From contig JBBROH010000002.1 of assembly GCA_038229595.1 (NCBI GenBank), positions 9,214-73,213 on the forward strand: a DNA stretch of 64,000 nt. Direction: 5' to 3'. Each line of letters starts with the position of its first letter. The stretch's first letter is position 1. The DNA is from Chloroflexia bacterium. Its GTDB lineage: Bacteria; Chloroflexota; Chloroflexia; QHBQ01. Below the pieces are notes generated by a model. It did no database searches and was not told where the DNA came from. It worked only from the letters and a program-made list of their open reading frames with translations. The translations under genes were made by a program, and so were the position numbers. Shown piece after piece: positions 1 to 64,000 of this stretch.

Positions 1-244
1 ACTCCTCTTTCGCCATGAAGTAGAGCGTCTGCGGCCAGGCTGCCCAGCCGACCAGCGGCGGGTCGATCAGGCTCAGATGGTTGGCAACGATGATGTAGGG
101 GCCATGCTTGGGCAGGTGTTGCTTGCCGCGAACACGCGTCCGCAGGTAGATGCGGAAGGCGAAGGTGAAGATGATCTCGGCGACGATCCGCACCACCGGG
201 TTGATGTTCGCTTGGGGTGTACGTTCTGGCTCGGGCTGGGGCAT
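1..244 (-). CDS. lysophospholipid acyltransferase (PlsC-like 1-acyl-sn-glycerol-3-phosphate acyltransferase), N-terminal part; gene runs off the window start
   Basis: Minus-strand ATG at 242-244. Own translation MPQPEPERTPQANINPVVRIVAEIIFTFAFRIYLRTRVRGKQHLPKHGPYIIVANHLSLIDPPL... carries the NHxxxxD acyltransferase motif. Absent from the ORF track because it is truncated. Sits downstream of cdsA on the same strand. Confidence 0.6.
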   Translation of the reverse strand, partial: MPQPEPERTPQANINPVVRIVAEIIFTFAFRIYLRTRVRGKQHLPKHGPYIIVANHLSLIDPPLVGWAAWPQTLYFMAKEE

Positions 245-255
245 GGTTGGCACCT

Positions 256-1170
256 TCAGAGGATGTGCAGACTGCTGGCGGAGAGGTAGAAGTAGACGAC
301 GACGAGGGCAAAGATGATGCTATCCAGCCGATCCAACAGCCCGCCGTGGCCAGGGATCAGGTGGCTACTATCCTTGACCCCCATCGCCCGCTTGAGCATG
401 GACTCGATCAGGTCGCCGAGTACCGCAGCGGGAGCCAGCACCGCCGCCAGCAGCAAGGCGGCCAGCGGGCTGAGAGTAGGGATCAGCCCGCCGAAGCTGA
501 ACAGAACCGCCACCACAATCGCAGTCAGGATGCCGCCAATCGTACCCTCCCAGGTCTTGCCGGGGCTAATCCAGGGGATCATCTTGTGTTTGCCCCAGCG
601 CGTGCCGCTGAAGTACGCCCCGGTGTCGGCGGAGGCCGTGCAGAGGATGACGAAGGCCAGCCACCAGACGCTATCCAGGTAGACGTACCAGCCCAGGCGC
701 AGCAGCCAGCCAACATAGAGCAGGCAGCCGAGCGTAAGCGCAAGATCGAGCCAGACGCGGCTAACGGCGGCACGATCCAGGCTGGGCGGGGCAACCGATG
801 GTAGGCCCGCCGCAAAGTTGCTGCGCTCCTGCCCTACCTGCCCGCCAGTCCCTTTCCACAAGAGGCTAACCAGCAGTGCGCCGAGCAGGATCGGCAGGGC
901 CAGGCCACGCTGCACCGTGAAGTCAGCGACGATCAGGTTGGGGTGTGTGGTCGCGCTCTCTAGATAAGCATCGAGGACGAGCAGCACCGAGCCGCCGATT
1001 GCCACCCAACGCACCGGCTGGTAGCCGCCCGCCTGGGCCATCGCACAGAACTCGTAGGCGCAGGCCCCGGCGATCAGCAGCAGCACCAACCCAACGTAAG
1101 GCGGTGGCGCACTCAGCACCGCCACCACCACCCCGATCAGCACCAATCCACTAACGATCCGCGTCCGCAT
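256..1170 (-). CDS. cdsA: phosphatidate cytidylyltransferase (CDP-diglyceride synthase)
   Basis: 304-aa polytopic membrane protein with the CdsA signature ...SPGKTWEG... and C-terminal PGHGGLLDRLDS motif. Confidence 0.85.
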   Translation of the reverse strand: MRTRIVSGLVLIGVVVAVLSAPPPYVGLVLLLIAGACAYEFCAMAQAGGYQPVRWVAIGGSVLLVLDAYLESATTHPNLIVADFTVQRGLALPILLGALLVSLLWKGTGGQVGQERSNFAAGLPSVAPPSLDRAAVSRVWLDLALTLGCLLYVGWLLRLGWYVYLDSVWWLAFVILCTASADTGAYFSGTRWGKHKMIPWISPGKTWEGTIGGILTAIVVAVLFSFGGLIPTLSPLAALLLAAVLAPAAVLGDLIESMLKRAMGVKDSSHLIPGHGGLLDRLDSIIFALVVVYFYLSASSLHIL

Positions 1171-1294
1171 CTTGCTACCTCAGCTTCTTTACTCGCTGCG
1201 AAGGCCCGCTCTTGCACCCTCTAACTTGTTGCTATTATACACGCTCCTGTCAACAGCGCCCCACTAACCAGCAGCACCTGGCTATTGCATAGGC

Positions 1295-1303
1295 TGGTAT
1301 AAT
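1295..1303 (+). promoter_or_regulatory. extended -10 promoter element (TGgTATAAT) upstream of plsY
   Basis: ctgGTATAAT about 70 nt upstream of the plsY start. GGAAGGAGG Shine-Dalgarno at about 1353-1361. Confidence 0.3.
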
Positions 1304-1371
1304 AGAGACGTAGCACTGGGTAGCTGGACTGCCCAGGCAGAGACTGATGCTCCCTGGAAGGAGGTTCAAAG

Positions 1372-2043
1372 ATGACCCTCAGCTTTATCCTGCTCATCAT
1401 CGTCGCCTACGTGATCGGCGGCATTCCCAGCGGCCCGCTGGTGGTTGACCGCCGTGGTGTTGACCTGACGACGCGCGGCAGTGGCAAGACGGGCATGACC
1501 AATGTAATGCGGACAGCAGGCTATGGCCCGGCTGCACTTGTCGCGGTGGGCGACATCCTCAAGGGCGTGCTGGCGATCTTCGCCGCCCGCTGGATTATCT
1601 ACAACGTGGGCCAGTTTGAGCCGACGATCAACCTCGGTAGCTTGCAGATCGCCACCGTGCCGCTCGTCGAGTTCATTGCCGCAACGGTGGTGATCGCCGG
1701 TCACGTCTGGTCGATCTGGCTGCGCCTGTTCACTGGCAAGTGGAGCGGCGGGCGGGGGGTGCTGACCGGGGCGGGGGCTGTGCTGGTGGTGATGCCGGTC
1801 GCGGCAGTGGTAGCCACCCTGATCGCAGTGCCGCTGGTGTTGATCTCGCGCTACGTTAGCCTCGGTTCGATCACTGGGGCGGCGATCATTGGCCTGGTGA
1901 TCTTGATCGCGGTCTTGTTGCAGCAGGCCAACTGGCTCTACCTGTTCTTCATCATCCTGCCCATCTTCGTCATTGCCGCCCACAAAGACAATATTGATCG
2001 CCTGCTCAAAGGCACCGAACGACGGCTGGGCGAGAAAGCCTAG
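1372..2043 (+). CDS. plsY: glycerol-3-phosphate acyltransferase PlsY
   Basis: 223-aa membrane protein. MTLSFILLIIVAYVIGGIPSG... RGSGKTGMTNV matches the PlsY GSGNxGxTN-type motif. Divergent from cdsA. Confidence 0.85.
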   Translation: MTLSFILLIIVAYVIGGIPSGPLVVDRRGVDLTTRGSGKTGMTNVMRTAGYGPAALVAVGDILKGVLAIFAARWIIYNVGQFEPTINLGSLQIATVPLVEFIAATVVIAGHVWSIWLRLFTGKWSGGRGVLTGAGAVLVVMPVAAVVATLIAVPLVLISRYVSLGSITGAAIIGLVILIAVLLQQANWLYLFFIILPIFVIAAHKDNIDRLLKGTERRLGEKA

Positions 2044-2066
2044 CTGCCAACCCAGCTATAGGAGAT

Positions 2067-2651
2067 ATGATGAAGCACGAGTATGGTGGAGACGAGCAGA
2101 TCAAGGTGGGCGTGTTGACGGTCAGCGACAGCAGGCATAGCGACCCAAACAACGATGACCTCAGCGGTCAGCAGGCCCAGCGCGAGATCGTGGCGGGGCT
2201 GGCAGGCGCGGTTATCGCCCAGTATGCCGTTGTGCCAGACGAGCAGGCCCAGATCGAGGCGACCCTCATCCGCTGGGCCGACGATCTACAACTTGACCTG
2301 ATCCTCACTACTGGCGGCACCGGCCTGACCGCCCGCGATGTGACCCCCGAAGCAACGCTGGCGGTCGGCCATCGTATTGTTCCCGGCTACGGCGAACTGA
2401 TGCGGGTGGGAACGGCGCAGTACACCATCCTCAGCTATCTTTCGCGCAGCGTGGCGGTGCAGCGCGGTGGCACGTTGATCGTCAACCTGCCCGGCAGCCC
2501 GAACGCGGTGCGCGAGTGCATTGGCGCGATCATGCCGCTGCTGCCGCACAGTGTCAAGCTGATCCACAACGAAGTAGGCCAGCACACGCCTACGCTGGAG
2601 TTAGCGATTAGCTGCTTCGTTCGCGCAGCTTCAGGCTCTGTAGCTTGTTGA
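2067..2651 (+). CDS. molybdenum cofactor biosynthesis protein, MogA/MoaB family
   Basis: 194 aa with the LILTTGGTGLTARDVTPEA signature of the MoCF_biosynth domain. Confidence 0.75.
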   Translation: MMKHEYGGDEQIKVGVLTVSDSRHSDPNNDDLSGQQAQREIVAGLAGAVIAQYAVVPDEQAQIEATLIRWADDLQLDLILTTGGTGLTARDVTPEATLAVGHRIVPGYGELMRVGTAQYTILSYLSRSVAVQRGGTLIVNLPGSPNAVRECIGAIMPLLPHSVKLIHNEVGQHTPTLELAISCFVRAASGSVAC

Positions 2652-3795
2652 CTACGGCGGGCAGTTTGGCGAGAACGTAGTCTATGTCGGCCTCCGTGTT
2701 GCTTGCGCCGAGGCTCAAGCGCAGGCTGCCGACTGCCAGTGCGTCAGGGATGCCCATTGCGCGCAGCACATGGCTGGGTTCGACCGCCCCGCTGGTGCAG
2801 GCCGAGGCCGAGCTAGCCGCGATACCCAGCAGATCGAGGCGCAGCAACAACGTCTCTGCCTCCACGTCGGGCAGGCAGAAGTTGGCGTTGCCAGGCAACC
2901 GCTCCACAGGGTGGCCGTTGAGGATCGCGCCAGGGATGCTGCCCAGCACCCCCCCGATCAGCCGCTCGCGCAAGCCACGCAGACGGGCCGCTTCAGCCTC
3001 CCGCTTCCCCTCAGCGATGGTCAGGGCGGTAGCGAGGCCGACGATCCCAGCCACATTCTCCGTGCCAGCCCGCCGCTTGCTCTCCTGCGAGCCGCCACTC
3101 TGCTGGTAGAGCAGGCGGCTGCCGCCACGCACGTACAGCACGCCCACCCCCTTCGGCCCGTAGAACTTGTGGGCCGAGAGCGCGAGCAAGTCTACCCCCA
3201 GCCGATCTACATCAAGGTCGAGGCTGCCACCCGCCTGCACCGCATCGCTGTGGAACGGCACAGCAGCCCGCTGCGCCACCGCCGCGATCTGCGCGATTGG
3301 GTTGATCGTCCCCACCTCGTTGTTGGCGTACATGATGCTGATCAGCCGCGTGTCGGGCTGGATCGCTGCCGCCACCGCGTCGGGGCTGACCATGCCAAAC
3401 CTGTCTACTGGTAGATATGTCACCTTGAAGCCGCGGTGGGCAAGGTACTCTGCGCTGTGCAACACCGCGTGATGCTCCGCTACGCTGGTGATGATGTGAC
3501 CCACCCCCTGCTGGGCGAGGGCTACACCCTTGAGCGCGAGGTTGTCGCTCTCTGTGCCACCGCTGGTGAAGATCAGCTCCTGCGGACGGCAATGCAGCAC
3601 CGCCGCCACCTGTCGCCGGGCCGCTTCCAGCCCCTCGTGCGCCAGCCGCCCCTCAGCGTGGACGCTGCTGGGGTTGCCATAGCTGGCGTTGAAGTAGGGT
3701 AGCATCGCGGCGATCACCTCAGGGGCGAGGGGCGTGGTCGCGGCGTGGTCAAAGTAGAGGCGGCGTGGGCCGCTGTTAAGCAAAACATCCATCAT
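2608..3795 (-). CDS. cysteine desulfurase (class V aminotransferase, IscS/NifS-like)
   Basis: SGGTESDNLALKG and PLP-lysine motif SAHKFYGPKGVGVLYVR. The ORF-track start at 3951 is probably too long. Internal MMDVLLNSGPRRLYFDHAATTP start at 3795 follows a GGTG-rich RBS. Convergently overlaps the moaB 3' end by 44 nt. Confidence 0.8.
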   Translation of the reverse strand: MMDVLLNSGPRRLYFDHAATTPLAPEVIAAMLPYFNASYGNPSSVHAEGRLAHEGLEAARRQVAAVLHCRPQELIFTSGGTESDNLALKGVALAQQGVGHIITSVAEHHAVLHSAEYLAHRGFKVTYLPVDRFGMVSPDAVAAAIQPDTRLISIMYANNEVGTINPIAQIAAVAQRAAVPFHSDAVQAGGSLDLDVDRLGVDLLALSAHKFYGPKGVGVLYVRGGSRLLYQQSGGSQESKRRAGTENVAGIVGLATALTIAEGKREAEAARLRGLRERLIGGVLGSIPGAILNGHPVERLPGNANFCLPDVEAETLLLRLDLLGIAASSASACTSGAVEPSHVLRAMGIPDALAVGSLRLSLGASNTEADIDYVLAKLPAVVNKLQSLKLRERSS

Positions 3796-3927
3796 TTCAC
3801 CCTGTTCTAGTGCAATGCCTATGGAGATCGGTAGCTGTTTCCTGCTATCATTATAACGACCGCTGCGTGAGAGGTCAATTAGCGTTTCGGCTTGACATTC
3901 TAGCCCTGGCAAACTAAACTTTACCCT

Positions 3928-4806
3928 ATGGAACAAAGCAGCCAAAGCCAACCGCCCATCCTCTCCTACGTGCAGGTGTTTCCTCTGCTACAGGCGAAGC
4001 GGGTTGGCACCACCCACACCACCCTCTCGCTCGACCTCAACCAGACGCGGGTGGCGGTGGAGCTTGACGAGGGGGGGGTTTCGCTACCCGACGGCCAGCA
4101 CCTACCCTGGGACGAAGTGGTAAAGGTGAGCGAGGGCGGGCGCAAGGGCTTCTACAAGTGTTACACCATCGAAGGTGGCACAGCGAGGGAGATCATGATC
4201 TTTAGCGGCCAAACCAACTGGCTACGCACCCTGATCGCTACCGAGGCGGCCCCCACCATGCTGGTCAGCGGCATCGTCATGCACCGCATCAAGGACACCA
4301 ACCCGCTGGAAGACACCCGCCGCAAGGTCAAGACGATAGCCCCCCTCAGTGGCGAAGTGTTGGACACCGCCACTGGCCTGGGCTACACTGCGATTGAGGC
4401 CGCGCGTGGGGCGGTGAGCCGCGTGCTGACCATCGAGCTAGACCCCGCCAGCTTGCAGGTGGCCCGCCTCAACCCCTGGTCGCGGGAGTTGTTCAGCAAC
4501 CCGCGCATCCAACAGATCGTGGGCGACAGTTATGCGGAAGTGCCGAAGCTGGCGGATGACCGCTTCAGCCGCATCATCCACGACCCGCCCACCTTCAGCC
4601 TGGGTGGGGAACTCTACTCTGGCGCGTTCTACAAACAACTATACCGGGTGCTGAAGCGCGGTGGCAAACTCTTTCACTACATTGGCGACCTGGAGAGCAA
4701 CTCTGGCGGGCGGGTGGTACGTGGCGTACTACAACGGCTGCAAGATGCGGGCTTTAAGCAGGTGACGAAGCGGCAGGATGCCTTCGGCCTGACAGCGATC
4801 AAGTAG
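3928..4806 (+). CDS. class I SAM-dependent methyltransferase (possible RNA/N-methylase, DPP motif)
   Basis: 292 aa. LDTATGLGYTAIEAA (motif I) and IIHDPPTFS (motif IV, DPPx) typical of amino-methylating Rossmann MTases. Has an about 100-aa N-terminal extra domain. Confidence 0.55.
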   Translation: MEQSSQSQPPILSYVQVFPLLQAKRVGTTHTTLSLDLNQTRVAVELDEGGVSLPDGQHLPWDEVVKVSEGGRKGFYKCYTIEGGTAREIMIFSGQTNWLRTLIATEAAPTMLVSGIVMHRIKDTNPLEDTRRKVKTIAPLSGEVLDTATGLGYTAIEAARGAVSRVLTIELDPASLQVARLNPWSRELFSNPRIQQIVGDSYAEVPKLADDRFSRIIHDPPTFSLGGELYSGAFYKQLYRVLKRGGKLFHYIGDLESNSGGRVVRGVLQRLQDAGFKQVTKRQDAFGLTAIK

Positions 4807-4808
4807 CA

Positions 4809-5783
4809 ATGCAAGAGCAAACAGCAAGAGCAAACAAGCAGCTAGCCGCAGACCTATCGCTGGTCGGCGTAGTGTTGATCTGGGGCGCAACCTTCATCCT
4901 GATTAAGGACGCGCTAAAGGAGACTGCGCCGCAGCTCTTTCTCAGCGTACGCTTCGCCAGTGCTGCGGCTGCCCTGCTGCTGATCGTGTTGTTCACGGGC
5001 AGGTGGGCTGGCTGGCGGCAACGCGAGTTGGCTGGCGGCCTGCTGATCGGTCTCGCCTACTGGCTGGGCTTCATCTTGCAGACTATCGGCTTGCAGTACA
5101 CCACCGCCAGCAATGCGGGCTTCATTACCGGGCTGTCGGTGGTGCTGGTGCCGCTCTTTGCCTACCTGCTGCTGGGCCAGCGGCCTGGGGTCTGGCCTGT
5201 CGTCGGGGTGGCGGTGGCGGTTGTCGGCCTGGCTCTGCTCAGCGTGCAGGACGGCTTCACGGTGCGGATTGGCGACTGGCTCCAGATTGCTTCGGCAGCC
5301 TGCTTCGCCATGCAGATAGTCCTGGTTAGCCGCTATGCAGCAGGAGCGGACGCTCTGCGGCTGTCGCTGGTAGCGATGACGGTGGCAGGCGCACTTAGCT
5401 TGCTGGGTTCGGCGGCCTTCGAGTTGCCGGTCGGGGCTGGCTGGCTGCTACCGCCGAATGTGATACTGGCGGCGGTCTTTATGGGCCTGGTTGCCAGTGC
5501 GCTGGCGCAGGTGTTGCAGGCAGTAGCACAGCGGGCCACCAGCCCGACGCACGTGGCCCTGATCTTCACCCTTGAGCCAGTCGCAGCGGCAGCCTTCGCC
5601 TGGCTCCTCGGCGGCGAGTTGTTGAGCGGACGGCAACTGTTCGGCTGTGGGCTGATCCTCGGCGGGATGTTGCTGGCCGAGTGCGCCCCCCAGCTAGTCG
5701 GCAGGCTACGAAAGATGAACAAACAGAGCGCAGTTACCCCGCTACCCTCGCTGCCGCTTGGCGACGAGCCGAAGCGCGCATAG
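4809..5783 (+). CDS. EamA/DMT family permease (10 TM, duplicated EamA domains)
   Basis: 324 aa, hydrophobic, two EamA-like halves (LIWGATFIL...). Follows the MTase by 2 nt. Confidence 0.7.
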   Translation: MQEQTARANKQLAADLSLVGVVLIWGATFILIKDALKETAPQLFLSVRFASAAAALLLIVLFTGRWAGWRQRELAGGLLIGLAYWLGFILQTIGLQYTTASNAGFITGLSVVLVPLFAYLLLGQRPGVWPVVGVAVAVVGLALLSVQDGFTVRIGDWLQIASAACFAMQIVLVSRYAAGADALRLSLVAMTVAGALSLLGSAAFELPVGAGWLLPPNVILAAVFMGLVASALAQVLQAVAQRATSPTHVALIFTLEPVAAAAFAWLLGGELLSGRQLFGCGLILGGMLLAECAPQLVGRLRKMNKQSAVTPLPSLPLGDEPKRA

Positions 5784-5799
5784 GAAAACAGGCTATAAA

Positions 5800-7599
5800 A
5801 TGTTCAAGAAGAAGAAGTTCCAGTGCAATATCAGCGAAGCAGCGGCCCAACCAGGTAGCGAGACATCCTCACAGCGGGTTAGCCAGCCTGCCCGCGACCC
5901 CGACGAGGTGCATACCAACCAGACAGTCAACGCGGACGGCAGCACGCCCGACCCGCGTAGTATGCTGGAAGCGATGATCAACAAGGTGGTTCACGCGGCT
6001 GGCAGCCAGGCGGGGATGGTCGCCCTCTACGAGGGGGATCGTCCATTCTACACCGCCAGCGTTGGCCTGGGCGAGGGCGAGGCGCGCAGCCTGGCCGCCA
6101 GCCTCCGCAGTATGCCAGAGTTGCAGGGCGAGGTGGGCGAACAGCAGGCCCAACACACGCTTGGCCTCACCCTCAGCCCAGCGGAGGCGGTCAGCGGCGT
6201 GGCCCGGCTCAAGGGCCACGACCTCCACCTGGTTGCTATCCCCCTACGTGGCGGCGACGGCATGGTGGGCCTGCTCTGCCTGCTCGAACCAGGGGAGGGT
6301 GGCGACCGCGAGGACATCTTCAACCGTCCCGACATCTACCAGATCATCGTAGATCAGGTGGACATTGTAGCCCAGAATACCCGCCTCTTGCAACGTATCC
6401 TCAACGAGAAGCACTGGTTGGAGGAGGTGATCCAGCAGACCAGCGAGGCGATCCTGGTGGTAGACCCGCAGCGGCGCATCATCGGCCTCAATCGCGCCCT
6501 CGAGCGGCTGACTGGCTGGACGGGGCCGCTGGCCTGGGGGCAAGATGCCGAGCAACTCTTTGACTTCCACACCGCAGCCAGCAGCCAGCAGAGTGGCAGC
6601 AACTACTCACCATCATCCAACTTGTTGCAACGGGCTAGCGGGCAGAGCAGCAACCTGCCTGCCATTCGCGGCCAACACATCGGCGACGGCTGGCTAAGTG
6701 AGCAGCTAACCACCACCCTGAATGACAGCAGCTATGCCGCCGTGCAGGAACTTACCCTCCTGGCCCACGACGGGCGGCGCGTGCCGGTGGAAGCCAGTTG
6801 CGGGCTGATCCGCGGCAACGACGGCGCAGTATTGGGTGCTACGCTCACCCTGCACGATATCCGCGCCCGCAAGGAGGCAGAGGCAATGCAGGCTACCTTC
6901 CTCTCGGTCGTCAGCCACGAGTTGCAAACCCCGATTGCGGTGATCAAGGGCTATGCGGGGCTGCTGGGCGACACCATCGGCGAGGAAAACGCGACCGCCC
7001 GCCAGCAGTTGGAGATCGTCAGCCAGGAGAGCGACCGCCTGAGCAAGATGGTGGAGAACTTGATGACCGTCACTCGCCTGCAAGCGGGCAAGCTGGACAT
7101 CAACCGCGAGCCACTCGACCCCTACAGCCTGCTCAACCGGGTCGCCACCCGCCTGCGTGTCCTGGTGGCCGAGCGGCCAGAGCGCAGGCTGACCGTTGCC
7201 CCCTATCCACCAAAGGGCGACGAGGTGGCTGGCGAGGAGCAACTGCCCGTAGTGATCGGCGACGAGCAGCGGATTGAGCAGGTGTTGACCAACCTGGTGG
7301 AGAACTCGCTGAAGTATGGGGCGGGCGAGATCACCCTGGCCGCTGAACGGCGGGGCAGCCACGTCTTGTTCAGCGTCAGCGACGAGGGTGAAGGCGTGCC
7401 AGCGCAGGAGCGGGAGCGCATCTTCACCCCCTTCACCCGCCTGGAGGGGCGCATGGTACGCGAGGCGAAGGGGGTGGGGCTGGGGCTGTACATCGCCCGC
7501 GAGATCATCAACGCCCTCGGCGGTAGCATCTGGGTGGAAGAAGCGGCTGGCGGCGGCGCAAGATTTGCTTTCACCCTACCTGTCAGCAAGGAAGACTGA
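5800..7599 (+). CDS. sensor histidine kinase with GAF and PAS sensory domains
   Basis: HisKA H-box SHELQTPIAVIKGYAGLL. HATPase_c G-boxes (GVGLGLYIAREIINALGGSIWVEE). PAS segment (ILVVDPQRRIIGLNRALERLTGW). Probable start at MFKKKKF (5800) rather than the ORF-track start 5758, which overlaps eamA. Confidence 0.8.
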   Translation: MFKKKKFQCNISEAAAQPGSETSSQRVSQPARDPDEVHTNQTVNADGSTPDPRSMLEAMINKVVHAAGSQAGMVALYEGDRPFYTASVGLGEGEARSLAASLRSMPELQGEVGEQQAQHTLGLTLSPAEAVSGVARLKGHDLHLVAIPLRGGDGMVGLLCLLEPGEGGDREDIFNRPDIYQIIVDQVDIVAQNTRLLQRILNEKHWLEEVIQQTSEAILVVDPQRRIIGLNRALERLTGWTGPLAWGQDAEQLFDFHTAASSQQSGSNYSPSSNLLQRASGQSSNLPAIRGQHIGDGWLSEQLTTTLNDSSYAAVQELTLLAHDGRRVPVEASCGLIRGNDGAVLGATLTLHDIRARKEAEAMQATFLSVVSHELQTPIAVIKGYAGLLGDTIGEENATARQQLEIVSQESDRLSKMVENLMTVTRLQAGKLDINREPLDPYSLLNRVATRLRVLVAERPERRLTVAPYPPKGDEVAGEEQLPVVIGDEQRIEQVLTNLVENSLKYGAGEITLAAERRGSHVLFSVSDEGEGVPAQERERIFTPFTRLEGRMVREAKGVGLGLYIAREIINALGGSIWVEEAAGGGARFAFTLPVSKED

Positions 7600-7649
7600 G
7601 GGTTTGGGCTAACGCCCCGACCCGCTGTCTCACCCGAAGGAGAAAGAAA

Positions 7650-8372
7650 GTGGCCCAGACGATCCTCGTCGTAGACGACGAACCGCACTTGATCAACCTG
7701 CTCACCTCGATCCTGGAACAGGCCGAATATGGGGTGATCACCGCCAGCACTGGCCGCGAGGCGATCACCAAAACCCGCGAGGCGATCCCTGACCTGATCC
7801 TGCTGGATGTGATGATGCCTGGCATGGACGGCTTTGAGACGCTCAAGCAACTGCGGCAGGCGACCAACACGCCAGTGATCATGCTGACAGTGCAGGCCAG
7901 CGAGGCAGACCGGGTGCGCGGCCTTGAACTGGGGGCCGACGACTATGTTGCCAAACCCTTCAGCCACCGCGAACTGCTCAGTCGCATCAAGGCGGCCCTG
8001 CGGCGGGCGGCAATGGCCCCGACAGTGAGCAGCAGCGAGACGGTCAAGATCGATGAGCGGCTGACGATTGACTTCGATAAGCGCGAGGTGATCGTCGCTG
8101 GCAACGAGGTGAAGCTGCGACCCACCGAGTACCGCCTGCTATCGCAATTGGTCAACAATGCTGGGCGGCTGCTGACCCATGAGGCTCTGCTGACCCGCGT
8201 TTGGGGCCGCGAGTACCGCGACGACACGCAGTTGCTGCGCCTCTACATCACCTACCTGCGCCAGAAAATTGAGATCGACCCGGCCCACCCGAAGTACATC
8301 TTCAACGAACGCGGCCTCGGCTACCGCTTTGCCGACTATCGGGCGGAGCAGCAGGCCGCCCAGCCACAATAG
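7650..8372 (+). CDS. OmpR/PhoB-family response regulator (receiver + winged-helix)
   Basis: ILVVDDEPHL...DLILLDVMMPGMDGFE receiver. C-terminal trans_reg_C (RLLTHEALLTRVWG). Immediately downstream of the kinase. Confidence 0.85.
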   Translation: MAQTILVVDDEPHLINLLTSILEQAEYGVITASTGREAITKTREAIPDLILLDVMMPGMDGFETLKQLRQATNTPVIMLTVQASEADRVRGLELGADDYVAKPFSHRELLSRIKAALRRAAMAPTVSSSETVKIDERLTIDFDKREVIVAGNEVKLRPTEYRLLSQLVNNAGRLLTHEALLTRVWGREYRDDTQLLRLYITYLRQKIEIDPAHPKYIFNERGLGYRFADYRAEQQAAQPQ

Positions 8373-10077
8373 ACTGCCCGCAAAAGCCCCGCTCCTGTGC
8401 AGGAGTGGGGCTTTCTGTTTCCGCTGTAATGGGGCTGCCGAAGTCGGTCGGCACTGTAGAGCGTAAGGGCGTTGCGTCTATTGCCCTATGCACAACCTTG
8501 CTCAGTTCACCGCGCTTGATGCTGTCGTTGGGGCGGTAGCAGAGGCCGCTGCCACAAGTCGCGCCGCTGATGATCGCCCTGCTGTTCAGCGTTTCGATGT
8601 ACTGCCAGAAGACGTTGCTGCTCGGCACGTCGCTGAAGGTCGGCACAGTGGGGGTTGCCACGGCGTAGCCCCCGGCCCCCACCACAATTTTGGCTAGCTG
8701 CGCCCGCGTCACCGGCCCGTTTGGGCGGAAGTTGCCGTCGGGGAAGCCGCCGACCACTTGCCTGCTGACTAGCGTCTCAACATAGAGATAGAAGGGGTGA
8801 TTGGCTGGCACATCCACGAAGCGCGGCGTAGCGGGCGGCGTGACCAGCGGGATGCCAAAGCCGCTGACGATAATTTTGGTTACTTCACCGCGCGTTGTAT
8901 TGCCGTTGGGCCTGAAGTTACCGTCCGCGTAGCCATTGATTACCCCACGACAGGCAAGGAAGATGATGTCGTCGTAGAAGATATAGCTGGCAGGCACGTC
9001 GGGGAAGCTGCGTAGGCAAGGGGTGGCCGTCAGCGTCGGCGTGGGCGTGGGCGTTGGTGGGCCGGGAGTGGTTGTACACTGGGGGTTGTTGCTGTCGCCA
9101 GCGCAGCAGAGTGAGGGCGGGCAGGTGGTGGCTGAGAAGGTCGGTGTGGGCGTGTAAGTGCGCGTTGGTGGGCCGGGAGTGGTTGTACACTGGGGGTTGT
9201 TGCTGTCGCCAGCGCAGCAGACTGAGGGCGGGCAGGTGGTGGCTGAGAAGGTCGGCGTGGTCGTGTAAGCACGCGTTGGTGGGCCGGGAGTGGTTGCCGT
9301 CGGGCTGGGGTTAGCACTCGGTGTCCTGGTTGCGGTGGGCGGCGGGCCAAGTACGACTACACGTCCAGTCATGCCGGTGTGGATGTTGCACTGGTAATCG
9401 TAGGTGCCAGCCGTGTTGAATGTATAGCTGTAGACCGCGTTCTGGGCGAGGTTGCCAGAGTTCAGCACCCCCGGCGGGCTGGTCGAGTTGACGGTGTGGC
9501 TGGTAGCATCACGGTTCGTCCACTGCACCCTGGTGCCAACCGTGACGGTCAACACCTGGGGGGCGAAGGTGAAGCTCTGGATGTCTACTGCCACTGGCGC
9601 AGGCAGCACCACAATCCGCGCCGTCATGAACGGGTGCGGGTCGCAGAGGTAGTCGTAGACCCCGACCAGGGTGAAGGTGCGGCTAACAATGCGGTTGGTT
9701 GGTGAGATGGCGTAGGCAGTCTGGAATGGTTCTGGTGGAATGCTGCCGCTGTTCAGCGTTGAGGCATTGTGGCCGATCTGGTCGTAGTTGTCCCAGGCGA
9801 CAGTATCGCCAACGGTGATCGTCAACACGCGGGTGGTAAAGCAGAAGTTCTGGATCGCGACGGTAGCGGTGATCGATTGGTTGGCCGGGTGGTTGCTAGC
9901 ATCCACGTCAAACTGGCGTTGGTCACAGGGTAGACCCCCCTGCGGCTGTTGGTGCAGACTGTGGTTTGCAGGGGCCGCCAGGGTCGAGCCAGCAATGAGC
10001 AGCCCACTAACCAGCATGGTAAGGCCGAGGGCAAGAGCCAGCAGCGGCAGGATGGGCAAACGCTTCTCATCTTTCAT
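8302..10077 (-). CDS. secreted two-domain blue-copper (cupredoxin, auracyanin/plastocyanin-like) protein with repeat linker and three C-terminal SLH domains
   Basis: N-terminal signal peptide MKDEKRLPILPLLALALGLTMLVSGLLIAGSTLAAPA. Two type-1 Cu sites (YDYLCDPHPFMTARIVV; YDYQCNIHTGMTGRVVV: Cys-x2-His-x4-Met). Cys/Pro/Thr-rich duplicated linker. Three SLH-like repeats (FPDVPASYIFY..., FVDVPANHPFY..., FSDVPSSNVFW...). About 57-aa tail past the last SLH overlaps the regulator gene. Confidence 0.7.
   Translation of the reverse strand: MKDEKRLPILPLLALALGLTMLVSGLLIAGSTLAAPANHSLHQQPQGGLPCDQRQFDVDASNHPANQSITATVAIQNFCFTTRVLTITVGDTVAWDNYDQIGHNASTLNSGSIPPEPFQTAYAISPTNRIVSRTFTLVGVYDYLCDPHPFMTARIVVLPAPVAVDIQSFTFAPQVLTVTVGTRVQWTNRDATSHTVNSTSPPGVLNSGNLAQNAVYSYTFNTAGTYDYQCNIHTGMTGRVVVLGPPPTATRTPSANPSPTATTPGPPTRAYTTTPTFSATTCPPSVCCAGDSNNPQCTTTPGPPTRTYTPTPTFSATTCPPSLCCAGDSNNPQCTTTPGPPTPTPTPTLTATPCLRSFPDVPASYIFYDDIIFLACRGVINGYADGNFRPNGNTTRGEVTKIIVSGFGIPLVTPPATPRFVDVPANHPFYLYVETLVSRQVVGGFPDGNFRPNGPVTRAQLAKIVVGAGGYAVATPTVPTFSDVPSSNVFWQYIETLNSRAIISGATCGSGLCYRPNDSIKRGELSKVVHRAIDATPLRSTVPTDFGSPITAETESPTPAQERGFCGQSIVAGRPAAPPDSRQSGSRGRVR
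8386..8422 (+). terminator. putative intrinsic terminator of the kinase/regulator operon
   Basis: GCCCCGCTCCT-gtgc-AGGAGTGGGGC hairpin followed by TTTCTGTTTCC. Lies inside the 3' extension of the convergent cupredoxin ORF. Confidence 0.5.
9051..9310. repeat. 111-bp coding tandem repeat (2.3 copies) inside the cupredoxin linker
   Basis: cgttggtgggccgggagtggttgtacactgggggttgttgctgtcgccagcgcagcag... repeated at 9051, 9163 and partially at 9274. Encodes the duplicated peptide CTTTPGPPTRTYTPTPTFSATTCPPSLCCAGDSNNPQ. Confidence 0.8.
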
Positions 10078-10107
10078 CAGCGTCTCTCCTTCTCAATCCA
10101 GAACAGC

Positions 10108-10140
10108 AAAGAGCGGGAGCAGCTTGTCAGCCGCTCCCAT
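10108..10140 (-). terminator. weak candidate terminator between the two cupredoxin paralogues
   Basis: GGGAGCAGC-ttgtca-GCCGCTCCC imperfect hairpin. A-rich on the plus-strand 5' side, giving a U-tract for the minus-strand transcript. Confidence 0.25.
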
Positions 10141-10176
10141 TCATTATACCACTGCTAGCAAGTGGGGCGGGCGCGC

Positions 10177-11676
10177 TCAGGGTGCGCTGTCAATCGCCCG
10201 CTTGACGATCTTGGACAATTCACCGCGCTTGACATTATCATTGGGCCGGAAGCAAGTGCCGCCGCCACTGCTGCAAGCCGCCCCGTTGATGATCCCCCGG
10301 TTCGCCAGCGTCTCAACCGCTGCGTAGCCGAAGGCGGTGGCTGCCAAATCGCGGAAGGTCGGCAGGGCGGGGGTGACGACGGCGTACTGGCGCACGCGCT
10401 GCACGATCAGGGCAACCTGCACGCGGCTGATCAGCACGTTGGGGCCGTAGCAGTTGCCGGGGGTGCCGAGGGCAGCACATTGACTGGCCGCCAGGCCATT
10501 AACCGCCCCGGCGTGCGCGGCAGTCTCCACGTAACCGTAGAAGATGCTACCAGGGGCAACATCTACGAAGGTCTGGCTGCCAGTGGGGGTGAAGGCGGGC
10601 AGGCCGAAGCCGAGGGCGGCGATTTTGGCGAACTGGCCCCGCGCCGGGTTGTTGTTGGGCAGGAAGCTGTTGCCGCCGGGCGGGTTCGGGTTGGGGTAGC
10701 CGCTAAGCACACCACGACAGGCGAGGTACTGGATTTCGTTGTAGAAGATGTAGCCACTCGGCACGTCGGTGAAGCTGACGGTGCAGGGGGTGGCTGTCGC
10801 GCCGCCAGGGATAGCTGTCGGGCTACCAGGGGTTGCAGTGGCCGTGGCGGTAGCAGCAGCAGTAGTAGCAGTTGGACTACTAGCGGCCCCAGTGTTGGTT
10901 GGGCCAGGGGTTGGCGTAGGGGTAGGTGGGTCGATCACGACTACGGTTCCAGCCATGCCAGGATGGAAGTCGCATTGATACTGGTAAGTGCCAGCGGTGG
11001 CGAAGGCGTGGGTATAAACATCGCCCGCCGCCATTGTGCCAGAGTTGAGGATAGCGGGCAGGCCGATGGAGGTGACAGTGTGAGCGCGGGCGTTGCTGGT
11101 CGGGTTCGTCCAGGAGACGATGGAACCAGCGGTGATCGTGATCACTGCGGGGCTGAAGAAGTTATTGCCTATCGCCACTGGCACTACCTGCGGCAGCACC
11201 TCTACGATGCCAGCCATGTCGGGGGCGTGTGGGTCGCACCAGTAGTAGTAGCGACCAGGGCGGTAGAAGGTGTGCTGCACGCTATGCGGCTGCCCAGGGT
11301 TCGACTCTGGGGCGGCAAAGCCGGTCAAGAAGTCCTGCGGCTGGGTGTAACCAAGCGGCCCGGTGCTGCTATCTGCGCGCACGTTGTGGAAGAAGTTGCC
11401 GCCATTATGCCAAACCACAGTGTCGCCAGCGGTGATCGTTACTACGGTGGGGGCGACGAAGTTGTCGCCCATCTCCACCGTGATCACGCTGCTGGGGCCA
11501 ATGTGGCTGGCATCAAGGAAGCTGGCTGGGGGTTGCGCGCCCGCGTGGTGCTGGTGGCCGCTGCTCTGCCCAGCGAAGGCTGATCCTACAACGAACAGGC
11601 TGCCCAGCAGCAGCAGCAAACCGAAGCTGACCGCCACCAACGTCCCCAAACGGGGCTTGCTCTCTACTGTTTCCAT
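10177..11676 (-). CDS. secreted two-domain cupredoxin protein with Thr/Pro/Ala linker and C-terminal SLH domains (paralogue of 8302..10077)
   Basis: Signal peptide METVESKPRLGTLVAVSFGLLLLLGSLFVVGSAFA. The start at 11676 was chosen over the ORF-track start 11907. Cu sites YYYWCDPHAPDMAGIVEV and YQYQCDFHPGMAGTVVVI. Linker PTPTPTPGPTNTGAASSPTATTAAATATATA. SLH repeats FTDVPSGYIFYNEIQYLACRGVLSGY..., FVDVAPGSIFYGYVE..., FRDLAATAFGYAAVETLANRGIINGA... Confidence 0.7.
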   Translation of the reverse strand: METVESKPRLGTLVAVSFGLLLLLGSLFVVGSAFAGQSSGHQHHAGAQPPASFLDASHIGPSSVITVEMGDNFVAPTVVTITAGDTVVWHNGGNFFHNVRADSSTGPLGYTQPQDFLTGFAAPESNPGQPHSVQHTFYRPGRYYYWCDPHAPDMAGIVEVLPQVVPVAIGNNFFSPAVITITAGSIVSWTNPTSNARAHTVTSIGLPAILNSGTMAAGDVYTHAFATAGTYQYQCDFHPGMAGTVVVIDPPTPTPTPGPTNTGAASSPTATTAAATATATATPGSPTAIPGGATATPCTVSFTDVPSGYIFYNEIQYLACRGVLSGYPNPNPPGGNSFLPNNNPARGQFAKIAALGFGLPAFTPTGSQTFVDVAPGSIFYGYVETAAHAGAVNGLAASQCAALGTPGNCYGPNVLISRVQVALIVQRVRQYAVVTPALPTFRDLAATAFGYAAVETLANRGIINGAACSSGGGTCFRPNDNVKRGELSKIVKRAIDSAP

Positions 11677-11836
11677 TTTTCTCAACCCTTTCTCTGCACG
11701 ATACCCCGTCGCGGTCTCTGCGGCGGCTACGAAGCACTGCCATATTATACTACAAATCTTACATCTGGCCCAGGGAGGGGATGGGGTAGTTGTAGGGCCG
11801 TATGGCGCACAGCCACAAGCAAATGTGGTACGCGAA

Positions 11837-12283
11837 TCACTTCGTCGTTGGCGCATGGAAGGCCATCGTGCTGGCACGGCTGGGGCCAATCGCCATCGGC
11901 TTGCCATCGGTCTGGTAGACGCTGATCAGGTTGCGGGCGGGGTCGCGCACCCAGGCGTGTCGCCAGCCCCAGGGCATCAGCGCAGGCAGGCGCACAATCT
12001 CCACATCTTCAGAGTGCAGCACGCTGATCAGTTGATCCAGGTTCTCCACCTCGATGTTAAGTTCGATGCTGTTGCCTTTGTTGTGGAAGGGGTGGTCGGT
12101 ATTGTGCTTGACGATCCGCATGATCGCCCCCTCGCCAATGGTGGGCTTGATAATCGCGTAGTTCTCGATCAGGTCGGAGACAACCACCTGGAAGCCAAAC
12201 AACCGGTCGAAGAAGTCTAGCTCCTTGAATACATCTGGCACGTAGATCGTAAGAAACTGCATCCCGCTGAACTGCTGCGCCAT
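11837..12283 (-). CDS. VOC/glyoxalase-bleomycin-resistance family protein
   Basis: 148 aa. beta-alpha-beta-beta-beta module pattern (IMRIVKHNTDHPFHNKGNSIELNIEVENLDQLISVLHSEDVEIV). Assignment by fold-family resemblance only. Confidence 0.55.
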   Translation of the reverse strand: MAQQFSGMQFLTIYVPDVFKELDFFDRLFGFQVVVSDLIENYAIIKPTIGEGAIMRIVKHNTDHPFHNKGNSIELNIEVENLDQLISVLHSEDVEIVRLPALMPWGWRHAWVRDPARNLISVYQTDGKPMAIGPSRASTMAFHAPTTK

Positions 12284-12374
12284 TGCTTACCCTCCTCGTT
12301 GAGTTCTGGCTGATCCTAACATCTTTGTGGCAATCTGGTCAAGTCCACGCGTGGGTTGGCAGCACACTCGCGGC

Positions 12375-13103
12375 CTAGCCAAGCTGCTGAGGTGAGTCTG
12401 CCTCGCCCTGGCTGGGGAATATCGTTGTCAGGCGTGCCTCTGCACCCAGCCAGTGGCGGGTCTGGTAGAGGGTGAAGGCAGCAACGGAGAGCAGGAAAGC
12501 TGCGATCCCAGCCGCCGTTACCCAGCCGAAGTCCAGGCCCAGTACGGTACGCAGCAGCAAGCCAACGAACACGCCGAGGATCACGCTGTCGATCACCGCC
12601 ACCATGCTGGCGGTCGTCATCCACGTCCCCAGCCAGTTGCTCGTGCCACTTGCCCCGAAGCTGTGCATCACCCCATCGCCGTCATCGTGGGTGGAGAGAA
12701 CGAAGTAAGGGGCGATTTCGGGAGCCACCTCGCTGTAGTAGTGGCGGATGCGGTTGATGCCGCGCAGGTAGAGGATGTTGGCGACGGCGGTATCCAAAGC
12801 GCGCACAAAAGTGACCAGGCCGAGGAAGAAAAGCGAAGGAAAGAGGATCAGGGCGAAGACGGTAAACTCCCCGCCATGTACGCTCTGGCCGACGAAGCTG
12901 AGGGCCAGCAAAGTGCCGCTAACTGTGCTGAGAAAGAGGCTGGCCCGCCCGTTGCTCTCGCTGATCGTGGCTGCGCTAGCCCCCTGCAAGTTGTAATGCT
13001 CTGTAGTCATTATCGTCAGGATTTCGCCACTGCTAGCCCGCTTGCGCCCGGCTGCGGTAAGCTCCTGCTGTTCGGCCTCTCCCTGTGCGCCCTCTACAGC
13101 CAT
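12375..13103 (-). CDS. hypothetical polytopic membrane protein
   Basis: Four or five hydrophobic helices (LFLSTVSGTLLALSFVG..., FALILFPSLFFLGLVTFV..., MVAVIDSVILGVFVGLLL..., AAGIAAFLLSVAAFTLY). Start ambiguous (13103 or 13010). Confidence 0.4.
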   Translation of the reverse strand: MAVEGAQGEAEQQELTAAGRKRASSGEILTIMTTEHYNLQGASAATISESNGRASLFLSTVSGTLLALSFVGQSVHGGEFTVFALILFPSLFFLGLVTFVRALDTAVANILYLRGINRIRHYYSEVAPEIAPYFVLSTHDDGDGVMHSFGASGTSNWLGTWMTTASMVAVIDSVILGVFVGLLLRTVLGLDFGWVTAAGIAAFLLSVAAFTLYQTRHWLGAEARLTTIFPSQGEADSPQQLG

Positions 13104-13225
13104 CACCACGCCCCTTATCAACGAATGGAGAGGCAGCACACTCTTGCTGCGTCCCTGCCGAAAGCCGCCGCTTCAACCAGCGCAAGCCGCAAACCAGGCG
13201 CGCCCGCTACCGCCTACCTGCGGCC

Positions 13226-13690
13226 TCATCTATCCTCTTTGGACAGCGGTAGGTGCCGCCGCTCGAAGTAGGTGGAGAGGATTACGTTGGTTCGCGTGCG
13301 GAACACACCGGGTATAGTGTTGATCCGCTTGAGCAAGGCTTCCAGGTCGCGGGCGGTGCGGGTGCGGACGCGTAGGATGTAGTCGTCGTCGCCCGCCACC
13401 CCAAAGCAGTCCTCTATCTCGCTGAACCCTGCCAGCCGCTCCTCGATGCTGGGCGACTTGTCGAAGCCCCCAGTCAGGCTCAATTGCACCATCGCCATCA
13501 CCCCAAAACCGAGGGCCTCTGCGTCAAGGATCGGCTGGTAGCCACGGATTACGCCCCGCGCCTCCAGCTTACGCACCCGCTCATGCACCGAACTGGTCGC
13601 CATGCCCAGCCGCTTCGCCACCTCAACCAGCGGCGTGCGCGCGTTCTCCTGCAATTGTGCCAATATGCGCGTGTCTACCTCGTCAACCAT
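13226..13690 (-). CDS. Lrp/AsnC-family transcriptional regulator
   Basis: HTH MVDEVDTRILAQLQENARTPLVEVAKRLGMATSSVHERVRKLEARGVI plus RAM ligand domain. Start at 13690 is preceded by a GGAGG RBS. The ORF-track start 13795 is too long. Confidence 0.8.
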   Translation of the reverse strand: MVDEVDTRILAQLQENARTPLVEVAKRLGMATSSVHERVRKLEARGVIRGYQPILDAEALGFGVMAMVQLSLTGGFDKSPSIEERLAGFSEIEDCFGVAGDDDYILRVRTRTARDLEALLKRINTIPGVFRTRTNVILSTYFERRHLPLSKEDR

Positions 13691-13854
13691 CCGCCCAACC
13701 TCCGTAAATGTTACGGCTATCATAGCGCAAAGTGGCCTCGGCTGCAAGGCGGCAACTACTCGGATTTGGGCCATTCTGCTGGCAAATTGGCACAAGGGTG
13801 GTGGTCGAAAGTTGACATCAACGCGCAGTTCGTCAGTTTCTAGCCACCGCTTCG

Positions 13855-14988
13855 CTAGCTACTGCCACCAAACAGCTTGCCGAAGAAGCTCTTGTTGTCC
13901 TGTTGGCTAACCTCGCGCCCAAAGCTGCGGCCCAGTTCCTCGAACAGCCGCCGTTGCTCGTCGTTCAGGTTGCCCGGTATCTGCACCTTGAGGCGCACCA
14001 GCATATCACCGCGTCCGCTCTGGCGCAGGTAGGGTACGCCGCGGTCGCGCAGGGTGATCACCTTGTCGCCCTGGGTGCCAGCCGCTACCTTGATCGGCGT
14101 GTCCTGACCATCAACGGTTGGCACCTCGATCTCGTCGCCGAGGGCAGCCTGGGCTACATTGATGGGCCAGTCCAGCAGGATATCGTTGCCTGCCCGCTTG
14201 AACAGCCTGTGCGGCTTGACCCCGATTGCGATGTAGAGGTCGCCTGCTGGCGCGCCCCGCACGCCCACGTCGCCTTCGCCAGTTAGCCTGATCTGGGTGC
14301 CGTCGTCCACCCCCGCTGGTACCTTGACTGCTAGCCGATCACTCTGGCGCAGACGGCCCTCGCCCTTGCAAGTCTTGCAGGGGGTGGTGATCAGGCGGCC
14401 CTCGCCCCGACACTTGTCGCAGGCGACTACGCCGACCAGCGAGCCGAAGACCGATTGCTGTACGCGGCGCAGTTCGCCCGTCCCCTTGCACTTGTCGCAG
14501 GTTTCGGGGGTAGTGCCTGGCTCGGCTCCGTTGCCGTTGCAAGTCTGGCAGGCGATGAAGCGGGTTACCTCGACCTCGCGCTCGGTGCCAAAAACGGCGT
14601 TCTCGAAGTCAAGCTGGATGCGGGTGCCAATGTTTGCGCCACGCTGTGGGCCAGCGGCGCGGGTGCCACCCATTGCGCCATTGAACATCTCGAAGATATC
14701 GTTGATGTTCATGCCCGCGCCACCCATGCCGCCGTAAGGATCGTAGGTGCCACCGCCCATATTCGCGCCAGCATGACCGATACGGTCGTAGAGCGAACGC
14801 TTGTCGGGGTCGTTCAAGACCTGATAAGCCTCGTTGATCTCCTTAAACTTCGCCTCGGCAGCGGGGTCTTTGTTGGTATCAGGGTGGTACTGCTTCGCCA
14901 TCCGTCGGTAAGCCTTTTTTAGCTCCTCCTCGGTCGCGCCCTTCGCCAGCCCCAGTACCTCGTAATAGTCACGCTTCGGTGTGGTCAT
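13855..14988 (-). CDS. dnaJ: molecular chaperone DnaJ
   Basis: J-domain (DYYEVLGL...YHPDTNKD). G/F region. Four CxxCxGxG zinc-finger repeats. C-terminal domains. Confidence 0.9.
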
Positions 14989-15189
14989 CGTTCGCCTCGT
15001 GTTGTTGATGGTCTCTATGTCGCTAGCTGCGGGCAGGGTTTGCTGCTACCCGCTGGGCCGCCCCGATCAAGGCAGGCTTGGGGCAAGAAGATAGCCCCTC
15101 GCGACAGATTGTTCTCCTATTATACCAACTTAGCGTTAGAATAGGATTAGCCCGCCTCCGGTGGGGAGGCGGGCCGGGTCATATGCTGG

Positions 15190-17121
15190 TTAGCTGTTCA
15201 CCTCGCGGTACTCGCCCTCAACGGTGCCTTCGGGCGCACCGTCGCCGCTACCGTCACTGCTACCGTTGCCGTTGCTGTGAGCAGCCGAGCCGTCGGCACC
15301 GGGCTGGCCTGCGCCTGCTGCCCCGTACATCGCCTGCCCAACCTTCTGCAATGCTGGTTGCAGCGCGTCACTGGCAGCACGGATGGCGGCTGCATCTTCG
15401 CCAGCGAGAGTGCCGCGCAGGGTAGCTACCCGATCCTCAACTTCGCGCTTGACCTCAGCCGGGATTTGTTCGCCATACTCGCGCAGGGTCTTCTCTGCAA
15501 TGAAGGCGAGGGTGTCACCCTGGTTGCGGGCCTCGATCAGGTCGCGCTGCTTGCGATCCTCGTCGGCGTGGATAGCCGCCTCTTTGACCATCTTATCCAC
15601 TTCGTCCTTGCTCAGGCCCGAACTGGCGGTGATCACCACCTTCTGCTCGCGGTTGGTTGCCTTGTCCTTAGCGATCACGTTGAGGATACCGTTTGCGTCA
15701 ATGTCGAACGTAACCTCCACCTGCGGCACCCCACGCGGCGCGGGCGGGATACCGTCCAGGATGAAGCGGGCAAGGGTCTTGTTCTCGCTAGAGAGGGGGC
15801 GTTCGCCCTGGGTGACATGGATCTCCACGCTGGTCTGGCTATCGCTAGCAGTGCTGAAGACCTGGCTCTTGCTCACCGGGATGGTAGTATTGCGCTCGAT
15901 CAGCGGGGTGGCAATGCCGCCCATCGTCTCGATAGCCAGCGTCAGCGGGGTGACATCCAGCAGCAGCACGTCCTTGACTTCGCCGCCCAGCACGCCAGCC
16001 TGCACCGCTGCGCCGAGGGCCACCACTTCATCGGGGTTGATCCCACGGTTGGGGTCCTTGCCGAAGAAGCTCTTAACCTTGTCCTGCACGGCGGGCATAC
16101 GGGTCTGGCCGCCAACGAGCAACACCTGGTCGATCTTGCTAGTGTCAATGCCAGCATCCTTGAGGGCAGCCTTCATCGGCGGGATCGTCCCCTGCACGAG
16201 GTCATCCACCATCTGCTCTAGCTTGCTGCGGCTGAGATTGTAGTTGAGGTGCTTCGGGCCTTCAGCGGTAGCGGTGATGAAGGGCAGGTTGATCTCGGCT
16301 TGCTGGGTGCTGGAAAGCTCGATCTTGGCCCGCTCTGCCGCTTCCTTCAGGCGTTGCAGAGCCATACGGTCGCTGCGGAGGTCAATCCCCTCATCGCGCT
16401 TGAAGCTGTCGGCCAGCCAGTCAATGATGCGCTGGTCGAAGTCGTCGCCGCCGAGGTGGGTGTCACCGTTGGTAGCCTGCACGTCGAACACGCCCTCACC
16501 GAGGGTCAGCACGCTGATGTCGTAGGTGCCACCGCCGAGGTCGTAGACGGCAAGCGTCTCCTCACGGCCTTCCTTGTCCACGCCATAAGCTAGAGCCGAG
16601 GCGGTCGGCTCGTTGATGATGCGGAGGACTTCTAGCCCAGCGATGCGGCCCGCGTCCTTAGTTGCCTGCCGCTGGCTGTCGTTGAAGTAAGCGGGGACGG
16701 TGATCACGGCCTGGGTGACAGTTTCGCCGAGGTAGGCTTCTGCGTCGGCCTTCAGCTTTTGCAGGATCATCGCGGAGACTTCGGGTGGCGAGTAAGTACG
16801 GCCACCGAGCATCACCTGCGCGTCGCCGTTTGCCGCCTCCGTCACCTTGTAGGGGACTAGCTTGATGTCGCGCTGCACGATGGGGTCGTTGAACTTGCGG
16901 CCCATGAACCGCTTGATCGAGAAGATGGTGTTCTCTGGGTTGGTGATCGACTGCCGCTTGGCGACCTGGCCGACCAGCCGCTCGCCGCTCTTACTGATCG
17001 CTACAACCGACGGGGTGGTGCGTGCGCCCTCTACGTTGGGGATGACGGTCGCCTCGCCGCCTTCGATCACGGCTACAACCGAGTTGGTAGTGCCGAGGTC
17101 AATACCGATAATCTTAGCCAT
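15190..17121 (-). CDS. dnaK: molecular chaperone DnaK (Hsp70)
   Basis: [18 protein letters not shown]..., DLGGGTFD, full-length Hsp70 with EEVD-less Gly-rich tail. Confidence 0.95.
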
Positions 17122-17199
17122 TGTCTGCCTTTACCTCCGTAATGTAAGAACCTGTAGTGTAGAAACCCCGCTTGCTCTGCTTGAGCAACAGGAGTAGTG

Positions 17200-17760
17200 C
17201 TATTTTTGGTTGCCAGTGGCATCAGTGCGCTTGACCATCACCATGCTGGGGCGTAGTACCTTGCCCTTGTAGGTGTAGCCGCGGCGGTACTCGCTGGCTA
17301 CGACCTCCTGGCCGCCCTCACCATCCTCCATGCCGACCGCTTCGTGACGGCTGGGGTCGAACGGCTGGCCGACCGCTTCGATAGGGGCTAGACCTTCGTT
17401 CTCCATCACCTGGCGCAGCTTACGCTCAATTGCCAGCACCCCTTCCAGCCACTTGCGCTCCTTCTCATCGAAGCGTTCGATGGCGGGCTTGTAGCGCAGG
17501 GCTAGTTCGAGGTCGTCTAGCACGACCAGCAGCTTGCTGATCACCTCGGACTTTGCCATGCCGAACAACTCTATGCGCTCGGCTTCTACCCGCCGCTTGT
17601 AGTTGATGAAAGCGGCCCGCTCGCGCTGCAAGGCATCCAGGTACTCGGCGGCCTTAGCGTCGGTCGGTTGGGTGTTGATTTCGTTCAGCACGTCACTGAG
17701 GGTGGGGCCGTTCTCCTGCGCCTCACTCTGTTCGTTGCTGCTCTGTTCGTCTTTGCTCAC
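17200..17760 (-). CDS. grpE: nucleotide exchange factor GrpE
   Basis: 186 aa with coiled-coil plus GrpE core (...EAVGMEDGEGGQEVVASEYRRGYTYKGKVLRPSMVMV). Confidence 0.9.
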   Translation of the reverse strand: MSKDEQSSNEQSEAQENGPTLSDVLNEINTQPTDAKAAEYLDALQRERAAFINYKRRVEAERIELFGMAKSEVISKLLVVLDDLELALRYKPAIERFDEKERKWLEGVLAIERKLRQVMENEGLAPIEAVGQPFDPSRHEAVGMEDGEGGQEVVASEYRRGYTYKGKVLRPSMVMVKRTDATGNQK

Positions 17761-17823
17761 CAGAGATTAACTCCTTCCTTATGCCCCGCCCTGCCCCCCT
17801 GTGGAGAAGCAGGCAGGGGAGGT

Positions 17824-18846
17824 TCATTTGCCGTACACATCGCGCATCATTTCACTGAGCAAGCGGGAGACGTAGCGCACACCACTGATCGTGCGGCCAT
17901 ACTCCATACGGGTTGGGCCAATGATACCCAGCACCCCCGCCTTCTCATCCACCCCATAGCGGGTAAGGATGATACTACACTGGCGCAGATCATTCAGCTT
18001 GTTCTCGTCGCCGATGATCACCTGCACACCCTCCTGGTTGAGTACGTCGGGCAGGATGGTGAGCAGCACCCCTCCATTCTCCAACAGTTCGATCACCTGC
18101 TTAACCCGCTCGGTCGCCTTGAACTCTGGCTGGTTGAGCATCTTGACCAGCCCATCGTAGGTAATATCGCGGCTGCTGAAGTCTTCTACCGAACGGAGCA
18201 GGCCGATCATCTGGCTCTCCACCGCCCGCTCAAACTCGTTCAGGTCGCCATCGGCCAGCGGTATCTCTAGCAAACTCTTGCCACGCAGCAAGGCGGTCAG
18301 CTTGTTGCCGACGGTCGCCAACTCATCTTCGCTGCGCTGCTGGTCGAGGGTGATCACCGCCTGGCGCACAGTACCATCGTTGGTGACCAGGATCAGCAGG
18401 GCGGTGTGGTCTTGCAGGCTGAGTAGCTGACACTGCTTGAACAACACGCTCGGCCCCTTCGGTTCGGTGATGATCGCGGCGTTCTGCAAAGCACGGGAGA
18501 GAACCGCAGTGCTGAGACGCATCCACTCGTCCAGGTCGCGCTGCACCTGGTAGAACTGGTGCTGGATGGTGCGCTGCTCGTCGTTGGAGAGGTTGCCACT
18601 ATTGTCCAGCAGGTTCTCCACAAAGTAGCGGTAGCCCTTGTCGGAGGGGATGCGACCAGCGGAGGTGTGGGGGTGGGTGATATAGCCAGCAGCCTCCAAT
18701 TCGGCCATCTCGTTCCGCACCGTGGCGGGCTTCACGCCCAGGCCAGAGCGAGCCGCGATATTCTCGCTGGCGACGGGATGGACGGTGCTGATGTATTCTT
18801 CGACGATCACCTGGAGGATACGCCGCTGGCGTTCACTGAGTTCCAC
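17824..18846 (-). CDS. hrcA: heat-inducible transcription repressor HrcA
   Basis: Winged-helix N-terminus (LSERQRRILQVIVEEYISTVHPVASENIAARSGLGVKPATVRNEMAELEAAGYITHPHTSAGRIPSDKGYRYFV). Probable GTG start at 18846 with an AGGGG RBS. The track's TTG start at 18906 would overlap the operator. Confidence 0.85.
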   Translation of the reverse strand: MELSERQRRILQVIVEEYISTVHPVASENIAARSGLGVKPATVRNEMAELEAAGYITHPHTSAGRIPSDKGYRYFVENLLDNSGNLSNDEQRTIQHQFYQVQRDLDEWMRLSTAVLSRALQNAAIITEPKGPSVLFKQCQLLSLQDHTALLILVTNDGTVRQAVITLDQQRSEDELATVGNKLTALLRGKSLLEIPLADGDLNEFERAVESQMIGLLRSVEDFSSRDITYDGLVKMLNQPEFKATERVKQVIELLENGGVLLTILPDVLNQEGVQVIIGDENKLNDLRQCSIILTRYGVDEKAGVLGIIGPTRMEYGRTISGVRYVSRLLSEMMRDVYGK

Positions 18847-18894
18847 GGCTGCAAACCCCTGACTTGATAGTGCCACGCTCAAGCTGTCGGCTGA

Positions 18895-18920
18895 TTGGCA
18901 CTCCAAGATGCGAGTGCTAT
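18895..18920. promoter_or_regulatory. CIRCE-like HrcA operator (TTGGCACTC-N8-GAGTGCTAT)
   Basis: Inverted repeat matching the CIRCE consensus TTAGCACTC-N9-GAGTGCTAA at 7/9 and 8/9 positions, but with an 8-nt spacer. Located about 50 nt upstream of hrcA in the hrcA/MFS divergent region. Confidence 0.6.
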
Positions 18921-19063
18921 CTGTTGCCTAATAATACAACTTGAGCCTGATCATGTCAAGGGTAGAGCCAATGGGCGCGGCTGGTCTAATGTAGGTCTAA
19001 TAGGCAGCTTGGCAGAAAGATCGGGCGGAAGTGGTATTTACAGAGTCAGCCCAGTGAGGCATA

Positions 19064-20374
19064 ATGAGGCAGCATGAACGGGAGGCTAGCATGGCGCAAC
19101 TGAAAGAGGGGGCAGGAGGGGGAGAGAGGGCAGAGGAAGCGACAGCGAAGCAACCCTCGCTCTGGCGCAACCACGACTTCATCCTGCTCTGGGGCGGGCA
19201 GGTGGTCTCGCAACTGGGCAGCAGTATGTCGGGTTTTGCCCTCACCCTGCTGATCCTGGCCCTGACCAACTCGCCACAAGCGGCAGGGATCGCCGGGGGG
19301 TTGGTTTGGGTACCCTACATCCTCCTCAGCCTGCCCGCTGGTGCGCTGGTAGACCGCTGGGATCGCAAGTGGGTGCTGATCGTCTGCGACACGATCCGGG
19401 CTGCAAACATGGCAAGCATCCCCCTCGCGCTCGCCCTCGGCGGCCTGAGCGTCTGGCTGATTTATGCTAATGCGCTGATAGACGGTTGCTGCTTCGTCTT
19501 CTTCGTTGCGGCAGAGACGGCGGCCATCCCTCGCGTAGTGACTAAGGAGCAGTTGGCCGCGGCCAACAGCCAGTTCTACGCGGCTGGCAGTGTGGTCGAA
19601 CTGCTGGGCGCGCCGCTCGGTGGCTTCCTGTTCAAGAGCGTGGGCCGCACCTTCCCCTTCGTCTTCGATGCGATCTCATACGCTGCCTCGGTCGTCTCCC
19701 TCACCTTCATCAAGACCGACTTCCAGGGCGAACGGGCCAAGAGCGACCGCCACCTCTGGGCCGAGATCAAGGAGGGCATGGCCTGGATTTGGCAGCGGCC
19801 CTTCGTCAAGATGATGGCCCTGCTCAACCTGGGGGCGAACGGCATCATCGGCTGCATTGCGCTGCTGCTGGTCGTGCGGGCGCGCGAGCTTGGCGCAGAC
19901 GAGCCGACTACGGGGCTACTGCTAAGTATGTGGGCGATAGGGGGGTTGCTCGTGTCGCTGCTCAATGAGCGGCTACGGCTGCGGATCAGCTATGGGCGGA
20001 TCATGATCGGCAGCTTGTGGGCGGAGATGGCCTGCATGGTACTCTACGCCCTGGCTCCCAACCTCTGGCTACTGGGCCTGGTGGCCGTAAGCTGGGCGAT
20101 CACCACCACATTCTACGACCTCAACCAGTATCCCTACCGGCTGGCCCTGATCCCCGACCAGTTGCAGGGGCGGGTGAACAGCGCGTTCCGCCTGGTAGCC
20201 TGGGGCATTCGGCCTATCGCGGCAGTGGCGGCTGGCTGGTTGCTGGAACACGTCGGCGCACAAACGACATTCGTAGTGCTGGCAGTCTGGATCACCATCT
20301 TTGCCGGGCTGGCAACGGCCAGCCGCCTGATCCGCACGGCGGTGCCGCTGGAGCAACTAGAGGCTACAGCCTGA
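19064..20374 (+). CDS. MFS transporter (12 TM)
   Basis: Two 6-helix halves, hydrophobic throughout. N-terminal Glu/Gly-rich tail. Possible alternative start at MAQLKEG (19091). Confidence 0.7.
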   Translation: MRQHEREASMAQLKEGAGGGERAEEATAKQPSLWRNHDFILLWGGQVVSQLGSSMSGFALTLLILALTNSPQAAGIAGGLVWVPYILLSLPAGALVDRWDRKWVLIVCDTIRAANMASIPLALALGGLSVWLIYANALIDGCCFVFFVAAETAAIPRVVTKEQLAAANSQFYAAGSVVELLGAPLGGFLFKSVGRTFPFVFDAISYAASVVSLTFIKTDFQGERAKSDRHLWAEIKEGMAWIWQRPFVKMMALLNLGANGIIGCIALLLVVRARELGADEPTTGLLLSMWAIGGLLVSLLNERLRLRISYGRIMIGSLWAEMACMVLYALAPNLWLLGLVAVSWAITTTFYDLNQYPYRLALIPDQLQGRVNSAFRLVAWGIRPIAAVAAGWLLEHVGAQTTFVVLAVWITIFAGLATASRLIRTAVPLEQLEATA

Positions 20375-20519
20375 TCTTCTTTGGCGGCAACCCAGGCTGC
20401 GGCGACCAACGCCTGTCGCTAACCGCATCCCGCTACGGTGTAGCAGCGGCTGTAGCATAACAGGATCAGTAACAGGTTGGCCCCATTTGTGGTTATAGCT
20501 TGCAACAAAGCAGAGGAGA

Positions 20520-21593
20520 GTGCCAGTGGCAAGCCAGCCAACCAACGCAAGCAGCCGCCGCAGCGTGATCACAGTCGAACACCTGAGCAAACGCTTCGGC
20601 GCGCAGGTGTCGGTCAACGACGTTAGCTTCGAGGTGTATGAGGGAGAGATATTCGGCTTCATCGGCCCCTCTGGGTCGGGTAAGACCACCACCATGCGGC
20701 TGATCACCGGCATCTACGAACCCAGCGGCGGGCGGGTGCGGATGCTCGGTCAGAACCCCCATCACTCGGCTAGCAGGCTGCACGAACGCTTTGGCTATAT
20801 GCCCCAGTTGTTCGTCCTCTACCCCAGCCTCAGCGTGATGGAGAACATGAACTTCGTTGCCTCGATCTACGGTATGCCCTGGTGGAAGCGCAAGGCGCAG
20901 GTGCGCGAGGCACTCGATTTCGCCGAACTGTGGGAGCATCGCGGCAAGTTGGCGGGCAACATCTCTGGCGGGATGCAGCGGCGGCTAGAACTGGCCGCTA
21001 CCCTCGTCCATCGCCCCACCATCATCTTCGTGGACGAGCCGACAGCGGGTATTGACCCGATCCTGCGCGCTAAGTTCTGGCAAGAGTTCCGCAAACTGCG
21101 CGATGCGGGCCGCACCCTGTTCGTCACCACCCAGTACATTGGCGAGAGCGAATACTGCGACCGGGTGGGGGTGATCAACAAGGGGCGGCTGATCGCCATT
21201 GGCACGCCGGTGGAGTTGCGCCGCCGCGCCCTCGGTGGCAGCGAGGCGATTGACCTGACGGTAGACAGCCGCCACACCTGCCCGATGCTAGAGCAGATAC
21301 TCAAGCCACTGCCAAACTATCGCGGCATTGAGGATTTGGCCCACGGCACCATCCGCGTCTACGTGGCCGACGCAGGCGAGGCCACGCCCGACATAGCGGC
21401 GGCTCTGCAAGAGGCTGGCGTAGAGGTCAAGAGCCTCAGCGAGTACAAGCCCAACTTCGACGAGGTCTTCTTCCAACTGATGGAGCAGGACGCTGCCGAC
21501 CACCCCGACGAGACGCAGGACAGCGAAGGGGTGACACTGGAGCGGCTGGAGCGGCGTAGCGACCGCCAGGCCACCAACCAGGGGAGGAAGTAG
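20520..21593 (+). CDS. ABC transporter ATP-binding protein (ABC-2 exporter ATPase) with C-terminal extension
   Basis: Walker A GPSGSGKTT. Signature LSGGMQRRLELAATL. Walker B IIFVDEPTAGID. Confidence 0.85.
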   Translation: MPVASQPTNASSRRSVITVEHLSKRFGAQVSVNDVSFEVYEGEIFGFIGPSGSGKTTTMRLITGIYEPSGGRVRMLGQNPHHSASRLHERFGYMPQLFVLYPSLSVMENMNFVASIYGMPWWKRKAQVREALDFAELWEHRGKLAGNISGGMQRRLELAATLVHRPTIIFVDEPTAGIDPILRAKFWQEFRKLRDAGRTLFVTTQYIGESEYCDRVGVINKGRLIAIGTPVELRRRALGGSEAIDLTVDSRHTCPMLEQILKPLPNYRGIEDLAHGTIRVYVADAGEATPDIAAALQEAGVEVKSLSEYKPNFDEVFFQLMEQDAADHPDETQDSEGVTLERLERRSDRQATNQGRK

Positions 21594-21595
21594 CG

Positions 21596-23164
21596 ATGCC
21601 GCTAATCAAGATGCTGGTGCGCCTCAGCGCGTTTTTGGGCAAGGAGGTAGCCGAGGTGCGGCGGCAATTGCGCCTGGTCTTTACCCTGGTGCTTGGCCCC
21701 TTCCTCATCCTCTTTATCTTCGGTATCGGCTACGTCAGCAAGCAGCAGAGCCTGACTACGATCATCGTGGGGCCGCCAGGAACGCAGGCTCGCAGTGCGG
21801 AGATCAAGAAGCAGTTTGCTGTTGAGCAACTGGACGTGCGCGAAGTGACGGAAGACCTAGGCCGGGCGATGAGCGAACTACATGACCGCCGGGTAGATGC
21901 GGTGGCGGTGATTCCCACCGACCCCTACAGCGACATCTTGGGCGGCAAGCAGGCCGAATTGCGGCTCAACGTCAACGAGATTGACCCGGTGAAGATCAAC
22001 ATCGTCTACTTCCTCACCTATGCCTACTCTAACGAACTGAACAAGCGCATCCTCGAAGCGGGCTTCAAGCAAGGGCAGGCGGGCCTTACCGACTTGCAGG
22101 GGCAGGTGGGCCAATTGCGCCAGGCGGTCAACCGCTTGCAAGCGGGCTTGCAGGCCAACGACGTGCAGGCGGTGACGAAGGAGAGTGGCGACCTGCTGAC
22201 TAGCAGCAACTCCGTCCTGGTCGTTCTCGCCGTCGCGGGCGGTGCCGTAAACAACGACCAGCTAGCAGCAGTGCCGATCAGCCCGGCAGGTCAGCAGAAG
22301 GTGGACAGCATCAACAAGGCGCAGACCGCTATCCGCCGCCTGAACGACAACGTGCAGGCGATCCGCAGCGATGCCCTGCGCGGCCAGGCGAGTCGGGAGC
22401 AGCAGGTGCAACGCCTCAAGCAGGTAGATGAAGACCTCGCTACCCTGGAAGCAACCACTGGGCAGATCACCAACATCGCCCCCGGTGTCCTGGTCTCCCC
22501 CTTCCGCGCCATCGTCAAGAATGAGGCCAGCAAGGAGGACAACTCCAACGGCGTTGAGATCAACTTCATCAACTACTACACCCCTGCCGTCCTTGCCCTG
22601 CTGCTCCAACACATCGCCGTCACCTTCGCAGCCCTCTCGCTAGTGCGTGAACGGACAATCGGCACGCTCGAACTGTTCCGCGTCGCCCCGATCCACGCCA
22701 CCGAAATCCTGGTCAGCAAGTACGTTGCCTACATCCTGTTCGTGGCCGTGGTCGGTGCTGCCCTGGTCGGTGCGCTAGTCAGCCCGCTGCTGGGCGTACC
22801 GTTCAAGGGCGACCCCGTCTGGTTCAGCCTGACCGCCCTCGCGCTGGTCTTCGCCAGCCTGGGCCTGGGCTTCTTCATCAGCCTAATCTCCCAAACCGAG
22901 TCGCAGGCGGTGCAGTTGTCGATGCTGGTGCTGCTCACCTCGGTCTTCTTCAGCGGCTTCTTCCTCTCGCTCAGCAGCTTCAACCAGTACGTGCAGTATG
23001 GAGCGCAAGGGCTACCGATCACTCACGGCATCCAGGGCTTCCAGCAGGTCATGCTGCGCGGCCAGCTACCGACCGACTACGTAATCGGCGCACTGACGAC
23101 GATGGGGCTGATCTTCTTCGTGATCAACTGGCTGCTGTTCCGCCGCGAGTTGGCTAAGGGCTAA
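21596..23164 (+). CDS. ABC-2 family permease with large extracytoplasmic coiled-coil domain
   Basis: N-terminal TM, about 280-aa soluble Gln/Ala-rich domain, five C-terminal TM helices. Translationally coupled to the ATPase. Confidence 0.7.
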   Translation: MPLIKMLVRLSAFLGKEVAEVRRQLRLVFTLVLGPFLILFIFGIGYVSKQQSLTTIIVGPPGTQARSAEIKKQFAVEQLDVREVTEDLGRAMSELHDRRVDAVAVIPTDPYSDILGGKQAELRLNVNEIDPVKINIVYFLTYAYSNELNKRILEAGFKQGQAGLTDLQGQVGQLRQAVNRLQAGLQANDVQAVTKESGDLLTSSNSVLVVLAVAGGAVNNDQLAAVPISPAGQQKVDSINKAQTAIRRLNDNVQAIRSDALRGQASREQQVQRLKQVDEDLATLEATTGQITNIAPGVLVSPFRAIVKNEASKEDNSNGVEINFINYYTPAVLALLLQHIAVTFAALSLVRERTIGTLELFRVAPIHATEILVSKYVAYILFVAVVGAALVGALVSPLLGVPFKGDPVWFSLTALALVFASLGLGFFISLISQTESQAVQLSMLVLLTSVFFSGFFLSLSSFNQYVQYGAQGLPITHGIQGFQQVMLRGQLPTDYVIGALTTMGLIFFVINWLLFRRELAKG

Positions 23165-25717
23165 CTCGCCTAGCAGGTTGAAGACCGCCTGGGCTGCCTG
23201 CGCCCGCGTCAGGGTGCTGCGTGGCGAGAAGGTGGTCGCGCTCGTCCCTTGCATCAGGCCGTGCAGCCGGGCCGCCTCTACCCAGCCGTAGAAGATATTG
23301 CTGGGCGACACGTCGCTGAAGCTGGGGCTGGCTGGCTGTTGGGGGCCGAAGCCAGCCGCAGCGGTTAGCATCTTCGCCATCTGCTCCCGCGTTACGCTGG
23401 CGTAGGGCTGGAAGTTGCCATCGCTGTAGCCACTAATCACCCCATGTGCGTAGGCGGTCTCCACGTAGCGGTAGAGGAGGTTGCTGGCTGGCACGTCGCG
23501 GAAGGTGGCAGTAGCAGGGTTGAGCAACGGCCAGCCCTGGGCCTGGGTCAGCATCTTGGCTAGCTCGTCCCGCCGCACCTGGGCGTTGGGCGCAAACAGG
23601 TTCGGCCCTGTCCCCTGCACCACCCCACGAGCATTGAGCCAACTGATCGCTGTCCAGGCCCAGTAACTATTTGGCACATCAATGTAAGTGTAGGTGGCCG
23701 CCTTCTGGCGGATCAGTTCGCGCTGCACCGCCCGCAGGTTGACCGCCCGTGGCTGGATGTTGGCTGCCGCCGCTTGCGCCGCCGCGACCCCCGCCGCCTG
23801 GCCCATTGCCGCCCGCACTGGCTCCATCCGCAACGCGCCAAAGCCGAGGTGGGTGGCCGAGGCCGCCAGCGGCACCAACAAACCATCCAACCTGAGTGGC
23901 ACGATTGCGCGGTATGGCACCTGGTAGGGCTGGGTGTTGCCCAACCACATATTGCCATCTGCGAACTGCCTGCCATTGCCGTCAGCGATCAGGCGCACGG
24001 TATGCGAGTCCAACGCGTACTGGCCGGTGGCGATGCTGTCGGTGAAGTAGCGGCTGACCGTGCTGCACCCCTGGCTGAGGCAGGCGTAATCGCGCTCGCT
24101 GAGGGTGTATTCGCCGATTAGCCGATTACCCTCGCGGATGTAGAGCAAGGGTGGCAGGCCGTCTAGTGTGCCGTACTCGTTGGTAGGCAGCCAGTCTTGG
24201 GCGGCAGGCACCCGCTGGCGCGCCCAGTAGACAAAGCTGAGGGCGTAGAGGCGGTGTTGCTGCTCAATAGCCGAGCGGCTGGCGGGGTTGGTCAGGTAGT
24301 TGTCCTCGCGCTCGACCGAGAGGTAGTTGCCGCCAGGGATATCGGCATAGTTCAGTTCGATCTTGTTGTTCGGCAGCAACCGCCGCCAGTTGAACCAGAT
24401 GTCGTTGAAGTAGCCGATGCTGTTTGCGCCATTGGTCGTGCTGAACTGCTGCACATACGCCTGGTAGAGGCTGTTCTGGTCGCCAGTGCGCCCCTGTGGA
24501 TCGGCGATGCTGGCGAAGGGGTGGGGCATAGTGCGGTTCGGCTGGTAGACGAGGGTCATCAGGTAGCTGTAGGCTTGCAAGCCGTAGTCGCCGTCGCCGA
24601 CCGACTCGCCGACCTGGGGCGGCACGAAGGTCTTGCCCGCGTCCAGTTCGTCAAAGGTGCGCGGGCGCAGAGGGAGCGGGGCAGCATTGTCGGTGCTGCT
24701 ACGTTCGCGGCCAAAGGCATAGTCCTGCCAGCGGGTGCCAGCGTCGGCCAGCACGTCGCCGCGGCTGGTCGCATCGATCACCACTTTGCCGTAGAGCGCA
24801 CTGCTCTGCCCCCCGCTGAGGACGTAGACCCCGCGCACGCTATTGCCCGCAGTGATCACCCCGCTGTAAGCGGTGTTGAGCAGCAGAGTGACAGTCAGCC
24901 CTTGCAGCAGTTGCATCATCTGGTTCTGGGCCACCAGTGGCTCATAGGTGAAGCCGTCGGTGGGGTAGTCATTCGCAGGATTGCAGACCAGGTTGTAGAC
25001 TTGCAGGTAGGCGGCGTGGGTCGGCGGGGTAGTAGCGGTGTTGGTGTACCAGGTGTAGAGCGAGTGGCCGCTATAATAGCTGCCGCCGCCCACTTTGGCC
25101 TGCATCGCCCCGGCCACCGTCGGCTGCTCGAAGTTAGTATCTACCAGCAGCGGCGGCGGGCTGTAGCATTGCAGTTGGCCGCTGTTGCGCTGGCTGCGGT
25201 AGTAGGCGCGCACCGCCAGGCGAAACTGCTCGAACAGGCCGCTGATCGCTGTCGGGTTGCCGTCGGTTGCGCCGAGGCCGCCCGCACTGACCATGCCGCC
25301 CAGCCAGCCGCTCTCCTCGACCAGTGCAACCCGCGCCCCCAGCCGGGCCGCAGCAACGGCAGCCGCCACCCCCGCCGAGGTACCGCCCACTACCACCACG
25401 TCGAACTGGTTGGCGGCGGGCGTAGCCGTTGGCGGCGGGACAGTTGTCGCAGTCGCAGTCAGGGTGGCGGTAGCGGTCACAGTCGCAGTCGCAGCCGCAG
25501 TCAGGGTGGCGGTAGCGGTAGCGGTCACAGTCGCAGTCGCAGTCAGGGTGGCGGTAGGGGTCAGAGACGTGGCTGGGGTGGGGGTTGCGCTGGGCGGGTC
25601 AGCGGTGGCCGTCGCGGTGGGGTTGCCACCGCTGGGGGCGGGCTGGCTCTGCGCCTGTGCGAGGGTGGGGAGCAGCAGGCTGGCGACGAGGATAAGCAGG
25701 AACAGGCGGTGCTTCAA
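23066..25717 (-). CDS. secreted FAD-dependent oxidoreductase (FAD_oxidored family) with Thr/Ala repeat linker and C-terminal SLH domains
   Basis: Signal peptide MKHRLFLLILVASLLLPTLAQA. Rossmann dinucleotide motif VVVVGGTSAGVAAAVAAARLGARVALVEESGWLGGM. About 550-aa catalytic region. SLH repeats FRDVPASNLLYRYVETAYAHGVISGY..., FSDVSPSNIFYGWVEAARLHGLMQG... Convergently overlaps the ABC-2 permease 3' end by 99 nt. Confidence 0.65.
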   Translation of the reverse strand: MKHRLFLLILVASLLLPTLAQAQSQPAPSGGNPTATATADPPSATPTPATSLTPTATLTATATVTATATATLTAAATATVTATATLTATATTVPPPTATPAANQFDVVVVGGTSAGVAAAVAAARLGARVALVEESGWLGGMVSAGGLGATDGNPTAISGLFEQFRLAVRAYYRSQRNSGQLQCYSPPPLLVDTNFEQPTVAGAMQAKVGGGSYYSGHSLYTWYTNTATTPPTHAAYLQVYNLVCNPANDYPTDGFTYEPLVAQNQMMQLLQGLTVTLLLNTAYSGVITAGNSVRGVYVLSGGQSSALYGKVVIDATSRGDVLADAGTRWQDYAFGRERSSTDNAAPLPLRPRTFDELDAGKTFVPPQVGESVGDGDYGLQAYSYLMTLVYQPNRTMPHPFASIADPQGRTGDQNSLYQAYVQQFSTTNGANSIGYFNDIWFNWRRLLPNNKIELNYADIPGGNYLSVEREDNYLTNPASRSAIEQQHRLYALSFVYWARQRVPAAQDWLPTNEYGTLDGLPPLLYIREGNRLIGEYTLSERDYACLSQGCSTVSRYFTDSIATGQYALDSHTVRLIADGNGRQFADGNMWLGNTQPYQVPYRAIVPLRLDGLLVPLAASATHLGFGALRMEPVRAAMGQAAGVAAAQAAAANIQPRAVNLRAVQRELIRQKAATYTYIDVPNSYWAWTAISWLNARGVVQGTGPNLFAPNAQVRRDELAKMLTQAQGWPLLNPATATFRDVPASNLLYRYVETAYAHGVISGYSDGNFQPYASVTREQMAKMLTAAAGFGPQQPASPSFSDVSPSNIFYGWVEAARLHGLMQGTSATTFSPRSTLTRAQAAQAVFNLLGELALSQLAAEQQPVDHEEDQPHRRQCADYVVGR
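25441..25570. repeat. short-period coding tandem repeats (gtcgcagtc/gcggtagcggtcaca units) encoding a (T-A-T-V/L)n linker
   Basis: Visible periodicity cgcagtcgcagtcagggtggcggtagcggtcacagt... repeated about 3 times. Translates to TATLTATATVTATATATLTAAATATVTATATLTATATT. Confidence 0.6.
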
Positions 25718-25733
25718 TTACTTACTTCTCCGT

Positions 25734-26084
25734 TTAGTAGTGCGGGCTGAACAGGTCGGGGATCGCTAGCAGCGTCGCCACGATGATGCCTAGCGCGAAG
25801 ATGAGGCCGAGGGCAAGGAACAGCCACTCCGTCCACTTGCGCTGGCGTGCGCTGGCCTGCTTCGGCGGGTAGTATTGGGCTGAGAGGTCTTCGTTGGCGT
25901 ACTCTGGCAGGTGGTCAGCCTCTGCCCTTTGCTGCCAGGGGTCAGCCTGGGGCCGGGGCTGCCGCTGGCGGCGGGGGGTGGCAGCGTAGGTGGCGGCTGC
26001 CTCCTCCTCGTCGGCCAGCAGGTAGTCGGGCAGGGCAGCAGTGTCGCTGGTTGGCTGCTTCTCTTTGTCTATGTCCATGTTCAT
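25734..26084 (-). CDS. hypothetical small protein with C-terminal transmembrane anchor
   Basis: MNMDIDKEKQPTSDTAALPDYLLADEEE...WTEWLFLALGLIFALGIIVATLLAIPDLFSPHY. Acidic/Gln-rich then a single TM. The ORF-track N-terminal extension up to 26480 is implausible because it overlaps the RAM gene. Confidence 0.3.
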   Translation of the reverse strand: MNMDIDKEKQPTSDTAALPDYLLADEEEAAATYAATPRRQRQPRPQADPWQQRAEADHLPEYANEDLSAQYYPPKQASARQRKWTEWLFLALGLIFALGIIVATLLAIPDLFSPHY

Positions 26085-26098
26085 CCGTTCAGTTGCGC

Positions 26099-26377
26099 TC
26101 AATCCAGCCCGATTGACCAGATCGCTTCCATGTCCTTGCGCGAGTAGCACTGGAAGGCCACCATCGTGCGCGTGTTGGTAATCGCGCTGATCGCGGCAAA
26201 GCGGCTGGTCACCACGTCGGCCAACGCCTCGTACTCCTTCACCCGCACGATAGCCACCAGATCGTACTCGCCAGTGACAGAGTAGACCTCCTTCACCTCT
26301 GGGATCGCCAGCAGAGCCTCGGCGGTGGCCGGGATGCGCTGCCGCTCGGCTCCAATCATCACGATTGCGGTAATCAT
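26099..26377 (-). CDS. stand-alone Lrp/AsnC ligand-binding (RAM) domain protein
   Basis: 92 aa. [75 protein letters not shown] is the beta-alpha-beta-beta-alpha-beta RAM fold pattern with no DNA-binding domain. Start overlaps the kinase stop by 4 nt. Confidence 0.55.
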
Positions 26378-28932
26378 ACCGTTTCCTCCCTCTCGTTGGC
26401 AACCTTGAGCAACTCGTTGGCCCGGCTGCCGCCGTCCTCCGCACTGTGCGCCTCTTGCAGGGTGATCGGCCCCTCGGCACTGAGAACGCGGTCGCCGATC
26501 ATGCGCGGTGTGTCCCACTCCACTTGCGGGTGGGTCTCCACCTCCTCCTCGTCCAGCGGCAAGACCTCTGGCGGGCTAAACTGGCCCGGCTCTGGCTGCT
26601 CGCTGATCAGCGGCAAGGTGATAGTGAAGGTGCTACCCTCCCCTTCGCCCTTGCTGAAGACCGCCACGGTGCCGCCCATCAGGGTCGCCAGGCGGCGCGT
26701 GATCGCCAGACCGAGGCCAGTGCCACCGTACTGCCGGGTAGTAGAGCCGTCGGCTTGACGGAACTCCTCGAAGATCAGGGCGTACTTGTCCTGGGGGATG
26801 CCGATGCCAGTGTCGGTCACGGTTAGGGCGTAGAGTTCGTTGCTCACCCGCCGCGCCCGCACCGTCACGCTGCCAGTGTTGGTGAACTTGACGGCATTGG
26901 AGGCGAGATTAAGCAGGATTTGTTGCAGGCGGTCAGAGTCGCCGATCAGGGTGGGTGGGAGTTGGGGGTCAATATAGTGGCGCAGAGCCAGCTTCTTCTG
27001 CTGGGCCAGCGGCCCGACCGTGTTGAGGACGGTGAGGATCAGTTCGCGCACCGAGAACGGAGCAGTGACCAACTCAAAGCGACCCGCCTCAATCTTAGAG
27101 AGGTCCAGCACGTCCGTGATCAGGTTGAGCAAGGTGCCTGCGTTGCGCTGCACCCGACCCAGGCTGGTCTGCTGGCCCTCGTTCAACTCGCCAAACAGAC
27201 CATCCAGCAGCATATCAACGTAGCCAATAATCGAGTTGAGCGGGGTACGCAGTTCGTGGCTGATAGTGGAGAGAAACTCGGTCTTGAGGCGGCTGATCGA
27301 GAGCAACTGCTCGTTCGCGCTCCGCAAGTCGGTGTAGATGCGGGCCGTCTCCAACACGGCGGCGGCCTGGTTGGTGAACAACACCAACATCTGCTCATCA
27401 TCGTCGCTGAACACCCGCCGCTCGCTGTCGTCCAACACATCCAGCACGCCGATCAGCTTGCCGCGCTTGTTAAGCAGCGGGCTGGCGATCACGGCGGTGA
27501 AAGGGGAGTCGGCGTAGCGGGCTGCCTTCCCCTCCCAGGTGCGGTAGTTGTTGACCCTGAGCGGCTGGCGGCTGGCAGCCACCTGCCCGGCCAACCCCTC
27601 ACCAACTGCCAGGTAGGTGCCGCAGTAATCGCGGTCTAGATTGTAGGAGGTAACGCATTCCAGCCGGTGCTGACTGCTATCATAGAGGTAGATCGCTGCC
27701 CCACGCGCCGAGAGCAGGCTAACCGAGTGCAGGGTGACAGTATCGAGCAGATTTTGCAGTTCGCGCTGGCGGGTGATCTCCAACGAGGTGCGATAGATCA
27801 ACTCCAACTGCTGCGCCCTTTTCTCTGCGTCGCTAAGTTGCGCGAGGCTGTAGAGCGCGCCGACCAGTTGGCCGCCAATGATGGCGAATACATCGAGGTC
27901 GTCAGCATCCGCCTGCGCCAACAGGGTCGAGCCGACGATCAGCAAGCCAGCCAACCTGCCGCCGCCAAGCAGCGGGGTGATGATCGCGCTGCCCAGGTGC
28001 AGTTGCTTGAGCAGGGGCAGGTAGAAGTCGTTTTGTTCGCTGCTGCAAGCTACTGGGCGGCCCTCGTCGGTCAGGGCGGCCCACAACGGTTGGTCGGGGT
28101 CGAAGGGGAGAGCAAGGCTGGGGGTGATGCGCCGTTCGGCCAGCAAACCAGAGCGGGCGACCAACTGCTCCCCCTCCACCAGCATGACCAAGCCGAACTC
28201 GTAGCCGAACTCGCCGGTGACGACCGCCACGATGTGATCGAGCAGAGCCTGGCGGTCGAGGGTGCCGCTGATTTCGGTGCCAACCCGGTGCATGGCAAAG
28301 AGGCCCGCCAGCCGCCTACCCAGGCGGTCGCGGGAGTGGCTAACCTCGGCCTCGGTTGCGCTCACCTGCTCCAAATGGCTCTCTGCCTCCTGCAACTGCG
28401 CCTCAAGGTGCTGGTACTGGTCGCGCAGATGGGTATAGCGGCGGGTGTAGTTGAGGGTAGCGGCGATCAGGCGGGCCGCTGGCTTGACCTTCTGCAACTC
28501 CTCCTGCCCCAGGGTGCCGGGCTTGCGGCTCTCCAGGTTGAGGACACCGATCACCTCACCGTCCACCACCAGGGGCAAAGCCAGTTCGCCCATCGAAGTG
28601 GGTGGGCCAATCTTGCCGTACACGGCATCCAGGTTGAAGTATTCGGGGTCGCGGCCAGGGTGGGTGATGATCGCGGCCCGCCCGCTCTGGGCCACTCGCT
28701 GCACGATCCCGCGACCAGGCGGCAAGCTGAGGCCAACTGGATTGTAGCTGATCGGGCGGGCCGACCAGTAGGCGACAAACATCAGGTCGTCGCTCTCTGG
28801 CTGGCGCAGCAACACAGAAGCCTGATCGAACTGCACGATCTCGGCCAGGCTGGCTAGCATGGTAGTCAGATCGCGTTCGACCGATAGTTCGCGGTCGCTA
28901 CTTGCGGGTTGGGCGGTGGCTGCGCTGGTCAT
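26374..28932 (-). CDS. multi-GAF sensor histidine kinase
   Basis: 852 aa. At least three GAF-like modules. Coiled-coil. His[21 protein letters not shown]. HATPase_c ([11 protein letters not shown]..., [38 protein letters not shown]). No receiver domain. Confidence 0.8.
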
Positions 28933-28943
28933 GGCTGGCTACT

Positions 28944-29381
28944 CTAGTTGCTAGGTGCGCTGGGTTGGGGCGGCAGGGTCGCGGGCGAAGAATGGTACTC
29001 GGCCAACTGCTGCTCAACCATACTGACGAGGGCGTTGATCGTGATCGGCTTGGTCAGGTAGGCACTGCACCCGGCTTGCAGAGCCAGGTCACGGTCGTCG
29101 CTGAGAACGTTGGCGGTGAGGGCGACGATGGGGCGGCTGACGAACTCTGGCAAGGCACGGATCATCCGCGCCGCTTGCCAGCCGTCAAGGATGGGCAGCG
29201 AGAGGTCCATCAAGATCAGGTCGGGTTGGGGGCCGTCTTTGCCAGCGGCCATGCAGATGTTGACTGCTTCGCGCCCGTTGACCGCTTCGATCACCCGGTA
29301 GCCGCGCAAGGTAAGTAGTATCTTTACCATGTCGCGGCTATCGAAATTGTCTTCTACCACCAGGATCAACTCACCGGCCAT
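28944..29381 (-). CDS. single-domain (CheY-like) response regulator receiver
   Basis: LILVVEDNFDSRDMV...DLILMDLSLPILDGWQ...ALTANVLSDDRDLALQAGCSAYLTKPI. No output domain. Start taken at MAGELILVV (29381). Confidence 0.8.
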   Translation of the reverse strand: MAGELILVVEDNFDSRDMVKILLTLRGYRVIEAVNGREAVNICMAAGKDGPQPDLILMDLSLPILDGWQAARMIRALPEFVSRPIVALTANVLSDDRDLALQAGCSAYLTKPITINALVSMVEQQLAEYHSSPATLPPQPSAPSN

Positions 29382-29486
29382 TAGCTGCTCCCTTGCCGCA
29401 CCAGATAACGGCCCACCCATATTTTGGTTCGCAAGGCTATTATAACACAGTAGCAAGGTAGATAGGAGAAACAGGCTAGCCGCTCG

Positions 29487-29672
29487 TCACTCGTCCTCCT
29501 CGTAGGGGCAGTTGCGGCAGCCGTTGCCACAGCAGTAGCCGCGCTCAAGCAGGAACTCGCGGCAGAGCGCGCCATCAGCATCGAAGGGATAGCTGGCAGG
29601 TAGCTCCTGCTCTGCTGCTGGCGGGCTGGCGGGCTGGTTGCTCGGCTCAGGCGACGGCTTTGGCATAGTCAT
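29487..29672 (-). CDS. small Cys-rich protein (CC-x3-C-x2-C motif)
   Basis: 61 aa. MTMPKPSPEPSNQPASPPAAEQELPASYPFDADGALCREFLLERGYCCGNGCRNCPYEEDE. Overlaps the upstream gene's 3' end by 26 nt. Coding status uncertain. Confidence 0.35.
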   Translation of the reverse strand: MTMPKPSPEPSNQPASPPAAEQELPASYPFDADGALCREFLLERGYCCGNGCRNCPYEEDE

Positions 29673-30453
29673 CTTCCTTGAGCGTAGTCAACCGCGTGTA
29701 GTAGAAGCGACGTTGGAAGCGGTAGAGTATCTTCAGCGTCGCCCCACCCAGGGTCAGCACCAGCAGCAGGTTGAGGGCGGATCGCCAGAGATCGTAGGCG
29801 AACGAGGTAGCGAAGTAGAAGATGGTGAAGCGGCTGACCAGTTCGCCAACCCGCTCCAGGCCACTGCTGCTGAGGTTAGTTGCGTCGGCAGAGGCGGGCC
29901 AGAACCAGAGGTTGAGCAAGGCACCGTAGAGCAAGCCCCAGCCCAGCCCCAGCAGGCCGAGCGCAGTCAGGTTGAGGGCCATGTTAGCCTGCCAGCGACG
30001 CAGCAACCGACCGAGTAGCCCCGCACTTGCGCCTAGCCAGGCGGCAGCCAGCATCTGGTAAGGCAGCCAGGGGCCAAAGCCGCCAGTCACTATCGCCGAA
30101 ACGAAGATGGTCAGCGCGCCAAAGAGGAAGCCGAAACCCGCCCCGAACACGTAGCCGCCGACCAGCAGCAGGAAGAAGATCGGGGAGGCTCCGCCAAAGG
30201 TAGGCAGTAGCCGCAACGCGCCGTTCAGGGCCGCCAGCACCGCCAGCAGAGCGACACCCTTCGCGTCCAACTCTTGCCCCTGCACGGCACCGAGGCCAAC
30301 CACCAGCACCAGCACTCCGAGCAGCAGGGTGGCAGCCAGGGGCGGCACTGCACTGGCGAAGAAGGGCCAGAGTAGCATCGCCAGCCCCAACAGCGTGCTG
30401 AGCAGCAGGGCCAGGTTAGCGATCAGGCGGCCTTGCCCCCACTCATCCCGCAT
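29647..30453 (-). CDS. polytopic membrane protein, candidate ECF-transporter substrate-capture (S) component
   Basis: About 268 aa with six or seven TM helices. Translationally coupled to the EcfAA' gene (start overlaps its stop). No recognisable soluble domain. Assignment is by context only. Confidence 0.4.
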   Translation of the reverse strand: MRDEWGQGRLIANLALLLSTLLGLAMLLWPFFASAVPPLAATLLLGVLVLVVGLGAVQGQELDAKGVALLAVLAALNGALRLLPTFGGASPIFFLLLVGGYVFGAGFGFLFGALTIFVSAIVTGGFGPWLPYQMLAAAWLGASAGLLGRLLRRWQANMALNLTALGLLGLGWGLLYGALLNLWFWPASADATNLSSSGLERVGELVSRFTIFYFATSFAYDLWRSALNLLLVLTLGGATLKILYRFQRRFYYTRLTTLKEDDYAKAVA

Positions 30454-32086
30454 CTTGCACCCCCACATCTTGCCCCGCCATCGCCTCGGCCACCGTCAGG
30501 AACCGTCCGTTGGTCAGCTTGCCGATCTGCGAGGAGAAGATCAGCGACTCGCTGAGGACGGCGCGGGTTGGGCCGTCCACCGCGATCTCGCCCGCCGCCA
30601 GTAGGGCCACCCGGTCAGCGACTTCGGCGACCAACTCTACGTCGTGGGTGACAAGCACTACCGCCCGGCCCGCCGCCCGCAACCAGCGCAGGTAAGCGAC
30701 CAATGCCCCCTTGCTCTCGTAATCCAGCCCGCGAGTTGGCTCATCCAACAGCACCAGGGCAGGGTCAGCGACGAGCAGGGCGGCAATCGCCACCCGCTGC
30801 TGCTGGCCGATGCTAAGGTCACGCGGGTAGCAGTCGGCCAGCCCGCTGAGGCCGAGCGCAGTCAACAAATCGGCGATCCGACCCTCGTCTACCGCCAGCT
30901 TGTGGCCGCGCAGGGTGAAGCGCAGCTCGTCGGCTACCGTGTCGGCAAAGAGCAGGCTAGAGGGGTTCTGCGGCACGTAGCCAACCTGCCGAGCAATCGC
31001 GCTGGGGTCAAGCCCAGCCACGCTGCGCCCCAGCACCTGAACCGCGCCCCGCTGCGGACGCAGCAGCCCGATCAGCAGCTTGAGCAGCGTAGTCTTGCCG
31101 CTGCCATTGCGCCCCAAAATCGCCAGCACCTCGCCCCCCCGAATGTCGAAGCTGACCCCACGCAACACTTCCCGCCTACCGTAACCAAACCACACTCCGC
31201 GCAAGTCCGCACTGCCTTCCTTCGCGGCGGGCGGGGTAGGACTGGCTGGCACAGCCTCCTCCCCTCGTGCGCGGGTAGGCAGGGTGGCGGTGAGTGAGCG
31301 GGCGAACGGCCTCGCTTCGCGCACAGTGAGCGGCAGCGGCTGCCAACCTAGCCGCTTCGCCAGGGTCAGCAACGGCGGGGTGAGCGGCACCTGGGCCAGA
31401 GCCTCGCGGGGCGGCCCGTCGGCAACGATGCGCCCAGCCGCCATGTACAGCAGGCGATCAGCATACTGCACCACCCGCTCCAGCCGATGTTCAGAGAGGA
31501 TGATCGTCATGCCCAGGTCGCTGTTCAGCTTTTGCAGCAAGGTCAGCACCTCCTCCGCACTCTGCGGATCGAGTTGCGAAGTCGGCTCGTCCAGCACCAG
31601 GATGGCGGGCTGCATCGCCAGAGCCGCCGCAATCGCCAGCCGCTGACGCTCACCCCCACTCAGGCTGCTGATCGGACGAGCGCGTAGCTGGTCGAGGTCG
31701 AGTTGATGCAGCAACTCCTCTACCCGCCGCCGCATCAGCGCGGGGTCAAGGCCGAGGTTCTCCATGCCGAAAGCGACCTCGCCCGCCACCTCCTCCGTCA
31801 CCGCCTGCGCCTCTGGGTCCTGGAAGACGAAGCCGACCCTGCCGCCCAACTGCTGCGGCTGCACAGTGAGGGTGTCCACGCCGTCTACCAGCACCCGCCC
31901 GCCAAACTTGCCGCCATAGAAGTGCGGCACCAGCCCAGCGATAGCCCGCAGCAGGGTGGACTTGCCCGCCCCGCTGCCGCCAACCAGCAGCACGAACGCC
32001 CCCTCTGGCACGCTGAGGTCAACCTCGTGCAGGGCAAAGGTGGTGGCGGTGGGGTAGCAGTAACTGAGCTTTTCGAGCTTGATCAT
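30443..32086 (-). CDS. energy-coupling-factor transporter ATPase, fused tandem EcfA-EcfA' (two ABC domains)
   Basis: Two complete ABC cassettes. Walker A GGSGAGKST / GRNGSGKTT. Signatures LSGGERQRLAIAAAL / LSIGQQQRVAIAALL. Walker B LVLDEPTSQLD / LLDEPTRGLD. Start at MIKLEKLSYCYP (32086) abuts the cyclase gene stop. Confidence 0.85.
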   Translation of the reverse strand: MIKLEKLSYCYPTATTFALHEVDLSVPEGAFVLLVGGSGAGKSTLLRAIAGLVPHFYGGKFGGRVLVDGVDTLTVQPQQLGGRVGFVFQDPEAQAVTEEVAGEVAFGMENLGLDPALMRRRVEELLHQLDLDQLRARPISSLSGGERQRLAIAAALAMQPAILVLDEPTSQLDPQSAEEVLTLLQKLNSDLGMTIILSEHRLERVVQYADRLLYMAAGRIVADGPPREALAQVPLTPPLLTLAKRLGWQPLPLTVREARPFARSLTATLPTRARGEEAVPASPTPPAAKEGSADLRGVWFGYGRREVLRGVSFDIRGGEVLAILGRNGSGKTTLLKLLIGLLRPQRGAVQVLGRSVAGLDPSAIARQVGYVPQNPSSLLFADTVADELRFTLRGHKLAVDEGRIADLLTALGLSGLADCYPRDLSIGQQQRVAIAALLVADPALVLLDEPTRGLDYESKGALVAYLRWLRAAGRAVVLVTHDVELVAEVADRVALLAAGEIAVDGPTRAVLSESLIFSSQIGKLTNGRFLTVAEAMAGQDVGVQDAG

Positions 32087-32087
32087 T

Positions 32088-32741
32088 TCACTCCAAGATG
32101 GCGAAGGCGCGCACTGGGAAGCTCGTACCCCCTTCGATGGCGGGCGGCACGGCGAAGAAACGGCTGCCTTCAGCCGGTAGCTGCTCAAGGCTACAGAGGT
32201 GTTCGATGATCGGGATGCTCGCACCGAGCAAGATGGTGTGAGCAGGGCGCGATTTGTCTGTCATAGCGTCCAGGTTGGCGCAATCTATGCCGACCAGGGC
32301 CGCGCCTGCCGCCACCAATGCTTCACAGGCGGCAGCGGTGAGGTAGGGGCCGGAGCGGAAGTAGTCCCCGCCCCAGCGTTGCGCCCAGCCGCTATGCACC
32401 AACACCGCCTTGCCGCGCACTGCCAGCCCAACGAAAGCCTCTGGCCCAACCGCCCCCTCCAGGGCGACAGCAACTACGATGGCGGGCAGGTTCGCCAGCC
32501 TGTCCAGAGGCAGCTTCGCCAAATCCGCAAGGCTGGCATGGCGGTGGAAGGGAGCATCCACATAGGTACCAGTGTTGCCCGCGATCTCGTAGGTAGCAAT
32601 CTGGAAGGTCGTACCGGGGGCATAGTTGCCACGGGCCACGCTCTGCTCGTGCGTAAAGAGGATGTGGAAGCGGGGTTCTGGCACGCCAGGGTAGGAGGGC
32701 ATGGCAGGGCCGAGCGGGTGACTGAGGTCGATCAGGGTCAT
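32088..32741 (-). CDS. cyclase-family protein (kynurenine-formamidase-like metal hydrolase fold, PF04199-like)
   Basis: MTLIDLSHPLGPAMPSYPGVPEP...GNTGTYVDAPFHRH matches the HxGTHxDAPxH-type motif (first His replaced). About 217 aa. Embedded between the EcfT and EcfAA' genes. Confidence 0.6.
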   Translation of the reverse strand: MTLIDLSHPLGPAMPSYPGVPEPRFHILFTHEQSVARGNYAPGTTFQIATYEIAGNTGTYVDAPFHRHASLADLAKLPLDRLANLPAIVVAVALEGAVGPEAFVGLAVRGKAVLVHSGWAQRWGGDYFRSGPYLTAAACEALVAAGAALVGIDCANLDAMTDKSRPAHTILLGASIPIIEHLCSLEQLPAEGSRFFAVPPAIEGGTSFPVRAFAILE

Positions 32742-34552
32742 GGTTCGCTCCTTTGCAGCACGCTGGCTGCCGTCTGGTCGGGCTGGCGGGCGTGGATTAG
32801 ACTGACCAGAGCAGGGGGTAGCAGCAGCGCGCTGGTCAGCAAGGCGGGTAGGAGGTCGAAGGGCGGCCACTGCAACTGGGGGTAGGGGTAGTAGTCCAGT
32901 GGCAGGCTGCTGAACAGGCGCAGCAGGGCGAAGCTGGTGGCTACTGCCAGCCCGACCGCCAGCAGCACCCGGTCACGTGGCCGCCAGACAAGGTGGCGGT
33001 AGGCAGTGCGCCCCTTGAAGCCGGGCGGCCCATAGCCCCACGCTCGCGTTGCCAACGCCTCGGCCAACTGGCTAGCCTGCTCCAGGCTGAGGAGCAGGAG
33101 GGGGGCGACCAGGGGTAGGAGGTTGCGCGCCCGCACCCGATAGCCACGCAACTGCTGGGCCTGCTGCACGTTGCGCGCCGCCGCCACTGTCTGTGGCACA
33201 AACAGCACTGCGATGCTGGCGACCAGGCCCAGCCGCCGCAGCGGGCCGGGGATCAGGCCCAGCACCTCTCGGTGGCTAACCACCCGATTGAAGGTGGCAA
33301 AGACGGCCAGCAGGGTGAGGATGGTCAGCCCCTTGCTTGCGCCCCAGGCCAGCCCCTCGGCGGTAAGGATGCCGCCAATTGCGGGCCACTCTCGCGGGAG
33401 GGTGAGCAAAACAGTACGCCCAGCGTGCGCGGTCAAGAAGTTGAACAGGGTAATGAAGGCGAAGCTGACCACGCCCAGGCGTAGCAGCACGCTGCCCTGC
33501 TGCTGCCCCTCTAGCGGGGCGGCGCAGGCCCGATAGACGATCAGGCTAGTCAGCAGCAGCATAGCCAGATAGTAGGGGTTGCTGCCCACCGCCAGCACCG
33601 CCGCTAGCAGCCACCCCAGCCAGGCCCTGCTGTTCAACGGCTCCCCTGTTGCACCGCGCCCGACCAGCAGCAGCAGCCCGAGTAGCAAGATGATGGCGAC
33701 CGCCAGCCCCTCTGCACCACGGCCTGCGCCTGGTGGTTGGCTCGTAGCCACCAGCAGCACGTCTGCCGCCCCCGGCGTGGTCGTTGCGGTGACAACCAGG
33801 GTGGCGGTAAGCGTCGCTGCTGGGGTCTCGCTCGGTGGTGGTGGAGGCGTGGCGGTTGCTTGCGGCGTGGCGGTGGCTGCCTGCGCTGTTGTTGTGGCTA
33901 GCGTAGCCTGCCCAACAATCGGGCTGGGGCTGGGCATAGCGGTGGCTGGGGCTGGCCTAGTAGTAGCCGGGGCCGTGCGTGTCGGCGTACTGCTGGGGCG
34001 CGGCAGGCGGGTGGGGGCGTGCGTAGCAGTCGGCGGCGGGGGCTGGTAGAGGTCGGCGAAGCTGTAGAGCGGTGGTTGCTCCTTGCCACCCCAGGCCCAG
34101 CTCTCTACCGCTCCGTCGCGCACCCGATAGTCGCCTGCGCCAGAGTTGGCTAGCCGCCACTGGGCGGGCGGGCCAGCGTCGAGGTGGAAGTACCGCCAGA
34201 ACTTGCACTCTGCGCCCTGGCATTGGCAGAAGGCCGACTGGCCGGGGGGGTGGCAGCCCTCACCCTGGAGCGCGGCCACCGCGCCACCCAGACCGAGGTA
34301 GTCTATCTCTGCCTCCAGACTGGCCCGCTCAAGCAGTTCCAGCCCGCTGATGCTCTCTGTGCTGAAAGCCACCACCCTGGTCACTACGCGCCCATCTCCA
34401 TGCCGCACCACCAGAGCCGCGTGATGCAGCGGCGGGCCAACAACCGGTTGCGCGGCAGCAGCATTGCCCACAAAGAGGATCAGGGCTAGCAGGCAGAGCA
34501 GCCCTCCCCCTGCCCACTTGGGCGGCAGGCGAGAGGAACGGAATGAGGACAT
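32738..34552 (-). CDS. DUF4430 (transcobalamin beta-domain-like) extracytoplasmic domain fused to ECF transporter T component (EcfT/CbiQ)
   Basis: N-terminal signal/TM (GGLLCLLALILFVGNAAAA). DUF4430-like segment (ISGLELLERASLEAEIDYLGLGGAVAALQGEG...FWRYFHLDAGPPAQWRLANSGAGDYRVRDGAVESWAWG). About 100-aa Pro/Thr/Ala linker. C-terminal CbiQ-type membrane domain (ARNVQQAQQLRGYRVRARNL... conserved EcfT loop). Start uncertain: 34552 or 34627. Confidence 0.65.
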   Translation of the reverse strand: MSSFRSSRLPPKWAGGGLLCLLALILFVGNAAAAQPVVGPPLHHAALVVRHGDGRVVTRVVAFSTESISGLELLERASLEAEIDYLGLGGAVAALQGEGCHPPGQSAFCQCQGAECKFWRYFHLDAGPPAQWRLANSGAGDYRVRDGAVESWAWGGKEQPPLYSFADLYQPPPPTATHAPTRLPRPSSTPTRTAPATTRPAPATAMPSPSPIVGQATLATTTAQAATATPQATATPPPPPSETPAATLTATLVVTATTTPGAADVLLVATSQPPGAGRGAEGLAVAIILLLGLLLLVGRGATGEPLNSRAWLGWLLAAVLAVGSNPYYLAMLLLTSLIVYRACAAPLEGQQQGSVLLRLGVVSFAFITLFNFLTAHAGRTVLLTLPREWPAIGGILTAEGLAWGASKGLTILTLLAVFATFNRVVSHREVLGLIPGPLRRLGLVASIAVLFVPQTVAAARNVQQAQQLRGYRVRARNLLPLVAPLLLLSLEQASQLAEALATRAWGYGPPGFKGRTAYRHLVWRPRDRVLLAVGLAVATSFALLRLFSSLPLDYYPYPQLQWPPFDLLPALLTSALLLPPALVSLIHARQPDQTAASVLQRSEP

Positions 34553-34638
34553 CCCCACCCTGCCCTCCCCAGCGAGCAGGGAGGGTTCAGGGGTAGAAGC
34601 GGGCCTGATCGTGCCAGGGAGGTGCAAGCGGGTGCTTT

Positions 34639-35784
34639 CTAGCTGCGCCGGGGGCGGAGCAGCAAGCCGCCCACCAGCCCGCCGAGCGCGAGGGCGAACA
34701 AGGTCAGCAGCCAGCCGTAGTCGCTGCTACCGGTGCGCGGTAGGCGGGGGATGCTAGGCGGGGTAGCGACCATGCTACTGTCGTTGGCGACGGCGGGGGT
34801 GTCGCTCACCGCTGCGCTGCCTGCCGCGTCGGGGATCGCAATTGGCAGGGTGGCATAGCGCAGGGCGGGGATCGCCTGCAAGGTCGCCAGCACGTTATCT
34901 TCGCCGCTTGCGCCCTGGAAGCGGAAGGCACCGTCGGCGTTCTGCAACTTGAGCAGGGCAGCTAGCGGGTCATTGCCAGCCGCACTCTTGAAGCCAGCGG
35001 GGTCGAGGTTAGCGGCCAGCAAACCCTGGATTACGTAGGCGGTCGAGTTCGCGTCGGTGTCGGTGCCATACTGACTGGGCTTCTGGTAGGGGAAGCCGCC
35101 GTCGTCGTTCTGCTGCGTCTTGAGGTAGGCAACCGCCTGGGTGATCGCCGCGTCGTCGGCAGCCACGCCATTGGCGGCCAGGGTCTGGATCACCAGCGCA
35201 GTGGTGTTGCTGTCCCCCTCACCGGCTGCGCCCAACCCCGCGAAGGCAAAGCTGCCATCGGCAAGCTGGAGCTTCTTCAGCGCGTCAATCGCCGCTTGGG
35301 GTGCGCCGATGCGACTTTGTAGCAGACAATATGCCTGGTCGAGAGTGGTCTTGCCGAAGGTGGCGGTCGTCTTGTCGTAAGCCTTGCTGATCGCTTCGAA
35401 GACCGCCTTCGGCAGGTAGCCACGCCCAGCGAGGGCTACCTTGCAGGCGGCGGCGGGCGAACTGGCGGTGGCCCCGTTCGCCACCAAGTAAGCGAGCAGC
35501 GACTTGCCGCCCTTCGCCACGCCAGTCAACTCTGCCCCACTGGCGGCGAAAGCAAAGGCGGCATCAGTGGATTGGCCGAGGGTGGACGGCCCCTTGAGCG
35601 CAGGGCCAAAGCCGCCGTCGGCTTGTTGTGCGCCGCGCAGCCAGCTAGCCGCCGTTTGCGCGGCGGTGGTTGCGGCGGCAGGGGCAGCGGCAGGGGCGGC
35701 GGGGGCGGCGGCAGCGGGCGGGCCGAAGCCGATCAACATGGTCAGTACCAGCAGCAGGCTACTCAACTTCTTGGCGTAGGACAT
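34639..35784 (-). CDS. secreted alpha/alpha-toroid (prenyltransferase/squalene-cyclase-repeat) protein with C-terminal LPXTG sortase anchor; candidate cobalamin-binding alpha-domain analogue
   Basis: Signal peptide MSYAKKLSSLLLVLTMLIGFGPPAAAAP after an AAAGGAG RBS. Repeated Q..DGGF-type motifs (QQADGGFG, QLADGSFAF, QQNDDGGFPYQ, QNADGAFRFQ). C-terminal LPRTG, then a hydrophobic helix and RPRRS. Confidence 0.6.
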   Translation of the reverse strand: MSYAKKLSSLLLVLTMLIGFGPPAAAAPAAPAAAPAAATTAAQTAASWLRGAQQADGGFGPALKGPSTLGQSTDAAFAFAASGAELTGVAKGGKSLLAYLVANGATASSPAAACKVALAGRGYLPKAVFEAISKAYDKTTATFGKTTLDQAYCLLQSRIGAPQAAIDALKKLQLADGSFAFAGLGAAGEGDSNTTALVIQTLAANGVAADDAAITQAVAYLKTQQNDDGGFPYQKPSQYGTDTDANSTAYVIQGLLAANLDPAGFKSAAGNDPLAALLKLQNADGAFRFQGASGEDNVLATLQAIPALRYATLPIAIPDAAGSAAVSDTPAVANDSSMVATPPSIPRLPRTGSSDYGWLLTLFALALGGLVGGLLLRPRRS

Positions 35785-35810
35785 GGACGCTCCTTTTCTT
35801 CCCCGTAGGG

Positions 35811-35846
35811 CCAACAAAAGACCCCCGCCCGAAAGGGGCGAAGGTA
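35811..35846 (-). terminator. candidate attenuator/expression-platform terminator of the cobalamin riboswitch
   Basis: On the minus strand, CGCCC-cuuuc-GGGCG hairpin followed by GGGGUCUUUUGUUGG. Lies between the aptamer and the RBS. Confidence 0.4.
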
Positions 35847-35869
35847 GCGTGGCCCTGCGGCGCGGAGGG

Positions 35870-36030
35870 TAGAGTCGCCCCAGCAGGTAGCTCACACATA
35901 CCCTCTCTCGCGAAGGGTGGTCGTGTCTGCGTTGAATGGGCGATCTGGCTCACCGCGAATAGCGATTACAGTAGCGGGACTGCGCCGGGTTTGCACCGGA
36001 CTTCCCCCAGGTTCAACGCTTATTAACATC
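35870..36030 (-). ncRNA. cobalamin (AdoCbl-type) riboswitch aptamer
   Basis: Minus-strand leader reads ...GUUGAACCUGGGGGAAGUCCGGUGCAAACCCGGCGCAGUCCCGCUACUGUAAUCGC...GAGCCAGAUCGCC...GAGCUACCUGCUGG. The conserved cobalamin-riboswitch core (GGUG.AAUCCGG.GCGG.CCCGCCACUGU) is present with a single C-to-U change. Confidence 0.7.
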
Positions 36031-36036
36031 TTTCGC

Positions 36037-36065
36037 AGTATAACAGGCGGCAGCGGGCTTGTCAA
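36037..36065 (-). promoter_or_regulatory. sigma70-type promoter (TTGACA-17-TATACT) driving the riboswitch operon
   Basis: Minus strand TTGACAagcccgctgccgcctgtTATACT immediately downstream of the preceding gene's stop. Predicted TSS about 36030. Confidence 0.5.
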
Positions 36066-36073
36066 ACAGGGGA

Positions 36074-36520
36074 CTAGCGGCGGTTGAGCCAGCGGCGGAT
36101 GGTGCTGGCGATGCGCTCGAAGGGAGTTTCGGGCTGCTCAAATTGGATCGGCTGGCCGCGCCACCGCTTCTCGCCGGGGGGTAGAGACGTGCGCCCACTC
36201 TGGCTGAAGTAGTAGATCACTGCGCCGATCAGGGCCAACACCGCCAGCGGCCTGAGCAGCAAGGTGATGCGGCTGGGGTCAATCGGGGAGAGGATGATCA
36301 CTAGCAGGGTAAAGATCGCCACAGCGGTGAGGATGCTACCAGGGGTCCAGCGCACCGAGCGGCGGTTCGCTTTCGGCTTTGCGGGGTTGGCGCGGTTGGG
36401 CGGCAAGGGGCGGGCTGTCTCCTGCGGGCGCGGAGCGGCACCGTTTACCTTGCCCCATCCTGCTTCCTCGGCCTTCCGCAGAATATCCTCGATCTGTTTT
36501 TCGTAACGCTGCTGTGGCAT
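36074..36520 (-). CDS. hypothetical membrane protein (two TM helices, basic/proline-rich loop)
   Basis: MPQQRYEKQIEDILRKAEEAGW... then TM helices ILTAVAIFTLLVIILS / LAVLALIGAVIYYF. Start at 36520 follows an AGGGGGA RBS. Confidence 0.45.
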   Translation of the reverse strand: MPQQRYEKQIEDILRKAEEAGWGKVNGAAPRPQETARPLPPNRANPAKPKANRRSVRWTPGSILTAVAIFTLLVIILSPIDPSRITLLLRPLAVLALIGAVIYYFSQSGRTSLPPGEKRWRGQPIQFEQPETPFERIASTIRRWLNRR

Positions 36521-36578
36521 AGCGTGATCCCCCTGTCCCTTGAGCGACATTGCTCCCCGCTAATACGATCCTTGCCTA

Positions 36579-36607
36579 ATTCTACGACATCCTTAGCAGT
36601 TTGGCAA
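36579..36607 (-). promoter_or_regulatory. sigma70-type promoter (TTGCCA-17-TAGAAT) for the 36074..36520 gene
   Basis: Minus strand TTGCCAaactgctaaggatgtcgTAGAAT in a relatively AT-rich intergenic spacer. Confidence 0.4.
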
Positions 36608-36655
36608 GCTATTGGCCTTGAGATTCGCCAGCAAAGTTACCCCTTTAAGCCTACG

Positions 36656-37573
36656 TTAATTATCTTCCTCGTCTGCATCCGCATCTTCGTAGGCAGCAGC
36701 CTCATCCCTGTGGTCGTCCCTGTCGTTATCTTCGTACTCGTCGCCCTTGTACTCCTTGCCCGCTACATCTGCGCTAGCCTTGAGTGCCTTGACCAGCCAG
36801 AGAACAGTCCGCTTGCTCACCTGCTCGTAAGCAGGGCGCAGGGCAGCGGCGAAGTCGCCCGACCAGAAGGGTGGTTCACCGAGGCGGGTCAGGCTGGGCG
36901 ATTCGCCTTTGAGCGGCACAAGCTGCGTGCTGAAGCCCAGCAATGCTGGCCCAGGCTGCCAGAGTTGCTCGTTGTTGACCGCTGCTGGCACGGTTGGCGG
37001 GGCCGCCTTTGGCATAGTGGGAGGCTCTGGCCCGCCGGACGGCTGGGGGCCTGGCAACCCGACTGCGGTCAGTACCTGATCGCGGTCGCGGCCATAGAGG
37101 GCGAACAGCTTGAACGGGTCGCTGCTGACTTGCTGGCCGAAGCTGTACCAGAGGGCGATCAGGTGTTTGCAAAGGGCATCGCCATACCAGTCTCCGCAGT
37201 CGCAGGATAGTAGCTCAAGGTCAAGTTCGGGTACCAGTTCGATGCTGGCTGCCGCGAACAGGTCTTCGGCTTCGGGCGGCCACTCGCCCGCCAGCAGGCG
37301 GCTGAGGCGAAGCGGCTGGTTGCGGATCGCCTGCAATACTGTCTCCCACTGGTGGTCATCGGGCAGCGGCACGCGGATAGAGACCTTGTACGGGGCGGCC
37401 TCGCTGCCCTCCACCCGCCCCTTCAGCCTGCCCGGAGCAACAGTCTGGCTTAGGATGCTGCCGTTGTTGGCATAGCGGCGGCCCCGCGTGAAGCGACCCT
37501 CGTCGGTCTCGCCCTCCAACACATCGAGCCAGCGTTGCCAGAACCAGTTGCCTGCTTCCTTCTTCGTCACCAT
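36656..37573 (-). CDS. SWIM zinc-finger domain protein (partner of SNF2 helicase)
   Basis: CxC-x10-CxH SWIM motif (LLSCDCGDWYGDALCKHLIALWY). Acidic C-terminal tail (EYEDNDRDDHRDEAAAYEDADADEEDN). Start is 3 nt after the SNF2 stop. Confidence 0.7.
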   Translation of the reverse strand: MVTKKEAGNWFWQRWLDVLEGETDEGRFTRGRRYANNGSILSQTVAPGRLKGRVEGSEAAPYKVSIRVPLPDDHQWETVLQAIRNQPLRLSRLLAGEWPPEAEDLFAAASIELVPELDLELLSCDCGDWYGDALCKHLIALWYSFGQQVSSDPFKLFALYGRDRDQVLTAVGLPGPQPSGGPEPPTMPKAAPPTVPAAVNNEQLWQPGPALLGFSTQLVPLKGESPSLTRLGEPPFWSGDFAAALRPAYEQVSKRTVLWLVKALKASADVAGKEYKGDEYEDNDRDDHRDEAAAYEDADADEEDN

Positions 37574-37576
37574 CGG

Positions 37577-40500
37577 CTAGTCCCCCACCGCATCGGCACT
37601 GAGGCGCACCAGGTCGCGCAGGTCGGCGGTGCTGAGTTCGGTCAGCCAGCCCTCGCTGTCGCCGCCAACCACGCTCTCGGCCAGGGCGCGCTTGCTCTCG
37701 ATCAACTGATCGATGCGCTCCTCCAATGTGCCGATGCAGATAAACTTGTGTACCTGTACGCTCTTGGTCTGGCCGATGCGGAAGGCGCGGTCGGTCGCCT
37801 GGTTCTCCACCGCCGGGTTCCACCAGCGGTCAAAGTGGAAGACGTGGTTGGCGGCGGTCAGGTTGAGGCCCACACCGCCCGCCTTGAGGGAGAGGATAAA
37901 GAGGGGCGGCCCATCTGCACTCTGGAAGCGTTGCACCATCTCCTCACGCTTGCGCCGTTCGGTGCTGCCGCTGAGGTAGAGGGCTTCCACCCCTAGTTGC
38001 TCTTGCAGGTAGGTCTGCAACATCCCACCCATCTCGGCGAACTGACTGAAGATCAATGCCTTGTCGCCCGCACTGAGGGCTTCTTCCAACATCTCCTCCA
38101 GGCGGGCTAGCTTGCCACTGCGCCCAGTCAGGGCCGAGCCGTCGCCCAGGAAGTGGGCCGGGTGGTTGCACAGTTGCTTGAGGCGCAGCAACATCTTGAG
38201 GACGAGACCGCGCCGCTGGATGCCCGCACTCTCCTCGATCTGGCGCAAGATGTCGTTGACGAAGGCCTGGTAGAGGCTGGCCTGCTCGACCGAGAGATTG
38301 CAGTAGACCTTCATTTCGTTCTTGGAGGGCAAGTCCTGGATGATGCGCGGGTCGGTCTTGAGCCGCCGCAAGATGAAGGGCTGGGTTAGCTTGCGGAGCT
38401 TCTCGATGGCGGCGGGGTCGGCCTCCTTCTCGATGGGGGTGGCGAAGTGCTTGCGGAAGCTCTCTGCACTGCCCAGGTAGCCAGGGTTGAGAAAGTCCAT
38501 GATGCTCCACAGTTCGATCAACCTGTTCTCCACCGGCGTGCCAGTCAGGGCGATGCGCTGAACGGCGGGCAGGTTCTTGATCGCCCGCGTCTGCTTGGTG
38601 CCAGGGTTCTTGATGTTCTGGGCCTCGTCCAGTACCAGGCTGCGCCAGGGTACGCTGCCAAAAAGCTCCTCGTCGCGGGCGGCCAGGCCATAGCTGCTGA
38701 TCACCAGATCGTGGCTGTGCGCGTCGGCGGCGAAGTGTTCGTTGTCGCGCTGGCGGGTCGCCCCGTGATGCACCATTACGCGCAGGTCGGGGGTGAAGCG
38801 GTCGGCCTCGCGCTGCCAGTTGCCGACCACGCTGGTGGGGCAGAGCAGCAGGCTGGGGCCAGCCCGCCCAGCTTCCTTCTCGCGCAGCAACAGGGTCAGT
38901 AGCTGGATCGTCTTGCCCAGGCCCATGTCGTCGGCCAGGCACGCGCCGAGGCCGTAGCGACGGAGGAAGGCCAGCCAGGAGTAGCCGCGCACCTGGTAAG
39001 CGCGCAAGGTGGCGTGCAGGTTGGTGGGCGGCGGCAACTCCTCCAGGCGGCCCTCCTCCAGTTCGCCCATCAGCACCTTGAGCCAGCCCTGGGTTTCGAC
39101 TTCGCCGATCTCCAGCCCGGCGGCCTGCTCGCCCTTGCCGCCGAGAGCCAGGCGCACCGCATCGCCGAGGGCCATCGTGCCATGTGGGTTGCGCTTGAGG
39201 AACTGCAAGGCGGCTTCGCGCTGCTCTGGGCGCAACTCTAGCCACTGGCCGCGCACCTGCACTAGCGGCTGCTTGAGGTCAGCGACCTGCGCGAACTCAT
39301 CGGGCGAAAACGTCTCGTCGCCAAGCGATAGCTGCCAGTCGTACTCAACCAGACCCTCGACGTTAAAGAGACCGCTGCCAGTCTTCTTCTCGTCAGCCCC
39401 CTTCAGCCTGGCCCTCGCCTTCAGTTTGGCCCGCTGCTGCCACCAGTTCGGCACGATCACCCCCAGCCCGCTCTCCTCCAAAGGTGGGGCGGCTTCGCTG
39501 AGAAACTGGTAGGCTTCCTCCAACGTCAGGTAGGCCACGGTTGGGCGGGCGGTGGTCAAGGCGCGCGCTACGGGAGGAAAGAGGCGGGCGACATGACCGA
39601 GGGCCATCAGCAACCGCTCATGAGGGCGGTCGAAGCGGCGGCTCAGGTAGTCCAGGCTACTGCTGTCTGCCTGCCAGACATCCTCGGCGGGGACGAGCAG
39701 GCTGGGGTCGTCGTTAGCCTGCAAGAGGAAGCGCAGCCGCCACTTGTCGGGCTGCTCTGGCGCAAACAACTCCTCGTCCAACAGGCCGTCAGCGGGTTGC
39801 TGGCTGGGCGGCTGCTCAAGACGGAGGGCGACGCGGTAGCTGCTGCCGCCCTCTAGCGGCGCAGCAACCCCAGCCAACTGCCCGCGCCAGGCGGTATAGC
39901 TGTCGAACAGCGGTTGCAACTTGTCGCGCTGGGCCTTCGTGCGGAGCGTCTCCAAATCATCCACCAGGTAGCTGTGGCGGCCAAATAGCGACTGCATCCA
40001 GAGGTTGGCGTACTTATCCTTGCTCTGTGGGGCAAGATCGCGCTTGAGGAAGGAAGAAAGCGTCTCGCTGACTACGCTGTTGAGGAAGCCAGCCAGGATG
40101 GGGCCAGGCTGCTGCTGCTCACCGTCGATCATCTTCGCCAGGCCGCGCTCACCATAAGCGTAGAGGAGGGTAGCGGGGGGCCTTGCCTCTACCAGGATGT
40201 CAAAGCGGGGGCCGACAGCGGGGTGGCCGAGGTCGGCTTCCCAGCCCGCCTGCCAGTGCTTGCCACGCAGGTAGAGCGTGGGCAGGTAGTAACCGCCCAC
40301 CACGATCTCCAGCGCGAAGCGCAGGGCGGCAGCCCAGTACGCGAGGTCAGCCCCAGCAGCAAACTCTTGGCCCAGCAGGTCATCGTGCGAGCCGAGCAGG
40401 ATGTCGATCATCTCATAGTTGCTGGCCTGGATCGTGGGCAGACAGAAGCCTTCCTGCCGATTGCTGCCCGGTCGGGGCAGGTAGGCCCAGGTCGGTACGG

Positions 40501-40708
40501 CATAGTAACCGTAGAGGCCCAGCCATTGGTCGAAGTATTTGCTCAGGGTAGCGGCGGTGGCGGCTAGCGGGTACTTCGGGTAGCGGCTGTCGAAGATGTG
40601 CGAACTACCAGCCCGCGCCTTGTCCAACTCCACCCAGAAGTAGAAGCCCCCCTCATCCGTGCCATTCACCCAGCTAGCGTGTAGGGTTCTCTTTGCTTTG
40701 TCTGTCAT
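37577..40708 (-). CDS. SNF2-family helicase with N-terminal bacterial SNF2-associated (SNF2_assoc-like) domain
   Basis: 1043 aa. SNF2_N motifs (LADDMGLGKTIQ, DEAQNIKN, LTGTPVENRL). Helicase_C (LSLKAGGVGLNLTAANHVFHFDRWWNPAVENQATDRAFRIGQTKSVQVHKF). About 500-aa N-terminal region typical of bacterial YwqA-like proteins. Confidence 0.85.
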   Translation of the reverse strand: MTDKAKRTLHASWVNGTDEGGFYFWVELDKARAGSSHIFDSRYPKYPLAATAATLSKYFDQWLGLYGYYAVPTWAYLPRPGSNRQEGFCLPTIQASNYEMIDILLGSHDDLLGQEFAAGADLAYWAAALRFALEIVVGGYYLPTLYLRGKHWQAGWEADLGHPAVGPRFDILVEARPPATLLYAYGERGLAKMIDGEQQQPGPILAGFLNSVVSETLSSFLKRDLAPQSKDKYANLWMQSLFGRHSYLVDDLETLRTKAQRDKLQPLFDSYTAWRGQLAGVAAPLEGGSSYRVALRLEQPPSQQPADGLLDEELFAPEQPDKWRLRFLLQANDDPSLLVPAEDVWQADSSSLDYLSRRFDRPHERLLMALGHVARLFPPVARALTTARPTVAYLTLEEAYQFLSEAAPPLEESGLGVIVPNWWQQRAKLKARARLKGADEKKTGSGLFNVEGLVEYDWQLSLGDETFSPDEFAQVADLKQPLVQVRGQWLELRPEQREAALQFLKRNPHGTMALGDAVRLALGGKGEQAAGLEIGEVETQGWLKVLMGELEEGRLEELPPPTNLHATLRAYQVRGYSWLAFLRRYGLGACLADDMGLGKTIQLLTLLLREKEAGRAGPSLLLCPTSVVGNWQREADRFTPDLRVMVHHGATRQRDNEHFAADAHSHDLVISSYGLAARDEELFGSVPWRSLVLDEAQNIKNPGTKQTRAIKNLPAVQRIALTGTPVENRLIELWSIMDFLNPGYLGSAESFRKHFATPIEKEADPAAIEKLRKLTQPFILRRLKTDPRIIQDLPSKNEMKVYCNLSVEQASLYQAFVNDILRQIEESAGIQRRGLVLKMLLRLKQLCNHPAHFLGDGSALTGRSGKLARLEEMLEEALSAGDKALIFSQFAEMGGMLQTYLQEQLGVEALYLSGSTERRKREEMVQRFQSADGPPLFILSLKAGGVGLNLTAANHVFHFDRWWNPAVENQATDRAFRIGQTKSVQVHKFICIGTLEERIDQLIESKRALAESVVGGDSEGWLTELSTADLRDLVRLSADAVGD

Positions 40709-40711
40709 AGC

Positions 40712-40999
40712 CTAAAGGAACTTGGCTGGCGTAGCGGTGATAAAGCCTGGAGCCTTGATCCGCTTGCCGATAGTAACAATAATGTTTACTCCTGCTGCGG
40801 TGGCCGAGGCGGGCTGCATCGCGTCTTCCAGGTCGTCAATAGTCAGCGACACTGCTTGCCTCCAGGTTTGGAGATCGGTAGGGACAGCAGCGGTGTCGAT
40901 CAGCTTGTGCCTGAGGCTGTACCGCTCGTCGGCAGACAGGCGTAGGGCTGCGGCCTCGATCTGCTTATAGCGAAGATTGGTGGGCTGAGTGCTGGTCAC
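40712..40999 (-). CDS. hypothetical 95-aa protein at the head of the SNF2-SWIM operon
   Basis: MTSTQPTNLRYKQIEAAALRLSADERYSLRHKLIDTAAVPTD... Stop is 3 nt before the SNF2 start. No recognisable domain. Confidence 0.4.
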   Translation of the reverse strand: MTSTQPTNLRYKQIEAAALRLSADERYSLRHKLIDTAAVPTDLQTWRQAVSLTIDDLEDAMQPASATAAGVNIIVTIGKRIKAPGFITATPAKFL

Positions 41000-41085
41000 A
41001 GCGGCTACTCCTTTTGCGGGCTGAAGATAGCATTTTTGGTGGCTGCTGCTTGCCTTTCCTCATATTATACCGTACCAAAGCGGGC

Positions 41086-41114
41086 TTGACAAAGCCGCCC
41101 GTATTGGTCAAAAT
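41086..41114 (+). promoter_or_regulatory. candidate sigma70 promoter (TTGACA-17-CAAAAT) upstream of deoC
   Basis: gcTTGACAaagccgcccgtattggtCAAAATg about 60 nt upstream of the deoC start. Confidence 0.3.
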
Positions 41115-41170
41115 GTTGGTTAGTGAGCAGTGCCACATGAGCAGCAATCAGGGCCGCATGAGGGGTAACT

Positions 41171-42196
41171 ATGACAACTACTTTGCCACGAACGACCATC
41201 AATGGCGCAACTGACAGCGCGAGCGACAGCCACCTTGACCTGGCGATAGAGCAGCGCAATCCGGGGATGCCGCTAGACCTGGGTCTGGTCAATGCCGCGC
41301 ACGTCAACCGCAGTGCGGTAGAGCGCAGGGCCACCTCGTTGCCAGCCCGCCGCACCGTCAAGAAGGAGTGGCAGGCCGCCTGGCTCTTGCGGGCGATCAC
41401 CTGCATAGACCTGACCACGCTGGCGGGCGACGATACGCCGAGCAACGTGCGTCGCCTCTGCGCAAAGGCCCGCCAGCCCGTGCGCGACGAAATCCTGGCG
41501 GCAATGGGCGTGCAGCAGCTTGGCCTGACTGTGGGTGCGGTATGCGTCTACAACAACCTGGTGCCGGTGGCGGTCGCGGCCTTGCGCGGGACAGCGATCC
41601 CGGTCGCTGCGGTCAGCACCGGCTTCCCAGCGGGGCAGGTGAGCCACCATGTCAAGCTGGCAGAGATCGCCGACTCGGTGGCGGCGGGGGCGCAGGAGAT
41701 CGATATCGTGATCTCCCGCGCCTACGTGCTGACCGAGAACTGGCAGGCACTCTACGACGAAGTGCGCGACTTTCGGGCTGCCTGCGGGGACGCGCACATG
41801 AAGGCGATCATCGCGGTGGGCGAACTCGCTACCCTGAGCAACGTCGCCCGCGCCAGCCTGGTTTGCATGATGGCTGGCTCCGACTTCATCAAGACCAGCA
41901 CTGGCAAGGAGACGACCAACGCGAACCTGGCGAACAGCCTGGTGATGGTGCGCCAAATCCGCGAGTACCACGAGTTGAGTGGGATGCGGGTTGGCTTCAA
42001 GCCAGCCGGTGGCATCCGTACCGCCAAGCAAGCCCTGGACTTCCTGATTTTGATCAAGGAGGAACTGGGTGATGAGTGGCTGCGCCCCAACCTGTTCCGC
42101 ATCGGCGCGTCGTCCCTGCTGACCGACATCGAACGCCAGCTAGAACACTTCGTCACCGGCCACTACGCTGCCAGCTACCGCCAACCAATGGTCTAG
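41171..42196 (+). CDS. deoC: deoxyribose-phosphate aldolase (long, class I DERA-like)
   Basis: 341 aa. ITCIDLTTL substrate-pocket region and the Schiff-base lysine context SDFIKTSTGKE (DERA DFxKTSTGF motif). Confidence 0.8.
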   Translation: MTTTLPRTTINGATDSASDSHLDLAIEQRNPGMPLDLGLVNAAHVNRSAVERRATSLPARRTVKKEWQAAWLLRAITCIDLTTLAGDDTPSNVRRLCAKARQPVRDEILAAMGVQQLGLTVGAVCVYNNLVPVAVAALRGTAIPVAAVSTGFPAGQVSHHVKLAEIADSVAAGAQEIDIVISRAYVLTENWQALYDEVRDFRAACGDAHMKAIIAVGELATLSNVARASLVCMMAGSDFIKTSTGKETTNANLANSLVMVRQIREYHELSGMRVGFKPAGGIRTAKQALDFLILIKEELGDEWLRPNLFRIGASSLLTDIERQLEHFVTGHYAASYRQPMV

Positions 42197-42230
42197 CTTG
42201 CAAAGTACGGTCACATAAAGGAGCGCAAAC

Positions 42231-42449
42231 TTGAACGAGGAAACAACCGGCTGGGCCGAGCAGTTGAGTGCAGTCGAGGCGAAGCTAGGCGAGGCCTACG
42301 AGCAGCTAGCCGCCCTGCGCGACGAGATGAAGTCGGCGGGCAACAAGAAGGAGTCCACCGCCTTCAACGAGCCAATGGAAAGGCTGGCCCGCTACGCCCG
42401 CCTTTTTGCCGAAATCCGAGCCAGTTGGAGCGGGGACGACGCACTGTAG
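42231..42449 (+). CDS. hypothetical small helical protein
   Basis: 72 aa. TTG start 7 nt after an AAGGAG Shine-Dalgarno. MNEETTGWAEQLSAVEAKLGEAYEQLAALRDEMKSAGNKKE... coiled-coil-like. Confidence 0.35.
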   Translation: MNEETTGWAEQLSAVEAKLGEAYEQLAALRDEMKSAGNKKESTAFNEPMERLARYARLFAEIRASWSGDDAL

Positions 42450-42508
42450 GCACTCTCCCAGCCCCCGTGCAACGGTGGAGGAGTCGCTCATCAAGAAGGA
42501 TATGTGAC

Positions 42509-44908
42509 ATGACTAGCGTGGCAGAAATCTTTGAGACGATGGCGTATGGCCCGGCCCCAGAGGCGGCTAGCCCGGCTACGGACTGGCTGAAGGAGCATGG
42601 AGGCCAGTTCGAGTTGTTCTACGGTGGTGAGTGGGTACAGCCACAGAGTGGCAAGTACCTGGAGACGACCAACCCCGCGAACGGCAAGCCACTGGCGAAG
42701 ATCGCGGCAGCCAACCCCGCCGACGTGGATGCAGCGGTCGCTGCATCCACTGCCGCCTTCAAGGATTGGAGCAGCTTGCCGGGCCACGCCCGCGCCCGCT
42801 GGATGTACGCCCTGGCTCGCCAGATACAAAAGCACGCGCGCCTGCTAGCTGTGCTAGAGTCGCTAGACAACGGCAAGACGATCCGCGAGACGCGGGACAT
42901 TGACGTGCCGCTGGTTGCCCGCCACTTCTACTACTACGCGGGCTGGGCGCAGTTGATGGAGAGCGAACTGCGCGACTACGCCCCGCTCGGCGTAGTTGGA
43001 CAGATCATTCCCTGGAACTTCCCGTTGATGATGATGGCCTGGAAGATCGCGCCCGCCCTGGCGATGGGCAATACTGTTGTGCTGAAGCCCGCCCGCTACA
43101 CCCCACTGACCGCCCTGGCCTTCGCCGCGATTTGCCACGAGGTGGGCCTGCCCGCTGGCGTGGTCAACATCATCACCGGCGATGCTGGTTCGGCGGGCGC
43201 AGCTATCGTTGCGCACCCCGACGTTGCCAAGATCGCCTTCACTGGCTCGACCGAGGTGGGCCGTACCCTGCGGCAGCAGACGGCTGGCACTGGCAAGCGG
43301 CTATCGCTCGAACTGGGCGGTAAGTCGCCCTTCGTCGTCTTCGCCGATGCCGACCTGGACGGCGTGGTGGAGGGGGTGGTGGACGCGATCTGGTTCAACC
43401 AGGGGCAGGTCTGCTGCGCGGGGTCACGGCTGCTGGTGCAGGAGAGCGTTGAGCAGAAGCTGCTGGCGAAGCTGCGCGCCCGCATGGAGAAGCTGCGGGT
43501 CGGTCAGCCGCTCGACAAGGCGATGGATATTGGCGCGATAGTCTCACCCAGCCAGCTTGAGCAGATCGATGCGCTGGTACAGCAGGGCGTGGCTGCGGGC
43601 GCGACCTTGTGGCAGCCCTCCTGGTCGTGTCCCACCGAGGGCAGCTTCTACCCGCCGACGCTGCTAACCGACGTGTCGCCCGCCTCGATGATCGCGCAGA
43701 CCGAGATTTTCGGTCCGGTGCTGGTCAGCATGAGCTTCCGCACCCCAGCCGAGGCGGTCGCCCTGGCAAACAATACCAGCTACGGCCTGGCCGCCAGCGT
43801 CTGGAGCGACAACCTCAACCTCGCACTGGACATCGCTCGCCAGATCAAGGCTGGCACCGTCTGGGTCAATTGCACCAACCAGTTTGACGCAGCCAGCGGC
43901 TTTGGCGGCTACCGTGAGAGTGGCTACGGGCGTGAAGGCGGCAAGGAGGGGCTATGGGAGTACCTCAAGCTGCGCGACAGCGGCGCAGAGCGAGCCGCCA
44001 TCGTGGAGCCGTCCGCGCCCACCGCCGAACAGGGGGGGAGCAAGGTAGCAGTGCGTGGCCGTTCAGCCTTGCCAGTAATCGACCGCACCCCGAAGATGTA
44101 CATCGGGGGCAAGCAGGCCCGGCCCGATAGCGGCTACTCAATGCCGATCTATGGCGCGGCTGAGCAGGAGATCGGGCTGGTAGGCGAAGGCAATCGCAAG
44201 GACATCCGCAATGCAGTTGAGGCAGCCCACGCTGCTGAGGGCTGGGCAACGGCCTACGGCCACAACAAGGCGCAGATAATCTACTACATTGCTGAGAACC
44301 TCGCCGCCCGCGCTACCGAGTTTGCTACCCGCCTCGCCCAGCAGACTGGCGGCGACGGCGCAGCAGAGGTGGAGGCGGCGATCTCGCGGCTGTTCACCTA
44401 CGCGGCCTGGGCCGACAAGTACGACGGCCTCGTACACTCCACCCCCTCGCGCAATGTCACGCTAGCGATGAATGAGCCAGTGGGGGTGCTGGGTATCCTC
44501 TGCCCCGACGACGCGCCGCTCCTGGGCTTCGTTTCCCTGGTCGCCCCCGCGATTGCGATGGGCAACACGGTTGTGGTCGTCCCTTCACCGCTGCACCCGC
44601 TCTCTGCCACCGACCTCTACCAGGTGTTCGATACCTCCGACCTGCCCGCTGGGGTGATCAACATTGTGACTGGCCCACGTGAGCCGCTGGCGAAGGTGCT
44701 GGCCGAGCATGACGACGTGGACGGCGTTTGGTACTTTGGCACCGTCGAGGGCAGCAAGCAGGTGGAGCTAGCCAGCGTTGGTAACATGAAGCGCACCTGG
44801 ACAAGCCTGGGCCGGGCCACCGACTGGCTATCCAGCCACGCCGAGGGCCAGGAGTTCCTGCGCGAAGCGACCCAGGTGAAGAACATTTGGGTGCCTTACG
44901 GCGAGTAG
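42509..44908 (+). CDS. aldehyde dehydrogenase with C-terminal degenerate second ALDH-like (NAD-binding half) domain
   Basis: First about 490 aa is a complete ALDH. It has a Rossmann GxxxxG region, catalytic Glu in LELGGKSP and catalytic Cys in NQGQVCCAGSRLLV. Residues about 520-800 repeat the N-terminal ALDH half (NEPVGVLGILCPDDAPLLGFVSLVAPAIAMGNTVVVVPS...VINIVTGPREPL) but lack the Cys/Glu catalytic segments. ATG at 42509 follows an AAGAAGGA RBS. Confidence 0.8.
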   Translation: MTSVAEIFETMAYGPAPEAASPATDWLKEHGGQFELFYGGEWVQPQSGKYLETTNPANGKPLAKIAAANPADVDAAVAASTAAFKDWSSLPGHARARWMYALARQIQKHARLLAVLESLDNGKTIRETRDIDVPLVARHFYYYAGWAQLMESELRDYAPLGVVGQIIPWNFPLMMMAWKIAPALAMGNTVVLKPARYTPLTALAFAAICHEVGLPAGVVNIITGDAGSAGAAIVAHPDVAKIAFTGSTEVGRTLRQQTAGTGKRLSLELGGKSPFVVFADADLDGVVEGVVDAIWFNQGQVCCAGSRLLVQESVEQKLLAKLRARMEKLRVGQPLDKAMDIGAIVSPSQLEQIDALVQQGVAAGATLWQPSWSCPTEGSFYPPTLLTDVSPASMIAQTEIFGPVLVSMSFRTPAEAVALANNTSYGLAASVWSDNLNLALDIARQIKAGTVWVNCTNQFDAASGFGGYRESGYGREGGKEGLWEYLKLRDSGAERAAIVEPSAPTAEQGGSKVAVRGRSALPVIDRTPKMYIGGKQARPDSGYSMPIYGAAEQEIGLVGEGNRKDIRNAVEAAHAAEGWATAYGHNKAQIIYYIAENLAARATEFATRLAQQTGGDGAAEVEAAISRLFTYAAWADKYDGLVHSTPSRNVTLAMNEPVGVLGILCPDDAPLLGFVSLVAPAIAMGNTVVVVPSPLHPLSATDLYQVFDTSDLPAGVINIVTGPREPLAKVLAEHDDVDGVWYFGTVEGSKQVELASVGNMKRTWTSLGRATDWLSSHAEGQEFLREATQVKNIWVPYGE

Positions 44909-45059
44909 TAAGCGGCTGAAGCTGGCGGGCTGGCCCTCTACTGCCCGCGGCGACTCCTCTTGCACGGGCAGCTTGCCGCGTGAGAGACTGATGCTTGCCG
45001 AGAGCAGCAGCAAGCCAGTCAGCATATAGTAGACAATGTGCAGCCCTGCAACCTGCGCT

Positions 45060-46385
45060 TTAGTTGCCGCTTGCCCCGCTAGCCGCTGGGGTTAGCTGCG
45101 CGGCATAAAGCAGGCGGCGTAGGCTGCTGGCGAAGGGGCTGCGGCTGAACAAGCCTGTCAGGTCGTAGTCCGCCAACAGGTGTAGCAGGCTGGTCAGGGC
45201 GGGGCTGGCAACGACCAGGCCCACGTGTCGCTCCTCGGCGGGGTAGCTCTCCACCCCATCCCTGCTGGCTGTCACTGTCAGGTAGTAGTCGCCCGGAGCA
45301 GGTGGGCGCAGGCTATAGCTGCCCAGCCCGCTCACGTCCACCGTCGCAGTGTAGACCCCACTCTGCACCCCGTACTTGAGGGTGTAGGTGGTCGCATCGG
45401 TGACTACCCGCTGCCAACTGAGGCTAATCGTCTGCTCCGGGTTGGCGGCGGCGACGAAGTTGGCGGGCGTGTCGCCGATGGTGATCGCTGGGTTGTCGCT
45501 GCGCGGGGTGAAGTGAGTCAGGTCAGGGCCTTCCGCGATGCCGATCATGCCATAGTTGCCGCCCAACTCTGGGATGCCGTTGTAGTACATGGTGTAGCCA
45601 CCCGCCTCGTTGCGCCGAATAAACATCCCGTAAACCTGCCCCGCATCCCACTGCTTACCGCTACCCTTGTCCAGGATCGGGTCGCCCGGCTGCGGGGCGA
45701 AGTTTAGCCCATCCTTGCTTAGAGCCAGGCGGATGTTCGTTCCCTCCCGATAGTAGAGGTAGACGGTGCTGTTCTCCACCCAGGCCAGGCTGGTGTACAG
45801 TTCGCTGGTCGAGGTGATTACCGGCTGGGCGCGCCGCTGCCAGTGCAGACCGTCCACACTCTGAGCTACACCGATGCTCATCTTCATAGCCTGGTCGAAG
45901 CCGGTGTAGTACATCAAGTAGAGGGGTGGCAGGGTTGGCAGGCCGAAACTGGCGAGCAGGTCGTTGCTCTGCTGGTCGAGGCGCACAACTGAGGGTCGCA
46001 CCAACAGCTGCTCATCCCAGCTACCCTGTGGCCCAAAGCCCAGCACTGGCGCGGGCTGAGCCTGCCAATGTACGCCATCCACGCTCTCGGCATAGCCAAT
46101 CTGGTAGGGGTAGCCACCATCATAGTACATCTTGAAGCGACCCGCCTCGTAGCTGACATAGGGGAAGGCATGGGTTGCAGCCCAATCCTGCAACTCTATC
46201 GGCCCCTGCTTGTCAAAGTGGATACCATCCTTGCTGGTCGCGTAGTAAATCTGCCAGTAGCAGCCGTAGCCACTGTAGAAAGCGTAGTAGGTGTCGCCTA
46301 CCCTGACTACGCTAGGGTACTCGGCGTGTACACCATCGCAGTAGATGAAGCCAGCATCGCGCCACTGCTGTGGTGGCTCAGTCAA
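45060..46385 (-). CDS. five-bladed beta-propeller glycoside hydrolase/phosphorylase-like protein (GH43/GH130-type) with C-terminal Ig/Fn3-like domain
   Basis: Repeated blade motifs (YYAFYSGYG...YYATSKDGIHF; YYDGGYPYQIGYAESVDGVHW; LMYYTGFDQAMKMSIGVAQSVDGLHW; YLYYREGTNIRLALSKDGLNF). No signal peptide. TTG start. Confidence 0.6.
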   Translation of the reverse strand: MTEPPQQWRDAGFIYCDGVHAEYPSVVRVGDTYYAFYSGYGCYWQIYYATSKDGIHFDKQGPIELQDWAATHAFPYVSYEAGRFKMYYDGGYPYQIGYAESVDGVHWQAQPAPVLGFGPQGSWDEQLLVRPSVVRLDQQSNDLLASFGLPTLPPLYLMYYTGFDQAMKMSIGVAQSVDGLHWQRRAQPVITSTSELYTSLAWVENSTVYLYYREGTNIRLALSKDGLNFAPQPGDPILDKGSGKQWDAGQVYGMFIRRNEAGGYTMYYNGIPELGGNYGMIGIAEGPDLTHFTPRSDNPAITIGDTPANFVAAANPEQTISLSWQRVVTDATTYTLKYGVQSGVYTATVDVSGLGSYSLRPPAPGDYYLTVTASRDGVESYPAEERHVGLVVASPALTSLLHLLADYDLTGLFSRSPFASSLRRLLYAAQLTPAASGASGN

Positions 46386-46650
46386 CCACTGGGTGGTGGG
46401 TCGCCCAGCGGGGCAGCCACACCTGGTAGAACAACGACCAGGACAACCAACAAACTCAAGATTAGAGCAACAACTCTCCCCCTTGCACTCATCCTTTTAT
46501 GCACTCCTGTTTATGATTTACCTGCTTTGTACCCGCTCTTTATAGCTGCTTCGCAAATAGATGGAATGCCCTTGAGACCAATAGCAACAGCGTCTTCGCC
46601 AATGTTGCAAGATTTGCACCCCCATTGTTTACATTACGTTAAAGATCGTT

Positions 46651-46659
46651 TGCTATAAT
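46651..46659 (+). promoter_or_regulatory. extended -10 element (TGcTATAAT) in an AT-rich island upstream of the nuclease gene
   Basis: tttgcTATAATcg within 46486-46740, the most AT-rich intergenic region in the window. An AAAGGGA RBS precedes the TTG start. Confidence 0.3.
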
Positions 46660-46740
46660 CGTTGGGGTTTGCCACTTGCAAGCCCTATAGAGCGATTTAC
46701 CTCGGCAGCAAGAAAGTAGTATTAGAGAAAGGGAACAGAT

Positions 46741-49700
46741 TTGATCAGCAGCAACAAGCGGCGCAGCCCCATGTGGATTGGTCTTAGCCTCGTGGTCGTC
46801 CTCACCATCACGCTCGGCAGCATTAGCGCACTGGCAGCCACTGGCAGCACCCTCACTGCCCAGCAGCCTGCAAAGGCGATCAGCCAGCCAGCAGTCAGCA
46901 CCAGCATCGTGATCAGCCAACTGTATGGCGGTGGCGGCAACACTGGCGCAACCTATCAGAACGACTACGTTGAACTGCTCAACATCAGTGCAGCAACGAT
47001 CAACCTCAGTACGTACTCGCTCCAGTATGCCAGTGCCGCTAGTGCCTTCACCACCACCAACGTCAACACGCTGACGGGCAGCATCGCCCCAGGCCAATAC
47101 TACCTGATCAAGCTGAACAGTAACGCTGCTATTGGTGCGCTACTACCGACCCCAGATTACACTGGCACGCTCGCGCTGAGCAACAATAACGGCAAAGTCG
47201 CCCTGGTCAGCGGGGCTACCGCCCTTGCCTGTGGCAGTGTAGCTAACGACTGCTTCCCGGCTGGCACTGCTCTGCCGACGATCATCGACTTCGCGGGCTA
47301 TGGCACGGCCAACAACTTTGAGGGGGTGGCTGCAGCTGCTGCGCCCAGCAACACCACCGCCGACCTGCGGGCAGGCAATGGCTGCACCGACAGCGACCGG
47401 AACTCAATTGACTTCTCGCTGAGCCAGCCTGCGCCGCGCAACAGCAGCAGCCCGCTCAACCCCTGCGGCACTCTGCCGACGGCCACCAACACCATCACCC
47501 CTGGTGGAGCGACCAACACCGCCACCGCGACGGCCACCATCGGCAGCCCAACGGCCACCGCCACCGCGACGATCACCCCCACTGTGACCAGCATCCCCAC
47601 TGTGACCAGCACCCCCCCTGGCCCTGCGACCCGCATCCATGACATCCAGGGTGCCAGCCACCTCTCGCCCTACAGTGGCACGGTCGTCAGCAACATCCCC
47701 GGCATCGTCACCGCCAAGAAGACCAACGGCTTCTACGTGCAGGACGCGACGGCGGATGCAAACGACGCAACCTCCGAGGCGATCTTCATCTTCACCAGCA
47801 GTGCGCCAACCGTTCTAGTGGGCGATAGCATCGTCTTCAGCGGCACGGTCAAGGAGTTCCGCCCTGGTGGGAGTGCCTCTGACAGCCTGACGACCACCGA
47901 GATCGACAACCCTGGCCGAGTGATCACCATGCTGTCCAGCGGCAACCCCCTGCCTACCCCGATCACCATCGGCACTGGCGGGCGCGTCCCCCCCACCAAC
48001 GTGATCGAGAACGACGCAGTTGGTGATGTGGAGAATGGCAGCAATACCTTCGACCCCGCCCAGGACGGCATTGACTTCTATGAGAGCATGGAAGGTATGC
48101 TCGTGAGGGTCAACAACACGGTCGCGGTCGGCCCCACCAACGACTATGGCAGCAACAGCGAAATCCCGGTGCTGACCGACAACGGCAGCAACGCTACTGG
48201 CACCCGCACCGTGCGCGGCGGCATCGAAATCACCGCTACCGCCAGCTACGTAACCAGCACCAACCCCACCGACGACTACAACCCAGAGCGGATCATCCTC
48301 AACGACCTGGTACTCAGTGCCAGCGGTGGTGGCCGCCTGCCGAACGTCAACGTCAGCGCAACCTTCAGCGGCGTGATCACTGGCGTGCTAGACTACAACT
48401 TCGTCAACTTCAAGCTGCAAGTGACCAGCCAGCCAGTGGTTGCCAGCAACCCGCTGACCCGTGAAGTGACCGCCCTCGTCTCTGACCAGGCGAGCAACAA
48501 GCTGACGGCGGCTACCTTCAACCTGGAGAACCTCAACCCCGGTGACACGATCACCAAGGTGCTGGGTCTCTCCAACCTGATCGTCAACAACCTGAAGGCT
48601 CCCGACATCATCGCGGTTGAAGAAATCCAGGACAACAATGGGGCGACCAACAACGGTGTGGTGGACGCTAGCCAGACCTACGCCTTGCTGATCAACAGCA
48701 TCAGCAGCATCAGCGCAACGGTTAACTACACCTACACCCAGATCGACCCGCTGGACGGGCAAGACGGCGGTCAGCCAGGCGGCAACATCCGCCAGGGCAT
48801 CCTCTATCGCACGGATCGCGGCCTCAGCTTCAACTCGCGGCCCGGCGGCGGCTCGACGATCAGCAACACGGTTGTTAACGGCGCGGGTGGCCCGCAGTTG
48901 CAGTTCAGCCCTGGGCGCATCGACCCGCTCAACGTGGCCTGGACTAGCAGCCGCAAGCCGCTGACCGCTGAGTTCAGCTACAACGGCCAGCGTTTGTTCT
49001 TCATCGTCAACCACTTCAACTCGAAGGGTGGCGACAACGGCGTGTTTGGCCGCTTCCAGCCACCACTGCGCGTCTCTGAAGTGCAACGCCAGCAGCAGGC
49101 TACCATCGTCAACGGCTTCGTGCGCCAAATCCTCAACCTCGACGCGAACGCCAGGGTCGTCGTCCTCGGCGACATCAACGACTTTGAGTTCTCCAACACG
49201 GTCAACGTCCTCAAGCTCGGTGGCGACAGCACGCCCGAACTGGTCAACCTGTTCGACCTGCTGGCCCAGAACGAACGCTACAGCTACGAGTTCCAGGGCA
49301 ACGCGCAGGTACTCGACCAGATTCTGGTCAGCCCCAGCCTCTATGCCAACGGCCAGCCCCAGTTGGATGTTGTCCACGCCAACTCGGAGTTCTTCGACCA
49401 GGCCAGCGACCATGAGCCGCAGGTAGCCCGCCTTGCCATCCAGGCCGTACTAACCCCAACAGTGACCCCGACCGGCACCGTCAGCGTGACTCCGACTGGC
49501 ACGATCACCGCCACTGGCACCGTCACTGTGACCCCGACTGGCACGATCACTGCTACTGCCACCGTTACTGGCACGCCGACCGCCACGATCACCGCCACTG
49601 CCACCGTTACTGGCACGCCAACCGCCACCGCCACCCCCTGCTCAACCACCAACTTCGCGGCCACCCTCAATGGTATGCAGGAGGTTCCGCCCAATACCTC

Positions 49701-51357
49701 GCTGGCAATTGGCAGTGGCACCATCCTGCTCAACCCCGCAACGGGCGCAGTCACGGCCAACCTCTGCTCTAGTGGCATCACCCCCACTGTCCTCTTTGCC
49801 CACATCCACCAGGGCGCGGCTGGCACTGCTGGCCCGGTCATCTTCCCGCTCAATGCGGTTAGTGGCACCAACGCCTTCACTGGCACCGGCACCATGACCC
49901 CGACCCAGATTGCTGCCCTGCAAACTGGCGGGCTGTACTTCAACATCCACAGCAGCAACTACCCTGGCGGCGAGATTCGCGGCCAGATTGGGGTAGCCTG
50001 CGCCACCCCGACGGTGACTGCTACTGGCACCGCCGCTACTGCCACGGCCACGCGCACTGGCACGGTCGTTACCACCACCGCCACTGTCACCGCCACGACC
50101 ACCAGCACTGCCACCGCGACGGTGACGGCCACGCCCTGCTCGATCACCTTCAGCGACGTGCCGACCACCAACATCTTCTACGGCGACATCCAGTTCCTCG
50201 CTTGCCGCAACATCGTTAACGGCGCGAACGGCCTGTTCCGCCCCAACGACAGCACCAAGCGTGGTGAGTTTGCCAAGATCGCCGTCCTCGGCTTCAGCCT
50301 ACCCAGCTTCACCCCGGTTACACGGACCTTCGTGGACGTGCCGAGCAGCAACATCTTCTACGGCTTCATCGAGTCGGCCAACCGCGCCGGTGCAGTCAAC
50401 GGCCTCAATGCCGCCCAGTGTGCTGCCCTCGGCACCCCTGGCACCTGCTACGGGCCAAACGTCAACATCACCCGCGTGCAGGTAGCGTTGATCGTGCAGC
50501 GCATCCGCAACTACAACACCTACACCCCCACCAGCCCGACCTTCACCGACGTGCCGGTAGGTGCCTTCGGGGCCAGCGCAATTGAGACCCTCGCCCACGA
50601 GGGGATCATCAGCGGGGCGGCCTGTGTCACGCCGCAGACCGGCCTCTGCTTCCGCTCCAACGACAACATCCGTCGCGGCGAACTAAGCAAGGTCGTGCGC
50701 CGCGCTATCGTGGACGTTCCCCCTGCCCCAGCGCGGGTGCGGGCCATCCACGCCAGCAGCAATGCCCCGGCCAATGTTGATGTGCTGGTTGATGGTGGGC
50801 GGGCTATCGCAGCCCTGCCCTACACCGGCACCAACGTGGCAGTCAGCCCCCGGCTCGCGGTCTTCGCGGGCAACCACCAGTTCCAGGTAGTGGCGGCTAA
50901 TACTACAGGCCCGGCAGCGATTTCGGCCACCCTCACCCTCACCAATGGGCAGGCGATCACGATTGTCGCTGCCGACAACGTAAGCGGCACCACGATCATC
51001 AGCGGTTCGCAGGCGATTGTCTCACAGGACGACCTCAGCGCACTCGCTGCTGGCTCCGCCCGCCTCAAGGCGATCCACGCTGCTGCTGGACAGCCTGCGG
51101 TAGACATCGCAGTGAACGGCACTGTCACCTACGCCAATGTCTCCTTCGGCAGCCAGGCCGACTACCTGACCGTCCCGGCTGGCACCTACAACCTGGAGGC
51201 GCGCCTGGCGGGTACTACGACGGTGCTGGTCTCCCTCCCCAACTTCGTAATCCAGGCAGGCAAGGTCTACGACTTCGTAGCGACCGGCAAGCCGAGCGGC
51301 CCCTTCCCCCTCTCTGTCATCTACTACGTGGACGATGCGGCTAGCAGCAGCCGCTAA
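46741..51357 (+). CDS. giant secreted extracellular nuclease: lamin-tail domain (LTD) + endonuclease/exonuclease/phosphatase (EEP) + Thr-repeat linkers + CHRD domain + three SLH domains + DUF4397 repeats
   Basis: Signal peptide MWIGLSLVVVLTITLGSISALAA. LTD (VISQLYGGGGNTGATYQNDYVELLNISAATINLSTYSLQYA). EEP motifs (FNLENLNP..., IIAVEEIQDNNG, FFIVNHFNSKGGD, VVVLGDINDF, SDHEPQVARL). CHRD (ATLNGMQEVPP...AHIHQGAAGTAGPVIFPL). SLH x3 (FSDVPTTNIFYGDIQFLACRNIVNG..., FVDVPSSNIFYGFIE..., FTDVPVGAFGASAIETLAHEGIISG). DUF4397-type C-terminus (VRAIHASSNAPANVDVLVDG...). Confidence 0.8.
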   Translation: MISSNKRRSPMWIGLSLVVVLTITLGSISALAATGSTLTAQQPAKAISQPAVSTSIVISQLYGGGGNTGATYQNDYVELLNISAATINLSTYSLQYASAASAFTTTNVNTLTGSIAPGQYYLIKLNSNAAIGALLPTPDYTGTLALSNNNGKVALVSGATALACGSVANDCFPAGTALPTIIDFAGYGTANNFEGVAAAAAPSNTTADLRAGNGCTDSDRNSIDFSLSQPAPRNSSSPLNPCGTLPTATNTITPGGATNTATATATIGSPTATATATITPTVTSIPTVTSTPPGPATRIHDIQGASHLSPYSGTVVSNIPGIVTAKKTNGFYVQDATADANDATSEAIFIFTSSAPTVLVGDSIVFSGTVKEFRPGGSASDSLTTTEIDNPGRVITMLSSGNPLPTPITIGTGGRVPPTNVIENDAVGDVENGSNTFDPAQDGIDFYESMEGMLVRVNNTVAVGPTNDYGSNSEIPVLTDNGSNATGTRTVRGGIEITATASYVTSTNPTDDYNPERIILNDLVLSASGGGRLPNVNVSATFSGVITGVLDYNFVNFKLQVTSQPVVASNPLTREVTALVSDQASNKLTAATFNLENLNPGDTITKVLGLSNLIVNNLKAPDIIAVEEIQDNNGATNNGVVDASQTYALLINSISSISATVNYTYTQIDPLDGQDGGQPGGNIRQGILYRTDRGLSFNSRPGGGSTISNTVVNGAGGPQLQFSPGRIDPLNVAWTSSRKPLTAEFSYNGQRLFFIVNHFNSKGGDNGVFGRFQPPLRVSEVQRQQQATIVNGFVRQILNLDANARVVVLGDINDFEFSNTVNVLKLGGDSTPELVNLFDLLAQNERYSYEFQGNAQVLDQILVSPSLYANGQPQLDVVHANSEFFDQASDHEPQVARLAIQAVLTPTVTPTGTVSVTPTGTITATGTVTVTPTGTITATATVTGTPTATITATATVTGTPTATATPCSTTNFAATLNGMQEVPPNTSLAIGSGTILLNPATGAVTANLCSSGITPTVLFAHIHQGAAGTAGPVIFPLNAVSGTNAFTGTGTMTPTQIAALQTGGLYFNIHSSNYPGGEIRGQIGVACATPTVTATGTAATATATRTGTVVTTTATVTATTTSTATATVTATPCSITFSDVPTTNIFYGDIQFLACRNIVNGANGLFRPNDSTKRGEFAKIAVLGFSLPSFTPVTRTFVDVPSSNIFYGFIESANRAGAVNGLNAAQCAALGTPGTCYGPNVNITRVQVALIVQRIRNYNTYTPTSPTFTDVPVGAFGASAIETLAHEGIISGAACVTPQTGLCFRSNDNIRRGELSKVVRRAIVDVPPAPARVRAIHASSNAPANVDVLVDGGRAIAALPYTGTNVAVSPRLAVFAGNHQFQVVAANTTGPAAISATLTLTNGQAITIVAADNVSGTTIISGSQAIVSQDDLSALAAGSARLKAIHAAAGQPAVDIAVNGTVTYANVSFGSQADYLTVPAGTYNLEARLAGTTTVLVSLPNFVIQAGKVYDFVATGKPSGPFPLSVIYYVDDAASSSR
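49441..49640. repeat. coding tandem repeats (about 60-bp unit) encoding VTPTGTITATGT-type Thr-rich linker
   Basis: gtgaccccgactggcacgatcaccgccactggcaccgtcact repeated with variants. Protein TPTVTPTGTVSVTPTGTITATGTVTVTPTGTITATATVTGTPTATITATATVTGTPTATATP. Confidence 0.6.
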
Positions 51358-51371
51358 CCAGCGGTTTCAGC

Positions 51372-51415
51372 CAGCGGCCCTCTCCCCAGCCAGGGAGGGG
51401 GCCGCTGTTTTGGTC
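51372..51415 (+). terminator. intrinsic terminator downstream of the nuclease gene
   Basis: CAGCGGCCCTCTCCCC-agcc-AGGGAGGGGGCCGCTG hairpin (one mismatch) followed by TTTTGGTC. Confidence 0.6.
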
Positions 51416-51467
51416 ATCGCGTATACTGCACAAGGAGTGCTTTCACAACCAAACCTGGAGGATGTTT

Positions 51468-52421
51468 ATGGATGAGCTTGTTACCCTGGCCGAGATCGTA
51501 GCGGCGCAAGAGCGGCTGCGCGGGGTGATCGTGCGTACCCCCCTCGTTGCTTACCCCTACCCGCTGGCCGACAACAACACCCTTTACCTCAAAGCCGAGT
51601 CGTTGCAACGTACTGGCAGCTTTAAGCTACGTGGTGCCTACAACAAGGCGGTCAGCCTCAGTGCGGCCCAACGCCAGCCTGGGCTGGTCGCTTACTCCTC
51701 TGGCAACCACGCCCAGGCTGTTGCCTGTGCCGCCCACCTGCTCGGCTGCCCGGCTACCATCGTGATGCCCAACAATGCGCCGCAGGTGAAGATCGAAGGG
51801 ACGCGCAGTTGGGGGGCGGAGATCATCTTTGCGGTGCCAGGCAATGAGGCGCGCCGCCTGATCGCCGAACAGATCGCTGAGCAGCAAGGCATGGCCCTGG
51901 TGCCGCCCTACGAAGATCGCCAGATCATCGCTGGGCAGGGAACAATCGGCATCGAAATACTTGCTGACCTGCCTGATGTTGAGGCAGTGCTGGTACCGGT
52001 TGGCGGTGGTGGTTTGCTCTCTGGGGTGGCAGCGGCGATCAAGTTGAGCAGGCCCCAGGTGGCGGTTTACGGGGTCGAACCGAGCAACGCCGCCGACGCA
52101 TACGACTCGTTCCACAAGGGGGCGGTCGTCAAGTGGGAGAGCAACAACACGGTGGCTGACGGTCTACGAACCGAGCGGATCGGCGACCTCAACTTCGCCC
52201 ACATTCAGCGGTATGTAGATGACATCTTCACCGTCAGCGAGGAGCAGATTGTGGAGACCATGCAGCACCTGACCCGCCAGGTTCACCTGTTGACCGAGCC
52301 GAGTGGGGCGGTGGCAACGGCAGCCCTCCGCAGCGGCAAGACAGGGTTGCGCGGCAAAAGGGTGGCGGCAGTAATCAGCGGCGGCAACGTCGAGATCGGC
52401 TTCTGCTGTGGCCTGCGCTAA
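51468..52421 (+). CDS. threonine/serine dehydratase (PLP fold-type II, catabolic threonine ammonia-lyase-like)
   Basis: PLP-lysine motif ESLQRTGSFKLRGAYNK. Glycine-rich loop. About 318 aa, no ACT regulatory domains. The second ATG (51468) has correct GGAGG spacing. Confidence 0.8.
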   Translation: MDELVTLAEIVAAQERLRGVIVRTPLVAYPYPLADNNTLYLKAESLQRTGSFKLRGAYNKAVSLSAAQRQPGLVAYSSGNHAQAVACAAHLLGCPATIVMPNNAPQVKIEGTRSWGAEIIFAVPGNEARRLIAEQIAEQQGMALVPPYEDRQIIAGQGTIGIEILADLPDVEAVLVPVGGGGLLSGVAAAIKLSRPQVAVYGVEPSNAADAYDSFHKGAVVKWESNNTVADGLRTERIGDLNFAHIQRYVDDIFTVSEEQIVETMQHLTRQVHLLTEPSGAVATAALRSGKTGLRGKRVAAVISGGNVEIGFCCGLR

Positions 52422-52475
52422 TTGCTTGACTATCCTGCCACAGGTTGGTACAATTGAGGCAGGGAGTATCAATAA

Positions 52476-53465
52476 GTGGCTAATCAGGTACAGGCAATTG
52501 AGACTGGACAGCAACGGGGCGGCCACAGCCACGCCCTTGAAGCAGCCATGCACCGCTGCAACCTGCGTGGGCAGGAGGTGGATCAGCAGCAAGCCAGCCA
52601 CCAGCGACAGCGCAAGCTGGTAACCGTGCTGCTGCTCAGTGCCTGCTTCATGGCGGTGGAGGTTGGGGCGGGGCTGCTCAGCGGCAGCCTCGCGCTGATT
52701 GCCGACGCGGGTCATATGCTGACCGACGTGGTGGGGGTGGGCATTGCCCTGTTCGCAGGCTGGCAGGCACGCCGCCCCGCAGACCAGCAGCACAGCTACG
52801 GCCACTATCGTAGCGAAATCCTGGCTGCCCTACTCAACGCTTTGCTCCTGCTAGCGGTTGGCAGCTACATCCTGGTCGAAGCCTGGCAACGTTGGCAGAA
52901 CCCCCCGTCGGTCGAAGGTGGTATCGTGCTAGTGGCGGCCAGCGTCGGTCTGCTGTTCAACCTTGTCTCCGTACGTCTGCTACACAGCCACGCGGGGGAC
53001 AACCTGAACATGAAGGCGGCCTTCTTCGAGGTGGTCAGTGACGCGGTTAGCTCTGCTGCTGTGCTACTGGCGGGCCTGATCCTCGTCTTTACCGGCTGGC
53101 GGTATGCCGACCCACTGTTCAGCGCAGCCATCGCCCTCTTTATCCTACCCCGCACGATTGGGCTGCTGCGCGAGGCGGTCAATGTGCTGCTGGAAGCCAC
53201 CCCCCGCCACCTGGATACGAGCGCGATCCAGGATGCGATCCTCAGCGTAGCGGGGGTGCGCGCCGTCCATGACCTGCATTGCTGGACGCTCACCTCTGGG
53301 GTCGAAGCCCTCAGCGCACACGTGCTGGTCGAAGATGCGCTGACCCGCTGCCCACAGGATACACTCTGTACCCTGCAAGCCCTGCTGCACGACCGCTTTG
53401 GTGTAGACCACAGCACGCTGCAACTGGAGGAAGTGGACTTGCAGGCCCAGGAGAGCAGCTTCTAG
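52476..53465 (+). CDS. cation diffusion facilitator (CDF) family metal efflux transporter
   Basis: Six TM. HxxxD-type metal sites (IADAGHMLTDV..., HSHAGDNLNMKAAFFEVVSDAVSS). C-terminal cytoplasmic domain. GTG start. Confidence 0.8.
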   Translation: MANQVQAIETGQQRGGHSHALEAAMHRCNLRGQEVDQQQASHQRQRKLVTVLLLSACFMAVEVGAGLLSGSLALIADAGHMLTDVVGVGIALFAGWQARRPADQQHSYGHYRSEILAALLNALLLLAVGSYILVEAWQRWQNPPSVEGGIVLVAASVGLLFNLVSVRLLHSHAGDNLNMKAAFFEVVSDAVSSAAVLLAGLILVFTGWRYADPLFSAAIALFILPRTIGLLREAVNVLLEATPRHLDTSAIQDAILSVAGVRAVHDLHCWTLTSGVEALSAHVLVEDALTRCPQDTLCTLQALLHDRFGVDHSTLQLEEVDLQAQESSF

Positions 53466-53541
53466 AAGCGCGTAGCAAGAGGCAGAGCAAGGGCGCACTG
53501 TACAGTGCGCCCCTCTAATTTGTGCCAACCTCGTGCGGTCT

Positions 53542-55389
53542 CTACTCCACCGTGACGCTCTTGGCGAGGTTGCGGGGCTGGTCCACGTCGGCCCCACGCC
53601 GCACTGCGATGTAGTAGGCCAGCAGTTGCAGCGGCAAGGCGGCCAGCACTGGTACCAGCAGCGGGTCGGTGGCGGGGATGTAGATTACATCGTCGGCCTT
53701 AGCCCCGATCTCGGTGTCCCCCTCGGTGGCGATAGCGATCACCTGTGCGTCGCGGGCCTTGACCTGCTCAATATTGCTGACCATCTTATCATACACTTTG
53801 TCGTGGGGGGCGATAGCGACAACCGGCACGTGCTGGTCTACCAGGGCGATAGTACCGTGCTTCAGTTCGCCGCCCGCAAAGCCTTCGGCGTGGATGTAGC
53901 TGATCTCCTTCAGCTTGAGCGCACCTTCGAGGGCGGTAGGGTAGTTGATCAGCCGACCGAGGAACAGGAAGTCGCTGGCGTGGGCGTACTTCTGGGCCAG
54001 CTTCTCATAACGGGCGCGGCCAGCCTCGCTCTCGTCCAGCAGGCTGCTAGCCTGGGCGGGTAGGGCGAGGATAGCGTGGATCAGTTCGCCCGCCCGCTCG
54101 TCGCTGAGGGTGCCACGCTCCTGGGCCAGGTACATGGCAAGCAGCAGTTCATCCACCACCATCGTCACGTAGGCTTTGGTCGAGGCCACCCCGATCTCTG
54201 GCCCGGCTTGCAGGTAGATCACCCCATCGGTGTCACGGCTAAGTTGGCTACCCACCACGTTGACGATACTGAGCAGCTTTGCCCCCTTATGGCGCGCTTC
54301 GGCTATCGCTTCGAGGGTATCCACCGTCTCCCCGCTCTGGCTGACCCCGACCACCAGGGTGTGTTCGTCCACAATCGGGTTGCGGTAGCGAAACTCGTGG
54401 GCGTAATCAACTTGCACCGGCAGGTGAGCAAGCTCCTCTACCATGTACTTGCCGACCATCGCGGCATGATAGGCAGTGCCGCAGGCAACAAAGATCAGCC
54501 TGTGGATTGCGGCCACGTCGAGGTTGGCGGCATCGAGCAGTACGCGCCGCTTCTCGGCATCCACCCGACCGCGGATCGTGTCGGTCAGGGCGCGGGGTTG
54601 CTCATAGATTTCCTTCTCCATAAAGTGCTTGTAGCCACTTTTGGCTGCCGCCACCGGATCCCAGGCCACAGTCTGCGGCTGGCGGGAGAGCGGATCGCCC
54701 TGCAAGTTGGTGTAGTCAGCCCCGTGCTGGGTGATCGTCACCACTTCGCCGGGGCTGAGAAAGACGACGCGGCGGGTGTGTTGCAAGATGGCAGGCATAT
54801 CGGAGGCAAGGAACATCTCGCCCTCGCCGTAGCCAACCACCACGCCGCCCGCGTTGGCGACCCGTGCGCCGACGATAGTGCCGGGTTCGCTGCTGCTCAT
54901 CACTGCAATAGCCGCCGCCCCCACGATGCGGTGTAGGGTAGATCGTACTGCCTCGGTGAGGGTCTGGCCGTCCTTCTGATAGCGTTCGATCATGTGCGGC
55001 AGCACTTCAGTGTCGGTCTCGGAGAGGAACTGGTAGCCGAGGGCTTGCAACTCGTGCTTGAGGCTGACGTAGTTCTCGATAATGCCATTGTGAATCACGA
55101 CGACCGTCCCGCCCTGGCTGAGGTGAGGGTGGGCGTTGAGGTCGCTTGGCTTGCCATGCGTGGCCCAGCGGGTATGGCCGATACCATAATGCCCCTGCAA
55201 TGGCGACTTCTGCAAGACGAGGCCGAGGTTGTGGAGCTTGCCTACGCTGCGGCGTAGCTCGATCTCGTTCTGCGCGTCCAGCACTGCAATACCCGCCGAG
55301 TCGTAGCCGCGATACTCCAACCGCTGCAAGCCTTCATAGATGATCGGCTGAGCTTCTTGTTCGCCAGTGTAAGCAACGATTCCACACAT
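53542..55389 (-). CDS. glmS: glutamine--fructose-6-phosphate aminotransferase
   Basis: MCGIVAYTGEQEA N-terminal Cys-1 glutaminase. Two SIS domains. C-terminal ...LAKSVTVE. Confidence 0.95.
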   Translation of the reverse strand: MCGIVAYTGEQEAQPIIYEGLQRLEYRGYDSAGIAVLDAQNEIELRRSVGKLHNLGLVLQKSPLQGHYGIGHTRWATHGKPSDLNAHPHLSQGGTVVVIHNGIIENYVSLKHELQALGYQFLSETDTEVLPHMIERYQKDGQTLTEAVRSTLHRIVGAAAIAVMSSSEPGTIVGARVANAGGVVVGYGEGEMFLASDMPAILQHTRRVVFLSPGEVVTITQHGADYTNLQGDPLSRQPQTVAWDPVAAAKSGYKHFMEKEIYEQPRALTDTIRGRVDAEKRRVLLDAANLDVAAIHRLIFVACGTAYHAAMVGKYMVEELAHLPVQVDYAHEFRYRNPIVDEHTLVVGVSQSGETVDTLEAIAEARHKGAKLLSIVNVVGSQLSRDTDGVIYLQAGPEIGVASTKAYVTMVVDELLLAMYLAQERGTLSDERAGELIHAILALPAQASSLLDESEAGRARYEKLAQKYAHASDFLFLGRLINYPTALEGALKLKEISYIHAEGFAGGELKHGTIALVDQHVPVVAIAPHDKVYDKMVSNIEQVKARDAQVIAIATEGDTEIGAKADDVIYIPATDPLLVPVLAALPLQLLAYYIAVRRGADVDQPRNLAKSVTVE

Positions 55390-55562
55390 CTTCTTCTGTT
55401 CCTGCTTTCTAAGTAGCTATCCCGCTCCTTGCCAGGCAAGGTCAGGGGTCTGTGATCAAAACACCGATGCACAGGCAAAGGTAACTGTCCTAGTTTACCA
55501 AACACGCAGGCTGGCTGACGAATCTGCTGGCCGCGCACTGCCGCTAGCCGCAACATCTCTGC

Positions 55563-57113
55563 TCAAGGCACAAGCGGGGTGGCGGTAGCACTGGCAGGCG
55601 GCACGCTGAAGGGGCGCAGCGGCAAGGTAGCGGAGGGGCTGGGGGCTGGTTCGCTGGTGGCATTGGGGGTGGGCGCACTAGGACTAAGCACGGGGCTGGC
55701 GGATGGTGCGGGCGATGTATTTGACAGGGGGCTGCTGCCAAAGGGAGGGCTGCTGGCAGAGGGTGAGGGGGGGCTGCTGGCAGAGGGTGAGGGTAGACCG
55801 AGGGTGACGCTGGGGCTGGGTCGGACAGTAGGGCTGGGCAGGAGGCTAAGCGTCACCTGTACCTGCTCTGGGCTGGCTGCCTGCAAGTTGATACCTGGGG
55901 GCAGCAGGATCGTCGGCCTGACCTGGTGGATGCCCCCGCCCAGGCCGCTGAGGTCTAGCGTCGCCCGCACCGTCGAGGGGTCAAGGGCTTGCAAGGAGCG
56001 CAGGCTACCCTGCAACTTGAGGTTGATCTGGCGGGTATCTACTTGCACGCTGTAACCAGCTACCAGGTTGGTGACGGTGGGGATCACTGGCAAGTCCTGG
56101 CTAGACTGCACCGCCCGAATCGTCACCCCCACCTGCACGCTGTTCTCCATGTTCAGCAGGCTGACCCCAGTGGTCAGCACCAGGCGTTGCTGGGTGATAA
56201 TGCTGCTCTCGCGGCCCGTGATATCGAGCGGCTCTGTTTCGAGGAAGTTGATCTTGCTCATCACCAGCGGGTCGCCGAGGATGGTAGCAGTGTTCGGCTC
56301 AATTCGTATCTCATCCACCTGGTAGCCGCTGGCTGGTTCGCCGAGGACAACCGACTTGAGCGGCACCGTCTTGTAGTTGATGCCCAGGCTGATCGTGGCG
56401 GTGATGGCGACCGCCTCCGGCTGGAAGCTGACCCCGCTGACCGTGCGCCCCTGGCTGTCGAGGGCGGTCGGCTGCACGCGCCCCTGCACCGTCGCACTCT
56501 TGCCGTTTACGTCCACCACCACTTCGGCGGTCGCTACCTGGGCCACCACTTCGGCGGGGCCAGAGACAGCCACCGTATTAGTCTCCACCTGAAGCGGCTG
56601 GATGTTGTAGCCGATCTGGGCTGTCCCCTCGGTGCGCGCAGTCAGCGATATCACCTTGTTGGCCTGCAATGTCGCCTGCACCTGCACGTTGAGCGGGTCT
56701 ACGTTCTGCACAGTCACACCGGGGGGGGTTTCGACGTTGATTTTTAGGATGTGGGTGCCAGCCCCCAGCCCGGCCATGTCCACGATGGGGTGGATGTCGG
56801 AGCCGGTGATCTTACTCAGCACCGACTGCGGCGCACTCACGCGGATCGTTGCGTTGCTAGAACTGGAGTTGACCTTCAGGTTGGGCGCAACATTGCGTAG
56901 TTGGATGGTGATGTTGGGGTAGGGGGTAGTGGTCTCTGGGTTCTCCTGGCTGGTGACGTAGACCCAGAGGGTTGCGCCCAGTAGCACGGCGAAGACAGCC
57001 CGCAGCAGCAGACCGAGCAGGGCAGCCCGTGGCTGGTCCGCCCCCTCGTCAAAGAGCCAGCCAGTCTTGTCGCTGCTACTGCGCTTGAGCAGGCGGCGGG
57101 GGTTGAGGTTCAT
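55563..57113 (-). CDS. cdaR: YbbR-domain protein (CdaR, diadenylate-cyclase regulator) with Ser/Pro-rich C-terminal tail
   Basis: N-terminal TM. Four repeated YbbR-like beta domains. C-terminal SPPSPSASSPPSPSASSPP low-complexity tail. Start overlaps the cdaA stop by 4 nt. Confidence 0.7.
   Translation of the reverse strand: MNLNPRRLLKRSSSDKTGWLFDEGADQPRAALLGLLLRAVFAVLLGATLWVYVTSQENPETTTPYPNITIQLRNVAPNLKVNSSSSNATIRVSAPQSVLSKITGSDIHPIVDMAGLGAGTHILKINVETPPGVTVQNVDPLNVQVQATLQANKVISLTARTEGTAQIGYNIQPLQVETNTVAVSGPAEVVAQVATAEVVVDVNGKSATVQGRVQPTALDSQGRTVSGVSFQPEAVAITATISLGINYKTVPLKSVVLGEPASGYQVDEIRIEPNTATILGDPLVMSKINFLETEPLDITGRESSIITQQRLVLTTGVSLLNMENSVQVGVTIRAVQSSQDLPVIPTVTNLVAGYSVQVDTRQINLKLQGSLRSLQALDPSTVRATLDLSGLGGGIHQVRPTILLPPGINLQAASPEQVQVTLSLLPSPTVRPSPSVTLGLPSPSASSPPSPSASSPPFGSSPLSNTSPAPSASPVLSPSAPTPNATSEPAPSPSATLPLRPFSVPPASATATPLVP
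55728..55795. repeat. 24-bp coding tandem repeat with G7 homopolymer in the cdaR tail
   Basis: ggctgctggcagagggtgaggggg x2 plus a partial copy. Contains ggggggg at about 55767-55773. Encodes SPPSPSAS repeats on the minus strand. Confidence 0.5.
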
Positions 57114-58057
57114 GGCCGCGCCCTGCTGCTGGCTTCGCTTTGGCCCTTCGCCGCTGCGTCGGCCAAGCGAGGCGGCAGGGCTGGGCTGTCGGCCTTACCG
57201 AGGTCGCGAACATCTAGGGGGAGGGTGCTGAGGCGGCGTTCGTCGGCAGCTTGTCGCTTACCCCGCTTGCTGCGTAGGCGGAACAGACCGCGCAACATCC
57301 CTGCCAGTTGCTCATCATCAAGATTGCTGATCAGCTTACCGTTGTTGACCGCGAGCGAGATCGTCCCTGTTTCCTCGGAGACAACCACTACCACAGCGTC
57401 GGAGTGTTCGGTGATCCCGATGGCGGCCCGGTGGCGGGTGCCGCGCTTGATGCTGCCGAAGGTGTTTTCGGTCAGCGGCAGCACCACCCCAGCGGCGACC
57501 ACCCGCCCGCCCCGCACGATCACCGCGCCGTCATGCAGGGGTGAGTTGGGGAAGAACAGATTGGCAAGCAACTGGCGCGAAACGCGAGCATCAATCAGCG
57601 TCCCCTTGTTGGCATACTCTTGCAAGCCAGTGCGCCGCTCCATGACGATCAAGGCACCGATGTGGCGGCGGCTGAGTTCGCTGGCGGTGGCGACCACCTC
57701 ATCTATGCTGGCGAGGATGGTGGGCGAGTGAGCGAACTGGTTGCTGCGGCTGAAGAAGTCGGAGCCACGCCCCAGCGTCTCCAACGCCCGCCGCAACTCT
57801 GGCTGGAAGATGACTGGCAGGGCGACCAGCATGGCGGGGATCGAGTTGCGGATTAGCCAGCTAAGGGCAGTCAGCTTCAGCACCGAGCCGAGGATCACCG
57901 CAGCAAAGAGCAGCACGCCGATGCCGCGCACGAGTTGCACCGCCCGCGTACCCTGGATGGCGGTCAGTAGCCAAAAGAAGACCAGACTAACCAGCAAGAT
58001 GTCCAGCAGGGTTTCGAGGTTGATGCGTGATAGTACCCAGCCAAACTGCGTATCCAA
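57110..58057 (-). CDS. cdaA: diadenylate cyclase CdaA (c-di-AMP synthase)
   Basis: Three N-terminal TM helices. DisA_N/DAC domain with conserved motifs (...GALIVMERRTGL..., SPLHDGAVIVRGGRVVAAGVVLPLTEN, RHRAAIGITEHSDAVVVVVSEETGTISLA). Confidence 0.85.
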   Translation of the reverse strand: MDTQFGWVLSRINLETLLDILLVSLVFFWLLTAIQGTRAVQLVRGIGVLLFAAVILGSVLKLTALSWLIRNSIPAMLVALPVIFQPELRRALETLGRGSDFFSRSNQFAHSPTILASIDEVVATASELSRRHIGALIVMERRTGLQEYANKGTLIDARVSRQLLANLFFPNSPLHDGAVIVRGGRVVAAGVVLPLTENTFGSIKRGTRHRAAIGITEHSDAVVVVVSEETGTISLAVNNGKLISNLDDEQLAGMLRGLFRLRSKRGKRQAADERRLSTLPLDVRDLGKADSPALPPRLADAAAKGQSEASSRARP

Positions 58058-58139
58058 CAGCGTTGCCTTCCAGGTGACGGGGTGAGCAGGGAATGATAGT
58101 GATGAGCGAGATTAAGTGAGCAAGAGCGCAAGTACGCCC

Positions 58140-61100
58140 CTACTGTGCGCCAGCCTCCTTTGCTTCGCCGACGACCGCTGGCTCGGCGGCTGGCTCGGCC
58201 ACGGCCAATAGGCTAGCCTGCTGGGCCGTCTCCGCCAGCGGGCCAGGCTCGTCCGCCGTTGCTTCAACCAGTGGTGGGGCAGGCGGGCTAGCCCCATCAG
58301 GTGACGTTGCCTCGGCCTGCTGATCGCCAGGTGGCTGGCTAGCTGCCACTGCGGGCGGCATGGCGGGCGCACTCTTTGGCTGGCCGCCCTGGGCTGCCCG
58401 TTTCTCGGCGGCACGGCGGGTCATCTCCGCTTGCAAGATCGGCACCTGGTGGTCAGCAGGGTTGAGGCGCGTCAGGCGGGCGTACAGCTTGGCCGCCTGC
58501 CCAAACTCCTGCTTGACGGTCAGCAGCTTGCCCAGGGCGTAGTACGCCTCCGTGTCCTCCGGGGCGAGGCCGATCACCTGATGCAGGGCGGCTTCGGCCT
58601 CTTGCAGGTTGCCCTGCTGCATACAGATGCGGGCAATGGCCTTCTGCTCCTTCACCGCATCGCCCAGGCGACCAGCCTGGATGTGCAGGTTGATCAACTG
58701 CTGGCGGGCCTCTACATCGTTCGGCGAAATGCGGGTGATGCGGTCGTAGATGTCGTAGGCGGCCTGCTGCTTACTCATCATCCACTGTATTTCGGCGGCC
58801 TGTTGCAGGCTCCGCACCGCGTCCTTGAGCATACCGCTCTTTTGTTGCAGGTCGGCCAGCGTATCAAGCTCGTTCAAGCCCTGCTCGATCAGCCCGCGCT
58901 TGAGGTAGATTTCGCTCAGGCGTTGGCGGATGGCGATGTTGGAGGGGGCTAGCAGGGTCATCTGCAAAAGGGTTTCGATCTGCTTGTCGGTCTGGAAGCT
59001 AGCCTTGTAGTGTTCGACCAGTTCGTTGAGCGCGGTCAGGGCTTTCGGCAACTGCCCCTGGCGGAAGTAGAGGTCGGAGAGGCGGGTGTACACTTCGCGG
59101 TCATAAGGCAGCATCCGCTTCAGTTCTTCGAGGTAGACCACCGCGCTGTCCGCATCACCGCTGAGAGAGTAGGCTTCGGCGAGACTGTGGTAGACGTTGG
59201 CGCGCAAAGGCAGGCGGGCGAAGGCGTAGTTGGGCCGAGGCGAGAGGGGCGCGTCGTCACCCTCAATCAGGGTACGAACCTGCTCAAGGCTGCGGGCTGC
59301 TTCTTGCCCGCGCCCAGCAGCGACGTAGAGTTCGCCGAGCAGGTTACGCATCAGTACATCAAGCAGCGTAGTACCTAGCGGCGGCAACTGGCGGATGCCC
59401 CGTTCGAGGCTGGCTATCGCCTCGTCGCGGCTCGCGGCCCGCTGCAACAGAGCGAGGCTGTAGTCGAAGTCGGGCAGGAAGTGGCGCATAGCGGCCCGGC
59501 TATACTCGCCCACCGCTGCCTCATGGTCGGGTGCGTTGCGTTCGCTGCGGCTCAACACCTCGTTGAGCGCGTCCCAGCGGGTCTCCTCCCCCTGGATGGT
59601 GAGCAGAGTGTTGAGCCGCACCATCGCCAGCGTATTACCCGCCTCTATTTCCAGGACGCGGCGCAGTTCGCCCATCGCTTCGCTGTAGCGTTCGCGGCTA
59701 GAGAGGAAGTCAGCGTAGGCCAGGCGCACCGCTGCATTCTGGGGCGCAAGCTGGCGGGCGCGGCGGTACTCCTCGGCAGCCCGCTCGTCCTGGGCCAGTT
59801 GGGTGTAGATGCGGGCCATCTCCATGTACTGGCCTGCCGCATCCTCTTTGCGGCTGAGGTCAACCAGCAGGGCGGCGTAGCGACCGCGCAGACCGAGATT
59901 GTTGCCATCGTAGGCGAGGATGCGCTGATATATGTCAGCAGCAGCCTGCGGTTCGCCGCGCACTAGATACAGATCGAGGGTAGTCTGGAACTTGGTCAGC
60001 GCGTCTTCGGTGCGCCCCTGGCCGAGGTAGAGTTCCCCCAGCTTGAGGTGGACGGGCAGATAGTCAGGAGCAAGGCGGATCACCTCGAAAGCGGTGTCCA
60101 CTGCCGCATAGTAGGCTTGCTGTTCGCCATAGCCTTGCAGGTCGATCAACATCTGGTTAACAGTATGGCTGAGGTTCTGGGCCTCACGGCTGGCCCGTGC
60201 CGCCATCGCCTGCTCTACATTGGGCGGGGGGGTGGCAGCTTCGGCGCGTAGGCTACGGATAGCACCGCCGCGGCTCTCTGCGGGCAGCCCACTTTCGGCC
60301 AGCCTGGTAGTCGGCTGAACATTGCTCTGGCTACCCTCGTCCAGCCGTCGCAGGGGGGCAGGCACGGCGGCAGGCGGCGGGTCTGGCTCGGCAGGGGCGG
60401 GCGCGCGCAGGTAGTCAGTGATCGGGCGCAGGGTGTCAGACTCGCGCAGGCGACCGCTCAACACCTCTGGCGACCGCGCAACCAACCCCACTGCATTGTC
60501 CTGGTCTACGCCACCCTCGGCTCCACTGAGGCGCATCAGCTTGGCGCGCATGGAGTCTTCGGTCAGCGACTCCGCCTTGCGCCGAATCTCGTCGGTGCGC
60601 TCCTTGTTCCACTTGCGGCTTTGCAGGAAACCCGCCAGGCTGGTGTAGAGGCTAGCAGCACGAGAGGTATTTTGCAGGGCGGTGTAGGTGCTGGCAGCGG
60701 CCTCGTAGAGTTGGATCAGGTCTTCGATCTCGCCCTTGCCGATGGTTTGCATATTGATCAGGCGCAGAGCGTTGTCATAAGCACCACCAGCGGCAGGCAG
60801 GTTGCCCAACGCCCGCTGGCTTTCGCCCATGCTGTAGTAGGCAGACATGGCGTACTCCTCGTCCTGGGCGATCACCTGGAACTGGTCAACCGCCTGCTGG
60901 TGCTGACCGCCAAGCTGGTAGAGCAGGCCGAGGTTGAACACCACGTCAGGCCGCTTCACCCCGCTGTTGACTAGGCTTTCGTAGATGCGGGCGGCAGCGG
61001 CGTACTGTCTACGCTCCTGGTAGCCATTGGCGAGGGCGAACATCTCGTTTACCTGGGTCTGGCTCAGTTCAGTGCCAGCCACCTTCGCGAGTGCGGGGGC

Positions 61101-61721
61101 GGCGGCAGCAGTGGCGGTCTGCCCCTCGGTGGCAATGCGGCGTAGGCGGAACAGAAGGTCGCGGGCTTCGCGACTCTCTGGATCGAGGCTGGTAGCGGCT
61201 TCAGCCAGGCGGATCGCCTCATCCGTGTTGTTCTGCTCAAGGGCAAGGTTGGCGAGGGTCAGGTAGGCCGCGACCGTCGCGCCAGTATCGCCAATGGCGC
61301 GGCTCAATTCGGCAATACGTTGATAGATGGTCTTGTTCTTCGGCTCCAAGCGGGTTAGTTCTTGCAGAGCCTTGATCGCTTCGCCAGCCTGGTTCTGCTG
61401 CTCAAACAGGTCGGCCAGCCGAAAGTAGGTGCGCGAGGCATCGGCGGTGCGCTCAGTGGCAGCATAAATCTCGGCCAGTTGGCCCTGGACAAAGGTATCC
61501 TGCGGCTGTTTCTCGGCCAGCGCACTGTACTCGCGCAGGGCATCGGGCCACTGCTTGAGGCGCAGGTGGGCGAGGGCGAGGTTACCACGAGCGGAGAGGT
61601 CGTCGGGGAACTCAGCTATCGCCCGCTGGTACTCCTTGAGCGCACGATCCCATTGGTTCTGCCAGGCGTAGTCATGACCACGCTTGAGGGCCGTCTCGAA
61701 CAATGCTCTATTACCAGCCAT
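58140..61721 (-). CDS. large tetratricopeptide-repeat (TPR) protein, about 1190 aa
   Basis: More than 25 TPR-like helical repeats (AxxxYxxAxxxxP periodicity). Pro/Ala-rich acidic C-terminal tail. Start at MAGNRALFE (61721) follows a GGGGAG RBS. The ORF-track start 61931 is too long. Confidence 0.75.
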   Translation of the reverse strand: MAGNRALFETALKRGHDYAWQNQWDRALKEYQRAIAEFPDDLSARGNLALAHLRLKQWPDALREYSALAEKQPQDTFVQGQLAEIYAATERTADASRTYFRLADLFEQQNQAGEAIKALQELTRLEPKNKTIYQRIAELSRAIGDTGATVAAYLTLANLALEQNNTDEAIRLAEAATSLDPESREARDLLFRLRRIATEGQTATAAAAPALAKVAGTELSQTQVNEMFALANGYQERRQYAAAARIYESLVNSGVKRPDVVFNLGLLYQLGGQHQQAVDQFQVIAQDEEYAMSAYYSMGESQRALGNLPAAGGAYDNALRLINMQTIGKGEIEDLIQLYEAAASTYTALQNTSRAASLYTSLAGFLQSRKWNKERTDEIRRKAESLTEDSMRAKLMRLSGAEGGVDQDNAVGLVARSPEVLSGRLRESDTLRPITDYLRAPAPAEPDPPPAAVPAPLRRLDEGSQSNVQPTTRLAESGLPAESRGGAIRSLRAEAATPPPNVEQAMAARASREAQNLSHTVNQMLIDLQGYGEQQAYYAAVDTAFEVIRLAPDYLPVHLKLGELYLGQGRTEDALTKFQTTLDLYLVRGEPQAAADIYQRILAYDGNNLGLRGRYAALLVDLSRKEDAAGQYMEMARIYTQLAQDERAAEEYRRARQLAPQNAAVRLAYADFLSSRERYSEAMGELRRVLEIEAGNTLAMVRLNTLLTIQGEETRWDALNEVLSRSERNAPDHEAAVGEYSRAAMRHFLPDFDYSLALLQRAASRDEAIASLERGIRQLPPLGTTLLDVLMRNLLGELYVAAGRGQEAARSLEQVRTLIEGDDAPLSPRPNYAFARLPLRANVYHSLAEAYSLSGDADSAVVYLEELKRMLPYDREVYTRLSDLYFRQGQLPKALTALNELVEHYKASFQTDKQIETLLQMTLLAPSNIAIRQRLSEIYLKRGLIEQGLNELDTLADLQQKSGMLKDAVRSLQQAAEIQWMMSKQQAAYDIYDRITRISPNDVEARQQLINLHIQAGRLGDAVKEQKAIARICMQQGNLQEAEAALHQVIGLAPEDTEAYYALGKLLTVKQEFGQAAKLYARLTRLNPADHQVPILQAEMTRRAAEKRAAQGGQPKSAPAMPPAVAASQPPGDQQAEATSPDGASPPAPPLVEATADEPGPLAETAQQASLLAVAEPAAEPAVVGEAKEAGAQ

Positions 61722-62084
61722 GCTTTCACTCCCCGAACTTTGGCAAATTGGCAAGCGATTATAGAGGCAGAAGGTCGGTTGCCTGCCCCTATTATCGCGC
61801 CAATCACCTAATATGTCAACGCAGGCGGCGAGGGAAAGCAGGATTGCGGCAAAGTAGGTACTGCATCTTGTGCTACGTAGGGGCGGGCGGCGGCCCAGCG
61901 CGGGGAGGCGGCCCAACGCGGGAGGGCGCACGGCTCACGGCGGGTGATGCCGCCCTTCGGCCCACAGGTCTGGACTGAGGATGAGCCGATGGCGGGTATT
62001 CTGATCCACGGCCCTGCCGAGCGCGGTGCTGGCTGAAGCACAAAGGAGCGCAGCCAGGCGGCTATGCTCCTTCGTTACTCCGCA

Positions 62085-62903
62085 TCACCTGCGCCGCTGG
62101 CGGTAGTCGGGTGCCTGGATGAAGCGTTGCAGGCAGAGGTCAACATCAAAGATGCGCGAGCGGATGCGCGGTTCGATGCTGTCAGGGTAGACGTTGCTGG
62201 TGATCACCGTGGGCTTACGCATATTATAGCGGTGGTTGAGGATTTGGAACAGCTTCTCCTTCGCCCAGCTAGTCGCGTTCTCCGTCCCCAGGTCGTCGAG
62301 GACAAAGAGGGCGGCGTTGCGGATTTGCTCAAACCGCTGGTCGTAGGTGCTTTCGCTGCCGGGGGCATAGGCGGCTCGTAGCTGGTCGAGCAGGTCGGGG
62401 GCGACCGCGAAGTAGGTGGAGATGCCGCTGCGAACGGCCTCGTTGGCGATAGCCGCAGCCAGATGTGTCTTGCCGCAGCCAATATCGCCCATCAACAGCA
62501 GCCAGTCGTTCAGGTTGCTGGCGTAATCGCGAGCGGCGGTGTAGGCTTCGCGCACCCCCGGTAGGCTGTGGTCGAAGTTGGCGAAGGTCTTGTCGCGAAA
62601 AGCGTCGAGGTTGGAGAGTTCGGCCAGCTTGCTCTTTTGGCGGCTAGAATTGTCCTGGGCGCGGCACTTGCAGGGAAAGATACGCCCAAAGTTGGGCGAA
62701 CTGGTCTCAGCATCAAGGCGCAGCCAGCCCGACCCCTTGCAGCGGGGGCAGACTTCCTTTGGCTCTTGCGGCTGGCCGACCCCACGCACCTCAAGCTCAA
62801 GCTCGTCCTCTGCCGCTGGCACAGCGACCAGCAGACGCGGACGGCGCACTGCTGGGGTCGGGGGTGGGGCTGGCACTGGCTGGGCGAAGCTACGCCCGTC
62901 CAT
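62085..62903 (-). CDS. DnaI/DnaC-like helicase-loader AAA+ ATPase with N-terminal zinc-binding module
   Basis: CPRCKGSGW...FPCKCR Zn motif. Walker A GDIGCGKTHLAAAIA. Walker B LFVLDDLGTE. IstB/DnaC-type. Start uncertain: 62903, 63077 or 63173; the longer ones overlap the dnaD-like gene. Confidence 0.6.
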   Translation of the reverse strand: MDGRSFAQPVPAPPPTPAVRRPRLLVAVPAAEDELELEVRGVGQPQEPKEVCPRCKGSGWLRLDAETSSPNFGRIFPCKCRAQDNSSRQKSKLAELSNLDAFRDKTFANFDHSLPGVREAYTAARDYASNLNDWLLLMGDIGCGKTHLAAAIANEAVRSGISTYFAVAPDLLDQLRAAYAPGSESTYDQRFEQIRNAALFVLDDLGTENATSWAKEKLFQILNHRYNMRKPTVITSNVYPDSIEPRIRSRIFDVDLCLQRFIQAPDYRQRRR

Positions 62904-62952
62904 GCGGCTCCGCTCGGTTGGCGCGGCTGGCGAGGGGACGGTAGAGGGCGAT

Positions 62953-63882
62953 TCAGCCTCCACTGCTACCGTCTCCACTGCCAGTTCCACGTTGGAATAT
63001 GTGCGCGTATTTTCCCGTCGTGAACTCCTGGGGATCGAGATGTTCATTCCCTTGATTACGTCGTGCAGACTGTCCATCGCCTTTACCCTCAGTTTCCCAC
63101 TTCTGCAAGATGCGTTCGATATACCGCCAACTACGCTTGTTATAACTGACTGCCTCGGTGAAAGCCTGCTCAATCCACTCGGTTGGATAGTGCTGCTGGG
63201 CTGCCGCCAGTTGCTCGGCCAGCAGCGGGGTCAGCACGCCGATGTTCTGTTCATAGAGCGCAAAGATGTTGGGCCGCAGCGGAACCACCCGCATTCGCTT
63301 GGGCTTCGGCTGGGCTGCCGCCCGATAGGTCGCATCCAGGCCCAGGTCAATGCCCGCCAGGTCGATCTCGCCACCCTTCCACTGCTGCACCACCTCGCGG
63401 TTCCACGGGGTGTTGACCATGTAGCAGAGTTCCTTGCGCGTGCGCCGCCGATTGCTGCCCCCCTCGAAAGCCCCTGCTCGTGACCGCTCGATTTTGACCA
63501 GCAGCGGCTCAGCTGGCTGGGCTTCCACCTCCTGCTCCTCCCCCTTCGCGGCTGGCAGGGCGGGCAGCTTGATCGTCAGGCCCAGCAGGGTGGCGCGGGC
63601 GACCGCCAGTTCCAACCCCTCGATCAGCAACTCCTCGGCTGGGCGTGGGCTGCTGGTTACCCCCTGCCCCTTCAATCCTGCCAGCAGCCGCTGATCAGCC
63701 CGCAACTCCTGGTAGCTGACCCCTCGCGGGAAGCCGCGCTTGAGCGAGAGCAGCAGGAAGACGTGCAGTGTCACCTTCACCTCGCTCATACTGGTGATCG
63801 TGGGCAGCACCTCGGTGAAGAAGTCTGCTGGGACGGAGACTAGCTCCACCCTGTCCTGGGGCTTCATGAATCCAGCGAACAT
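62953..63882 (-). CDS. DnaD-domain replication-initiation/primosome protein
   Basis: C-terminal DnaD_dom signature YEQNIGVLTPLLAEQLAAAQQHYPTEWIEQAFTEAVSYNKRSWRYIERILQKWETEG. N-terminal winged-helix-like part. Confidence 0.65.
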   Translation of the reverse strand: MFAGFMKPQDRVELVSVPADFFTEVLPTITSMSEVKVTLHVFLLLSLKRGFPRGVSYQELRADQRLLAGLKGQGVTSSPRPAEELLIEGLELAVARATLLGLTIKLPALPAAKGEEQEVEAQPAEPLLVKIERSRAGAFEGGSNRRRTRKELCYMVNTPWNREVVQQWKGGEIDLAGIDLGLDATYRAAAQPKPKRMRVVPLRPNIFALYEQNIGVLTPLLAEQLAAAQQHYPTEWIEQAFTEAVSYNKRSWRYIERILQKWETEGKGDGQSARRNQGNEHLDPQEFTTGKYAHIFQRGTGSGDGSSGG

Positions 63883-64000
63883 TGGCTAACCCCTGCCCTG
63901 GCTCATTGCCATAGTGCGTCTCCAGGTCAACAAACTTGGTCGTCTCCTTCTGGAAGAGAAGGCGCACAATACCAGTTGGCCCGTTGCGATGCTTGGCGAT

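Follow-up and report, generated by a model that had tools for sequence, protein, structure and literature searches.

The 64,000-nt stretch of Chloroflexota DNA analysed here (the window) carries a cobalamin riboswitch of the AdoCbl type, with its own promoter, directly in front of a six-gene operon on the minus strand (35784..29487). We interpret this riboswitch as a B12-responsive OFF switch for corrinoid uptake and give this reading a probability of about 0.8. The RNA family, the promoter and terminator signals, the families and folds of the encoded proteins and the linkage of riboswitch and operon among relatives were all established by computation. The elements of the leader are as follows:

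36037..36065, minus strand: sigma-70-type promoter with -35 box TTGACA (36065..36060), 17-nt spacer and extended -10 element
35890..36031, minus strand: cobalamin (AdoCbl-type) riboswitch aptamer, 142-nt match to the RF01482 covariance model
36018..36012/35936..35930 plus 36009..36008/35938..35937, minus strand: outer stem (model pairs)
36001..35996/35988..35984, minus strand: hairpin (model pairs)
35981..35979/35975..35973, minus strand: P5 with loop CCC (model pairs)
35971..35969/35947..35945, minus strand: P6 (model pairs), with a short extension at 35965..35962/35956..35952
35893..35925, minus strand: P13 hairpin (model pairs 35925..35913/35905..35893), the proposed switch helix
35840..35851, minus strand: candidate antiterminator partner strand CACGCUACCUUC, a mimic of the P13 5' strand that includes the initial 6 nt of the terminator stem
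35811..35845, minus strand: intrinsic terminator with stem ACCUUCGCCC, loop CUUUC and GGGCGGGGGU (35845..35821), followed by the U-tract CUUUUGUUGG (35820..35811)
35785..35796, minus strand: RBS AAAGGAG (35796..35790) plus a 5-nt spacer to the ATG at 35784

The aptamer is a genuine member of the cobalamin riboswitch family. In a cmscan search it matched RF01482 over the whole model (positions 1-149 of 149), scoring 57.7 bits where the gathering score is 50, with an E-value of 5.4e-8 for both strands of the 64-kb window. This bears out the cobalamin riboswitch proposed in the initial annotation, which had named the lack of a hit above the gathering threshold as grounds for refutation. A second family of clan CL00101 also scored above its own gathering score and was hidden as an overlapping match of lower score. 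No other credible RNA family was found in the 64 kb; at a permissive threshold of E <= 1 only a meaningless mir-641 match (E = 0.48) was added over the whole window. The initial annotation had labelled RF01482 as 'AdoCbl-variant', which is incorrect as this family is 'AdoCbl'; the variant family is RF01689. The sequence features quoted there were all found where they had been placed, including the 55-nt core at 36017..35962 on the minus strand. Alignment to the consensus located the conserved blocks GGUG..AA.CCGG, GUCCCGC.ACUGU and AG.CAG within the aptamer, which sits 106 nt 5' of the first ATG of the operon on the same strand.

The outer stem closes a junction of three hairpins, namely P4, P5 and P6 with its extension. 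Among eight related leaders 86.6% of the cells were paired, compared with 29-45% when the partners were slid, and four pairs of the outer stem were altered on both sides, i.e. in a compensatory manner. The covariation score was reached by 2 of 500 shuffles; the core helices contribute no information here because they are invariant. The window sequence realises 37 of the modelled pairs, 33 of them canonical. A decayed or chance resemblance without regulatory function might be suspected, given that the score exceeds the gathering score by just 7.7 bits, that the remaining four modelled pairs are non-canonical and that three outer-stem pairs of the RF01482 model are deleted in the window. However, an E-value of 5e-8 for the whole window, 97% leader identity to a relative that shares 93% identity in the gene 1 protein, the compensatory changes and the recurrence of the riboswitch 5' of the same operon in 29 of 37 loci make this explanation extremely improbable.

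Two details of the core deserve a correction. A C-to-U change in the GCCACUG block had been pointed out in the initial annotation as a deviation from the consensus; the change is present, but the opposite strand of P5 has changed in step from G to A, so that a G-C has become an A-U pair. This A-U pair is found in all eight related leaders, and the change is not a defect. In addition, two segments had been suggested to form the B12-box pairing. AGCCAG indeed provides the 3' strand of P6 (CUG/CAG), whereas GAGCUACCUGC (35892..35882) lies outside the aptamer and belongs to the expression platform. The P13 hairpin is conserved in all eight leaders, with a loop of either UUCGCGAG or UUCGAGCG. A kissing contact between L5 (CCC) and L13 is presumed from the family; clear complementarity of the two loops was not identified from the sequence.

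The prototypes of RF01482 are reportedly the aptamers of Thermoanaerobacter tengcongensis and Symbiobacterium thermophilum, whose crystal structures are said to have been solved in 2012. The window shares with this family the core, the helices, a P6 extension of similar size and the 3' P13 hairpin, and differs from it by the A-U pair in P5 where the consensus has G-C, by the three deleted outer-stem pairs and by the L5-L13 complementarity, which is not evident. RF00174, represented by the E. coli btuB and Salmonella cob leaders, belongs to the same clan and has in common with the window the conserved core and the logic of repressing genes for B12 uptake or synthesis, whereas the P6 extension of the window is shorter than in cousins of the RF00174 type. 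Peripheral elements around P6 help to set the selectivity for the upper ligand in class I and class II cobalamin riboswitches. In the window and in its close relative L001, from MAG JAYUUN01, the P6 extension falls about 23 nt short of that in six relatives of 50% identity, for whose leaders the general RF00174 model, and not RF01482, gives the highest score, so that the aptamer might sense methyl-, hydroxo- or aquo-cobalamin or might not discriminate at all. Yet the best match, and one of full length, is to the AdoCbl family, and the P6 extension of its consensus is about the size of that in the window; we therefore regard another cobalamin form as rather unlikely and expect the ligand to be AdoCbl.

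The promoter agrees with the consensus at 11 of 12 positions and has a TG before the -10 box (extended -10 element TGT-TATACT at 36045..36037, with TATACT itself at 36042..36037); the scan gave one such site, where shuffled sequences would give 0.1. As the -10 box is also invariant at T-A-T-A-x-T in the eight related leaders, the assignment of an own promoter (TTGACA-17-TATACT) to this leader holds. Transcription would start near 36030, about 7 nt past the -10 box, giving a transcribed leader of approximately 246 nt. The 290-nt leader of the initial annotation is hence correct as the intergenic length but not as that of the transcript; the RBS AAAGGAG and the ATG at 35784 are as it described them.

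Between the aptamer and the start codon lies the intrinsic terminator, with a stem of 10 bp (7 of them G-C; -18.2 kcal/mol), which together with its U-tract constitutes the attenuator that had been predicted. All eight related leaders have an equivalent hairpin with U-tract and keep the whole layout of -10 box, aptamer, P13 and terminator, while the stem sequences differ, that of the window (ACCUUCGCCC) being unrelated to those of the relatives (CCUCUACC...).

The 3' strand of P13, GAGGGUAUGUGUG (35905..35893), has two possible partners, its own 5' strand and 35851..35840, and by pairing with the latter could act as an antiterminator. The duplex between the P13 3' strand and the terminator 5' strand comprises 12 bp (-17.2 kcal/mol) and was matched by 28 of 1000 shuffles for the window and by 8 of 1000 for L001. 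For a 220-nt transcript the antiterminator state was calculated at -89.4 kcal/mol and the state with P13 and terminator at -85.6 kcal/mol, a gap of 3.8. When the nascent transcript was cut before the 3' strand of the terminator, the minimum-free-energy folds of five leaders, namely those of the window, L001, L038, L040 and L042, joined the P13 3' strand to the 5' strand of the terminator; in L036, L039 and L041 the corresponding fold did not use the P13 3' strand. In L001 a U-to-C change at 35842 converts a U-G pair of the terminator stem into C-G, which keeps the terminator helix and fits the antiterminator helix as well.

The only close relatives are L001, L012 and L013, whose leaders do not differ from one another and share 97% identity with the window; next come six relatives (L036-L042) with a protein identity of about 50% and a terminator sequence unrelated to that of the window. 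In these six the antiterminator duplex is no better than in shuffled sequences, and for this reason we do not claim the mechanism as conserved in detail. A competition between P13 and terminator is predicted clearly for the lineage of the window only, on which the detailed model mainly rests. A B12-activated (ON) switch was also considered and rejected, because the ligand-free fold in the window is antiterminated and the genes are uptake genes.

According to the proposed mechanism, repression would occur when B12 is replete: the aptamer (36031..35890) would bind the coenzyme and keep P13 (35925..35893) closed, presumably via the loop-loop contact between L5 and L13 that is typical of the family. 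With P13 closed, the terminator (35845..35821 plus U-tract) would form and RNA polymerase would halt before the RBS. When B12 is scarce, the P13 3' strand would instead pair with 35851..35840, and since the first 6 nt of the terminator stem would be occupied by the antiterminator, transcription would read through into the operon.

The E. coli btuB leader is controlled mainly by sequestration of the RBS, and the switch of the window might likewise be mainly translational, with the hairpin and U-tract being incidental or secondary. In support of this, the minimum-free-energy fold of the full-length leader pairs GGAGCGUCC (35793..35785), and with it part of the RBS, with GGGCG-A-CUCU (35880..35871). 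The predicted sequestration stems from a single fold, however, and the fold energy of the whole leader (z = -1.4 and -1.9) is not unusual at this G+C content. In addition, L001 loses one of the anti-RBS pairs by a C to A change at 35789, and the spacers between terminator and RBS differ in the relatives and are longer. Unlike btuB, the leader of the window has an intrinsic terminator 5' of its RBS, and the retention of a strong hairpin with U-tract between aptamer and RBS in 8/8 leaders, despite the complete turnover of its stem sequence, argues for selection on termination. We consider mainly translational control unlikely for these reasons and favour transcription attenuation; dual control, both transcriptional and translational, is possible, and transcripts that escape termination may also have their RBS paired with 35880..35871.

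The operon of roughly 6.3 kb is tightly packed, with starts and stops that overlap or abut, and encodes the following proteins:

34639..35784, minus strand: gene 1, 381 aa, with signal peptide, alpha/alpha-toroid domain (prenyltransferase/squalene-cyclase-like) and LPRTG sortase motif
32738..34552, minus strand: gene 2, 604 aa from the ATG at 34552, with signal peptide, transcobalamin-beta-like domain, anchor TM and EcfT
32088..32741, minus strand: gene 3, 217 aa, cyclase/arylformamidase family (PF04199, 72.4 bits), without signal peptide
30443..32086, minus strand: gene 4, 547 aa, fused EcfA-EcfA' ATPase with two ABC_tran domains
29647..30453, minus strand: gene 5, 268 aa, ECF S component (PF12822, 37.9 bits, cut-off 30.7)
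29487..29672, minus strand: gene 6, 61 aa, DUF5522 cysteine-rich protein (...CCGNGCRNCPY...; PF17653, 38.7 bits, cut-off 25)

The first gene had been described as encoding a cell-wall-anchored protein, and its signal peptide and C-terminus, consisting of LPRTG, a hydrophobic segment and an RPRRS tail, are in line with this description. Two of its homologues have been named 'LPXTG-motif cell wall-anchored protein' by JGI and the anchors of homologues are similar. The product is predicted to be a wall-anchored corrinoid-capture protein.

Gene 2 encodes, behind its signal peptide, an extracellular SLBB domain (Pfam PF28005 'SCO2322'), a Pro/Thr-rich linker of roughly 110 residues, an anchor TM and an EcfT (CbiQ) domain (PF02361, 38.3 bits, cut-off 25). 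The N-terminal domain itself gave no match in Pfam-A even at E <= 10, being too diverged for DUF4430, and its identity was derived solely from structure prediction and fold search. Its AF2 model (pLDDT 79) retrieved in Foldseek, as the top 16 PDB matches, beta domains of transcobalamin, haptocorrin and intrinsic factor or 3u7z. Nine homologues of this domain all fall into PF28005 and are standalone proteins with a C-terminal TM; a fusion of SLBB and EcfT as in gene 2 is also present in L036 and L039.

The ATG of gene 3 overlaps the stop codon of gene 2 (ATGA). This gene occurs only in the 93%-identity relatives and is absent from L036, L038 and L039. Gene 4 matches TIGR04520 with 369 bits (cut-off 315) and TIGR04521 with 358.5 bits (cut-off 330). 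The start of gene 5 overlaps the end of gene 4, and an alternative ATG at 30468 would extend its product to 273 aa. Genes 5 and 6 share 26 nt, at the end of the former and the start of the latter; a DUF5522 gene is found in the equivalent position in L001, L036 and L038 and adjoins the toroid-SLBB genes in L009. As EcfT, two EcfA domains and an S component are encoded together, the operon contains a complete and dedicated ECF module as is characteristic of group I.

The names CbiQ and CbiO in Pfam and NCBIfam refer to cobalt transport, cobalamin riboswitches control cobalt transporters too (PMC3766115), and ECF-CbrT carries cobinamide as well (PMC5997447). The operon could on these grounds import cobalt or another tetrapyrrole or corrinoid precursor instead of complete B12, with the riboswitch regulating the metal supply for B12 synthesis. 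Against such a function, however, CbiM and CbiN are absent, the S component belongs to PF12822, genes of B12 biosynthesis were not found in the 64-kb window, and the first two genes encode extracellular domains of the kind between which B12 is sandwiched in transcobalamin. We hold cobalt or precursor import to be improbable, and uptake of cobinamide or other cobamides beside B12, which is possible, would leave the overall picture unchanged. Most likely the operon captures and imports B12, as the initial annotation had predicted from its riboswitch; this is supported by the complete ECF transporter, by the transcobalamin-type beta fold and by the occurrence of the riboswitch among relatives.

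Indeed, in the loci of gene 1 homologues that we scanned (11 genome loci, 20 metagenome loci and six intermediate relatives), a cobalamin riboswitch was present in 10, 13 and six, respectively, i.e. in 29 of 37, and nearly always directly 5' of the toroid gene. The recurring order is riboswitch, toroid, SLBB, EcfT, EcfA-A' and S component, and toroid and SLBB are fused into one protein in L009, L019 and L023.

Operons of this type have been described before. Burroughs, Balaji, Iyer and Aravind predicted in 2007 that surface proteins with toroid and SLBB domains encoded in CbiO/CbiQ operons are B12 scavengers (PMC1796856). The window shares with those systems the signal peptide, the Gram-positive-type anchor, the combination of a toroid with a transcobalamin-beta-like domain and the CbiQ-like and CbiO-like genes of the operon. 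It differs from them in that the two domains are on separate polypeptides, with the toroid being sortase-anchored and the beta-like domain fused to EcfT, and in that the latter domain is too diverged for Pfam DUF4430 and falls into PF28005 'SCO2322'. The link to a riboswitch is not mentioned in that paper (PMC1796856), in which the word 'riboswitch' occurs 0 times. Our literature searches on SCO2321-2324 or DUF5522, and on cobalamin riboswitches in conjunction with ECF and prenyltransferase, found nothing relevant.

The importer itself can be compared with ECF-CbrT of Lactobacillus delbrueckii (PMC5997447), which is likewise an ECF-type ABC importer made of EcfT, two EcfA domains and an S component and is tied to B12. 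CbrT shares its ECF module with seven other S components (PMC5997447), whereas the module of the window is dedicated and encoded in the operon; furthermore, ECF-CbrT has no extracellular capture proteins. In a phmmer search of the gene 5 product against all PDB chain sequences (E <= 10) only unrelated membrane proteins were found, and no similarity to CbrT was detectable. The structure of ECF-CbrT has presumably been deposited in the PDB, and the CbrT chains should hence be among those searched. The system of the window may work like ECF-CbrT without its S component being a detectable member of the CbrT family.

The proposed uptake route thus has two parts. The sortase-anchored toroid and the transcobalamin-beta-like domain tethered by EcfT, which echo the two halves of human transcobalamin, would jointly capture extracellular corrinoid, and EcfT, EcfA-A' and the S component would form the dedicated importer. 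The cyclase-family and the DUF5522 proteins would be cytoplasmic and are not assigned a role in this scheme. Going further, and only tentatively, the operon might be regarded as a split bacterial counterpart of transcobalamin that acts as an extracellular relay, in which the wall-linked toroid captures the corrinoid and the beta half fused to EcfT either takes over the ligand or closes on it and passes it on to an S component that is not related to CbrT. In this relay the DUF5522 protein (CCxxGCxxCPY motif) and the lineage-specific cyclase/amidohydrolase-family protein might be corrinoid-handling factors, e.g. in ligand exchange or cobamide remodelling, and neither role has been proposed previously.

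Neither the riboswitch nor this type of B12-scavenging operon is new, each having been known or predicted beforehand (Burroughs et al. 2007), and with the operon type predicted in 2007 our findings do not overturn the current understanding. Two details are unstudied, namely the splitting of the transcobalamin-like domains between polypeptides and the DUF5522 gene; the DUF5522 and cyclase-family partners are without studied function. Of wider interest is the predicted B12 importer of ECF type, with an S component in which no similarity was detected to CbrT, reportedly the only characterised one. For the uncultured Chloroflexota lineage itself, the value lies in annotation: the riboswitch marks an operon of roughly 6.3 kb as B12-regulated and suggests a likely function for products that are labelled 'prenyltransferase/squalene oxidase repeat protein', 'cobalt transport protein' or 'hypothetical', and because it ties these products to B12, their proposed function is directly testable.

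The leader on the minus strand, from the stop codon of the upstream gene at 36074 to the ATG at 35784, reads as quoted in the initial annotation, and the cobalamin riboswitch proposed for it was recovered by Rfam 15. At the gathering threshold the sole match in the whole window was RF01482, the 'AdoCbl (Cobalamin/B12) riboswitch aptamer' (not an 'AdoCbl-variant', as it had been labelled), at 36031..35890 (-), covering model positions 1-149/149 and scoring 57.7 bits where the gathering score is 50 (E = 5.4e-8). A second family of the same clan overlaps this match with a lower score, also above its own threshold. Since a permissive scan of all 64 kb (E <= 1) added only a meaningless mir-641 match (E = 0.48), the claim that the window has no other structured leader is correct as to known RNA families. 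Rfam matches nothing in two intergenic regions of about 460 nt, 11908..12374 and 40709..41170, even with the cut-off relaxed to E <= 1. In addition, consensus scans found both the promoter and the attenuator that had been suggested: TTGACA-17-TATACT with a TG extension (11 of 12 positions; one found, 0.1 expected by chance) and a terminator-like hairpin of 10 bp, seven of them G-C, followed by CUUUUGUUGG. Aptamer helices were assigned by carrying the Rfam alignment over to the window sequence.

Features of the leader
36074 to 35784, minus strand: leader region, preceding gene's stop codon to ATG
36018..36012/35936..35930 plus UG/CA, minus strand: outer stem
36001..35996/35988..35984, minus strand: hairpin
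35981..35979/35975..35973, minus strand: P5, loop CCC
35971..35969/35947..35945, minus strand: P6 with short extension
35925..35913/35905..35893, minus strand: P13, 3' hairpin
35845..35821, minus strand: terminator-like hairpin
35796..35790, minus strand: RBS AAAGGAG, 5 nt 5' of the ATG at 35784

Three pairs of the aptamer model are deleted here, and of the 37 that are realised 33 are canonical. The C-to-U change noticed earlier in the GCCACUG block is present but costs no pair, because its 5' partner in P5 has changed from G to A and the pair is retained as A-U, as in all eight related leaders. Of the two segments proposed for the B12-box pairing, AGCCAG does hold the 3' strand of P6, whereas GAGCUACCUGC lies outside the aptamer. 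The P6 extension (35952..35965, minus strand) is about 23 nt shorter in the window and its nearest relative L001 than in six relatives with about 50% identity (columns ~148-180 of the leader alignment A5), with the result that RF01482 replaces RF00174 as the best Rfam model; its length might affect the cobalamin form sensed.

The collected loci with gene 1 homologues comprised 11 on genome contigs, 24 on metagenome contigs (20 scanned by Rfam) and six on the contigs of P0011-P0016, gene 1 relatives of 46-52% identity. A cobalamin riboswitch at gathering score was found in 10/11, 13/20 of those scanned and 6/6, respectively, nearly always immediately 5' of the homologue-bearing ORF. Most hosts belong to Chloroflexota and Anaerolineae; others are Actinomycetes, and one is a Dormibacter MAG. 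In L001 (Chloroflexota MAG, JAYUUN010000040) the gene 1 protein is 93% identical, the operon is the same and the leader is 97% identical; the leaders of L012 and L013 equal that of L001. In the actinomycete locus L009 a cobalamin riboswitch (6638..6772) is found 3' of the toroid-SLBB and DUF5522 genes and fronts a different first gene, a 440-aa ORF without Pfam family.

The -10 box, aptamer, P13, and hairpin with U-tract are common to all eight leaders of A5. When the window structure was projected on this alignment, 86.6% of cells were paired, compared with 29-45% when the partners were slid. In the outer stem four pairs are changed on both sides, and 2/500 shuffles reached the covariation score. 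The core helices are invariant and thus uninformative either way. Upstream of the riboswitch, 36074..36550 (-) encodes a 158-aa protein outside any Pfam family, with a membrane segment in its C-terminal part. By position it appears syntenic with small genes in the 50% relatives (L036 2575..2997, L038 5868..6314, L039 1019..1441; 140-148 aa, no Pfam). In these relatives a rhodanese gene is found farther upstream, in opposite orientation.

The terminator is present in 8/8 leaders (-14.5 to -21.3 kcal/mol). Its stem reads ACCUUCGCCC/GGGCGGGGGU in the window and has no sequence relationship to the stems of the 50% relatives (CCUCUACC.../...GGUAGAGG; in L038 CCUCUGCC/GGCAGGGG). Such retention of structure while the sequence is replaced is good evidence for transcription attenuation. 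Stepwise folding of the window leader suggests how the switch might operate: once transcribed, 35851..35840 (CACGCUACCUUC), similar to the 5' strand of P13, base-pairs with the 3' strand of that helix, GAGGGUAUGUGUG (35905..35893), which opens P13 and ties up the 5'-most 6 nt of the terminator stem. At a decision length of 220 nt the antiterminated state has -89.4 kcal/mol versus -85.6 for P13 plus full terminator, a gap that is small enough for reversal by a ligand stabilising P13. Under replete ligand P13 would be stabilised and the terminator would form; with no ligand, the P13 3' strand would pair with 35851..35840, occupying the start of the terminator stem and allowing antitermination.

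The antiterminator duplex (-17.2 kcal/mol) was matched by 28/1000 shuffles for the window and 8/1000 for L001; in the six 50% relatives it was no better than chance in the shuffle test. L001 has a single substitution in the terminator stem, U to C at 35842, and this makes both competing helices stronger. For transcripts cut immediately ahead of the terminator's 3' strand, pairing of its 5' strand with that of P13 on the 3' side is predicted in the minimum-free-energy fold of 5/8 leaders (window, L001, L038, L040, L042). These results are mixed. We propose a candidate antiterminator with moderate confidence, for the window's lineage only. Folding at full length pairs the RBS (35793..35785) with 35880..35871, a single-sequence prediction with unremarkable z-scores. 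Our reading is that of a probable OFF switch acting mainly by termination.

Downstream lie six genes whose start and stop codons overlap or abut.

Genes of the operon
35784..34639, minus strand: gene 1, signal peptide, alpha/alpha-toroid (PF13243 and PF00432 above cut-offs)
34552..32738, minus strand: gene 2, signal peptide, cysteine-rich domain of ~130 residues, linker, anchor helix, EcfT/CbiQ
32741..32088, minus strand: gene 3, cytoplasmic cyclase/arylformamidase-family protein (PF04199)
32086..30443, minus strand: gene 4, fused EcfA-A' ATPase (TIGR04520, TIGR04521 above cut-offs)
30453..29647, minus strand: gene 5, ECF S component (PF12822)
29672..29487, minus strand: gene 6, 61-residue DUF5522 protein, motif CCGNGCRNCPY, start overlapping the S-component gene

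The first product had been described as cell-wall-anchored; besides its signal peptide it carries an LPRTG motif, after which come a hydrophobic stretch and the tail RPRRS, and its homologues carry similar anchors, two being named LPXTG cell-wall-anchored proteins by JGI. In gene 2 a Pro/Thr-rich linker and the anchor helix connect the N-terminal domain to EcfT/CbiQ. The N-terminal domain has no match in Pfam-A; each of the nine homologues in databases is a standalone protein with a membrane anchor and PF28005 ('SCO2322'). The order riboswitch, toroid, SLBB-like, EcfT, EcfA-A' and S component is seen again in many fetched loci, and both the beta-domain-EcfT fusion and DUF5522 are retained in the 50% relatives. 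Fusion coordinates are 32738..34552 (-) in the window, 4869..6677 in L036 and 3033..4610 in L039; outside the window's clade the beta-like domain is standalone and membrane-anchored (P0001-P0009) or toroid-fused (L009, L019, L023). It has five or six conserved cysteines, missing from the description of classical DUF4430.

Gene 3, between the EcfT and EcfA genes, overlaps gene 2 in an ATGA that couples their translation. It occurs only in the 93% relatives and is absent from the 50% relatives; speculatively, corrinoids could be the substrate of a metal-dependent amidohydrolase in this position. The DUF5522 gene ends the operon in every close-clade locus extending far enough (L001 ~13113..13298, L036 9204..9449, L038 12109..12303), and in L009 (~6472..6546) it adjoins the toroid-SLBB genes. 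DUF5522 may have a connection with B12 that has so far gone unnoticed; a literature search on SCO2321-2324 and DUF5522 found nothing.

Bacterial transcobalamin-like SLBB domains, often fused to alpha/alpha toroids, were described by Burroughs et al. 2007 (PMC1796856) in proteins that have signal peptides and Gram-positive anchors and are encoded in operons with CbiO-like and CbiQ-like genes, and these proteins were predicted to be B12 scavengers. For the beta half of the analogy with transcobalamin, the AF2 model of the gene 2 N-terminal domain (pLDDT 79) points to a specific likeness, its 16 best PDB matches being only transcobalamin, haptocorrin and intrinsic factor beta domains and 3u7z, the DUF4430 representative. 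The alpha half is not specific: the gene 1 family profile matched only cyclases and prenyltransferases in the PDB, and PF01122 (eukaryotic cobalamin-binding) has precomputed matches in about 10 of 120 listed homologues and sub-threshold matches in two locus homologues. Gene 1 thus fits the part of toroid partner to the beta domain but remains a candidate for it.

Cobalamin-riboswitch-regulated B12 transporters, including those of Chloroflexi, were catalogued by Sun et al. 2013 (PMC3766115). Among ECF importers of B12 just one has been characterised, ECF-CbrT (PMC5997447). It works with an ECF module that is shared with seven other S components and has no extracellular capture proteins, and the gene 5 S component has no detectable similarity to its S component.

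The remaining window holds housekeeping and envelope genes; B12 biosynthesis genes were found nowhere in the rest of the 64 kb. Large secreted proteins with SLH domains and Pro/Thr/Ala-rich linkers are encoded at 8302..10077 (-), 10177..11907 (-), 23066..25717 (-) and 46741..51357 (+). Two of them are cupredoxin proteins, one is an FAD oxidoreductase, and one, of 1538 aa, combines LTD, nuclease/phosphatase, CHRD and DUF4397 domains. Together with the LPXTG-type anchor, they suggest that the organism uses both anchoring modes. The gap between gene 6 and a response-regulator/GAF-histidine-kinase pair (29456..26374), at ~29400..29486 (-), contains TGTTATAAT, an extended -10 box resembling TGTTATACT of the riboswitch promoter; no full promoter or terminator was called in this gap.

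Overall, the riboswitch finding is correct, and it is well supported that this is a standard cobalamin type with a terminator-type platform, fronting what is predicted from its genes to be a B12-scavenging ECF operon of the type already foreseen in 2007. Of wider interest is the cargo: a wall-anchored toroid split from an EcfT-fused beta domain and an S component unlike that of CbrT, with the conserved DUF5522 gene and the lineage-specific cyclase gene beside them.
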